The position numbers and the translations under genes were made by a program. A stretch of DNA of 64,000 nt from Octopus sinensis (taxonomy: Eukaryota), in NCBI RefSeq assembly GCF_006345805.1, contig NC_043003.1:30876001-30940000 (forward strand), given 5' to 3'. Of this stretch, positions 1-64,000 are shown one piece after another. The notes beneath the pieces are model-generated. The model was not told the origin of the DNA. It did no database searches and saw only the letters and a list, made by a program, of their open reading frames with translations. Numbering within the stretch: position 1 is the stretch's first letter; every line of letters begins with the position of its first letter.

Positions 1-920
1 AGAGTTTAATCTTATCACTACAAAATAACAAAGCAGCCATTCATTGTGCAGTACTCCCACTGTTTACATCATTCATTTACACCTCTGTGGCGAGGTCCTG
101 AGAAATTAAGCATTTTCAGTAACAAGATAAGAATCATGGCTATTTTGGACAGTCTGCCAATACACCCTATTGATTATTTGTTTTTATTGTAACATCACTC
201 AGTTATGAACATGTTAAACAGTTGAGTTCTCTTATTATAGTAATTTAGCTTAACTCAAATATATGATGTATTTTAAGTATTTTTATTTTAATGAATTGAA
301 CTTTTATATTTTTCCTGTAAAGATATACTATAGTTTTAGATTATTCTCAAAGCTAAAATATATCTTCACAGATAAAATACATATTTCTATCTATTTACTC
401 TATTTTTTTACGTTAGGTTTTAATGTGATAAATGTATTATAAACACTTGGTCCTACTTTTTAAGTTTAAAATTTAGTTAAAGGAATTTCTTCTATAAGAA
501 GTATCATGTTTTTATTTCTTTAAGAAATATTGTTTAATTCTGTTTGATTATTTATTAAAAATATGTATTTATTTAACTATTAGTTATTATTTGTTGACCT
601 GAGGAGTGACTATACTTTTAAATTGAATTGTTTTTGGATTGGTTAAATTTAAATTTAATTGTAATTCGAATTGAAGTTATAGCCACGAAATGTACGTAGT
701 CTATACTTTATTGTGATCTACGTGAATGTTTTATCATATATTTTATTTTTTCTATATGGTATGTTTTACACCTATCATTGTTTGAATTACATAATAGGGG
801 TTTTTCTCTAATTTATATATATATATATATATATTGTAAATTTGATTTAAAACTAAATTGAATTTTTCCCTGTAAGTTTGGTGTTATACTCTTATTATTA
901 TATGTGTATATATATGTATG

Positions 921-955
<35 letters not shown>

Positions 956-1346
956 GGAGTGGCTGTGTGGTAAGTAGCTTGCTTACTGATAACATGGTTC
1001 AGGGTTCAGTCCCAGTATGTGGCACCTTGAGCAAGTGTTTTCTGCTATAGCCTCGGGCCGACCAAAGCCTTGTGAGTGGATTTGGTAGACGGAAACTGAA
1101 AGAAGCCTGTTGTATATATATATATGTATGTGTGTGTATGTGTTTGTGTGTCTGTGTTTGTCCCCCAACATCGCTTGACAACCAATGCTGGTGTGTCCCC
1201 GTAACTTAGCAGTTTGGCAAAAGAGACCGATAGAATAAGCACTAGGCTTACAAAGAATAAAGTCCTGGGGTCGATTTTCTTGACTAAAGGTGGTGCTCCA
1301 GCATGGCCACAGTCAAATGACTGAAACAATTAAAAGAGTAAAAGAG
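956..1346 (+). mobile_element. tRNA-derived SINE family A, full length
   Basis: Head GGAGTGGCTGTGTGGTAAG...GGTTCAGTCCC, central CACCTTG(G/A)GCAAGTG, internal (TA/TG)n, tail CAGCATGGCC.CAGTCAAATGACTGAAAC. Confidence 0.85.
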
Positions 1347-1597
1347 TATATATATATATATATGTGTGTGTATATATGTATATATATGTGTGTGTATATA
1401 TGTATATATATGTGTGTGTATATATGTATATATATGTGTGTATATATATATATATGTGTGTGTGTGCATATATATGTATATATATGTGTATATATATATG
1501 TGTGTGTGTGCATATATATGTATATATGTGTGTGTGTGTGCATATATATGTATATATATGTGTGTGTATATATGTATATATATGTGTATATATGTAT

Positions 1598-1637
<40 letters not shown>

Positions 1638-1669
1638 TGTATGTGTGTGTGTGTGTATATATATATGTA

Positions 1670-1755
<86 letters not shown>

Positions 1756-1780
1756 GTGTGTGTATATATATATATATATA
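1347..1780. repeat. Compound (TA)/(TG) microsatellite
   Basis: Seen directly; it produces the YI/CV-rich ORFs in the track. Confidence 0.95.
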
Positions 1781-1904
1781 ACGTATCTGAAATGTTTGAT
1801 TAAAAAAAGCCTTGCTCAAAAGATTTCATTTGCAAGACAAAAATGACATGTGACAGCTGAAGGTAAAATCTTTATTTTGTCATTCTCCTTCCTCTCTCCT
1901 GCAG

Positions 1905-1975
1905 GTCCTAATGGCTTTTCTTGTCTCACAGCTTTAAAAAGTCATCCTTATTGGAAAGTTACTGGATTGATGTAA
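1905..1975 (+). CDS. Probable terminal coding exon of an unidentified gene: (G)PNGFSCLTALKSHPYWKVTGLM*
   Basis: Long pyrimidine tract ending CTCTCCTGCAG at 1904, phase-1 open frame, tandem stops TAA TAG, repeat-free downstream UTR with a poly(A) signal. The protein was not recognised. Confidence 0.6.
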
Positions 1976-2310
1976 TAGCTGCTGAAAGACAGATTCACTA
2001 TGGCATTGTGAAACAGCTATTTTGAGGATGACTATCTTCATTTTAAATCAGCTATTATAAAATCAAATTAATTTCCACGGTTGCTTATTCATTTTACTCT
2101 ACTGGAGTCATAGATTAAGTAGATTTTGCAGTTCACGATATTTCCAAATTTTTGTTTGTAATAAGTATTTCTACAACTGAATGCCTTTTCTCAATGCTAA
2201 TGATTGACTGATTACCACCTCACATAGGTTCTACTTCTACATCACAGTACAAACAGACTGGCATATTCTGGGTATTAATATGAATTTCCCAAGATACTAT
2301 ACGTCATAAC

Positions 2311-2316
2311 AATAAA
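2311..2316 (+). terminator. Candidate polyadenylation signal
   Basis: AATAAA about 335 nt after the stop, followed about 30 nt later by a GU/U-rich stretch (TGCTTTTGTTTGTTTTGTC). Confidence 0.45.
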
Positions 2317-2621
2317 TATAAATTATCATCTTTGATATAGTAACTGCTTTTGTTTGTTTTGTCTGTCTCAACCAGGGCCATGCTGGAGCACTAGTGGTGT
2401 AATTTTATCTTATTTAGCCATATTGTTTTGTCAGAGAATTGGTGATGGTCAGAATTAATTTCATTATAGTGTCAAGTAAAAACAAGCTAATGTTGAACTG
2501 CATTAGATAAGACTGTATGTGCAGGTGGCAGAAACAAGATTTAACTTATCTCTCTTTTATTACAGTAGTATTGTCTTCTAATGTGGGGCAGTGTAGCTTT
2601 TGAAACAATTTACTTTATATT

Positions 2622-2980
2622 TAACGCCAACCACTCCGAGAGTGTAGCGGGTGATTTTATGTGCCACCGACACATAAAAAAACACCATCCGAGCGTGGCC
2701 ATCTGCCAGCCTCGTCTGGCACCTGTGTCGGTGGCACATAAAAAAACACCATCCGAGCGTGGCCGTCTGCCAGCCTCGTCTGGCACCTGTGTTGGTGGCA
2801 CATAAAATCACCCACTACACTCTCGGAGTGGTTGGCGTTAGGAAGGGCATCCAGCTGTAGAAACACTGCCAGATCTGACTGGCCTGGTGCAGCCTTCGGG
2901 CTTGCCAGACCCCAGTTGAACCGTCCAACCCATGCTAGCAAGGAAAGCGGACGTTAAACGATGATGATGATGATGATGAT
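2622..2980 (+). mobile_element. RTE 3'-end copy with an inverted 5' segment
   Basis: Same 3' module and (GAT)n tail as the 27-28 kb element; 2622-2674 is the reverse complement of 2788-2840. Confidence 0.8.
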
Positions 2981-5900
2981 TAACTGTAAATGGGTCTGCT
3001 GCTCTTTTCTATTTCAAATTGGTGCTTTTAATTTATTGCTTAGTATCACTCATATTAAAATCTTAATTAAACTTAGTATGAACTACATTGTCACCTAGAA
3101 ACTTGAAATTCTTCGATAGTCTGACCTGTTTCTTTGCTATTGCCTGACATTGGTGTTGTTCAGTTACTTTTATCAGATTGGCAGGAGCAGAGCTTTGGCG
3201 AAATGGTTCTTTAGGTGTGTAGTATTAATGCAGTATGCTGTAAAAAGCATCTTTCACTATTAGTCTATCATGAAGTGTTATGTTTGTGTTGATTGAAGTG
3301 TTGCTTGTATCTAAAGCCCAGTCTTTTCTTCCTTTTTCTTATTTTGCTGTATGTCTGAGAGTATAGGGAGAATGTGGTTGGATGGTCTGTGAGATTCTTG
3401 CAATTTTGCTATCTCACTGTCTCTGTGGAGTTAGGACCTAATGAAGTTGTTGTTTAGTTTCAGGTGAACTTCATTTGAGCAAACCTATAATCAAAGGTGT
3501 CCCACCCACGATCATACTGTTTTTAAAGACTATCATGAAACTTAATAATCTCATGTGTTATTTTTTGTTTAATGCAGTAGGGTGTAATTTGAATGAGGTT
3601 TGGCTGCTATTTCTAGTTGATTAGGTGAACATGTAAAAGGTCCCTTATCGGTTCAAGGCCCTAAGGAGTAACTTATGCATTAGATATATTCAGTCATATT
3701 TACGTTGGTCAGATGGGTGGAGTGGGTAGGAATGGGGGTGGTGTTGTAATTTTAGCATTATGTTGTAAAGCCATTCAACCTTTCTGCTGATTGTATAAGT
3801 TGCTGCAAAAAAGGTTGACTATACAGTCAGAAGGTTTATGTGGGTTGTAGCTCAATATTTGATGTTAACTCTGTTCAGACACATCTATGGCTTGAAACTG
3901 ATTCAGCAATCATGATTCCGGCAGCATTTCTTGTGTTGAAAAAGGCTGACAGCCAATGTTGTATTGTCACTTTACCTGTTGTTGCTAGACTATTTGATTG
4001 AATATCAAGATCTTTACCTGGCTTGGTAGTGATGTTTTTTTTTATGATTCTAATTTGTATGTATTCTTTAAGATCACTACAACACTCTCGATCCATCCAT
4101 TGCCTGGTTCAGTGCCTCTACCTTATGCAATGTTCAAAATATTTGAACCAGGTCTCTGATTCCTCCTTTCTCCACAACTAGTCTTGGAGATCCTAGAAAA
4201 TGGAAATTGTGATTGATGCTATCTTTCCTTCTTTGACTAAACCATATAAAAAAATTATAAACATTGTGATGTCAACAGAAAAAAAATAACTGCATTAATT
4301 ACAAACTAATTAAAAGAAAAGCTATAATGTTAATTAAAGAATGCATCACGTCTCTATTGTTTTTAATGTTGTAAAGCATTAATCTTAAGGTTTAATATGT
4401 TCACATTTTAATGAGAGTGAAATGGCTCTTTTTTATTCCAGTTTCAAGCTGTTTATAGAATATTTGCTTTTTTTAATCTCTTCTTACAAAGAAGTAATGC
4501 GGTTTTGTCATTCTATTTATTTACATCTGTAATATGGATATTCTAAGCAATAGCAATTAATCTATAAATATTTGTTGTGTGTATGTGTCCATCCATGTTC
4601 ATATGTATGTTTGTATAAACCTATTTGTGTAAGTTTGTGGTGTATTATGAATACAAGATACTGTCACTTTTCATAATCCTTTAGAATTATTATTTAAATT
4701 AGCTGATGCTAAGATCTTTATGCCTACACATATGGCTTTTACCCGCTTACTTTAGTGATTAATTTTGTCACCATAGTTGATTAACAGCTTTTTTTTCAGC
4801 AAATTTTATTCATGTCTTTCTAGGTTAGGAGTTAAGTAAAAAAAAAAAAACAGTTCTATTATTACTTATTTAATGAATAAATAATTAGCTTCTATCTTTT
4901 TGTAAAAACTTTCGATAGATGTTATAGATTGTCCATTTTCTTACATAGGCACAAGTCTACAAGTTTAGAAGGAGAGGTTTAATAAGCTAAATCAACCTCA
5001 GTACATGAGTGGTACTTTTATTTTATCAACTTTTGAAGGGTGAAAGACAAATTTGACCATGACGAGATTTGAACTCAGAATGACAAGGGTCACAGCTAAG
5101 TACTATAGGGCATTTTATTTGATTACCTAACAATTCTACCAATTCTCTGTTCTTCAATTTCTTACATAGACACAAGGCCAGAAATGTTGGAGGGTACAGT
5201 TAATTATATTGAGCCCAGTACTTGAGTAGTACTTTATTTTATCAACCCAGGAAGTTGACTGTAGCTGGATTTTAATCCAGGATATAAAAAACCATATCAA
5301 ATACTGCGGGGCCATTTTGTCCCATCACTCTAACAATTTGAACAATTTGACTAATCTGCTGTCTTAATTGAGAGATTAACGAGATATCAAAAGAGCTGAT
5401 AACTTTGAGAATTTATTGGCTGAAGTTGAGTTGAGTGAGATTTCCTGTAAATGTTTTGTTATTGTGGGTACAGGTGTAGCTGTGTTGTTAAGAAGTTTGC
5501 TTTACAATTATCTGGTTTTTCTTGACATGAAGTCAAAGAAAAGCAAAACAATAGATAATGACTCTCAAAGTAGAAATGGTGACAAATGTATAACAAGGAC
5601 TATGGCTTTCAGAAATGTTGCCTCATAAGACTATATATTTGATACTATGTATGCAGACTTTTGCACCATCTAAAAAATCAAATATTTCAAATCAACTATT
5701 ATTTCAAAAGAAATTATATCTTTTGTGGCTCTCTCTAAATTTCCAACTATTCTTACAGTTTTCAGAGTAATTTGCATTTTCCACTGGTACTACAAGTGTC
5801 ATTTATTTGCATAAAGCCATGTCATAAATGTTTAGCATTTGTTTATTTGATTACCAATGATACAATCTTAAGCTTTTGTTACATTAAGCCAGAAAACTGT

Positions 5901-8487
5901 TTACAAATTTCTAATAAGTTTACTGCACTAGTACTAAATTATTCTAGATTTGTTCTTACCTGCAATTTTACTATATGACAAATGGTGCAACATATGGTGT
6001 TGAGTGTGTTAGTTACTATTCAGTTAATTTCTTTTTATTTTTACTATGTATCTCTGTTGCCCGTTCTACATTATTTTTCGAATATTTACATGTTGTCAAC
6101 TAAACTGAGCTGGTCTAAGATGGAAGATGTTCCAGATGTAACCTTCTCATCTTTTATTGAGGTATAGTGTATCTAGAGATTATGTCATCTGTTGTGTATT
6201 CTTTGTTGTTGTTTAACTCAGTATCGGTCCCTGATCAAGCAGATCTATAATAGATGTTCTGAGTATGACCTACCCTTCTTTATTCGTAATGTATTTAGGA
6301 CTACATTATCTCTACAGTATATATTCCTTGTTGTTCAGCCGTAAGGCAACTTCTGATTAAGTAGATCTATGGTGCTCCAGCTGTAAGACTCACTGTATCT
6401 AGGACTACATTATCTACTGCATATGTTTTCTTGCTATTGTTTAACCCAAAGTCAGTTTCCAATCAAGGGTTCTGTAACCCAACTGTGACTATCCAGTCCT
6501 TTTGTATATTAGTGACCATGTGGTCCACCATTTCTTTATGCTTTTAAGACATTTGAGTGTAACCTGAAGCTGCTAGTTATATCAGATTGAGCAACTGTTG
6601 TAACAGGTGTTAATTTTTTTTATGGTTGTCTGCTCTTCTTATTGATTTCCATTTCAACTCTTCTTATTGAGCTCAACTTCAGTCATGAAGGATCAATGGC
6701 ATTTGATTATTACTAGTTATATAAAGAAGAAGAATGATGTACTTTGCTTAAGGGACAAAACTCTACAGATGTTTGAACTTCTGATCTTGTGACCTGTAGT
6801 CCAGCTTCTGGAGCTTAATAGCACAGTGGCACTGTGCTTCTATCTATTTGTAAAGAGTCTTGTTAGTAGTCTACTAGAATACTGATTACTTTGTCAAATG
6901 ACACCTGTGCATGTTTACAGCAATTATGGCTGCAAGCAGTGTTACTAGTATATTAACTTTAATTGCATATGAAGGCTTAGACATGTTCTCTCTCCCTCCC
7001 TCCCCCTCTTTCTCTCTCTTTCTCTCTCTCTCTCTCACACACACACACAGGAACATATATACATGGATACTTGCAAATACTGATACTTGGATATATATGC
7101 ATTCATATTTACACACACATATGCATATAGAGGTTTATATAGTTAAACACATACATGGTTAAACATATGGTTAATCACATATATGGTTAACCACATCATC
7201 CTCATTGTTTAACGTCTGTTTTCTATGCTAGCATGGGTTGGACAGTTTGACTGAGGTCTGGAGAGCCAGGCTCCAATCTGATCTGGCAATGTTTCTACAG
7301 CTGGATGCCCTTCCTAACGTCAACCACTCTGAGAGTGTAGTGGGTACTTTTTACATACCACCAGCACAGGAGCCAGTCAGGTGGGCCTGGATCGATTATG
7401 TTCAGGTAGTGCTTTGTAACCAAACCACTTAACTGTGAATTAGGAATGGGCTTTTCTTTTTGCCAGTCAGGTATACTGGGGTCAGCAGTGTTATGTGACC
7501 TGCTCAGGAGCATTATACAGTAGTTGTAAGATTTGAACTCCAAAACCATTATGGTCAATAGTTCAACACCTTAATTTCACAGCCATAGACAATGTCAAAT
7601 AATATTGGTTAATATCAATTATGATGTATTGATTTCTTGTAGCTTGGAAACATTCCCCCATGTAGGATACTAACTCTTGTAAAAATTATTCAGATCAATA
7701 TCATATCAGCCATGATTTCAATCAGTCTGTAAAATTAGTTTTGGAGCACATTTAGCATTGTGGTTGCAATTTCCTTGTTAAATAATTGAATTATTTCTAA
7801 TGAGGAAGGTAATTAAAATCTGTTTTGCTAAAAGCTAGCTTAAGGTCATAGAGATAGTCGGATCCCAAAGATATTATCCATAAATACCACTTTGGGACAG
7901 AAAAAGAGCATAGGCCTCCTGACAGGCTTGAACCACATATCTGTTGATTGCCAAGTACTGACAGAAGATATGTTGCTCTTTATATCATAAATTGGTGTTT
8001 ATAATGTCTAATGCAATTTAAATTAATATCTTAGGCATAGGTGTGGCTGTGTGGTAAGCAGTTTGCTTCCCAACCACATAGTCTCACTTCATGGCAACTT
8101 ATGAGTAGATTTGGTAGATGGAAACTGAAAGAAGCCTACTGTTGTGTGTGTGTGTATACATATACATTCACATATACAGCAAAACACCTGCTCTTCTCCC
8201 TCTGTCATAATTTTTTATTCCTCCAGTCTATGCCCTGTTGAGTGGTCTTATCTTGTGGGTACTTGGTGACCTCACTGGTGTTGGTGCCACTAAAAAGCAC
8301 CCAGTACACTCTGTTAAGTGGTTGGCATTAGGAAGGCATCAAGCTGTAGAAACCATGCCAAAGCAGACATAGAACTTAGTGGAGCCCTCTAGCTCATCAG
8401 TTCTCAAGCTGTCCAACTAATGCCGGTATGGAGAAAAAGGGGCATTAAATGATGGTGTGTGTATGTGTGTTACTGTCTCCATGCCTG

Positions 8488-8585
8488 TTTCATCAGGACA
8501 ATGCGTGACCCCACACTGCAAAGATCACATCACATAAGATTGAAGAGCTTGGTTGGGAAAAATTTCTTCATCCAACTTATTCAGT
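8488..8585 (+). mobile_element. Mariner transposase fragment
   Basis: HQDNA*PHTAKITSHKIEELGWEKFLHPTYS resembles the mariner HDNARPH...LGWE..HPPYSPD segment. Confidence 0.75.
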
Positions 8586-11004
8586 ACATTGTAGCTCTCT
8601 GGTCCATTTTTGGAGAGAAAATATGGTAGGGTAGTTCCTTAATAGTGATACAGTCAGCTGCAAAAACCCTTGAAGGCAGTGCCCCAGTATGGTCACTGTC
8701 CAGTAAACAAATGTACCAGTATAAATTTAGGCTTGTTTGTTGCTACAAGGAATAGGAAAATTTAAGATATGTTATTGAGAAAAAATTAAAATTATTTTTG
8801 TGAGCTCTCTATTTACTCACAAAAGAAATTTTAGTTTTCTCTCATTTTAGTGATTCTTCATATATTGAGGTGTTCAAAATAAAGTTTTACTAAATTCTGT
8901 TGTTTTGGAAAAAAAACAAACTCTTGAAGTTTCCCTTTTCTCATAAGTCATTAACACACACACACAATAGAAAACCTGTTGTGAATATGAACTCATGACC
9001 TGCAAATTGATTGGTATTCTAATATGTGCTATGTCAGTTGTTAGTTCAAAGAAGAAAAAGAACAAACCTATTGGGATTTGGACCATGTCTCTATCACTTC
9101 CAGGCAGCTATGTTATTAATTGTTCTGTTGTTGCAAATTGTTGTAACACTTTTGCTTCAAACCATTGACCCAGCATCTCTCTTCCTGTTATCACTTTTAC
9201 TGCCTCACTAGGAATAGTGGCTGTGTCTCTTTTGAATCACGTTATACTCTCTCTCTTTCTCAAAAAAAAAAAAAAAAAAAGCACATATTGGAAATGTAGT
9301 TCTGCATATTCTGTGTCTGAAAAAATTTGAGAGGGTCATGGCTGGAATGCTTTTGTCTATAAGTCTGTTTGATCAGGAGTCTCTCAGTTGTCAGATTTTA
9401 TACTAAACACTTTAAGCAACTATAGGTATTCTCAATGGTTACAGTTCTTGGGATAACCTTTGAAATACTACCACTAGGAATTCTATCCCATCCAGGTTCT
9501 TCCCCTACACCAGTACTGACCTTTAGCAGTTCAAACTGGACACCAGCTGCATCAATTGCACCATCCTGTGAGTGTTTGCTAAGGCACTGAGTGCTTCCTC
9601 ATCTCTTATGACTATTTAATTAAACTATGTTCAACAATGTGGCTGTTTTATCTCTCTTTATGTGAGTTAATAAGTCACAACCAGGATTAATTTTTCTATG
9701 CTCTCAAATAAGAATATAAAGAAACAAAGTTCTGGAGCAGATGTGCTCACTTAGATATAACTATCCTGAAATTTATCATGCTTTGAATAATTTATGGATG
9801 ATCATAAAAATGTTATTAAATTTACATTTAGTCCAAATCTTATGTAGATTCCATGTTTTTAGCCAGTGCATTTTAGAAATGGGATTCAATTCATTATTTG
9901 TTTACCTTACCATCAGTATGTTGCAGAATTTTGTTTGTCTTGGTAAGTAGAAAGACTACTAAATGCATTGAATTGATATTTGAGCTGATGAATAGGTTAT
10001 GTTACTGATGTACTTAAATGCTTAAGTGCTTTCATTTTTTTTTTTTTCAAATAATATTGCAGCTTTAAATAGTGAACTGTTACAAATGAACTCTTTTGAG
10101 TTTATTTATTTAAAAACTTAATGTTAAGTCATACAATTATTTGAAATAAGTGGGAGTAAAATCATTTGCTTCTTGGAAAAAACCAAACAAAAAAAAATCT
10201 CTTTGCTTATTATTTCTGTTTTTAAGTTTAGTTGTTTGGCACTTTAGATTATAGAACAGATTACATAATTGTCCTCTTAGTCTCATTATGTAGGTTAGTA
10301 TCAGTCAAGTTCCTTATGTGAGCTGAGGGACAAAAATTATGCCCTGAATTGTTATCATTCTATATATGACATTCTTGAGAGGAAAAGAAAAATGCATTCA
10401 TTATATATGGAAAAAATTACTAATCAAGTGGAATTAATGCTGGTACATTTGATAGGCATGTCTAGGAAACATTAAGAGCTGGGAAATATATACCATCAGA
10501 CATTTTGTCTGATGCCTAATTAAATTTTTCCAATGCATTGTCCTTAATAATTGTCTTAGATTTAGATGCACAAGGCCAGCAGTTTTGAGGGAAGTGTGTA
10601 CTGGTACTTTATTTTATCTACATCAGAGGGTATGAATTGCAAAGTTGTTCTCAATGGGATTTGAACTCTGAACATTTAAGAACTGGAACAACTACTACAG
10701 TACATTCAGACTGACGACTCCACAAAATAATTCTTTCTGTTGTTGGCATAAGACCTGGAATTTTAGGGAAGAGAAAAACTGATTCTGTTGACCCCAGTGG
10801 CCAACTGGTACTTATTTTATTGACCTCAAAAGGATGAAATTTGATTTGCCTCAGTCATTCACAAGAAGTTTTCCATGAAAAGAGATGTTCAATCTTTCAA
10901 ATTTTGCATAAATTTTTCTTTAAATTTATTTCAAGAAAACAAGTTGAATGTTGACTAATTGTTAAAATATACATGGAATTATTTTTCTTTATTTTTCACT
11001 CACA

Positions 11005-11054
<50 letters not shown>

Positions 11055-11509
11055 TACACTCATACATACGTATATGTATAAGACTCATTACAAGCTTATT
11101 TAAATCTGTCAGTTGTAACCACTGTCAAGTGTTAAGTAGAATTAAACTTCCTGCCTTGGGTGTATGTGTGTGAGAGAGCACATGTATGTGTGTGTGTGTG
11201 TGTGTGTGCATGTGTGTATATATAGGTGCAGGAGTGGCTGTGTGGTAAGAAGCTTGCTTCACAACTACATGGATCTGGGTTCAGTCCTACTGCGTGGTAC
11301 CATGGGCAAGTGTCTTCTACTATAGCCTTGGGCCGACCAAACCCTTGTGAGTGAATTTGGTAGATGGAAACTGAAAGAAGCCTGTCATGTATGTATGTAT
11401 GTATATATATATATATGTCTCTGTCCCCCCCACATAATCGCTTGACAACTGTTATTGGTGAGTTTACATCCCTATAACTTAGCGATTTGGCAAAAGAGGT
11501 CAGTAGATA

Positions 11510-11539
11510 TATCATATATATATAAAATCATCATATATA

Positions 11540-11602
<63 letters not shown>

Positions 11603-11616
11603 CACACACACATATG

Positions 11617-11647
<31 letters not shown>

Positions 11648-11662
11648 TACATACACACACAC

Positions 11663-11702
<40 letters not shown>

Positions 11703-11810
11703 CATACACACACACATATGTATATATATTATATATATATATATAATACATACACACACACATATGTATTATATATATATATATATATATATATACATAC
11801 ACACACACAC

Positions 11811-11841
<31 letters not shown>

Positions 11842-11880
11842 CATACACACACACACACATATGTATGTATATATATATAT
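11510..11880. repeat. Compound (TA)/(CA) microsatellite
   Basis: Recurrent TATATACATACACACACACATATG units. Confidence 0.95.
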
Positions 11881-12014
11881 CATCATTATTGTTTAACGTC
11901 CGTTCTCCAAGCTAGCATGGGTTGGACGGTTCGACCGGGGATCTGGGAAGCCAGAAGGCTGCACCAGGCTCCAATCTGATCTGGCAGTGTTTCTACAGCC
12001 TGATGCCCTTCAAG

Positions 12015-12340
12015 TGCAGGAGTGGCTGTGTGGTAAGTAGCTTGCTTACCAACCACATGGTTCCGGGTTCAGTCCCAATGCGTAGCACCTTGGGCCGACC
12101 AAAACCTTGTGAGTGGATTTGGTAGATGGAAACTGAAAGAAGCCCATCGTATATGTATGTATTTGTGTGTCTGTGTTTGTCCCCCACCCCCAACATCTCT
12201 TGACAACCGATGCTGGTGTGTTTACGTCCCCGTAACTTAGCAGTTTGGCAAGAGAGACCGATAGAATAAGTGCTAGGCTTACAAAGAATAAGTCCTGGGG
12301 TCGATTTCCTCGACTAAAGGCAGTGCTCCAGCATGGCTGA
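12015..12340 (+). mobile_element. SINE family A copy
   Basis: Same modules as 956-1346. A 3'-truncated copy lies at 11228-11505. Confidence 0.85.
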
Positions 12341-13033
12341 AGGTAGTCTGGATCAAATGCTTCTTTTGGCTGTCTCCTTACGTATACTCAACCAGTGGTC
12401 AGAAATGAGGTAAAGGATGACTCATCTGAGAAAATAACATTCTTCCACTGTTCTAGGGACCAATTCTGTAGGTTTTACTCCACTCTAAATGCTTTGCAAC
12501 ATTAGTTTTTGAAAGTAGTGGTTTTCTGATTGCAGCCCTACCATGAATTCTGGCTTTGTGCATCTCCTGGCAAACAATTTTTGTGGAAACTGGGTTCTCA
12601 AAATGGTCATTAAGCTCTGCAGTAATTTTGGGAGCTGTACTTTTGTGATCCTTTCTAACAATTCATGTTAAGTGTCTGATGGTCCCTATCTGAAAGTTTT
12701 GATTTTCTTCCAAAGTTTTGTTTCGATGAGGAGGTTTTTTCCTCCTTTCTCAAGAGAGTTCTGTTTGATACACGAAACATTTCGGCTGTTTTCATTATGC
12801 TAGCACCTGCCATACGAGCACCAACAATTTGACCTATTTGATCTGTCATTTTAATGGATCTTAATTACCTTTCTCCAATGATATCTGTAAAGAAACAGTA
12901 ATTTTAGCAAAACATATAAAGCAACACTAATAATAAATAAAAAAAACATAAAAATAAACAAGCTTTGGATAGTTTTATAGATATTTCATAATTATGATGC
13001 TAGGTGTTTCCATTGTTTAGTCCAAATCCTGTG
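12341..13033 (-). mobile_element. Tc1-family transposon, left portion with TIR
   Basis: GQIVGARMAGAS...GRKSKLSDRD...RAAIRKPLLSK...IFSDESSFT...RQPKEAFDPD. TIR CACAGGATTTGGACTAAACAATGGAAACACC is preceded by TA (13034-35). Confidence 0.85.
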
Positions 13034-14729
13034 TATCATACACACACACACACATATACCATAGGTGTATAGCTGTGTGGTAAGAAGATTGTTTTTCAAG
13101 TACAAGGTCTTAGGTTCAGTCCCACTGTGTGGCACCTTAGGAAAGTGTCTTTTACTATAGCCCCTGGCTGACCAAAGCCTTGGGAGTGGATTTGGTTGGC
13201 AGAAATTGAATATATATATAGTCTTGACTTCATGTAGTAGTTGAAATGTCACCATTCTGCAAGCTGTGTCCTTGATTTGCAATCTTTTGTGGGAACATGC
13301 CTAGTCAAGGGGACTATTATCTTACTGGGAAATGGGTGGGAGTTAGCAACAGGAAGGGCATCCAGGTATCAAAAATCTGCCTCAACAAATCCCCTGCAAG
13401 CATATAAAAGTGAACCTTAAATGATGATGTCAATATATATTTATATATATTCTGCGTGAGACTTCAGCTAGGGAAGCGAGTGTAGTTGATTGCATTCACC
13501 ATGTATAATACTTAATATCAGTACCTGTTGACTCTGGCCTGGCAAGCCAATAAAATAGCTCCTACATGATATGACTGGCTAGGAATTCAAAAATCATACT
13601 CTAACACCTTAAAGATAAAGTGCATTGGATAATGTAGGCCTGGATGCATTATGTTTGAGAATTGAAAGCTGGAATGGTTGTGGCCACAGTTCCTTCAATT
13701 TTGTATGTTGTAATCAGGTGATCTAGGGTTAAGAAACAGCAACTCTGGTCTGGAAAACTTTTACTGTTTTCAATGTTTCTGCTTCTCTCAGAATTTCATT
13801 AAGAGTATTATTATTCTCTTTTATTTCTTGTTTTGAAAATTCATCATTCAAAAATCAAGGTGCTTCTAAAAAAATAGACTTGTTGTATCATTTTAATTCA
13901 CTTTGCTGATTGATGTCCTTGTGATAGGTATGAAATTGAAAAATTTTATTCAACTGGAATCTTATGTGACTTTGTAAAAAAAAAAAAAAAAAAGAATAGA
14001 ATTAAATCAAGACACAAAAATAAAATTATAGTTCTATGTAAATATCATTATTATTAATGATGATAATAATAATAATAATGATTTTTTTCTACTAGAGGTA
14101 CTTGGCCTGAATAACATTTTCTTAGCCATTAAGGGTTCACAAATAATTATAATGGTTGGGTTTCTATGGTGTTCTACAATTACTACTTATTGTTGCTGTT
14201 GTAAATACTCTTGCAAACTACATCTCTCTAGTTTTGCCAGATGTTAGTAGAACTTTTAATAAATTAAAGCCCAATTTAAATTGACTTTTCTCTTGAAGTA
14301 GTCACATTTCGAAAGTCAATATTGACCTAGAAAAAAAAAGTTTTCATATTTAAAGAAATAAATTGCACTCCTGTCCCCCACCCCAAAAAAAAACAAAAAA
14401 CAATTTAAACAAATAAACAAACCCTGTTTCTTTCTTCAATCATTTTAATTCCTTACTTCATTTTTTTCATTTTTTAAAAAAAATTTCTCATTCTTTTCTC
14501 CTTTTGTTCTTCTCTCACCACCTTCTTCCTCTCTCTTCAACACACCATCCTCCTTCACTTTCTTTTAATCATTAAGTCCACTGATCTTGTTGCTACTGTT
14601 TTACCCCCCTCCCCCGTTTCCTATTGAATACGTTGTAGAACAAGTCTATTTAGCTCTTTCTAATGTAGTAACAATTTGCATGTCGCTATTGTTCTAACTA
14701 TTTGCAGGTTTTTCTTGTGTGATGTGTGT

Positions 14730-14779
<50 letters not shown>

Positions 14780-16682
14780 ATGCAAAAATGCTTTTTACGC
14801 TTGTGTTGCAATCTGCTCATTATGTGCGACAAGATGTAATTAACTAAATAATAATATAACTGTAGCCCCAGTAACATGGCTATTCTTAACATGCAGCGTC
14901 TTGTTACATAGAGATTGTCTTTTTGTAAACATAGCCAATCTTTTAAGAGATCAACCAAATCCTTTTGAAAAGAAGTAATTTGGCTATTTTTGTTTTATGC
15001 ACCAAACCAATTATTTCCATCAAGTTTTTATTAAAATAGATTACTCTTGCTTTATTCTTTCTTACTTTCTTTTTTTTCTTTCTCAGTAATTGTTCTCATT
15101 AGATTGTTTTGGCTAACCAAATTTTCAATGTGCCAGCCTACAGGTTGAAGAGTGAAGGACTATTACTTCATCACCAGCAGCTCTGTCATTGCCGATTCAG
15201 AGCACCTCGCTCTTAATAGGTACCAAAATAAGGCTGGGGGCATCGTGATATTACCTGTAAATGTTCCATTGGTTTGCATTGCTGGTGTGTATGTATGTGC
15301 ACACACACACACACACACTCCCATGTGGTCTAGTAGTTTATATTTTTGGTTTTCACCTAGGTAGCCTGGTTTCAATTTACATGTGGGAAAACTCTATACA
15401 TACTACGTGTATATATATATAAACTTTGGTTTCAGCATCATGATTGGCATATGACTTCTTGGTGAAGGTATCTGCTCATGACTGTAAGGTAATGAGTTCG
15501 ATTTCTGGTGGTGCATTGTTTCCTTGTGCAAGACACTTCATTTCACGTTGCTCCAGTCTACTCAGCTGTCAAAAGTGAGTTGTACTATAAATCGAAAGGG
15601 CTAGCCTTGTCACATTTCGTGTCATGCTGAGTCTTCCTGAGAAATACACTGAGGTACATGTTTGTGGAGTGCTCAGTTACTTGCATATTAATTTAACAAG
15701 TAGGCTGTTCCAGTGATTAAATCAATTGGAACACTCATAACTGAGTTATCATGACTGGCCAAATATTAAATTTATAGATTTTTCCTTTTGAATTGTTCTG
15801 TTAAAAATATCTGATTGCTACTCTAAGTACTTGGTAAGTATTATTTTAATTGTAAAGAAGTAAGGTTTCCCAAAGCTCTTGATGTCTACCAGTGATTAAA
15901 GCAGTGTTTATACCAGCTTCTTTTTATTCTTGTGGAAACCTTGAAATACATTCCTTGTTTCAGTGAACCCCTGTGTAAAATTTATTATACATCTTTATTA
16001 ATCCTTTTCCTTCTCTTTCATTTAAGTTAAATTTCATAAGAAATTAGACAAATCATACAACTGTCTTTGAAAGGTTTGGCAGTGCTAAATACATCAGGGC
16101 CATAAAAATGCTTTAAGAAATTTCATTGTCACCAAGATCTTGTTTTGTCCAAATTTCCTCAAAATTCCTTCTTCACAGGTCATCTTTTTATGTTGGGTCT
16201 CCTTTGTACATACAGCTCTCATTCCATTCTTCATCTCCATTGATCTCTGTTTTACTAGAGTCTTTCTTTAACTTAATCTCTCATTTACTAGTATTGACTC
16301 ATGTAAACAGACATCTGACATTTCTAGAAAGAAATTATTTTCAACAATTGATGCTTATGCAAGTAATTTTAGCATGAAAATCTAGAAGAATATTTGTATT
16401 TGTTTGAACTATATTAAATTTTGTTACTTTATAGATATGAAACTTTAAAATGTTCTTTATTCTTTTGCTTGTTTCAGTCATTTGACTGCGACCATGCTGG
16501 AGCACCGCCTTCAGTTGAGCAAATCGGCCCCTGGACTTATTTTTTGTAAGCCTAGTACTTATTCTATTGGTCTCTTTTGCCAAACCTCTAAGTTATGGGG
16601 ACATAAACAGAGCAACATTAGTTGTCAAACAATGTTGGAGGAACAAACACAGACACACAAACATATACACACACATACATGC

Positions 16683-16713
<31 letters not shown>

Positions 16714-17462
16714 CATACATACACGACAGGCTTCTTTCAGTTGGAAACTAAAATAGTTGGAAACTATTTCTGATTGATTTTTCTTCATAGTTTGTGACCT
16801 TTGCCTTGACATACCTACAGTTAGTTTATTTGGTTATTTTACTGTTCATTGTAGATATTTCTTACATTTGCACCCCACCACACACAAATAAATAAAATGT
16901 CTGTTAGGGACTCCCAAGTTATTTTCTTGGTTTGTTTTTCTGATTGGTGTTTATAAGAAGCTATCATGGAATATGTAGCTTAAGTGCAGGTATGACTAGG
17001 GTTAAGAAGATTGTTTTGTAATCACATGGCCTCAGGTTTAGTCCTGTTGTTACAGCACCTTGGACAAATGTCTTTTATTATATCCATGCCTTGAGTAAAT
17101 TTGGCTGATAGAAACTGCTGGATCTTGTGTGTGTGTGTGTGTTTCAATGCTTGTCAATCAGTGTGGGCTTGTTTTAGGGCCCTTTAATTTAGTCTCTGTT
17201 TGCCAAACTGCTAAATAGTACTAGATAGAATAAGTAACAATAGACTTTTGAATAAGTACTGGAGTTGATTTGATTGACTAAATCCTTCAAGCAGATGCCC
17301 CAGCATGGTCACAGACTGATCTCTGAAACAAGTAAAAGAACAAAGGAGTATAGTCAATCTGGTTAGAGTTTTTGAAGAATGTTAATTACTGAGTTAATAG
17401 TTTAGAATGAATTCTTATGTTTTTACAGTTCTCTATTTAAGAGAACTATGCCATATGCCCAC

Positions 17463-17690
17463 GGGCATGTGGCATAGTGGTTAAGAGAATGGGCTACTAA
17501 CCCCAAGATTCAGGGTTCGATTCCAGGCAGTGACCTTAATAATAATATCAAAAAATACCTTAGGAATCAGAACCCGGGTTCAAAATTTCCCCAAGACACC
17601 TGCTGAAGGCTGGAGGGTATATCAGCCAAAATGTGTTAACAACAAACAAGATGAGGACAAATATCTGTCAAATATAAATAATGTATAATC
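17463..17690 (+). mobile_element. tRNA-headed SINE with a degenerate hammerhead-like tail
   Basis: A box TGGCATAGTGG (17470), B box GGTTCGATTCC (17514); tail GACAC-CTGCTGA-A-GGCTG...CAGCC-AAAA-T-GTGTT. Confidence 0.7.
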
Positions 17691-18278
17691 TTAAGTTTTT
17701 GTTGAGAATCTCACACAGTTAGATAAAGTGTTATGTTTTTGTGCTTTGCAGTGAATTGCATCATTTTTGCTACCCTGGTGCACATTTTTACATATTCTAG
17801 AATTGAAATTTCTTTTAGTTAACAAACGTTTAGATAAAGTATTTTATTTGCTAATGTAATAAAGAAGCTGAGCATTGTTCATAGGCAGGGATTTTTGTAG
17901 TGAAAGAGCCTGGCGTTTTGTCTGCCATAGTTAATGAATGTGTTCTTGTGTTAATCAGAAGTAGTTTTCCTTGTAACCCTTGATTGACATTTCCTTAGCA
18001 TTCACTTTTGAGTGAGTAGGTATTTGTTTTATTGCTACTACATAAATATAAAGTTTTAACTTGTTTATCCAGTGACCAAATATGTTTAGATAAAACTGTT
18101 ATGTTCTTATTTATATGATGAAAGGTTTTGGTGTGTTTTGTATAACGGCTTTTGTACTTTCTCTGATTGTAGTGTATATTCTTCTTTTCTTTTTACTTGA
18201 ATGTACTGTTTCTTAATCATTCACCATTTAGTAGGCATTGGTTTATCTTGCTATGGTTGCAGTAAAGTTCTAAAATGT

Positions 18279-18312
<34 letters not shown>

Positions 18313-21230
18313 CAGTGAGAATATTCTATTGAAATGGTTTGTTGTAATGTTGTCTATGTTTATGCTGAATTTCTAGCTAACCTTTATATTGTACCAAATG
18401 AATACTGCATAGTATTTGTAACTGGTATGGAAGAGTTAGTTGTTCAGTATGAAAACCATCTCAGGAACCCTTGTTTCTACATTCCTACTTTACAGTGGAG
18501 TAAATAGTTGTAGCATTGTTTGTCTGTTTTCGTTATTGTTGTTCACATTCATGCAGGAATTTGATTTCGTTGTTCAACTTAGCAATTCATTGTGGAATCA
18601 CTATAGATGTATAGCATAATCAGTTACGTTTTTTTTTTTAAGCAGTGGATACAATCTAATAATGGAAAATTCTTCAAAGGTTTTAACATTTCTATAAAAT
18701 ATAATTCACAGAGTAAACATCTTTGATCCATTGATTGCTGCTAACCATATAGAAAACCAAACAAGTTGCTAACAAATATAAATATACTTTAGAGTCATCT
18801 TACAGAATGGGTTAGACATGAATATAATTAAAAGATTCTAATATTTGCAAAATGTTTTTGTTAGTTATCCCATAACCCTAATGGGACAACTGTGAATACA
18901 GTCTTCATATAGGAGTTCAGAGGAGAAATAACTTAGGGTGGTTTCCTATTTTGCCTTCCAGATCCATTATTGTAAAATCTGTCTGTACTCTGCTAAATTC
19001 CCTCACTACTAGCTTCTCTGAGCTAGCTACTTGTATACCACCTTCACTTTGACTCACCTGACCCTCTTGTCTCTCTTTGTTACCCTACCTAATCTTCCCT
19101 ACTTTCCTGAACTTACATTAGCCATAGTTTCCAATTCTTCTTCCTCAGACTGTCAACTCATAGAGAATCCCCTCCTAAATGAATTTTTCTCCTACAGAAG
19201 CTGACTTACATTTTCAGCCATATTAATCTTGCCACTCTTGGAGGGCCTGCAAAATGACAAAGGTGCTACCCTCCTTCATGAGTAAACAGTTTTTAAAATT
19301 AATCCTTCAGTTTAGCCACTACAATCTAACAAAGCATTTGTTAATTTTACACTAACATCACTGCTATTTTCAGTGTGGAACTATACCACTCTGTAGGGCT
19401 AGGTATAATTAGTTGTAGAGGTCTTGATTATAGACACAACACAATGCCAGTCTCAAGATAAACTACTGACTTCTTGGTTGAGTGTTCAGTACTTTATCAA
19501 TTTGCCCATTGAGTTTTCATGTCTCTTTCTTTCTATGTTTTCCTTGTGTGCATACATGAAAACGTAGCTGTTGCTTTTGTTTATCCAAGCTCCTATTAAA
19601 TTGATCATGGCTTAAAACTAGATACATATGCCCTGGGAAATGTCTCTGTTTTATTTCTTGTCTTTGCAGCAGTATCTGCATTTTAGCTATTCAACGGAGG
19701 GGCATAAAGTATTGTTTAGCTATCTCTCATTTGAATGAAATGAAATGAAGAAGTTTTATGTAATTTCTCTGAAAATGAATGCACAAATATTGTGGGCTAG
19801 ATGTTTGCTGCTGTTGTGTAGCCCTATATCAGCCTTAGATTAGTAGATCTAAGTGTGAAAGCATTCTAGCCTAGTGGTTTGGGTGTTGCATTGACAATCA
19901 TAAGATTGTGCTTTTTACTCCTGGACTGAACAGTGCATTGTGTTCTTAAGCAAAACATTTCATTTCACATTACTCCAGTTCACTCAGCTGTGAATGAGTA
20001 ACCTTGTGATGAACTGGCATCCAATTCAGAAGGAATATTGTGATCACAGTCACTTATATGCATGGAAATCAGGTACCTGGCCTGTGAGTCCCAGGACTTG
20101 GAACACTAATTTCAAGGGGTTGATGATCCATGTCTGTCATCTTTTCCTAAACTATGTTACCCAATGTATTTTACCTTTCTATGATGGTAGAGGGTGTGAT
20201 GTGAGAGAGATTTGATGTTATTTTTAGCAGGTCAAGTGATCAGACTATGTATGTGTTTCCCTTGTTGGTTCTTGATGTTGCTGTTGAATCACTCTGATGG
20301 TTGGGTTTGATGACATTCTGTACATTAATTAACCACATCTGGTACTCTGGGTGCATTAATTATCCACATCTGGTAGCATGGGTTGGATCATTTGACAGGA
20401 ACTGGCCAGCTGGGGGACAGCCCAGGTTCCAATTGTCTATTTTGGCATGGTTTCTGTGGTTGGATGCCTTTTCTAGTGCCAGCCTTTTTACAGAGTGTAC
20501 TGAGTGCTTTTTATGTGGCACGAAAACGGGTGCTTTTACATGGCACCGGCATGGATGCTTTTATGTGGCACCGGCAGGGGTAGACTTTTATTATTTTCCA
20601 CTCTTTTTCAGTCCTGCCTTTATTGTGGATATCATATTGGAGGAATTTTGAAAACTGAAAAATACAATTCCTACTTTTAAGACCTGATGGGAGTATAAAA
20701 TGATTTGGATGTTTGTAGGTCAATACCAACTTAATGTCCACTCTCCTCTGATTACAGGATTCTGGCATTAATACTCTCTTATACCTTTTCTCATTATTTT
20801 ATACTTTTATAGTGTTTTAGCCCAAAAGGCTGTGGCCATGCTGGAGCTCTATCATTGATGACATATCTTTTATAAACAAATAATGGAAGAGCCTTTATGC
20901 AGTCACTTGGCGTGCTAGCACTGACAGCCAAATCTCCCACAAATCTTAGCCTATATCTTTAAAAACAAATGGACATATTGGATAATATAGTCTTAAAAAT
21001 ACTGTCAAAATAAGATATGATGATCACAATTGGGTTGTCTTTGTTCATAAGTATGTTCAGTCAAGGCTGGCTTGGGGCTAAACAGCCACCAGAACAAAGA
21101 AGAACACTATGGCTGGAACACCTTTTGAACATGGGTCTGGTGGAACAGTGCTGACTTTGGGATGAACAATAATACTGTATATAGGAGCCTCTGTGCAGTC
21201 TCTCATTCTGTTAGAAATAGTGGCCAAAGG

Positions 21231-21383
21231 TATGGCTGTGTGGTAAGAGGCTTTCTTCCCAACCACATGGTTCCGGGTTCAGTCCCACTGTGTGGCACCT
21301 TGGGCAAGTGTCTTCTACTATAACCTCAGGCTGACCAAAGCCTTGTGAGAGGATTTGGTAGATGGAAACTGAAAGAAGCCCGT

Positions 21384-21420
<37 letters not shown>

Positions 21421-21645
21421 GTATACATTTATGTGTGTGTGTGTGTGCCTTTGTATCTGTGCTTGTCCCCCCTACCATGCCTTGACAACTGATGTTGGTG
21501 TGTTTATGTCCTCGAAACTTAGCGGTTCAGCAAAAGAGACCACTAGAATAAGTACTAAGCTTACAAAGAATAAGTCCTGGGGGGTGCTTTCTATAAGTAA
21601 AGGCAGTGCTCCAGCATGGCTGCTGTCAAATGACTGAAATGTGTA
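21231..21645 (+). mobile_element. SINE family A copy
   Basis: Head, internal microsatellite and tail present. A head-only copy at 23480-23640 abuts the CR1 tail. Confidence 0.8.
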
Positions 21646-23651
21646 AAAGGGAAGAAAGAGTAACTCTCCCTCAAATCGAGCTCTAATGTCTGAAGGAAAA
21701 AAAATGCATTGGATAATGTGGTCTTAAATGCATTTTGACCAGGAAAAAAAGAAAGAAAGACAAAGCGCTCACATTTGAAATACTTTAGATCATAGGATTG
21801 CTCAGATAACAGCTACAGCAACAACAGGTATCTGGTATGAAAGGAAGCTCTCAATAGTTACTGTACTTGTAATGAATAGCAGCTGTATCACACCCTATTT
21901 TCTCTTCCTCTTCTTACATGTGTTTTCTTTGTGGGCATAGATTGAATAGGTTGTCACAGTCCAAATTATTTCCTATTCAAAATCATTGCTCTCCTTGGTA
22001 GGTTGGCTTTGGGAGTGGTGAGCTTAGCTTGTGCAAATATTTAATTTGATATGGTTTCTATATCTGGATACCCTTCTTCACATCAACCACCAAGCAGAGT
22101 TCATAGGATACATTTTATTAAGGCAACAGTACAAGACTCACTGTCCTACATAATCTCTGTTCATTTTCCTGTCAGTTTACAGAGGATATTAGGTACAAGG
22201 CACCAACATTAGAGAAGCTAGTGTCCTCAGCTAAACAAAAGAGTCTTCTCAATCTTATGGTGTCTCTATTCATTCACCAACCACTTCCCTCTGTATACTG
22301 GATGATATAATACACATATGTATGTGTGTATTATCATTGTCATCATCATTTAATGCCTGTCTTTCATGCTGCTTTGGGTTGGATAGTTTGACAAGAGCTG
22401 GCCAGATAGAAGACTACACCAGGCTACTGTGTCTGTGTCTACACCAGGCTACATGTGTGTGTGTGTGTGTGAATATATGCAAGTGTATATGTGTGTGTAT
22501 GTTTATATGTATATAGGCATGTACATGTGTGTATGTTGACAGAGAGAGAGCAATAGTATCATTGGTGTTGTATATTAGGCATGATTTAATATGATCAAAG
22601 GTGTTCCAGCCATGACCATCCCATTTTTTATTTACCCATAGTGTGTCTTAGACATTATCTACATTGCTTTATATACACTTACTCTGGGTGCTATTTAGCC
22701 TCCCGTAGGCTCTGACTGAACATACTTGTGAACTAAGACAATCCTGTTGTGATTATCCTATCTTTTACTCTGATGGTGTTTTTAATGCTATTTTATTCAG
22801 TGGATCCATTCTTTTTTAAAGACATAATAATATATAAACTAAACACAGGGTGAGGAAGCCATAGCTGGAATGTTTTGATCTTGTGAGCATGGATCTGCTT
22901 TATCACAGCTAACCTGGGGCTAAACAACAACAAGGACTGTGTGCATATATGTTTTCTTGTTGCTGTTGTTTGTTATTAGTCTTTATCCTCTTCTTTGGTT
23001 TTACTACAATAAAACAGGAAATCCTAACTGGCTTTTGTTTAGATGTTCAAAGTTCTGGCCTTTCACCGCTCACAGCTTCTATGGAAATCAACAGAAACCA
23101 GTCAAGGCTGTATTGCGCATTAAATTACTTGAGTTAATCTTTCTATTATATGCTTCTGATGTTTTATTGAGCGTTATGATATGTAGGTGTTTGTGTTTTA
23201 ATGTGTGTGTGTCTGTGTATATTTATGTATATATAACATTTATTTACATATATTTGTGTGCATATGTCTGTATAATGTATATAGATGGATATAGATATAT
23301 ATTTGAGTGTGTGTGCATATATATATATGTTTGTGTGTATGCATTGAGAGAGGGAGCAAAGAAAGAGAATATCATTTATGTTGTATGTCAGGTGTGATTT
23401 TGAGAAGCTTGTCAGGCAAGAGTCCTTAGGAACTGATATGGTTGGTTGATAAGATAAAATGCCAGTCTGTATGTGTGTATGCAGGTGTGGCTGTGTGGTA
23501 AGAAGTTTGCTTCCCAACCACATAGTTCTAAGTTCAGTGCCATTGTGTGGCACCTTGGGCAAGTGTCTTCTGCTGTAGCCCTGAGTCTGACTAAAACCTT
23601 GTGAGTGGATTTGGTAGACAGAAACTGAAAGAAGCCCATTATATATATATA

Positions 23652-25320
23652 TTTTTTTAAAGTTTCAGCTCAGAGCTGTGGCCATGCTGATGCACTGCCA
23701 TTTTGTGCTACACTGTTATTACTAAGAGCCCCCTCTAATATGTGGCACTTGGTGAAGAATAGAGTTTGATATAGCTACCCTCATTTGCACCTTGTCGTGA
23801 GGTAGGTTCATCTGGGACTCTTGACAGGAAGAGGTCCAGCTTTGATTTAAAAACCGCTACATCTATTTTGTGCAAGTTCCTCAGACTCTTTGGGAGAATA
23901 TTAAAAAGCTGTGGGCCTTTGAAACCCAGGCTGTTGCAGTAGCTGGTCCTGAAGCATGATGGCATTGCTGGGATCATTGGTACTATGCAGTGTTGTCCCG
24001 TTCTAGCATTGGTGTAGCTTTCAATGCCAAAATTTGGCACAATTCTTTCCAGGATCTTCCAGATATATATTACTGCATACCTCTCCCATCTTCTCCCCAG
24101 GGAGTAGAGTCTTAGATGTTTCAACCTTTCCCAGTAGCTGAGCTGTTGCAAAGAGACGATCTTCTTTGTGAATCTTCTCTGGATTGCTTCAAGGTCCGCT
24201 GTTAATTTCACACTAGTGGGTGACCATAGCTGTGAGCAGTAATCCAGGTGGCTGAGGACGAATGTCCGTCAGAAGACCATCATGGTTTTCTTATCTCTGG
24301 TTCTGAATGTTCTTAGGATCCAGCCAGCCAGTCATCTGCACTTTGTCGCCATCCTGGTAATGTGCACTTGGAAAGAGGTATCATCACTCATGTCAATACC
24401 CAGGTCCCTCACAGACTTAGGCTCTGGGATTGAAATTCCCTGTGGACCGGTGTACCCTGTAAGTTTAATATTCAGTTTTGGATGCTGGTAGCGTAGGGCC
24501 TGGAATTTTTCAGCATTAAACTGCATATTATTATCCTCAGCCCATCTGTAGATTGAGTCCAACTCCTGCTGCAGGTGTGCAACATCGCTGGGGTTCTATA
24601 TTTTCTGAGAGATTTTCGTATCATCTTGCATAGCTTGCCAGAGTGGCTATTCGGGCATTTGAGGGCATATCTGAGAGGGCCACTATAAAAAGCAGTGGTC
24701 CCAAGACAGTGCCCTGTGGAACACCGCTCACTGTTTGTGTGTGTTCATACAGGTGGCTCCATTAACCGCTACTGCCTGACTCCTATCTTTCAGGAAGTCA
24801 TGTAACCACACTCCAAGTTTTCCAGCTATGCCGAGGTCACGCAGTTTGTGGCATATCATACCATGATCCACCTTGTCAAAAGCTTTTGCAAAATCAAGGT
24901 ATATTACGTCCACATTTGATTTGTTGAGTAACTGCCTCAACACCCAGTCATAATGTTGTAAGAGCTGGGTCAGGCAGCTCCTACCTGGTCGAAAACCATG
25001 CTGGGTATCACTCAGCAAGTTATTTTCCTCAAGGAATGCGATTAGTTTCCCTCTGACTATCCGTTCCATGACTTTGCTGATGTGTGAAGTCAGAGAGATA
25101 GGCCTATAGTTTTTGGCATCTACTCTACTTCCCCCTTTATGTATTGGGCATATTAATCCCTCCTTCAGCTTGCTTGGCAGTTTGCCATTTGTAAGAAAGC
25201 TCTGGAAGAGAATCTTGAGGGGTTTTGCCAGGGCATGCTTACACGATTTGAGGAGGATTGCTGGGAAACCATCAGGACCAGCAGTTGAGTTTGTGTCCAC
25301 TTCATCTAGGACTAGTAGTA
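23652..25320 (-). mobile_element. 5'-truncated CR1-clade LINE, degenerate reverse transcriptase and 3' end
   Basis: Motifs GPDG, NYRPISLTS, QHGFRPGRSC, YLDFAKAFDKVDH, GVPQGTVLGP, a frameshifted YADD, YCSQLWSP, QRRFTK and YWERLKHL; stops and frameshifts; A-rich tail at 23652-23661. Confidence 0.92.
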
Positions 25321-25989
25321 TAGGTATTAAGAACTTGAAGAGCTGGAATAAATACTGCTAAGTATTTTGTCCACTGTGTTAATGACTCTGCCAGCTCACG
25401 TATCTATACACATATCAAACAAAAGACTGGATAAGTCTGCAATCTCTGTTTTGATATGCAAATATGTAATTACTCTGCAAATAGAATTCACTAGAAATTT
25501 CAATTGCTATGTACATCTCATTCAAAGTAAAACATCTAGCATCTTGAGGTTTGGCAATAGCAAGGGCTTCTTCTAGTCATAGAATATCTGCCACAAATTC
25601 TGTCTGACTGATGTGAAGATGGAAAAGTGAGTGGTGGTGATGATGATGATATTGCAAATGGACCAACTGGCTGATAGACAAGCCACCTTTAGTCACCAAC
25701 ACACTTAGCAACTACTAGTTAACTCTCAAGATATGTCTGTATCCACTCTGTTTCTCTGTCTTTTCTGTTAGAGACTATGTCAGTGATTACAATGACGTAC
25801 TTGGCTCAGGATAAGTCAAAGGTAAATAATGGAGTGGGCAGGGTCTGTCTGTCTGTCTGCATAGTTTTGGTTCACATTCATTGCAGATGTTTCATTGTGT
25901 TCATATATCTTAGCTATTCATTTAATTTTTCCTGCTTCATTTCACTCAATTGTCAGGTGAGCCAATAAAACTTCTTGTGTTAATTCATA

Positions 25990-26650
25990 ATTTTGAGACC
26001 ACCCACCGTGAAAGTTTCTAAAAGCTAATATGAAAGAAATAGTTAAAACCTTCTAACTATGTCATAAAATCAAGGAGAGTTAAACGACTGCTCATAACAA
26101 GCTATTGGTTTTTCCTATCAGAGGTAAGAGACTATCTATCTATCTATCTATCCATCCATCCATCCATCTCCACTATTAAAAGTAGATGAAATAGAAAATA
26201 TCGATCGTACTCCGTATAATATTAATGGTAATCTGTATTGTGACTTAGGGGTTTTTAATCCCCTCCTGTCACATCTTTTCTTTCCACTATTTAGAAAAAA
26301 AGAAAAAGAAGTAGTCGATTGTTTATATAGTTTCTAAATGTTTAAATGACAATGCAGTTTTATTTCAAGTTACGTTGCATCGATAATTCTCCCCCCCCAA
26401 AAAATGAAAAATCTAAATTATCTGCATCTACTTGAAAAGAACAAAAAAACAAAACAAATAATGAATTATATAGAAACAAAAACTATCAAATATAAAAAGA
26501 TATATATCCCAGCGCTTCTCTTTTCTCCCTCACTTTTATTTCTTTGCAAACCCTATTTTCTCTCGGCTTCTTACGCTAAAAACAACTGCAAGATGACAGC
26601 AACGGTTGTTACAGTCTAATTTCACGTGTGTATGTACATATACCGTATTT
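25990..26650. promoter_or_regulatory. Candidate promoter / first-exon region
   Basis: Unique sequence with many retained CpGs in an otherwise CpG-poor window, and a strong + strand donor GAG|GTAAGA at 26124. It runs into the assembly gap. Confidence 0.35.
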
Positions 26651-26653
26651 GAT

Positions 26654-26753
26654 NNNNNNNNNNNNNNNNNNNNNNNNNNNNNNNNNNNNNNNNNNNNNNN
26701 NNNNNNNNNNNNNNNNNNNNNNNNNNNNNNNNNNNNNNNNNNNNNNNNNNNNN
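26654..26753. other. Assembly gap (100 N)
   Basis: Run of N; the true size is unknown. Confidence 1.
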
Positions 26754-26770
26754 TCGGGTTAGGGTTAGGG

Positions 26771-27145
26771 GTATGTATGTATATATATATATCTGTATAT
26801 GTATGTATGTATGTATATATATATCTGTATATGTATGTATGTATGTATATATATCTGTATATGTATGTATGTATGTATATGTATGTATCTGTATATGTAT
26901 GTATGTATATGTATGTATGTATGTATATGTATATATCTGTATATGTATGTATGTATATATATCTGTATATGTATGTATGTATATGTATATATATCTGTAT
27001 ATGTATGTATGTATGTATACATGTATGTATATGTATGTATACATGTATGTATATGTATGTATGTATGTATGTATGTATATATGTATGTATATGTATGTAT
27101 ATATGTATGTATATGTATGTATATATGTATGTATATGTATGTATA
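26771..27145. repeat. (TATG)n-rich compound microsatellite
   Basis: Seen directly. Confidence 0.95.
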
Positions 27146-28045
27146 TCATCATCATCATCGTTTAGCGTCCGCTTTCCATGCTAGCATGGGTTGGACGGGT
27201 CAACTGGGGTCTGTGAAGCTGGAAGGCTTCGTCAAGCCCAGTCAGATCTGGCAGTGTTTCTACGGCTGGATGCCCTTCCTAACGCCAACCACTCTGCGAG
27301 TGTAGTGGGTGTTTTTTACGTGCCACCTGCACAGGTGCCAGACAGAGCTGGCGAACGGCCACGAACGGATGGTGCTTTTACGTGTCACCGGCACGGGGCC
27401 AGGCGATGCTGGCAACGGACACGAACGGATGGTGCTTTTACATGCCACCGACACGGGGCCAGACAGAGCTGGCAACTGGCCACGAACGGACGGTGTTTTT
27501 ACGTGTCACCGGCACGGGTCCAGCCGAGGCTGGCAACGGACGCAAACGGATGGTGCTTTTATGTGCCACCGACACGGTTGCCAGACAGAGCTGGCAAACG
27601 GCTACGAGCGGACGGTGCTTTTACGTGTCACCGGCACGGGGGTCAGCCGAGGCTGGCAACGGACACGAACGGATGGTGCTTTTACGTGCCACCGACACGG
27701 GGCCAGACAGAGCTGGCAAACGGCCACGAACGGACGGTGCTTTTACGTGTCACCGGCACGGGGCCAGGCGAGGCTGGCAACGAACACAAACGGATGGTGC
27801 TTTTACGTGCCACCGACACGGGGCCATGCAGAGCTGGCAAACGGCCAGGAGCGAATGGTGCTTTTACGTATCACCGGCACGGGTGCCAGACGAGGCTGAC
27901 ATCGGGCACGAACGGATATATGATTTGATTTTGATTGTTCTCACTGGTCTTGCCGGGTCTTCTCACGCACAGCATACTTCCATAGGTCTCGGTCTCTGGT
28001 CATTTCCTTGGTGAGACCTAGAGTTTGAAGGTCGTGCTTCACCTT
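27146..28045 (-). mobile_element. RTE-clade LINE 3' fragment: ORF C-terminus, 3' UTR with minisatellite, (GAT)n tail
   Basis: 28042-27941 reads VKHDLQTLGLTKEMTRDRDLWKYAVREKTRQDQ*, an RTE-type DRxxW C-terminus. The tail GGACGCTAAACGATGATGATG is shared with many short copies in the window. Confidence 0.8.
27308..27917. repeat. GC/CpG-rich minisatellite, ten ~60 bp units in strict A/B alternation (~121 bp higher-order repeat)
   Basis: A units contain GTGCCACCGACAC...GACAGAGCTGGCAAACGG; B units contain GTGTCACCGGCAC...GAGGCTGGCAACGGAC. Confidence 0.9.
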
Positions 28046-28075
28046 CTTTTATATATATATGTATATGTATATATA

Positions 28076-28232
28076 TCATCATCATCATCGTTTAACGTCC
28101 GCTTTCCATGCTAGCATGGGTTGGACGGTTCAACTGGGGTCTGGCAAGCCCGAAGGCTGCACCAGGCCAGTCAGATTTGGCAGTGTTTCTACAGCTGGAT
28201 GCCCTTCCTAACGCCAACCACTCCGAGAGTGT
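28076..28232 (-). mobile_element. Short RTE 3'-end copy
   Basis: CATCATCGTTTAACGTCCGCTTTCCATGCTAGCATGGG... module. Similar copies lie near 7195-7395, 8270-8460, 11880-12005, 20360-20580, 22340-22450, 49260-49650, 52930-53100 and 61140-61260. Confidence 0.8.
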
Positions 28233-28857
28233 ATATACATATGTATATGTATATATATATATATGTATATATATATGTGTATATGTATATGTATATATGT
28301 ATATGTATATATATATATGTGTATATGTATATATATATATGTGTATTGTATTATATATATGTGTATATGTATATATATATGTGTGTATATGTATATATAT
28401 ATGTGTGTATATGTATATATATATGTGTGTATATGTATATATATATGTGTATATATGTATATATATATGTGTATATATGTATATATATATGTGTATATAT
28501 GTATATATATATGTGTATATATGTATATATATATGTGTATATATGTATATATATATGTGTGTATATATATGTATATATATATGTGTATATATATGTGTAT
28601 ATATATGTGTATATATATGTGTATATATATGTGTATATATATGTGTATATATGTGTGTGTATATATGTGTGTGTATATATGTGTGTGTGTATATGTGTGT
28701 GTATATATGTGTGTATGTATATGTATATATATGTATATGTATATATGTGTATATATGTATATGTATATATGTGTATATATGTATATGTATATATGTATAT
28801 ATGTGTATATATGTATATGTATATATGTGTATATATGTATATGTATGTATGTATATT
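28231..28857. repeat. Compound (TA)/(TG) microsatellite
   Basis: Seen directly. Confidence 0.95.
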
Positions 28858-29024
28858 CACAAGAGATGACAAAGGAAAAAAACGATTGTTATGAATTTCT
28901 TTTATTGCTATTTCTGCTATAAGATGCAGTGGGCTCCTAGTCGAGTGCCTGAATAACACCTTATAGCTTCATTGGAGCCTTGAATATGAAGTGCAATTTG
29001 TGTGTGCGTGTGTGTGTGTGTATG

Positions 29025-29049
<25 letters not shown>

Positions 29050-29060
<11 letters not shown>

Positions 29061-29270
29061 CTTTTATTCTTTTAATTGTTTCAGTCATTTGACTGTGGCC
29101 ATGCTGGAGCACCGCCTTTAGTTGAGCAGCTTGACCCCAGGACTTATTCTTTGTAAGCTTAGTAGATATTCTATTGGTCTCTTTTGAGACCATAACTGAA
29201 CTAAGTTATGGGGACGTAAACACACCAGTACCGGTTGTCAAGCGATGTTGGGGGACAAACACACACACAC

Positions 29271-29306
<36 letters not shown>

Positions 29307-29335
29307 GCACACTGTGTGTACACACACACACACAT

Positions 29336-29374
<39 letters not shown>

Positions 29375-29850
29375 GGTAAAGGCGTGTGGCTTAGTGGTAA
29401 TGTATTCGGCTCACGATTGTAAGGTCATGAGTTCGATTCTTGGTGATGTGTTGTGTCCTTGAGCAAGACACTTTATTTCATGTTGCCCCAGTCCACTTAG
29501 CCAAAAATGAGTTGTACTTGTATTTCAAAGGGCCAGCCTTGTCACACTCTGTGTCACGCTGAATCTGCCTGAGAACTAAGATACAAATATCTGTGGATTG
29601 CTCAATCACTTGCACATTAATTTCACAAGCAGGCTGTTCTGTCGATCATATCAGCTGGGACCCTCGTCGTCGTAATCGGCAGAGTGCTCCTATACACGAC
29701 AGGCTTTTTTCAGTTTCAGTCTGCCAAATCCACTCACAAGGCCTGAGGCTATAGTAGAAGACACTTGCCCAAGGTGCCACACAGTAGGACTGAACCCAGA
29801 ACTATATGGTTGATAAGCAAGCTACTTACCACACAACCACTCCTGCACCT
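29050..29850 (-). mobile_element. SINE family A copy split by a nested family B SINE
   Basis: Head at 29850-29690, 3' module at 29275-29050, with an opposite-strand SINE in its internal (TA)n. Confidence 0.7.
29381..29690 (+). mobile_element. tRNA-derived SINE family B
   Basis: A box TGGCTTAGTGG, B box GAGTTCGATTC, body TGTGTCCTTGAGCAAGACAC. A second copy lies at ~15440-15740. Confidence 0.8.
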
Positions 29851-29856
29851 ATATAT

Positions 29857-30055
29857 CTTGGCGGAATTTGAACTCAGAAAGTATGTCGTTACGTTCTGAG
29901 TTCAAATTCCGCCGAGGTCAACTTTGCCTTTCATCCTTTCGGGGTTGATAAATAAAGTACCAGTTTCGTACTGGGGGGTAATATAATCGACTCAATCCCT
30001 TCGTCTGTCCTTGTTTGTCCCCTCTATGTTTAGCCCCTTCTGGGCAGTAAAGAAA
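29857..30055 (+). mobile_element. 5'-truncated SINE family C copy with a 5' foldback
   Basis: Perfect 20 bp inverted repeat 29860-29879 / 29894-29913 at its 5' junction. Confidence 0.75.
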
Positions 30056-30056
30056 T

Positions 30057-30104
<48 letters not shown>

Positions 30105-30164
30105 TTTTAGTAATGAGATAAAAAACCAAAGCTGTGTAGATTTTAGAACATTTATAGACAGAAG

Positions 30165-30213
30165 GTCTTACAGCTGTTTCCAGGATATTTTATTATATCT
30201 CTTCATCGGAGAC
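30165..30213 (-). ncRNA. Putative minimal type-I hammerhead ribozyme of the Penelope element
   Basis: Minus strand GTCT-CCGATGA-A-GAGATA[TAATAAAA]TATCCTG-GAAA-CAGCTG-TA-AGAC: stem I GTCT/AGAC, core, imperfect stem II, palindromic stem III, GUA cleavage triplet. Confidence 0.65.
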
Positions 30214-30782
30214 ACTGTGAGAGGATGGTTAAGTAATAGTTAATTTAGATAAGATACAAAATCCAGAGTGAGGTGGAGGAAAGAGAATAGATGTGAGATG
30301 TGTAGGGATATTGTATTTGTAGATCCATTTTTGTTAGGCAGAATGGTATACATATAAGATTCCAATACCTTATGAGTATAATCCAATAGTATTTAAAATT
30401 GGTCATTCCAAGTATAGTGTTATTGAATCAAGGGTTTTATTTAAAGTGAGCTAAAAATAGGGAGTGTATTAGTAGGGTCAAATTGAAAACAGGAAGAGAA
30501 AAAAGAAAAAAGAGAAGGATAAGAAAGTAAAAATAAAATAAAATAATATAATAATAAAAAATAAAAAACAGGAAGAGAGGAATAAAGGAAGGAAAGAAAT
30601 AAGAAAAAAGAAAAACAAAGATATAGATTTAGACCAGTTAGTAATCTGTGGAGATAATTTGAAAGTAGGAGTGGGTAGATAAAGAGTGATAGAGAGAGAA
30701 AGGTTTTATAGTGTAAAAAGATAGAAGGAATGGGGGGGGGTGATGAAAGGTAAAGGAATGACAAATGTGTAGTGAGGGTTAA

Positions 30783-31010
30783 TCATCATCATCGTTTAAT
30801 GTCCGCTTTCCATGCTAGCATGGGTTGGACGGTTCAACTGGGGTCTGGGGAGCCCGAAGGCTGCACCAGGCCAGTCAAATCTGGCAGTGTTTCTACAGCT
30901 GGATGCCCTTCCTAATGCCAACCACTCCGAGAGTGTAGTGGGTGATTTTATGTGCCACCGACACAGGTGCCAGACGAGGCTGGCGAACGGCCACACTCGG
31001 ATGGTGTTTT
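30783..31010 (-). mobile_element. RTE 3'-end copy nested in the Penelope fragment
   Basis: Near-consensus RTE tail module plus one 60 bp minisatellite unit. Confidence 0.8.
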
Positions 31011-31829
31011 TTAGTAATGAATTAAGAATTTAGGAATTTAGATGGTTTGGCAGGTCAGTGCTTAGTAATATAAGAAAATATATATGTGAAGATGTATATA
31101 TATGTATATATTAGACATGTATTTATACAGATGTTTATACATATCAATATCTACACGCACAACTCTTACTCGTATGTATATGCACACCTGTATATACCTG
31201 AATCTGCATGTATTATCGCCCTGTATGCACGGGTATATATACTGTGAATACATACGTACATTCATACATATACACACACATGTGGATGGATACACATACA
31301 CACGAATATAATTAGATGGTTGTGATGTTCGAGTATGAGTGAGGAATTAGATAGGGGTTAGGAATGAGAATGTAGATTTATATGTTATTGGGATTACCTA
31401 AGGGGTGTTGTGGAAATGCACTGTATGGTCGTTTAGGCTTTTGAATGTGTGAAAAAAGCGGTGGTTTCATGTGCTTAGTGCCTCATGCTTATTTAGCAGT
31501 GTTGGAGAGTTTTTGCATTAATGTGAAGTGCCTCCTTCAGGCAAGGTTTGCAGGTTGAGCGTTGACCTTGGTAAGGAAGTCCAGAGTCCAGTATGGACCA
31601 TGATAGAGTATAGGGTATATTTGTATTTTTGAGATGATGTATGCAGTTGGCAAGTGTTGTAGGTTTACTATGTTTATCATATCTAAAAGAATGGAGGTGA
31701 GTGGCATATTGTTGCTTAAAATTTTTGGTTGATCCTATGTATATGGCTGTAGAGTTGTGTAATAGATTAAGGACTGTGCATTTGTAAATTACATTATATC
31801 TTCTGCAATGGGTTTGTAACAGGCAGATG

Positions 31830-32445
31830 GTTCCAGGATGGCAATTACAAATATGTACTCTGCAGGTTGGATATCCAACAGAAGAACAAAACTCGCATTA
31901 CATACACAACACACAGTACAAACACTAATACAACAGAAGACTCAAACCAAAGCCCATAACAAAAGAAATACTGAGAAGTGTTTGTACTCACCCAACCACA
32001 AAGAAACACAAGAACATATAATGCTGCACATGCCCCAGCAACACAGAGGTGTAGCAGGTGATGCAGTAGAAATTTGCATGAAACTCTCAAATATCGAATT
32101 ATGAGCAGAAGTAGTGCAGAATTCTTTGGGGTTTGAATAATTCACCTCTGGAAACATAGATATTTCATTCATTATCCTTAAACAACCCTTATTCTGGGAC
32201 TTTTGAGTGGGATGGGCTATTTGACCAGAAAAAAAAATCCTAACAGGGCCCCACCTGGAAGGTCATGTGCTGTTTATCTTGATAGGATATCATCATATCA
32301 TGCACATATGGTTGTGATGCATGTGCCTGATGTACCCTTATCAGATGGGTAGTCATAATAGATATATTGGGCTTTGTATATTTGTGCCCCAGTGACACTT
32401 TGATGGCATGCGCTGCTCTCTCACTCAATAATAATAATAATCATG
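31830..32445 (+). mobile_element. Degenerate RLE-type non-LTR fragment (zinc-knuckle relic) joined to a dispersed 3' module ending in (AAT)n
   Basis: KCLYSPNHKETQEHIM resembles a decayed CCHC motif. 32105-32445 matches 56345-56700 (inverted) and partly 36345-36510. Confidence 0.5.
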
Positions 32446-34981
32446 TAAAATTTTGGCATAAGGCCAGCAATTTCAGAGGAGGGGACAGTTTGATTACATC
32501 AGTCCCAGTGCTCAACTAGTAGTTATTTTATTGATCCTGAAAGGAAGAAAGACAAAGTCAATCTCAGCAGAATTTGGACTCTGAACTTAAAAAGCCAGAA
32601 GAAATGCAATTTGTCCAGAGTGCCAATAATTCTGTCAGCTCACCACATTCTATTTCAACTGTAGACACAACACCTGAAAGTTTTGAGTGGAGGGTTTAAT
32701 CAATTAAGTTAACCCTAGTGCTCAACTGGTACTTATTTTATCAATCCCGAAAGGATGAATGGTAACATTGACCATGGTAAGATTTGAACTCAAATAATAA
32801 TAATTATAAGACGTGGGGCTGCATTACGTTTTGTGCAAGGACATAAAACATGTCCTTTTCCAATATTCCTAATTGTAGAACTGCCAGTTACCTGGGCATT
32901 GACACACACACACATATTTTAGTAACTTACAATACTGGGAGTCAATGATCCCTTCAAACATGAATGAGTGAGAGTTGCAATGCTTAATATGTTTCTTATG
33001 AAGCTACTTTGAAGTGTTATATTGTCATTATGTATTTTACTAGAATAACAGTGTAATTAATTTTCATTCTGAAAGTTGTATGTAAGTAGTCTGAGAGAGA
33101 AGATAGGGTTCTGTAGGACCATATTACCTAATGTGTCTCTCCCTTTTCAAAATAATAGTATATGATTGGAGAGAGATTTGGCTGCTGTTTGTAGTTTTCA
33201 AGCAATCACTTACAAATTTCCGTTATTACAGGAGTAGAGAAACCTGTATGTATATTGTGTATTATGCTTTGTATGATTTTTATGTAGGTGGAAAGGACTT
33301 GTAATTAAATTAAGCTATTTTGTTCTCGAAGTGAAGTAAATTGTTTTGCTGGTTTATCTTTTACTTGTTTTAATCATTGGATTGTGGCCATACTGGGGCA
33401 CTAGTTTGGAGGGTTTTAGCTAAATGTGTGAACCCCAGTACTTTTTTTTTTGTTAAGTTCACTTATCCTGTTTGGTCTCCTGTGCTGAATTGCTAAGTTA
33501 CATAAGCATGATGGAACCAACACCATTTGTCAAGCAGTGGTAGGAGACAAACAAACACACACACAATGAGCTTCTTTTCAGTTTCTGTCTACTAGATCCA
33601 CTTGCAAGGATTTGGTCAGCCTAGGGTTATTGTGTAGAAGGCTCTTGCTCAAGGTCCCATGCAATAACTGGACTGGACTCAGGGCCTTATGGCTGGGAAG
33701 CAAACTTCTTAACACACAGCTATGCTTGTACCTGCATCAATTTATTTATTATATTGACTCTTTCATGCTGAATTCCTTCTTTTCTAGAAATCTAGGACTA
33801 TTTTTGTAGAGGAGAAGAACAATTGAGTGGAACAACTTGATTTTTCCTGGTCCATTTACTTTTTATTGATCCATAAAAGATGAAAGCAAAGTTGTTTCAT
33901 GTGAGACTTGAACTTTCCAAACTTGCTTCTGATAGAGAAGTTCTAACTCAATATTCTGTTATTTAGTCATGCATTTCACTGCTCTATGGTATGTACTCCA
34001 TCATACTGACAATGGCATTTGAGGATATGAAGATATTTTACTGAATTACATAGATGGCACAGTGGTGGAGTAAAGTCTAGAAAAAGTTAGATAATATGTA
34101 TACATCTTGTGTGTTAAGCCTTTCAGCTACTGCATATCAATATTAGGAGGAAGTAAAAGAATAATGAAAGAGGAATCTAATATGTAGAAGTGTCCATGTG
34201 TGTTATCACCCTTGAGGAGAAATCATTGAAATTCATGTCACAAAAATTTACATAACCAGCTGCCTGTAGCATAGGATATCCAAGTGTCAAGTATATATGA
34301 CAGGAAGTTCTGCTAGCAGGATTACACTATTGTAATAAGCTCACATTCTCATGTATGCAAACACACATGTATAAATTCAGATATGCATGCTCATACATTT
34401 GTGTGTACACATGCGCACGCACACACACACACACATGTTTGCATGCACACAGATATGTGTTGATATTAATGTATACATTAACACACATGAACAAACTGAA
34501 CCATACATTGTCATGATTTTTAATGAATAATACCTTAATCATACTGTAAATCATCATTTACTCATTGTATGTCAGTGTATGGCTTAACTGATTTTGTTGT
34601 TATTGCCTCACTTTGCAACCATATGGTGTCAGGTTCAGTTTTGTTATCTGCTATAGCTCCAGACTGGTCAGTGTCTTGTGATTGAATTTGGCAGGCAGAA
34701 ACTGTGTGGAAGCTTGTTCTGTGTGCATGCATTTATATCTGTGTTTGTCACTCACCATTTGAAAGCAGGTGTTGGTTTGTTTGTGGTCTTATAGCCTAGC
34801 AGTTCCACAAAGAGAGACCAAAGTATTGGACACATTTTGAAGGTGATATACCAACGTGCTTACAGTCTGATGAATGAAACAAGTAAAAGACTGAAAAAAT
34901 AAAGAATATAATTCTATCTAGAAGTGTACATTATCCAATTATCCAATGTAGTCTTCTTTTCTTGAAGACAGCAGCATGTGT

Positions 34982-35384
34982 ATTGAGGTGGGATTTGACT
35001 GCTTTCTAGCTCGTCAAGTGACCACATAGCAGCACCTTCATTAGATTGTAACAGATGTTGCATTTGGTCTTGATGTAACAGAGTGAATCTGTAATATTTG
35101 AAGACAATGTTGGTTATTGAGGTGGGATTTGACTGCTTTCTAGCTCGTCAAGTGACCATATAGTGGCACCTTCATTAGATTGTAACAGATGTTGCATTTA
35201 GTCTTGATGTAACAGAGTGAATCTGTAATATTTGAAGACAATGTTGGTTATTGAGGTGGGATTTGACTGCTTTCTAGCTCGTCAAGTGACCATATAGTGG
35301 CACCTTCATTAGATTGTAACAGATGTTGCATTTGGTCTTGATATAACAGAGTGAATCTGTAATATTTGAAGGCAATGTTGGTTA
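34982..35384. repeat. Tandem triplication of a 134 bp unit
   Basis: ATTGAGGTGGGATTTGACTGC starts at 34982, 35116 and 35250; the units differ at only a few positions. Confidence 0.95.
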
Positions 35385-37519
35385 CAAATTTTGGTACAAG
35401 GCTGGATTTGAAGGCCGTATCAATTCAACTTAATTTATGCATGATCTTTTTCTTAGAAATCCTTTGGTTTTTGACAGTTGCCTTGTGTTGTAGAGATATT
35501 TTATTAGAACTTGTTGAGGCTTTCATTGGGTTATATAGATTAATCTAATAAGAAAGATTGTTTGCTTGTCAAAGGTTTTTTCCTCAAAGAGAGATTTGAA
35601 ATGAACATTATAAACTACTGACTCTCTTATCGAGTATACAGTGCTTCTACTGCCTATGGCTAGAAACAAAACCGAACCAGTGAAAGTGTCATTTTCTAGG
35701 TTGTTAGTGATATAAATGAAGTGTGGTAGTTAAAAGTAGTTATTAAAACTGTTACACAATATCATTTAAACTATGAACTTACTGCCGTGACTCTCCTTTG
35801 TGTACATTAGGATTTCTAGAATTTGCACAGGGCCACAGTTTTTGTGAGAGAGAACTGTTGATTAAATCAACTATGATACTTGATTAGTATAAATAGTTAA
35901 TTTAAGACAAGAAAAATTAAAGTCAAAGTTGAATTTTAGAAAGATTTGAACTCGGGTTCTGCCATCTCCATGATAATAGTTATATTGTTATTGTTGGGAG
36001 AGAAATAATATGGATAATATTATCTCCTGGCTAAGCTGCCTACCTATGGATCTTTCTATTTCTCATCTCTTAGACAGAAACTCGCTGTCATATTACACCA
36101 TATACAACATATACTAATGAGTATCTCTCAGTCACTGAGAGCCCTGTGTAACAAAATAATTTTTTTTTAATCTTTGGTCAGTAAGTGTTATTCCCTATTT
36201 GCTTCTGTCTAGAAATCAAAGGAAACAACTACTATTTTCTTCAAGCTTTGCTTTTGTGACCTGAACATCAAAGTTTTGAAACTGACCTATTTTCCATTAT
36301 ATTTCAAATATAGTCATCTTTGAGTTGTTGAAGCAGAAATATTGTTATAGCAAATATTCTGCTCAATATCACAGATTTGCTTGTCAGTTGTTTGATCTTA
36401 ACTACTTGAGCATGTCCCTTAGTGGTTGACCATATGTGCATCTCTGATCATGAACAGGAGTAGCTGGGGAGCACCATAGCCAATGTTTTGAGAGGGATTC
36501 TTTGGGGTTTGAAGAAATGTAACAAAAACAAAGTTTGAAGGAAATATTAGCCATTTTCCATACTTTCTAGAGGTAAGCAAATAGGAAATAACAGTTGCTA
36601 CCAAAGAACAAAAATCATGTTATACATTATAATTTTTGGCAATCTCAAACTACAGCATAGTAAAGAAAACTGTACCCCAAAGACTGGTCCTCTTTTCCAG
36701 AGCTTAAAAATCTTTTAACTTTAGACAACAGCTGATTCTTCAAAAAACTCAAGAATATAGAATAGAATGTTGCTGCCATATCTTGGACAATGCTACTGTG
36801 GTATGCATAAACATTTACACCCCAAAAGAAACAAAAAAATCTAGCTAATTAACATGCAGTTATGCTCTAATGATTTGCAATATTTAACCCATAAAGGTAT
36901 TATCTTCTCATTCTGGTTTTTCTACTTCTACAATACCACCTTCTCCACAAAGCCTAGCTACTTGCATGCAACCACCACCCAAACAAGTTCACTTTCCACC
37001 CCACCCCCTCTTGTCACCTGTCCTAAATATTCTTTCCCATGGCCTTATACTAGTCACTATTATCCTACACGATAGTCTATGTGCATGTATATATGAAATA
37101 CTAATTTAGCTTGTCAGTTGTAGCTCTGATTAAGAAGATTGTTTCCCATCCATCTGGTCTTCAGTTTAGTTCTACTGTGCAGCACCTTGGGCAAATGTCT
37201 TCTACTTGTAGCGCTGGGCTGACTGAAACCTTGTGAGTGGATTTGGTAGATGGAAACTGAAGGTGTTGTGTGTGTGTGTGAGAGTGGGGGTATGCATACC
37301 ATTGTCTTGACATCACATGATGGTTGAAAAAAGTGTCATTGTTATACAAGTGGTGTTGTTTGTTTCCAGTCTTCCATGAAAAATGTGTCTGCACATGGGG
37401 AAATATTACCTTACACTCCTCAATCACATGGTTTCAAGATTCTATCCCACTGTATGGTATCTTGGACATTGAGCAATGTCTTGTGAGTTAAATTTAGTAG
37501 CTGGAAACTCTGCAAGCCT

Positions 37520-37551
<32 letters not shown>

Positions 37552-37924
37552 AGTGTGCATGTAATTAATAAGTATTTATTTATACACAGCACAACATGTA
37601 TAAAATCTGAGACAAATTTAAATTAGTTAAATTACTGTTTTAAGCTTTTGACTGAATTTTTAAACAGATGTAAGTACATTTTATTTATCTCTTTATGCAT
37701 AGAAAAATAAAGGAAAATTGTCCTGACACGTTTCCCATTCATTGACCATTCATCTAAGGACAAGTACCTCCTCATTCATTGGCTCATGAAGAGAACTATA
37801 GTAAATTGCTATAGGCCTGTCTTTGTGTCTAAGAAGGTTACCAAAGCCTTGTGAATGGATTTGGTTGGTAGAAACTGAATCTTATCGTGTGTGTACACTT
37901 GCACATAATAATAATAATATTAAT

Positions 37925-38397
37925 CCTTTCTACTATAGGCACAAGGGCTGGGATTTTGTGGGGAGGTGGGTTAGTCAATTACATTAACTCCAGTGATCAT
38001 TTACTGCTTATTTTATCAACCCCCTCCACCTTCACTGAAAGGATGAAAGGCAAAGCTGGCCTTGGTGGAATTTGAGCTTTGAATGTAAAGATGGATGGAA
38101 TGCTGCTAGGTATTTTGTCTGGCATGCTAATGATTCTGCCAGCTCACTTCCTTTATAATAATAATAATAATAATAATAATCTTTTCTAATATAAGCACAA
38201 GGCCTGAAATTTTTTGGGGAGGGAGCCAGTTGATTACATCGACTCTGGTGATTCACTGGTACTTAATTTATCAACCCCAAAAGGATGAAAGGCAAAGTTG
38301 ACCTTGGCAGAATTTGAACCCAGAACATGAAGACAGACGAAATGCCACTAAGCATTTTGCTTGGTGTGCTAACAATTCTGCAAGCTCACCACCTTAA
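37925..38397 (-). mobile_element. Two tandem SINE family C copies separated by (AAT)n
   Basis: Both carry GGATGAAAGGCAAAG...GAATTTGA and end in AAT repeats. Confidence 0.75.
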
Positions 38398-40030
38398 TAA
38401 TAATAATAATAATAATAACAATAAGAATAATAGTGTTTCTTATATACATGAAAGCTTTGTATAATTTTGACTTAATACCCTATTTAGAAAACCATCAGCT
38501 TTCTTATAAAAGTCTTGAATTATTGGATAGCATGTTCAGAGTCTACATTCTTTTGATTAAAATACACTGGCTGTTTACTTGATCAATATTGACCAACCAT
38601 TTAACTCTCTTCCATCATCTGATGTCTTTCTGAACTAGCCTCTTTGACATGTTGGTGGGGCTGGTATCATCACTGTTTTACTTCTTGTGAGAACAACAAC
38701 TGTCAATAAGTACTGCTGAAGAGAACAGGGTGGGTTGGTTTGCTTCTAAATTTCCATGCATTTCTGTGGAAGAGACTGGATACTTCCTCCAGTTTCTTGG
38801 ATATCATAATCACATGTATGAACATTTATTTAAAATAAGTATGTGTGTGTGAGAGAGAGATTTTGAATATTTTTTTACTCTTTGTATATAATTTAATAAA
38901 CACATACACACACTCTGTCTGTCGCTCTGCTGAAATCAGGGAATTATGTAGTGAACTCCTTAATCACACAGTTATGCCTGTATCTCTAATGGAATGGCTG
39001 TATAATGTATTTAGAAATAGTACAGTATTTGAGAACTCTTGGTGTTTTATCTATTTGGCTAACATGCTTCTCAAAGTATGTAATTATGTGACTAAATGTA
39101 TAATTAAAACTGTGTACTGTCAAATCTGTGACTTTGTGACATCAACCCAAATAAGTGGAAACGGCTCCCAAAACAATCAAGGTTATATCATAAAGACATG
39201 TGTAGGTGAGAATAGCTTGTCTACTAAAGTAAATATTTTAAATATTTCCATTTATAATTATGAACATGAAAAAGGTATTGAAGAAAGGACGATAGGCAGT
39301 TTGTTATTGTTGTTGCTTATGATTAAAGACATTCTGACCGTGAAAATAGCAGTGTTATTTTGGACTACATTATCCAAGGCATCATTTAACTTCAAAGCTT
39401 GTGGAGAAACGTGGTATTTATTTAAAAGATAGCTAGAGTTTATTTATCAAACCCTCCTCCTCCTCTTCCTCATCATCAATTTTTCCATGCTTGCATGGGT
39501 CAGATGGAATTTGTTGAGAGTTTTTCTGTGGTTGGATACCTTTCCTGTCACCAACTGTTATCTGTTTTTGATCAAGGTAATATTTCCCCATAACCAGACA
39601 TGTTTTTCTCCAAATTATTGGAAATGAATGATTCATTCCTAAGAAGATGAATACTTAGTTGATCGTGCATTACAGTTGAACATAAAAGTAACAAATCCAC
39701 ATGGTTGTCTTTGCTCCCGAGAACATGAATGACAATGCTGCTTGTTTACAACCGTTGTCATGTCGGGGAAAGGGTACACATGCACACATGCAAGCATGTG
39801 CACACAAACACACACACTCACATGCATGTGTGCAACAGGCTCGTTCCAGTTTCTTTCTACCAGATCCACTCACAACAAACTCACAAGGTTTTTGTTAGCC
39901 CAGAGCTATAGTAGGAAACACTTGCCCAAGTTGCTGCTCTGTGGGACTGGACCTAAAACTACATGGTTAGGAAGAAGCTTCTTAACCACATTCCCATGCC
40001 TGTACCTAATGTTTCAAAATTATAAATAGG

Positions 40031-40442
40031 TGCAGGAGTGGCTGTGTGGTATGTAGCTTGCTTGCCAACCACATGGTTCCGGGTTCAGTCCCACTGCGTG
40101 GCATCTTGGGCAAGTGTCTTCTGCTATAGCTCCGGGCCGACCAATGCCTTGTGAGTGGATTTGGTAGACGGAAATTGAAAGAAGCCTGTCGTATATATGT
40201 GTGTGTGTGTATATATATATATGTATGTGTGTGTATATGTTTGTGTGTCTGTATTTGTCCCCCTAGCATTGCTTGACAACCGATGCTGGTCTGTTTATGT
40301 TCCCGTCTCTTAACGGTTCTGCAGAGGTGACAGATAGAATAAGTACTGGGCTTGCAGGGAGTAGGTCCCAGGGTCGATTTGCTCGAGTAAAGGCGGTGCT
40401 CCAGCATGGCCGCAGCCAAATGACTAAAACAAGTAAAAGAGA
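40031..40442 (+). mobile_element. SINE family A, young full-length copy
   Basis: Near-identical to 41159-41545 and 44636-45037; CpGs retained. Confidence 0.9.
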
Positions 40443-40622
40443 AATATTTAAAATATGATTTTGCTGTGTCTAGGGAGAGTCATTATGCCAATATTATTTA
40501 CACATACACTGGCACAATTCCACTGCTTTATTATTAGACAATTGGTTAAATATCCAACTAACTAATTGATTGTTTGTTTAATTTGTTTGGTTAAATAGAT
40601 TTTGTTTTTGTCCTTTTTTTTT

Positions 40623-40937
40623 GTCAAAACTTTTTCGTTGCTATTTGCGAACTTTTCAATGACTTTTCTCTTAGTCTGTTACAGAGGCCACGTTTGTCTG
40701 AGACCTTGTTGCATGTGTGTGTGTGTGTGTGTGTGCATGTGCTTGGACATGTATGTATGTACGTATATATATATGTCTATGTATGTATGCATTCTTAAGC
40801 ATGTGTGCATTCCTCTTTGTGTGTGTACACTTTTGTTTCCGTGTGCATGTGTGCTTATGTGTGTCTGTGCATGTGAATTTGTGTATATGTTCAGACACAG
40901 ACAGGCATATACATATCAAGCACCTGAACATGCTGGC

Positions 40938-40972
<35 letters not shown>

Positions 40973-41062
40973 CAAGGTTTTCAGACAGACAAATGTGGCC
41001 TTCATAACAGACTAAGAGAAAAGTCATTGAAAAGGTTGCAAATAGCTATGAAAGAACTTTGC
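40623..41062. repeat. Foldback / MITE-like long inverted repeat
   Basis: Arms of about 110 bp, including a perfect 30 bp match (40652-40681 vs 41005-41034) and (TG)n/(CA)n. No clear TSD. Confidence 0.8.
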
Positions 41063-41158
41063 CCCCCCCCTTCCCTCCAAAAACTGATGTACTATTTTAC
41101 CAAGTTAAACAACAGGTCAATTAGTTATATATTTAACCAATTCACTAATAATAAAGTA

Positions 41159-41545
41159 GGAGTGGCTGTGTGGTAAGTAGCTTGTTTACCAACCACATGG
41201 TTCCGGGTTCAGTCCCACTGCGTGGCACCTTCGGCAAGTGTCTTCTACTATAGCCTCGGGCTGACCAAAGCCTTGTGAGTAGATTTGGTAGACGGAAACT
41301 GAAAAGAAACCCGTTGTATATATGTATATATATATATGCGTTTATGTGTCTGTATTTGTCCCCCTAGCATTGCTTGACAACCGATGGTGGTGTGTTTACG
41401 TCCCCGTCACTTAGCAGTTCGGCAAAAGAGACCGATAGAATAAGCACTGGGCTTACAAAAGAATAAGTCCCGGGATCAAGTTGCTCGATTAAAGGCGGTG
41501 CTCCAGCATGGCCGCAGTCAAATGACTGAAACAAGTAAAAGAGTA
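41159..41545 (+). mobile_element. SINE family A, young full-length copy
   Basis: All modules intact. Confidence 0.9.
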
Positions 41546-44500
41546 GGATTGAACAAAATTTGTTTCAATACAGGAATTTGCATAAAGAATCTTGCAAACC
41601 AGATATAAAAATGTATTGAATTTAAAACATGACTTTAATTGATCCCCTCCTGTGGTCTCATGGTTCTTTACTAGAGTAACATAACTTTGGTAGATTTTTG
41701 ACTTGTGTTGTCCTATATCACTGAGCCACAAAACTGACAATTTCAGTTATAATAACAGTTTTAGTTACATAGCAAACAAATTGAGAGATATGTGGACTTT
41801 GGTTAAAGTATAAAATGTTCTTCTAGTTGAAAGGCTGCCTTACACATTGAACTTGAGCAATGTGAAATAATATTAACTTAATTTAAAGAATATTATTTTG
41901 TCGGAATGTGGTAACCCTGTCCACATTTCTGTTAGATGTCTATCATTAAAATAAAAACTTTTTCTAATGATATAAGATGCTATTGAAATTTGCATAACCA
42001 TCTAACATAAATATCAATTTATGTTATGTTTAATCTACCACTTCTTACTAGATGGTTAGTGTATTATATTAGTATATATTACTAGTGTATTATATTATTA
42101 TATATTATTAGTAGTGTTGCATTGCCAAAAACTGTGTCTTTAGATTTGCTTTCATTACATTCCTATGATAACAGTTATTAATTTTTAGATTTTCCTTTGA
42201 CAGAGAGATTGACTATAAACATTACATGAGCCAGTATGTGTAGTTCATGTATTTTTTGCTGACTGAGTATAAAAAATTGGTGAAGTGTTAGCTATCTCAG
42301 CCAAACAAGATTTTGGGTTCTGAAGAAGCTTAGAGCTTATCCCAGTTTTTATAGCATCAAATAGCTGAGAAACATTGCCTTACTAGATAAGAAGAAAATG
42401 ATTTACAGGCTTTACTTATAGAAAGTAATGAGCTTGGATTGTAAAATTTACAGAACACTTATTTGCATAATTACACAGTGTGCCATTCTTGACAGTAGTG
42501 AGTTTCACTTTCCTGTTAAGTGGATTAGGCCATTGTGCGTTGATTTTTTTTTCTTTAGGATTCAACACAATATTGGTGATAAGGACTGATCTTTCAGTTG
42601 GTTACTCAGTACTGCAATGACTCATCTAATTGTAGCCCCCAATGACAAAATCTGTTAGTATATAAGCATGTGGTTATTCTGGTTATTCTGGTTATAAAAG
42701 AGAAAAAAAAAAGATCTTTAAAATAGTGCATTGAATGGTGTCAAAATATTTAATTTTGGTTATATTTTATTGAAGGTTGGGCCTAACCTTGAATAACATT
42801 AATATATTCTTTTGGATGACAATCTTACATCAAAAATATTATATTAACTCAGCTGATCAAGTCAATAAAGCAGTCAGCTTATTGGTTGTAGGGTTGATGG
42901 TTTGTATACTGTCACCAGTGTTAGAACTGTGTCTCTGGTGGCAAAATTTTCATATTTATTAATGCTCCAGTCTGCCTAGTTCTATGTAAGTACTACAAGT
43001 AAGTAAAATTCAGCACTATGGTTTTGGAAGCATCATATAATTGCCCAGTGTTTTGTTTGCTTACTGTGTCAAAGCCAGTCACTCTCAGGCTTGATGAAGG
43101 GTATGTGAAATCACACCTTTGAATTATTACATTTTAACATTATGAGTAAAGGAATACTAGAACTGGAAGTGAGAACTATTTATATGTTTTCCAAATAGAA
43201 AATACTTGGTCCCATAGAATATTTGAGCCTTCATTGGATGGAGAATAAAGGTGAATTGTTATAGTTTGTGCTATTGGTATTTAGTTTGTTGTTGATGAAG
43301 AAATGTGATTGGAATGGAAGTTTTTGAGAAGGACAGGACACAAGATCTGAGAAATATTGGAAGCCAAGGTATGGAGTGAATTAAGTCGGTTTAAATGTGG
43401 GTAGGAAATATAATTTCAGAACTTTTTATAACAGCATTAAAAGTCACTAGGAGATATACCTCAATTTTAGGGGAAAATGTGTTTAAAATGAAAGTACATC
43501 GTTGGAGAGGGACTGAAATCTTACTGGTTAGAAAATAATTGATAATGAAACAGTAACTATAACTTGCCGTATTTCATATTTGACTTTGATTTCAGTTCTA
43601 GTGGGAGGCTATAAAAATCTATTGAAGCCTTTTGAGAAATACAAATTTTTAGTGTTTATCACAACTTCCCAGTCTGTATGATCCTGCAGCATGATTGTAT
43701 GTGATATTTTTTTTGTCCTTTCCAGTTGAATGTGAAAGAGGGAGAATGACCTCTTTGTGCTTCTACTGATTTAAAAAAAAACAAAAGAACTCTAAAGTTC
43801 AATAAAATGCAGTGATGTCTACCCCTGGCCCATAAGAAAATTTGTGCTCTGTACTCAAGCTAATTGATCACTCATTAGTTATGCATTGCTTTCACTAAGT
43901 GTGGCAGTAAGCCGTTCCTGTTTATAGCAATCAGATTGATCCAGAAAGTGAGACCTATATGGACTGGATATGAATTGTTGACTCTTTAAGAGAATTAAAT
44001 TGTTCTGCTACTGTTGTCATGTGTAAAATCATGCAAAATTATCTTGTTGGGGACCAAATATATTTAGTTTTAAAACTTTTACTACTGTTATTATTAAAGA
44101 ACCATGTGAGTGAAAGATAAATGACTGTGCTAGGAATACTGGGGGGCTAACACTGTTGTGTGGTGCTTACAATTTACTCTATCCAAAGAGTGAATTGTAA
44201 ATGTTGAAAGAATAGATGATCTCAAATTGTTTTTTTTTTTAATCATTCTTTTAAATTTTCATAAATGCTTTCATTAGAGAGTTTAATGTTAGAACACCTG
44301 TTTTTATTTCAGTTTAAAATGTGTTTCTAGATTCTTTGTTTTGTTTTCATAAGTAATTGTAATAATACTGCCTCTCCTAATAGGCAACCAAATGTAATTG
44401 ATTATTTTTTGTTAACTTGATGTCGAAGAATAATTTAATTAGTTACTAGGAAAATCAGCTTTGTTAGCTGTAAATAATAGGAATAGAAATTTTCATAAGT

Positions 44501-44635
44501 ATCCAAAACATTTTATTCCAACTGTAAAAATTTTATTGCATTTTTACTTTTTTTATGAAAGCTTTTGTGGAGTATTGTTAAAAAGATCATGTGCAGTATT
44601 TTTTTCTTGTTTGTTAAAATTTGTTCCTATATACG

Positions 44636-45037
44636 TGCAGGAGTGGCTGTGTGGTAAGTAGCTTGCTAACCAACCACATGGTTCCGGGTTCAGTCCCACT
44701 GCGTGGCATCTTGGGCAAGTGTCTTCTGCTATAGCCCCGGGCCGACCAATGCCTTGTGAGTGGATTTGGTAGACGGAAACTGAAAGAAGCCTGTCGTATA
44801 TATGTATATATATATGTATGTGTGTGTTTGTGTGTCTGTGTTTGTCCCCCTAGCATTGTTTGACAACCGATGCTGGTGTGTTTACGTCCCCGTCACTTAG
44901 CGGTTTGGCAAAAGAGACTGATAGAATAAGTACTGGGCTTACAAAGAATAAGTGCCAGGGTCGATTTGCTCGACTAAAGGCGGTGCTCTAGCATGGCCGC
45001 AGTCAAATGACTGAAACAAGTAAAAGAGTAAAAGAGT
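44636..45037 (+). mobile_element. SINE family A, young full-length copy
   Basis: All modules intact; (GTAAAAGA)n tail. Confidence 0.9.
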
Positions 45038-46649
45038 ATATCAAATGTATATTTTATATTATAATATCTGCTACATTAATTAGCAGTTGATTATATGATA
45101 TACAGTCATTATAGTAAGCCATTTACTTTAATAATGTTATGGACTGAACTTTACTGATTCAATATGGTTGATATATCTGTGACTTCTAAATTCAGACCAG
45201 CTAAAAAAACAGACTAAAAAAATGATCACTTGGGATGAAATATTAAATACACAGGCAGAATTCTGGAATTTAGGCTTTGTGTTCTTACTGTTCTAATATT
45301 TATTGTAGTAGATTCAAATTATAAAGTTCTACTTTTTTTTTTACAATACCAGTTATATATAACTGGATATAATTACATTTATGAAGTTGTATTGCAAGAT
45401 TCCTGGTGTAATTCATTGTATTATTTCTTTTGATATCAACCAGTTGAGACCACCCCTGGATCTATGATAGACACTTCCTGTTTTAAAGTAGTTTAAGTTA
45501 AAACCATTCATGAAAAGTTTGTGTTAATATACTTTCCAAGCACCCATTTAATAACAACAAAAATTATTTTACTAAATAGTTTATTATTTTCAAAATTAAT
45601 TGAAACAAAGAAAGAAATATGGTTAAGAAAAAGGGTTAATACTGTTATTGTTTTAAACTTTGAATCATGGTATCTACAGCTGTGGAATTTAACTGAAGAA
45701 CAGGAAAAACCAGAACTAGACCCTTATACCACTTTGAATATTAATTATAACAATGATGCACTACTACCAACCATTTCATTGTTTGATAAGAGTTTAAGAA
45801 AATTTATTTGTAGGTTATTATTAGTATTTAGCAAAAACTTAGTAAGATGAAAAATACAGTTGATTCAGATCGGTTTTGACTTGTGGAGCAGTAAGTAACC
45901 AAAATAGTTATTTTAATCCTTATAAACCCACCTTTGTGATCAGAAATTTCCAAGAACACTCCTGTCCATGAAGAAGACCATATTCTTCGGCTTGACCATC
46001 TATAGGCCAACATATGTGGGAAAAGTATGGACAGCAGTTGAATTCTAGAGGATTGCAGTTCTGGAGATGGAAGACTGGACAAAGTGTTCCTTGAGATACA
46101 GTAAGGATAATCAGAAGAGAAGACCTGAACGACCTGGTAATAGGTGGTGTGTAACTCAGTAATTCAGAAAAGCAGAGGCTAATATAGTATTATTAGAAGA
46201 ATCAAAGTGAGGAAAGTATGTCTTTTTGAGTTACAGGTTGTGGTATTGCTAAATATGATCTAGGATATGTGTTTAGCAGTATTGTCCCATACAAGGTGGT
46301 TGTACTTGAGTTGTACTGCTTTGTCGGTAATATGATCTGACAGTTTGGTGTTACTTCTGCAGTTGATGATTTTTTTTTTTATGGGAACAATTTTACTAAT
46401 TCATTACTAGATTGGAATACGGTATAAACATCACAACCACCCAAGGGGTTTCCCTATCTGGTTCTCTTACAATATATATGTTTAAGAAATTATTTTGCTG
46501 ATTGAGAAAATTAGGTCACAGTTACTTTCTCTTCAATGAATATTAGCCTCATGCTGTCATAGGGAATTTCACCATTATAATTTTGTTATTAGGGTTGTTA
46601 AGTTGACTAAGATGGTACAAATTCAAAATAGATATTTTATGTTCTTTAG

Positions 46650-46881
46650 CTTGGCGCTTCTTCCTGAATTCAAATCCCACCTGATAGACTAAATAAATGT
46701 ATTGTGGTCATTTCAAGACTATACTTCCTCCCTAACCAACCATAAGAAAAATGAGCTGGACTTGGACCTATGCTTTTTTTTTCTTTGCTTGGTGGGTCTG
46801 GAGGAAGGGGCAGTGCCCATAACCTATCAGGCTCTCCAACACCAGTGAGATTAATGTCATTCATGTTTCTCATGAACCTTG
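46650..46881 (+). other. Candidate 5' UTR exon (uORF-containing) of the PP2C gene
   Basis: Donor TTG|GTAAGT at 46882, 254 nt before the 47136 acceptor; possible acceptor TTTTATGTTCTTTAG at 46649. The left boundary is uncertain. Confidence 0.3.
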
Positions 46882-47135
46882 GTAAGTCAATACCAGAAAC
46901 CAGAACTGTTTATGAATCACTGTAGAATTTATGAGAAAGCTAATATTGAAAAAAAAAAAAAAACCCAACTGAAAATGGAAGCTAAAAGCAAAGTAATACA
47001 AGTAGACAGCAGCTGATAGAGATAATATTTCATAATAATAATAGGCAACAACAATTGTTAACCTAAGATGATTCAAGTCATTATTAATGAAGCTTTATGT
47101 TGCCACAATGCTCTAATTTCCATTTCATATTGCAG

Positions 47136-47212
47136 CTTGATGCTGACAATCAAAACAATATCTATAACTTCCACAACTGTTTGTTCTCTTGTTCTCACTT
47201 CCATTTGGGCTG
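47136..47212 (+). CDS. Probable upstream exon of the PP2C gene (5' UTR and/or N-terminal extension)
   Basis: Acceptor TTTCCATTTCATATTGCAG, donor CTG|GTAAGT. ATG at 47140 gives MLTIKTISITSTTVCSLVLTSIWA plus 1 nt, in frame with the 52379 ATG through either acceptor. Confidence 0.55.
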
Positions 47213-47589
47213 GTAAGTAGAGAACAACCATTTATATTTTCTCTGTTAACTTTGTGGGGAAGTTAAATGGAAAGCAAATATATGGATAATAAGTTGAGAT
47301 AAGCTGTAGTAAATCTTAGTGTTCCACAATAGCAGTGAGGAGCATAAGTAGACCATGGGAGCCTTTCGTTCCTGTGTAATAAGGTCTGTTTAACAGAAAT
47401 GATGTTGGGGGTAGGGGACAGTGTTATTGTCATTCATATTACTTAGAGATTGAAATATTTATTCCAGTATGTTACTGGTGCTAATTGTTATTTATCTTTG
47501 AGGGATGAAAATCCTGCTTGAATTACCAATAGTTGAACTCATGAATCTTAAATGCATTTGCCTACATTTTTATCATCATCGTTATTATT

Positions 47590-48015
47590 ATTCTAAATTC
47601 TCCAGAGCTATTTATGTCACATCTCAGCTCCATTCTGCAGCTTAGAAACGCAAAACATTTTTCTCAATGCATGAGTTGTTCCAAATATTGCTGCCAATTG
47701 AGTACTTCCCATAAAGTCTGGTATTTACAGCTTTGTATGCCTGAATATTGTTTTCTTTGAGATGGCCTGAAGTACGCCAATCACAATAGGTACCACACTC
47801 ACTTTTGGAGGCTCTGAGGATGCGTTTCGCTTCCAATGCAAGATCTTCATATTTCCCAGCCTTATTGTTCTCTGCCTTTGCAATATTCTGGTCTGCAGGT
47901 GTAGCTACACTGATGTAGGTCCATCCTTTGGGCCCCTTCCATAGGAGAGTGATATCTGGTCAGTCATGTAGCGGCTTTTTATTTGTGTTGATTGGCACAT
48001 ATGTGATCATTCTCT
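47590..48015 (-). mobile_element. R4/Dong-like non-LTR fragment, restriction-like endonuclease domain and 3' end
   Basis: H D * P D I T L ... V A T P A D Q N ... K Y E D L A L E, then a frameshifted VVPIVIG...GTTHALRK. It ends at an (AAT)n run. Confidence 0.75.
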
Positions 48016-48499
48016 GCTACAGGCAAAAGTTAGTATGACCATTCTAGCTCATACCTCTAGCTTATCATCATCATCATAATATGTTTGTTTTTCATGCCAA
48101 CATGGATCAGAGAGGTCATCATGGTTGGAATCAGCACATATTTGCAAGTATTTCTCAACTAGATGGGTCAAGGGATCTCATCTCATTCGCATTTCATTTT
48201 TGGTTTGGCTTCTATTGCTGTATACCCTTCCTAAATATCAGCCACTTCACAGAGTGTACTGGATGCTTGTTTTCTTGATAGCCAGCATTAGGGAGGTGTC
48301 ATGTCTTCAGCAAGATTCACACTTTTATAACATGAACTAGGTGCATTTTTTGTGATGCTAGCACAGAAGGGGGAGCCATGACTTTGATGTGATTAAAAGC
48401 AACATCACTTGCCAGTCTCTTTACAGAGTGAGAAACATGAATGCTCAAAGCATGAAAGAATGAATAATAGTAGTTGAACTACCAATGCTGTGCTTTCTG

Positions 48500-49248
48500 C
48501 TGGTTTGGTATTATGGGTCAAAAGTGAATATTGTTTCAGTTTCATTCTTTCACTAAGTTCAAGGTATATAAAAATACACATTTATTATTCAATTACCAGT
48601 TAATAATTGCCACAGCAGTTGCAAGGTATTTACAGTTACATATTGACCCTTAAATTAACATTTAATACATGTACTTAATATATATGTATTAATAAATTTA
48701 TCTATAATAATTATTGTGGCTTTTACCGTTAAATTAGCAGTTCATACACGTACTTCTATTTGGTTAACCTATAAAATTCTTTGTCTCTCTGTCTGTTCCC
48801 AATGCATTCTCAAACAGCTCCACCAAATAAAATCAAATTTTACAAGGTAATAGTATCACACCCCACGAGTGTCAACATATAATTTTTTGTTCATTTCCAT
48901 GTAAACAATATAACATTTTATAGAGATAATCTTTCTATAGTCAAATATAGTAAAGGACATTTTATACCATGATGATGATGACAACATCACATTTTGTATA
49001 TGAGTATATATGTGTCTGTCAGTGTATGTATATGTGTGTGTGTATGTACAGACCACATACAAATTTGTTCTCCACCACTCCTGGAGCTGCTTTCAGATAC
49101 GATCCATCCCATTCTTATAAGAATTATAATTCTATCCAAATTGGTGTGCTAAACTCAAATTTTCGTTTCTGCTTCAACATAACTGTAATATATATATATA
49201 TATATATAAAAACTATGCCATTTTAATCCCGGGTATCTCTGCTAGTAT
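48500..49248 (+). mobile_element. Helitron-like non-autonomous repeat, copy A (3' part)
   Basis: About 500 bp direct match to 49860-50420; ends CCCGGGTATCTCTGCTAGT, a CTAG 3' terminus. Confidence 0.45.
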
Positions 49249-49649
49249 ATGTATACATATATTGTTGGGCGATATGATATGATTGAGAAGACCTGTTGAG
49301 TCAAGTAACATTGAAATTGTAGCTGTGGCCAGTACTGCCTGACTGGCTTCCATGCTAGTGACATGTAAAATGTACCATCCAAACATGGTTGATGCCAGTG
49401 CCCACCCTCAACTGGCTCCTGTGCTGGTAGCACATAAAAAAAAAACATCTGTATGTGGTCAGTGCTAGTGCCTCCTGACTGGCTTCCATGTTGATGGCAT
49501 GTAAAAAGCACCGACTACACACTTGGAGAGGTTGGCATTAGGAAGGGCACTCAGCTGTAGAAACATTGCCAGATCAGACTGAAGCCTGGTGCAACCCACT
49601 GGCTTGCCAGACCTCAGTCAAACCATCCAACCCATGCCAGTATGGAAAG

Positions 49650-50835
49650 TGATGATGATAAAACTGAGAATGTGTGTGCGTGTGTCTGTATGTATGTGTG
49701 AATCCCTAAAACTTGAGAACTATCCAACCGATCTCATTCAAATTTTACACGTGCATTACTTTGGGTCCATAGAGTGTCATGGGCTAAAAGAAGTTTCAAC
49801 TCCTTGCCTAATGTGGGCCTGGTGCAATCTTTTAGACTTGGTTTGGTATTACAGGTCATAAGTGAATATTGTTTCACTTTTAATTCTAATGTGATAAGAC
49901 GATAATATTGTTTCAGTTTTATTACGTGTCAAAAGTGATTGTTTCACTTTTATTGTTTCACTTTTAATTCTAATATGATAACTCTAATTCCAACGTATAT
50001 AATAATACACACTTACCACTCAATTACCAGTTAATAATTATTGCAGCAGTTGCAAGGTATTAACAGTTACAAGGTATTAAGTTACATATTAACCCTTAAA
50101 TTAACATTTAATACATGTGCTTAATATATGTATATTAATAAATTTATCTATAATAATTATTGTGGCATTTACCATTAAATTAGCAGTTCTATTTGGTTAA
50201 TCTCTATATATATCAAATGGTTCCACCAAATAAAATCAAATTTTACAAGGTAATAGTATCATACCCCACCAGTGTCAACATGTAATTTTTTTTCCATTTC
50301 AATTAAAACAATATATTTTATGAGAGATAATCTTCATATAATAGTCAAATATAGTATGGGACATTTTATATCATGTTAATGACATCACATTTTGTGTATG
50401 AGTATGTATGTGTCTGTCTGTATGTGTGTGTGTATGTGTCTGTCAGTGTGTGTGTGTTTCTGCATTTGACGACATTACATTTTGTATATGAGTGTCTATG
50501 TGTCTGTGAGTGTATGTGTGTTTTTCCATGTTAGGGGTGTCATTCAACACACACATCTACACATACATAAACATGTGTGCCGTCTAACGTGTGAATAAAT
50601 GTGTCTCTCTATTACTATATAGTATTACACCCCATATATGACTGTCAATATGTAATTTTTTTCATATCTATTAATACAATGTAACATTTCATAGGCATAA
50701 TCTTTCTATAGTTAACTATAGTACAGGGACATTTTATATGAGTGTGTGTGTCTGTGTATTTGTGCATTTGATACGTACGAGATAGTAAAGGACATTTTAT
50801 ACCATGACAACGATGTCACATTTTGTATATGGGTG
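49650..50835 (+). mobile_element. Helitron-like non-autonomous repeat, copy B with internal tandem sub-repeats
   Basis: Begins with a TGTCTGTATG microsatellite and AACCGATCTCATTCAAATTTT; the GGACATTTTATA..CACATTTTGT module recurs several times. Confidence 0.45.
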
Positions 50836-52378
50836 GTGTTTATGTAAGAAATCATTTTTAGCAGATTCGCAGAATCATTAGAGCATTAGTTAAAATGCTT
50901 TGCAGTTTTTAGTTATGGCTCTTTATGTTCTAAGTTCAAATCCTGCTGCGGTCAACTTTTCTTTTTATTCTTCTAGGGTTGGTGTAATAAAGTACCAATC
51001 AAGTTCTGATATCAATAAATTTGACTATTCATTTCCTCAAATTTATAGTTTTGCAAGAAATATTAATGCTAATTATTATAACAAGTGTATGCAGTGTTTT
51101 AAAACTGTTCTAAATGCCCTCATTCAGTGTTTGAAAATTGCTGAGTTGTAAAGTTATGTTGAGCAACTGTTGTCACATGCAGGAGTGATCCACTTATTGA
51201 CCGACCATCATGTGGGTTGTTTCGCTGCCTTCCTTTGGCAGGGATGGGTAACCAGTTTTCCTCTATTTGATGGCTACAATGAAAGTGGTTGTATTATAGA
51301 TAAGATTGAAAAGACTGAGGACAGACAGATACTTCATTGGCTAAATTCTCACCAACTTGAAAAATTGATGAGTGTTCCATTCACTGAGGATGGTGCAGGT
51401 GAATAGGGAGGTGTTGCCCTCCATTAAATTTACTGAAAGATGAGTGAGAGTGGTAAGCACAGTCTGATTGAATGGGACTCATCTCAACATATATGTGTGT
51501 GCAGGAAAACACAGCTGGGACAGGGCACTTGCCCTTGGTTAGGGTAATCTCGGATCTATGGATTTTCTTGATTGGTACCAGGTGATTGTCATTCTATCAG
51601 GATATCTCAGTTCATTCATTTTGAGCACTGATATTTTTCATGCTTGTATTTTCATAATCGATTCTGTATAAATCTTCACCGATTTTTTTGTTAATTTGTT
51701 TTAGTAGTGTCCACTCATCTATTACTTTGTGTCAAATAAAGATATTGTTATAACTTATCTTCTCCATTTGTAAGATGGCAGGTTGGCAGAATTGTTAGCA
51801 TCTCAGACAAGATTCTTAGTAGCATTTCTTTTGACTCTTTACATTCTGTGTTCAAATTCTGCAGAGGTTTACTTTTCTTTTCATCCTTTTGGGGGTTGAT
51901 AAAATAAGTACCAGTTGAACTCGGGATTAATGTATTTGATTTATTCCTCCCGTAAAGTTGTTGGCTTTGTGCCAAAATTTAAAACAAATTTAGCTGTAAG
52001 TTCATTTATCAACCCTGAAAGGATTAAGAGCAAAGGTGACTTAGGAATTTGGATTCAGAACATAGGGCTAGAAGATATGCTGCTATGAATTTTGTCAGAC
52101 TCGCAAATAATTCTTCCAGCTCACCGTCATTATTTTCTCCACTTAGAGCTTTATCATTATACGGAAGGTGAAGATAGTGCTGAGAACTTCTTACCTGTAA
52201 AGGAAAAAAAAAACCTTCAACATTCCTGCTATTGAGAAGATGAATTTCATCTTCCTGAATATCCAACAAAATAATAATGATAAAAAAATTATATCATAAA
52301 ATCATTTTGAAATTCTGTATTGCCTTCTTATCTTTGTGTTATGAAATTTAAATATAACTTTTTTTTTTTCTAGCAGAC

Positions 52379-52481
52379 ATGGGTCACACATTATCAGAAC
52401 CTGTGACTTCGAAGACTACGTCCAGTTGTGAAAACCATTATGTAAAAGTTGGTTCATCTTGCATGCAAGGATGGCGAATCA
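52379..52481 (+). CDS. PP2C/PPM-family phosphatase (C. elegans ppm-2/T23F11.1, Drosophila Ppm1-like), first conserved coding exon
   Basis: Translates MGHTLSEPVTSKTTSSCENHYVKVGSSCMQGWRI plus 1 nt, matching the PP2C N-terminal MGxxLSxP and motif 1 (SMQGWR). Poly-T acceptor with tandem AG (TAG 52371-73, CAG 52374-76); donor at 52482. Confidence 0.95.
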
Positions 52482-53152
52482 GTATCCTTTTTAAACATTT
52501 TGATTTTATTCTTTCATTCATCACCACAATTGAAGTTACTAAGATATACACATTTACCAGTGCATATGTACACAGTCATTTATACTTTCATCTTCAATAG
52601 CATACATAGATATATACCTTCATACACACACATGCACTATTATAATGAAAGCTAAAAAAAAAAATTATGAAATACAGTTACCCAGTCTTTCCTAGGCATC
52701 CTGTTAATTTATTTTGCATTTTTTAATGATAGAATTCATGCCTATTAATGGTTACAGAAATGCAAATTCCAATGCATCAAGCAACAATGATTCAGATGTT
52801 GGCAGGCAGAAATATTATCCCAATAAAAATTCTTATTAGTGCAATTATTACTATAATAATATCTTTACTGCCTTAACTGATCAAATGCTATTGCTTGTTG
52901 AAAATCACACACATGCACCCCACCAATCATCATCATACATCCGTTTTCCATGCTGGCATGAGTTAGATGGTTTGACTGGAATTGGTAAGCTGGAGCGCTG
53001 CACCAGGCTCCTGTTTGGTTTAGCTTGGTTTCTATGGCTGGATGCCCTTTCTAATGCCAACCATACCACAAAGTGTACAAGGTACCTTTTACATGTTGCT
53101 GGCAGAGGTGTTTTCTCGAGTACAGCAAATTGCCAAAGGTCTCAATCATTTG

Positions 53153-53199
<47 letters not shown>

Positions 53200-55289
53200 T
53201 ATATGGTGAGAGATTTGAGCAAATAGGAGAAATAGGGAAAAAATAGGACTAACTGCATACATATATACATATATAAATTGGCTGTAAAGTTACATAAGTG
53301 AAACTCTTGGCAACTGAGTCACTTCTGTAACTTTCGGAGGAAGTAAGTAAATCGTGATAGACCATTAATGAAAGCCAAACTTAGTCAATCCCATCTTCCA
53401 CTCTTATGTTGGTGACAGCCCTGTGGTTCCACCACAGGGTCTACTTTTGCAACAAGGCTAAATATATGTTTGGTAAACATATGGTGCTAAAGCTGCTTAC
53501 AAAATTTAATCTCACACATACTGCATTGATGCCCTCATACACACACACACACGCATGCACACACCCAATACATTCCATATCAGAAATGCTGTTTTTATGC
53601 CATTCTACTTTTCTTGTGGTAATTGCTGCAGTTTTGTTATTGCTTACTTTTTCTTTTGCTTTTTATTTATTTATTTTTTGATAAAAAAAATTGGTTTCCT
53701 TTCAGGAATTTTCTGTTATTTTCTGTTTCTGTTATTTTTTCATTTCAAATTCTACAGATTTTTTAAAAAATTATTCTTGTTTATAAAATTTTCACCTTTT
53801 CTACTTTTATTTCTTTTCATGAATTTTATTTATCATCATCAATATCATCATCGTCATCATTATTATAATTTTGTTTTTTTCTGTCTGTTATTTGTCATTT
53901 ATTTATTCGTGCTTGGAGGAAATGTATGATTTGATTGTGGCAGGGTCTGTGACTGGATCAATACATTCCTTCAGTTGCATTTCCTCTATCCTTCAGCATC
54001 TTCAGTTACATCGCACCAACCAACTATTCCATCATTGATGTGTTATTGAGAGAGATTGTATTGAGATAGATTCTAGCTAGATTCCCAATGATAACTAGCT
54101 ACTCCTCTACCCTCCCGTATATAACTTTTATTCGTCTGTGACCTACTTGAGGAGGGGTGGAGGTGGTGGAATGCAATCCTTTCTCTTTCCTCCGCTACCT
54201 GTTCACCCATCTCCCTTCCACCTCACTCTTTCTTTTCCCTGAATTTTATCAATATATCTTCGCTCTAATTCTAACAGTTATTGAAGTAATCTAACACACA
54301 CACACACATATATATGTATTGAAAGAGAGAGACATACACACACGTGACCATGTAACCATACACATATTCACACATGCATACTTCTATATGCATATATATT
54401 TGTGTGTGTGTGTGTGTGTGTGTATATATAATGTAAACACACACTCACACAAGTGTAAACATTCTCAGATACACATGCTAATACATATATCTTTAAACAC
54501 CTTCACGTATAGTGATGTTCTTCTAATAGATGATAAGTTAAGATATGCAACAGCAATAACAACATTCAATTATGCATAGACTGATTTCGTATGTTATTTA
54601 ATACTTCTGTTACTATTTTCCTGATATAACATAAAGCATGGCTGTGTAGCTAAGAAGCTTGCTTCCAAACCATGTGGTCTTACGTTCAGTCCCACTGTGT
54701 GGCATCTTGGGCAATTGCCCTCTGCTATTGCTTCAGGCTGACTAAAGCTCTGTTGGTGCATTTGTGTGTGTGTTTGTCCCTCATCACCCCAACCAGTGTT
54801 GGTTTGCTTAAGTTTCTGTAACTTAGCAGTTTGGTGAAAAGCGATGGATAGAATAAGAAACAGGCTTTAAAAGGAGAATCAGTTCTGGGGTTGATATGTT
54901 TCACTCAACCCTTAAAAACAATACCCCAACATGGCTGCTGTCCAATGACCAAAACAAGTAAAAGAGAAAAGATATCAATATTTTCAAATTAATTTTGAAA
55001 ACGATCAAGAATTTGGAGTAATTTAGTAAAAGTGGTTTGACTGGTCTCCATTAGTCTGTATATAAGTATATATTTGCAGGCTTGGGCAAGGGTTCACTTT
55101 TTGAAGACTAGCAGTTGCCCATGAAGTAAGTTTCTCTTCTTTTGTTCAATGGAAAGATTTTCCTTAGAAGCTGATATTGCTTTACACCATTGTTGTTACA
55201 TATGTTCCATCAGGGCTGCAGGAATTCAAAATGCCACTACAAATACTGCATGACATTTAGAAGTAATATGGAGAAATCAAGAGTATTCT

Positions 55290-55490
55290 CCATCATCATA
55301 ATTGTCATCATCATCATTATTATGATTGTTATGTGACAGTTTAATCTCAAGCCTCTGTCAGTCATTAATGACCATAGATGAATGTCATTGTTGTCTGCTC
55401 CGCTGGAACAACATTGTCTGTGACTGAACACTCTGATGTGCAATTGGTAGTTTCTGCCACACAAACTGCACTTGTGAACTTTCCTGATGC
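55290..55490 (-). mobile_element. RTE-BovB-like 3' end (C-terminal zinc-finger relic)
   Basis: Reads HKCSLCGRNYQLHIRVFSHRQCC, then a short tail with (TGA/TAA)n repeats. Confidence 0.6.
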
Positions 55491-55844
55491 AGTTTTAGTT
55501 ATAGTGATAACTTATAACTAGTAACTGTTGCTACTTGTGTGGTGTTGATGTCAAAGGTGAGGCTGGAGTGTTCTCTCTAGTGTTCTCTCTATTTTTATTC
55601 TTACTATAATGCTTCAGATCATCCATGTAGAACAAATGGTTAATTGTTATTTTACTCTCTCTAAAATGATACTCTGCCTTTGCCTTTCTTAATACTAAAC
55701 TGAGGGGGATTAAGCATAATACAAATATTAAAAGAGGTAATGAGAACTGGAAAATTCCTTTCTTGATATTAACTTTCCCTAAGGTTGTATCACTTGAGTG
55801 AATATCTACTTTTCATTTCTTCATGCTATAGCTAATTAACTCTC

Positions 55845-56330
55845 TTATGTTGTCTGCAATATTGAATATATTCAAACATTCACTTATCCATGAGTGTGGA
55901 ATCATGTCTTATATAATAGATCATGTGTTCCCCTTGTCTTCTTCCTGCAACCTTTCTGTTCTTTTGGAAGTAAATTCTGGTGCTCATAAATTTTTTCTGA
56001 GAACATTCCTGTCAACAGCTTCAACACTAATGGTATGCAAGTGACTACTCTTTAACTACTTGTTATATTGTCCATGCTTTTGTGTTTCATTATACTGTTC
56101 CTCTCTAGTCATCTAATTAGGTATGACTCTTCCATTCAGGGAATTCTGAAGTGGTTTTCTCAGTCTCCTATGCAAGCTATTAAATTTCTTTAGCCAGTAC
56201 TCTTGAACTAATTTTGGTCCTGGTCCCTTCCAGTTCAGCATTCATTCTAACGCTTTACTCATTAATTCACTAGTTAGTTTTCAGTCTGGATGCTTCTCAC
56301 CAACTACTTCTTCCCTCACTTTCTTTAACC
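55845..56330 (-). mobile_element. Degenerate R4/Dong-like reverse transcriptase fragment
   Basis: With frameshifts: WKGPGPKLVQEYWLKKF...LLPKEQKGCRKKTRGTHDLLYI...PHSWISECLNIFNIADNI. Confidence 0.7.
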
Positions 56331-56344
56331 ATGCTAAATACCCC

Positions 56345-56905
56345 TCTTTCTTCTTACTGAGTGAAAGAGCAGTGCATACCATCAAAGAGATACTGGGTAT
56401 ATGAAGCCCAATGTACCCATCATGACTACCCGCTTGATGTGGTACACCAGGTACATGCATCACAACCATATGTGTATGACATGATGATCTTATATCAAGA
56501 TAGACAGCACATGACCTTGCAGGTGGGGCCCAGTTAGTATTTTCTTCGGGTTGAGTAGCCATTCTTGTTCAAAAAGTCCCCGAATAAGGGTTGTTTAAGG
56601 ATGTTGAATGAAATATCCATGTTTCCAAAGGTGAATTATTCAAACCCTAAAGAATTCCTCTCAACACATGACTATGATGCTCCCCCACTACTCCTGCTCA
56701 TGATCAGAGATGTACATATTGTTAACCACAAGGGGACATGTTCAACTATTTACGGTCAAACAACTGACAAGCAAATCTGTGGTATTGGGCAGAATATTTG
56801 CTGTAGCCCATCTCTTATTCCAAGATGAAACATGTACATGATAACACTTCCAATTACTTAAGATCAGAAGCTATGGGAGCCAGTGCCTAGTACTGCATTA
56901 GGGCA
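56345..56905 (-). repeat. Dispersed repeat, same family as 32105-32445 and 36345-36510
   Basis: Shared blocks such as GGGGCCCAGTTAG, GGTGAATTATTCAAACCC and CAAACAACTGACAAGCAAATCTGTG. Confidence 0.75.
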
Positions 56906-56931
56906 TTTATTGTTATTATTATTATAATTAA

Positions 56932-57125
56932 GGCAAATGAGCTGGCAGAATTGTTAGCATGCTGGGTGAAATGCCTTGCAGTATTTCATCTGCCACTATG
57001 TTCTACTTTGCCTTTTGTCCTTTCAGGGTCGATAAATTAAGTACCAGTGAAACATTGGAGTTGATGCAAATGACTAGTCCCCTCTCCTGAAATTTCAGGT
57101 CTTGTGCCTATAGTAGAAAGGATTA
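56932..57125 (+). mobile_element. SINE family C
   Basis: GAGCTGGCAGAA head, TTGCCTTT..CCTTTCRGGGTCGATAAATTAAGTACCAG core, (ATT)n tail. Further copies lie near 4945-5340, 10568-10850, 32455-32795, 50860-51065, 51765-52140 and 62505-62675. Confidence 0.75.
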
Positions 57126-57248
57126 TTATTATTATTATTATTTGGTGATTTTTTTCAGAATTGTCCAAGTGTCAGAAAAAATGCATTTGGTTGTTTGTTC
57201 TAATTCTTTACATTCTGAGTTCTTCCAAGGTTGAAACTATCTCTTGCA

Positions 57249-58031
57249 CAGAGTGTCCCAAAAATCACTGATAGGTTTCAATTTTTAATAACTTTACAAA
57301 TAAATGTATGAAATTTTGATACAATATAAAGGACATAATAGAAATTAATATGCATGTGTCAAATTTTGCAGTACCTCAATATCACATATGAAAAATGACA
57401 TCATTTAAATGACAGCCATTTTTGGCTTCGCACACCTGTGCTCTTTGCAAAACTTGCACCATAACATCTCGAGTTTTCAGATCCTACTTCTCTCATTTCC
57501 TTATTGATGTTCTCCTTCAGTTGCACTAGGGTCTCTAGTTTGTTGACGCAAACCCCACTATCTGGGCTAGTCAAGTCTGGGGAATGTGAAGGCCAATTGA
57601 CATTGCTGTAGCAGCAGATTATTCTCTCTTCAAAGCACTACTGTAGCAACTGCATTGTTTCTCTTGCGGTATGAGCAGTTGCCCCATCTTGCCAGAACCA
57701 TGTGTGAGGTCTACTTTGAATGGCTGGGAGCAAAAAAGTCTTAATCATAGAGACCTGAAAGAGAGGGTTTATGTTAACAAACCGGAGACACTGGTGCCAA
57801 TGAAGGAGAACATCAATAGAGAAATCAGTAGTGGGGTCTGAAACTCTTGAGGGTGTTATGGTGTCATTCAAGTGATGTTATTTTTCATATGTAGTGGTGT
57901 TGCAAAATTTGTCTTGTTCATATTAATTTCCATTATGTTCTTTATATTGTATCAAAGTTTCATGCATTTATTTGTAAAGTTAAGGAAGTTATTAAAAATT
58001 GAAACATATCAGTGACTTTTGGGACACCCGG
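57249..58031 (-). mobile_element. Internally deleted Tc1/mariner-superfamily element with ~125 bp TIRs
   Basis: TIRs at 57249-57370 and 57900-58031, flanked CA/TA; internal WFWQDGATAHTARETMQLL and NWPSHSPDLT. Confidence 0.85.
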
Positions 58032-59857
58032 TATATACTTGTTACTAGCCTCAGCTGGCCAACCTCAGTGGGATTTCAACTTTGAATACAAAAGGCCAAA
58101 ACAAAATGGTTAGGTATTTAGTTTTCTCTACCATTTCCATTACTCTACCACTTTCATGATGATTATAGTAATGATAATGATTTTTATTAAAATATTTGCT
58201 GACTTTTGTAACAAACCATTCCTGCTCAAAATAGCATTCAAATCTCCTTTAATAAATTCATGATTGACTTGAAAATAGGAATCATGTTTTTGATAAATAC
58301 TATATTTTAAGGCAATCTGTCTAAAAAAAAAGTTAGGACAATCATCTCTAATATTCTCTGATTGAATAGTAACATTCAGCTAACCCACTCAAAAGATATA
58401 TTGTGTTTGCATGCCATGGCTGTTACTTCATGCATCTGATCTGCTTGCAAAAGGTTTGCTTGATGAGAGAGCTAACTGTATTTTTTCAACAGCAATAACA
58501 AGCACTTTTCATAAACTGCTTAATGCTCTGGATACCAATTACTAAGCGGTCTCCAATAACTGTACATAATTCATTTTGATCTTTCTTCTGACGTGGATAC
58601 AATTGAGCATCTTCCATAATCTCAATCCAGCTCGTCCAGATCAATTTTACTATTGATTTTTATGTCCTTACTCTATCTTGGCATTTAGCGTCTATCAACA
58701 TATCTCTTACTGCTGTCTTTCACTGTAAAATCAACATTTAGTCAGCTTTTAGAGAAACTATTTGTGTATGTGTAGTAACTGTTTGTATTAATTTAAAAGT
58801 GTCAAATAATACATATTTTTGCATGTTTTAAAATCTTTGAAATTTTACTCCATAAATACTCTCATATTACCCTGTTTCTCTCCACTTGCAAAAATGTGTG
58901 CATGCACACTCGCACACATGCAAAAACATACACATTTAAATCCTTCCGTCAATGTCAAGTAACACTTCGATCCCACACTGTTCACTGCCTTTCCAGCTCT
59001 CACTGATTTGTTCAACCACATGTACATACATCTTCTCCGCAAACATGCAAACATGAATAAACTAGATTCTTCCTTTTTACAAGGTCTCATGCACTCACAT
59101 CATGCCTCCTTTATCCATCCTACCTCATATATCCACAAATATTAACAAATTAGGAGTTCCCTCTACTTTCCTCAAGATATATCAGGAATCTCTGTGTATA
59201 TATTTATAGGAAAATTCAGTTTGAATGCTGGATTATATTAAAATTTTGTCTGTTATCTATCTTGTTTTGTAAAGACATTATTGCAGAACAGCTGTCTCTT
59301 GATGTGTTAGATTTTTAATCCTTTTAATTCCTGATTTTTCCAAAATCTACATTAAGAGAGGAAACACTATCAAAACAACATTAACGCTTTTATTACCACA
59401 TGTCTGTTGAAATACACCTCCTTTAATTCATTTAATTTTGAAAATAGGGATTTACTAAAATAACTTTATTATTAAGCAGGTGTTTGGTATATAAATTAAC
59501 ATGAAATTTTGATGGAAGATTTTAATTTAGCTTATTTTAAAACCAAAAGTTTGTATCATATGACTAGGGGCAGTCTCTGGTGAGTTGGGGTCAATAGAGT
59601 TAAGAGAAGGAACAGCACTTACAAGTCTGTCATTAGATCCTTATTGAAGCAAGGTGAAAATATTGTATATCAAAATAGTAATTCAAATTTCTTACTAGAG
59701 CTTAAAGCCAGTTTTTGGTGGTGATGGTGGAATTGGGATCCTAAGTATACTAAATTAATCTCTTCCTCTCTTAAGTGGTGGTTCTATTGTAAATTTCACT
59801 TAAAGAAAATAAAAGCTGAAATAAGATCTAGCAAGACTGGAATTTTAGAGCCTAGAC

Positions 59858-60188
59858 CAGGCCTGGCCAACTTCAATTACATTGCGGGCCACTTTAATCA
59901 CAGAAAGTATTTTGAGGGCTGCTTGTATACTGACAGAATTGAAAGCATTTTGTTTTCTCACGCAATTATTATAACAATGAATGAATGATTGTTCATTCAA
60001 CATGAAATGTTATCACTGCAAAAACAGTAGTATCTTTCTTTTTTACTTCTCATTACAATCTTTAATTTTCGATAAAATTTTTTAAATGTTTGTTTAAATA
60101 AACCCATTTCAAGAAAGTATCAAGTGGGCCGCAAGATAAAAGTCTGCAGGCTGCATGCAGCCCATGGGCCTCAGGTTGGCCAGCCCTG
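59858..60188. mobile_element. hAT (Charlie-like) MITE
   Basis: TIRs CAGGCCTGGCCAAC / GTTGGCCAGCCCTG; 8 bp TSD GCCTAGAC / GCCAAGAC (7 of 8 match). Confidence 0.8.
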
Positions 60189-61670
60189 GCCAAGACAAAT
60201 GAGCCTAAATATTGGACTAGTGTACTACTGCTAAGACTGGCTGATGGCCTTTTTTTTTTTTTGAAGTATTGAAAATTAAGAGATGAGTTAACAATAAGGT
60301 TATAGTTAACAGATTTCAGATATTTGGAGATTAAAAATGTTTCTGTACTTTACATGCATCAGTGGCCTATCATCGTTGTCCTCATTGTTGTTATCATCAT
60401 TGTCATCATCACTATCATTATCATCATTTTACATTTGCTTTCCATGCTAGTAAGTGTTGGATTGTCAGGGTTTGAACCAGTTCTTATTCAGAACTGTTGC
60501 CCTCCTATGTGGGTCAGAGGTTCATGTCTTGCTCATATGTTCCAGCACTTGAAGAAAATAATCATTATCCTTAGGGCAGAAATAAGAGTACCCAGCTCAG
60601 ATCTAACATGGTATTGTATGTCTTTTGGAAAATCTGATACGTAATGATTGAAATGCAATATAGGTGCCGATATCTGGAGAAATCTTTCATGCGTAACGGT
60701 GACATAAATAATTTTAAAATGTTTTATGAACATAAAACTTTGTAAATGCTATATGGATAACATATTTGGCCTCATCAGGGAGACTGATTATCCTTTTCAG
60801 ACATCTGAAATAATTCCAGCAATAAATAACTTCTTACATTTTACAAAACCCAAATGTGTCCTATACTAGGTACACATTAAGTTTACTGTACTCAGTGAAG
60901 TTTAAGTTATGTACTGGATGTGAACAAATCAACTATATCTGGCCTAAAATAATGCTAATTCATTGATCTTGATCTGCTAGAAATAGTAGCTGAATCAAAC
61001 CCCAAATTTGTGGCACGTTTTTTTTCTGTTTTCCTTTTTCCATTTTCCATACTTTTTCTGTTTTGCAACTTACTTGCGGACCTCACTAACATCAGTTGTT
61101 GGAAAAAGGCGCTTAAGATGATTGGTGTCAGGGAGAGCTGTAGGAAACATGTCAAATCTGATGCTGGAGCCTGGTGCAGCCCTGCAGCTCACTAGATCGT
61201 ATCAAACCATCCAACCCATACTTGCATGGAAAATGGGTATTAAATGACAATGGTGATGATGAGTTTAGGTATGCACTAAAAAAAATATAATGTCATGTTA
61301 TATATGAAAACTAAAATACTGTAGTCCAGGTATGGGCTTCAGGAAAAAGGAAAACAATAAGATTATGTAGTCTAGTTATGGGTTATGGTTGAGAAAAAAT
61401 AAGAAGGGATGATTGTGGTTGGAACATGCTTAATCACATGACTACTCAAACAAACAATTGAAGCATGATGTAGCCCTTGGACACATGAAATCCTGTCAAA
61501 CCATTCAGTCCATGCCAGCATGAAACTTGGTCGTTGGATGATGTTGATGATATGTTGTTACTTTGTGATAAGATGTTTTTGTGAAACAGTTTCATTATTT
61601 CCACAACAGTGATTTTCTTGCAGTTTCATTATTTCCACAACAGTGATTTTCCTTAACTAGGTTCTAACAG

Positions 61671-61754
61671 ATATGGAAGATGCGCATACACATTTACTGT
61701 CTTTACCATCAGATAGAGATTGTTGCTATTTTGGAGTTTTTGATGGACATGGAG
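61671..61754 (+). CDS. PP2C/PPM phosphatase, next coding exon
   Basis: Phase-1 join A+AT gives N, then MEDAHTHLLSLPSDRDCCYFGVFDGHG. This restores RxxMED and the metal-binding DGHG motif. Donor G|GTAAGT at 61755. Later exons are outside the window. Confidence 0.95.
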
Positions 61755-61809
61755 GTAAGTTAGAATGCATGAGATACTATTTTGGAATCTTTTCTTTTTT
61801 TTTTTTTTT

Positions 61810-62045
61810 TTCCTTTGACTTGTTTCAGTCATTGAATTGCAGCCATTCTGAGGCATTGCCTTGAAGAGTTTAGTCAAACAAATAGACTCCAGTACTTATT
61901 TTACTGGTCTCTTTTGCCAAACTGTGAGGTTACAAGGCCATAAACAACCCAACACCAGTTGTCAAGCAGTGGTAGAGGATAAAAGAATCAACACACACAT
62001 GTATGTATGTATATCTGTACACACACACACACACACAGTGGGTTT

Positions 62046-62081
<36 letters not shown>

Positions 62082-62200
62082 GGGTTTCTTTCAATTTCTG
62101 TCTACCAGATCCACTCACAAAGCTTTGGTTAGCCTGAGGCTATAGTAGAAGTAGAAGGCTCAAGGTGTCTGCACAGTTGAGCTGAACCCAAGATCACATA
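61810..62200 (-). mobile_element. SINE family A, older copy in the PP2C intron
   Basis: Reverse complement of the family A modules. Other diverged copies lie near 16455-16745, 33350-33740, 54637-54975 and 63785-64000. Confidence 0.7.
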
Positions 62201-62675
62201 GGAAGCAATTTAGGCTCTAAATTCTAATCCTGTAAGATCTGATTTCACATCTTAAAATTTTGGGTAGGGCTGATCTAAATTTACAACTGAGGTTAACTTT
62301 GCTGTTCATCCTTCCTCAGTTGATAAAATAAGTTTGAGTTATGTATTGGAGGTGAACAAATCAACAATATCTGGCCTAAAGTTTTCATCTTTGTTTTTTT
62401 CTTCATCATTCTATGTAAATTGCTACATTTTATGGCTGTCTCTGTATCGTCCTCCCCATCCATTGCTATGGTGGCAAAGAATAGAAGTGATGATAATAAT
62501 AATAATCCTTTCTACTGGAAGCACAAGGTCTCAAATTTGGGGGAAGGGATTAAGTCAGTTACATTGACCGCAGTGCGTAAATGGTACTTGTTTAATCGAC
62601 ACCGAAAGGATGAAAGACAAAGTTGAACTCAGAACGTAGTGGCAGACAAAAGACCGCCAAGCATTTTGCCCAGTG

Positions 62676-63135
62676 AATAATAATAATAATAATAATAATA
62701 ATGGTCATAATAATAATAATGATGATGATAATAATAATAATGGTCATAATAATAATAATAATGGTCATAATAATAATAATAATGGTCATAATAATAATGG
62801 TCATAATAATAATAATAATAACGATGATAATAATAATAATAACGATGATAATAATAATAATAATGGTCATAATAATAATAATGATGATAATAATAATAAT
62901 GGTGATAATAATAATAATGGTCATGATAATAATAATAATGGTCATAATAATAATAATAATGGTCATAATAATAATAATGGTCATAATAATAATAATAATG
63001 GTCATAATAATAATAATAATGGTCATAATAATAATAATGGTCATAATAATAATAATAATGATAATAATAATTAATAATGATAATAATAATTAATAATGAT
63101 AATAATAATAATGATAATAATAATAATAATAATAT
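62676..63135. repeat. (AAT)n array with periodic GGTCAT/GAT interruptions
   Basis: Seen directly; it produces the poly-N/I/Y ORFs. Confidence 0.95.
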
Positions 63136-64000
63136 GATCATGTGATGGAGGCTTGTTTGCATATCATCAAGTCTATTCCTTCTCTTTGGGTGTCTCTTGA
63201 GTTCACTGCAGATGCGTTGTGAAGGTCTTTTAACTCTGTCACTCTAATGAAATTCCTTACACATGTATACACATTCATACACATATACAAACATACACAC
63301 ACTCGGTGTGAGTGATTTACATATGCAGAGAAAGAGTGAAAGAGAATGTGGTAAATATATGTAAAGGGGGATGTTTACAATGAGAAAAGCATAAAAGACA
63401 GAGAGACAGATATATATAGATAGGCACTTGTCTCCTCACTAACTTGCATTGCATGTCATATCAAGAGAGAGTGGGGAGCAGCATGCATGAGAAAGGTACA
63501 TATACAGAGAGTGAGAGAGAGAGAGAGTAGTGAATATATAGAGAGAGGAGAAAGTTTGCAATGAGAAATGTATAAAAGACTGAAAAAGACTGATAAAGAG
63601 AGGTAGATAGACTGTTATAAGATGTGACACACACACACACACACACACACACCACACACACACACATACACACACATACACACACTCAGGTAATCGGGAG
63701 TTTAAGTTGGTGGCTTCTAAAGACATTGTGTTGGTGATCTGGAAGTTGAGTTATTTCTTGTAGAAAATTATATTTTTTGATTACTCTTTTACTTGTTTCA
63801 GTCATTTGACTGTGGCCATGCTGGAGCACCACCTTTAGTCGAGTAAATCGACCCCAGGCCTTATTCTTTGTAAGCCTAGTACTCATTCTATCAGTCTCTT
63901 TTGCTGAACCGCTAAGTTACGGGGACGTAAACACACCAGCATCGGTTGTCAAGCAATGGTGGGGGGGACAAACACAGACACACAAACATATACACACATA

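What the first reader, a model, noticed from the sequence alone, without database searches (positions are those of the whole stretch)
52482..61670. A 9.2 kb minor-spliceosome (U12) intron splits the catalytic RxxMED motif of a PP2C phosphatase
Seen: donor GTATCCTTT, branch TTTTCCTTAAC about 14 nt from the CAG, no pyrimidine tract, and a clean phase-1 join giving GWRI-N-MEDAH. Established: these are the U12 consensus signals; such introns are rare, deeply conserved and often rate-limiting for expression. Inference: output of this phosphatase depends on minor-spliceosome activity. The intron is large and filled with transposons.
Basis: partly seen in the sequence, partly recalled or inferred. 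Interest (0 to 1): 0.75.

Follow-up and report, generated by a model that had tools for sequence, protein, structure and literature searches.

The report
Ancient U12 intron in octopus PP2C
A 9.2 kb intron in an octopus protein-phosphatase (PP2C) gene carries textbook signals for the rare "minor" spliceosome, and the same intron sits at the same codon in snail-like molluscs, a tick and a starfish; it is genuine and ancient, but an ordinary member of a well-known intron class.

Summary
The intron is 52482..61670 (9189 nt). It starts with GTATCCTTT, the only RTATCCTT in the 64 kb window. It carries TTTTCCTTAAC at 61647-61657, which puts the branch A 14 nt before the terminal AG, with no pyrimidine tract in between.

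Joining 52481 to 61671 (phase 1, codon 35) gives MQGWRI-N-MEDAH. The joined 63 aa peptide is 62/63 identical to the annotated Octopus bimaculoides "protein phosphatase 2C T23F11.1", which uses the same junction.

An intron at the same codon and phase, with U12-type donor and branch boxes, is present in:
- four unnamed mollusc-like genomes (GTATCCTT, GTATCCTA or ATATCCTT);
- the tick Rhipicephalus sanguineus;
- the starfish Asterias.

A fifth mollusc-like genome shows only the acceptor side. The intron is absent, with the two exons fused, in Nematostella and in many insect-like genomes.

So this is a real U12-type (GT-AG) intron at least as old as Bilateria. Its removal should need the minor spliceosome. 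That it limits expression is not tested. At least 24% of the intron is interspersed repeat.

I found no paper describing it, and no PPM1 gene appears in the supplements of the vertebrate-centred Minor Intron Database paper. It is a new member of a known kind, of modest interest.

The parts
52359..52376 (+). U2-type acceptor of the intron upstream of exon A: T-rich tract followed by a tandem TAGCAG acceptor (52373/52376)
   Evidence: Sequence ttttttttttttctagcag|acATGG; 15 of 20 pyrimidines at -23..-4. O. bimaculoides and Argonauta models carry ..D before MGHT, which fits a split G|AC codon.
52377..52481 (+). Exon A (start codon at 52379): MGHTLSEPVTSKTTSSCENHYVKVGSSCMQGWRI plus the first base of codon 35
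   Evidence: The 63 aa exon A + exon B peptide is 62/63 identical to O. bimaculoides P0093.
52482..52490 (+). U12-type 5' splice site GTATCCTTT
   Evidence: 9/9 match to the RTATCCTTT consensus and the only RTATCCTT in the window. Matches the U2 consensus MAG|GTRAGT at only 3 of 9 positions.
52482..61670 (+). U12-type GT-AG intron, 9189 nt, phase 1, in codon 35
   Evidence: orthologous U12-type introns in L001/2, L003, L004/5, L011/12, L014 and L015.
52922..53095 (.). Interspersed repeat copy inside the intron (at least 9 related copies elsewhere in the window)
   Evidence: blastn of intron against window.
54624..54981 (.). Interspersed repeat copy inside the intron (about 15 related copies elsewhere in the window)
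56348..57144 (.). Further dispersed-repeat segments; 82-87% identical to 32119-32437 and 36346-36516, 68-72% to 37902-38418
57248..58032 (.). Foldback: two inverted arms of about 300 nt (81-91% complementary) containing a mariner-like reading frame remnant
   Evidence: the frame ..WFWQDGATAHTA.. at 57638-57871 (-). Not confirmed by Pfam.
61587..61651 (+). Perfect 34-nt tandem duplication (1.9 copies) ending inside the branch-site box. Copy 1 ends ..TTTTCTTGCAG, a U2-like decoy acceptor that would be out of frame.
61647..61657 (+). U12 branch-site box TTTTCCTTAAC (branch A about 61656)
   Evidence: 9/9 match to TTCCTTRAY, the only TCCTTAAC on the + strand, 14 nt from the 3' splice site.
61669..61670 (+). 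3' splice site AG
   Evidence: The only nearer AG (61659-60) is 4 nt from the branch A, which is too close.
61671..61754 (+). Exon B (84 nt, phase 1 to phase 1): (N)MEDAHTHLLSLPSDRDCCYFGVFDGHG(G)
61755..61760 (+). U2-type donor GTAAGT of the next intron (GAG|GTAAGT)
   Evidence: An intron at this position is also present in Nematostella, Asterias and the insect-like genomes, but not in the tick.

Best explanation
The interval 52482-61670 is a genuine U12-type (GT-AG subtype) spliceosomal intron. It lies in the octopus orthologue of the PP2C phosphatase family annotated 'protein phosphatase 2C T23F11.1' (the C. elegans ppm-2 / insect Ppm1 type).

Inferred mechanism:
- U11 snRNP pairs with GTATCCTTT at 52482.
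- U12 snRNP pairs with TTTTCCTTAAC at 61647-61657, bulging the A at about 61656.
- The U4atac/U6atac.U5 tri-snRNP catalyses removal, joining 52481 to 61671.
- This re-forms codon 35 (AAT, Asn) inside GWR-I-N-MEDAH, which holds the phosphate-binding Arg33 and the metal-site Glu37/Asp38 of PP2C enzymes.

Any mRNA that retains the intron stops after 39 extra codons and lacks all catalytic residues beyond Arg33. Active phosphatase therefore requires minor-spliceosome activity.

Shown here: the signals, their non-random placement, the junction in related annotated proteins, and conservation of position, phase and class across Bilateria. Inferred: the snRNP steps and any kinetic (rate-limiting) role.

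The intron is at least as old as the bilaterian ancestor. It was deleted precisely on the lineage to insects, and it is absent from the one cnidarian examined. Its large size in octopus is secondary, from insertion of repeats.
For: Signals in the window:
- Perfect 9/9 donor and 9/9 branch box, with 14 nt spacing and no pyrimidine tract.
- Each motif is unique on the + strand and lies exactly where the protein alignment requires. Expected background is 6.3 and 2.4 per 128 kb.
- The flanking introns have strong U2 signals instead: T-rich tract + TAGCAG upstream, GAG|GTAAGT downstream.

Junction:
- The exon A + exon B peptide is 62/63 identical to the annotated O. bimaculoides protein and 92% to Argonauta hians. 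Both read GWRINMEDAH.
- A cDNA-like mollusc contig (L006) and the 310 aa protein P0061 have the uninterrupted junction.

Orthologous introns at the same codon and phase:
- L001/2: GTATCCTTG ... TCCTTAAC
- L003: GTATCCTAT ... TTCTTTAAT
- L004/5: ATATCCTTT ... TTCTTTAAC, ending AG
- L011/12: GTATCCTTG ... TTCCTGAC
- Asterias L014: GTATCCTTT ... TTTCTTAAC
- Rhipicephalus L015: GTATCCTTT ... TTCCTTGAC
Only the two boxes are conserved. Intron lengths range from 662 to 9684 nt.

A switch between GT and AT as the first dinucleotide among orthologues is typical of U12 introns (established knowledge). Molluscs, Octopus sinensis among them, are reported to have many minor introns, and minor introns avoid phase 0 (PMC10639083).
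Against: - There are no RNA reads from the window's own species, so use of the junction there is inferred from close relatives.
- No formal intronIC or PWM score was computed.
- The minor-spliceosome snRNA genes were not looked for outside the window; none lie in it.
- Nematostella lacks the intron, so an age older than Bilateria is not supported.
- The perfect 34-nt duplication abutting the branch box could be an assembly artefact or a recent change of unknown effect.
Confidence: 0.9

Rival explanations
1. The intron is removed by the major (U2-type) spliceosome, and the U12-like boxes are coincidental or vestigial.
For: Its ends are GT-AG, which both spliceosomes accept. Conversion from minor to major type is a known evolutionary path (PMC10639083).
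Against: The donor matches the U1 consensus only at GT plus the +3 purine. There is no pyrimidine tract. Both U12 boxes are perfect and have been kept in tick, starfish and molluscs while the rest of the intron is unalignable. Chance placement is about 1e-8.
Confidence: 0.04
2. The intron is a 'hybrid' or dual-use intron. The 34-nt duplication supplies a U2-like acceptor (TTTTCTTGCAG at 61610-61622) that competes with the U12 acceptor and gives alternative, non-productive transcripts.
For: The duplication and the decoy acceptor sequence are present.
Against: Use of that acceptor would add 47 nt and hit a stop after 7 codons (read directly). A U12 donor does not normally pair with a U2-type 3' end. 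The annotated relatives use the 61670 acceptor.
Confidence: 0.03
3. Exons A and B are not a functional gene here: a pseudogene, or a mis-assembly that joins them across unrelated sequence.
For: Only two exons of the gene lie in the window, and exon 3 is not found before 64000. The exact read-through ORF is not in the public gene index.
Against: Both exons are intact and differ by one residue from the O. bimaculoides protein. The splice signals are perfect. There is no assembly gap inside the intron; the only N run is at 26654-26753. Asterias has an equally long (9.7 kb) intron here.
Confidence: 0.03

Closest known systems
U12-type (minor, 'AT-AC class') spliceosomal introns, GT-AG subtype, as catalogued by U12DB, IAOD, MIDB and intronIC surveys
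   Same: Donor RTATCCTTT, branch box TTCCTTRAY 10-15 nt from the 3' splice site, no pyrimidine tract, non-zero phase, a single such intron among U2-type introns, deep positional conservation, and precise loss in insects.
   Different: Nothing in kind. The host gene family (T23F11.1 / ppm-2 / Ppm1-type PP2C) is not in the human and mouse minor-intron gene lists I could search: no PPM1* gene occurs in the MIDB paper's supplements. I found no paper describing this intron.
PP2C/PPM phosphatases: C. elegans T23F11.1 (ppm-2), insect Ppm1, PDB 2i0o, human PPM1A (1a6q), PPM1B (2p8e) and PPM1G
   Same: Pfam PP2C match. The MQGWRxxMEDAH and FDGHGG motifs sit at the same residue numbers as in PPM1A (Arg33, Glu37, Asp38, Asp60; residue roles are from established knowledge of the 1A6Q structure). 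The N-terminal MGxxxS fits the myristoylation consensus. Best PDB matches are 2i0o (1.5e-68), then PPM1B and PPM1A (about 1e-57).
   Different: The protein is short (about 310-320 aa) and lacks the acidic insert of vertebrate PPM1G. No vertebrate sequence is among the 120 best homologues, so one-to-one orthology to a human gene is not established.

Membership tests
U12-type spliceosomal intron | 5' splice site matching /RTATCCTTT | tested here: met
   GTATCCTTT at 52482-52490, 9/9; the only RTATCCTT in the window.
U12-type spliceosomal intron | Branch-site box TTCCTTRAY complementary to U12 snRNA | tested here: met
   TTCCTTAAC at 61649-61657, 9/9, preceded by TT.
U12-type spliceosomal intron | Short branch-to-3' splice site distance (about 10-15 nt) and no polypyrimidine tract | tested here: met
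   14 nt from A61656 to G61670; the intervening sequence is CTAGGTTCTAACAG.
U12-type spliceosomal intron | Terminal dinucleotides GT-AG or AT-AC (rarely AT-AG and others) | tested here: met
   GT..AG in the window. The L004/L005 orthologue is AT..AG with the same boxes.
U12-type spliceosomal intron | Same position, phase and class in orthologues | tested here: met
   Four mollusc-like genomes (a fifth shows the acceptor side only), Rhipicephalus sanguineus and Asterias. Absent from Nematostella and the insect-like genomes.
U12-type spliceosomal intron | The predicted junction is used in mRNA | tested here: inconclusive
   Annotated O. bimaculoides and Argonauta proteins and a cDNA-like mollusc contig have the junction. 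No reads from the window's own species are available.
U12-type spliceosomal intron | Excision depends on U11, U12, U4atac and U6atac snRNPs | not testable with these tools
   Needs knockdown or minigene experiments.
U12-type spliceosomal intron | The host organism has a minor spliceosome | not tested
   No snRNA gene in the window (Rfam). The literature reports many minor introns in molluscs, including Octopus sinensis (PMC10639083).
PP2C (PPM) phosphatase, T23F11.1/ppm-2 type | PP2C domain with the GWRxxMEDAH and DGHGG metal-site and phosphate-site motifs | tested here: met
   PF00481 at E 2.5e-5, above the cut-off, on the 63 aa peptide. 98% identity to O. bimaculoides 'protein phosphatase 2C T23F11.1'.
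PP2C (PPM) phosphatase, T23F11.1/ppm-2 type | Complete catalytic domain (motifs up to the C-terminal DN..) | not testable with these tools
   Only the first two coding exons lie in the window. No exon 3 was found before 64000.

The most novel reading that the evidence does not exclude
This U12 intron has been held at one codon of a PP2C gene since before the protostome-deuterostome split. It is missing from the human and mouse minor-intron gene lists searched, and no vertebrate is among the 120 best homologues of this phosphatase. The nearest vertebrate relative by motifs, PPM1G, is known as a pre-mRNA splicing and SMN-complex phosphatase. The intron could therefore be the sensor arm of a feedback loop in which minor-spliceosome capacity sets the dose of a phosphatase that acts on snRNP assembly.
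Probability: 0.05. Interest if true: 0.55.

Novelty: new member of a known kind. Interest (0 to 1): 0.25.

Why it matters
- It adds a well-supported, bilaterian-old minor intron in a signalling phosphatase family outside the vertebrate-centred catalogues.
- It gives a clean example of precise intron deletion in insects set against retention in a tick, a starfish and molluscs. It also shows a GT to AT subtype switch among orthologues.
- For cephalopod biology, this PP2C belongs among the genes whose output should fall when minor splicing is impaired.
- It does not change any concept. Genome-wide classifiers run on annotated octopus genomes would be expected to flag it.

Tried and rejected
- Looking up the window's own read-through ORF in the gene index: not on record, so the source species is inferred only as an Octopus close to O. 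bimaculoides.
- Look-ups of the Branchiostoma and Limulus isoforms failed, because only the longest product of a gene is indexed.
- Exon 3 and the upstream exon of isoform X3 were not found in the window.
- Pfam on X-masked reverse-transcriptase-like and mariner-like frames gave nothing, even at E 5. I therefore do not claim these as identified transposon genes. Only the dispersed-repeat evidence stands.
- Rfam found no RNA gene in the window.
- Literature searches for PPM1/PPM1G/PP2C together with U12 or minor intron, and for cephalopod minor introns, gave nothing relevant. The maize ZmPP2C26 paper concerns a non-U12 event.
- A second RTATCCTW in the tick gene (L015:10812) lies inside a short intron, 15 nt from its donor. 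I dismissed it as chance.
- I ran no further search on a census of donor read-through peptides or on vertebrate PPM1G, because the verdict did not depend on it.
Full report
**1. The observation**

- The + strand reads ..tgcatgcaaggatggcgaatca|GTATCCTTTTTAAAC.. at 52481|52482, and ..GTGATTTTCCTTAACTAGGTTCTAACAG|atatggaagatgcgcat.. at 61670|61671.
- An ATG at 52379 opens 103 coding bases that end in phase 1. Joining them to 61671 gives MGHTLSEPVTSKTTSSCENHYVKVGSSCMQGWRI-N-MEDAHTHLLSLPSDRDCCYFGVFDGHGG. Pfam recognises this as PP2C (PF00481, E 2.5e-5, above the cut-off).
- The intron is 9189 nt.
- The branch box TTCCTTAAC occupies 61649-61657. The likely branch A (61656) is 14 nt from the last intron base.
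- The only nearer AG (61659-60) is 4 nt from the branch and so is unusable. What lies between the box and the 3' splice site is not a pyrimidine tract.
- One correction to my own first reading: exon B ends at 61754 (84 nt, phase 1 to phase 1), and the next intron starts GAG|GTAAGT at 61755.

**2. More than chance**

- RTATCCTT occurs once in the 64 kb on both strands, at the exon end. Dinucleotide shuffles expect 6.3.
- TCCTTAAC occurs once on the + strand; shuffles expect 2.4 on both strands.
- Requiring the first motif at one fixed position and the second within about ten allowed positions gives a joint chance of about 1e-8.
- The flanking introns show the opposite, U2-type signature. Upstream of exon A there is a long T run plus a TAGCAG tandem acceptor. 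Downstream of exon B there is GAG|GTAAGT. The U12 donor itself matches MAG|GTRAGT only at GT and the +3 purine.

**3. What the gene is**

- A search with the 63 aa peptide, and a second with the full protein read from a cDNA-like mollusc contig (L006), place it in the family that NCBI names 'probable protein phosphatase 2C T23F11.1' (the C. elegans ppm-2 type).
- The window peptide is 62/63 identical to Octopus bimaculoides isoform X3 (P0093) and 92% identical to Argonauta hians (P0102). The window therefore comes from an octopus close to O. bimaculoides.
- Both annotated proteins read ..MQGWRINMEDAH.., which is the predicted junction.
- The protein is short (about 310-320 aa plus tails) and has no PPM1G-like acidic insert.
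- The best solved relatives are 2i0o (1.5e-68), then PPM1B and PPM1A at about 1e-57.
- Residue numbering coincides with PPM1A. The intron therefore splits codon 35, between Arg33 (phosphate binding) and Glu37/Asp38 (metal site). The roles of these residues come from established knowledge of the 1A6Q structure and were not tested here.

**4. Conservation: the decisive test**

Gene calls on raw contigs read through splice sites, so they reveal intron states directly.

*Fused exons.*
- About 45 clusters have exons A and B fused and then run into junk straight after GHGG. These are genomic DNA that lacks this intron but keeps the next one.
- Their closest named relatives are insects: Periplaneta at 100%, Homalodisca at 97% and Megalurothrips at 95% over 63 aa. 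One cluster is named Gonioctena.

*Intron present.* One ORF reads ..GWRISILEKD, which is A|GTATCCTT translated, and several others start at MEDAH. Fetching their DNA, plus three named genomes, gave an intron at the identical codon and phase in the following:

| Locus | Source | Donor | Branch box and 3' end | Length (nt) |
|---|---|---|---|---|
| L001/2 | Logan, mollusc-like | a\|GTATCCTTG | AATCCTTAACTTAAACCAG\| | 965 |
| L003 | ENA | a\|GTATCCTAT | TTTCTTTAATAAGGTAACAG\| | 934 |
| L004/5 | ENA, nearest Gigantopelta | a\|ATATCCTTT | TTTCTTTAACTGTATTAG\| | 1222 |
| L011/12 | nearest Batillaria, 97% | a\|GTATCCTTG | TTCCTGACCAGCACTAG\| | 1725 |
| L014 | Asterias, GCA_032118995.1 | a\|GTATCCTTT | TTTCTTAAC + 16 nt to ..TATAG\| | 9684 |
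| L015 | Rhipicephalus sanguineus, GCA_013339695.2 | a\|GTATCCTTT | TTCCTTGAC + 14 nt to ..CCAG\| | 662 |

- L007-10 show the acceptor side only (..TACCTTTACTCACACAATAAAG|).
- Outside the two boxes the introns are unrelated.
- Nematostella (L013) has the exons fused.
- The intron is therefore present in Lophotrochozoa, Ecdysozoa and Deuterostomia, so it is at least as old as Bilateria. It was deleted precisely on the way to insects. Whether the cnidarian state is a loss, or the intron is a bilaterian gain, is open.
- The taxon labels of the unnamed contigs rest only on the similarity of a 63 aa peptide and are approximate.

**5. How it most likely works**

- By class, U11 recognises the donor and U12 the branch box, and U4atac/U6atac.U5 catalyse removal. 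This is inferred from the established mechanism of U12-type introns.
- Exon A is a small internal exon of about 105 nt, bounded by a strong U2 acceptor and the U12 donor. Cross-exon interaction between the two spliceosomes is therefore plausible, but it is an inference.
- A transcript that retains the intron reads ..GWRISILFKH.. and stops after 39 extra codons. Such a transcript makes no active enzyme.
- That this step limits expression is a general proposal for minor introns and is not shown here.

**6. The intron's content**

- 24% of the intron matches other places in the same 64 kb. This is a lower bound for interspersed repeats, which include two short families with 9 to 15 copies in the window.
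- A foldback of about 785 nt (57248-58032) has arms of about 300 nt that are 81-91% complementary.
- Frames that look like reverse transcriptase and like mariner by eye did not reach Pfam significance. 'Filled with transposons' is therefore only partly supported.
- The intron is long in Asterias too, so length as such is not special.

**7. A detail at the 3' end**

- A perfect 34-nt tandem duplication (61587-61651) ends inside the branch box.
- It leaves the box intact and creates an upstream ..TTTTCTTGCAG. Using that as an acceptor would add 47 nt and a stop.
- It may be a recent polymorphism or an assembly artefact. I could not compare it with O. bimaculoides because the look-ups were exhausted.

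**8. Comparison with what is known, and novelty**

- Everything fits the U12 class. The phase-1 position and the GT/AT switch among orthologues are typical.
- Pan-eukaryotic surveys report many minor introns in molluscs, including Octopus sinensis, and find that minor introns avoid phase 0 (PMC10639083).
- No PPM1 gene appears in the supplements of the Minor Intron Database paper (PMC6717393). No paper links this PP2C family to U12 splicing.
- It is thus a new, well-supported member of a known kind. Automated classifiers have very likely already flagged it in bulk data. Interest is modest.

**9. Not done**

- RNA-seq, formal PWM scoring, and the state in nematodes, crustaceans, amphioxus and vertebrate PPM1G.

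Noticed in passing
window 61587-61651: A perfect 34-nt tandem duplication abuts and partly forms the U12 branch-site box. The first copy ends in a U2-like acceptor, TTTTCTTGCAG. It may be a recent polymorphism or an assembly artefact.
   Followed up: partly
window 57248-58032: A foldback of about 785 nt inside the intron: arms of about 300 nt that are 81-91% complementary, carrying a mariner-like frame remnant (..WFWQDGATAHTA..). It would form a long double-stranded hairpin in the pre-mRNA, a possible ADAR substrate in a cephalopod.
   Followed up: partly
window 52371-52376: The acceptor in front of the first coding exon is a tandem TAGCAG (NAGNAG-type). The octopus and Argonauta models carry different residues just upstream of the conserved D-MGHT.
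   Followed up: no
window 52379-52399: The N-terminus MGHTLSE (MGQTLSE in nearly all orthologues) fits the N-myristoylation consensus MGxxxS. The Q3H change is shared by Octopus and Argonauta.
   Followed up: no
window 23735-25300 (minus strand): A non-LTR retrotransposon remnant. The ORF 24728-25300 matches Pfam RVT_1 (E 1.3e-15), and the adjacent ORF 23735-24211 looks like its C-terminal part.
   Followed up: partly
window 27314-27917: A GC-rich minisatellite with a unit of 61/121 nt, about 10 or 5 copies at 80-89% match, flanked by long (TA/GT)n-type microsatellites at 26771-27146 and 28232-28856. An assembly gap of 100 N lies at 26654-26753.
   Followed up: no
window 34981-35384: A tandem repeat of a 134-nt unit, 3 copies, 97% identical.
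   Followed up: no
window 62676-63134: A long (AAT)n microsatellite, about 152 units, in the intron downstream of exon B.
   Followed up: no
L004 and L005 (ENA ERZ25071447 ctg86751, 115-135 kb and 228-248 kb, opposite orientation): Two near-identical copies of the PP2C 5' region, including the AT-AG U12 intron, lie about 100 kb apart in inverted orientation on one contig. This is either a recent inverted duplication or an uncollapsed haplotype.
   Followed up: no
L006:244-252: A cDNA-like mollusc contig carries an in-frame TAG where relatives have CAG (Gln67), while the otherwise 96% identical P0061 is intact. The cause may be a sequencing error, an allele or a processed pseudogene.
   Followed up: no
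L015 (Rhipicephalus sanguineus) 1065-1229: In the tick, the intron after GHGG that is present in octopus, starfish, Nematostella and the insect-like genomes is absent: exon B runs on into AKVAQYAG... The two neighbouring introns therefore have opposite loss patterns in ticks and insects.
   Followed up: partly
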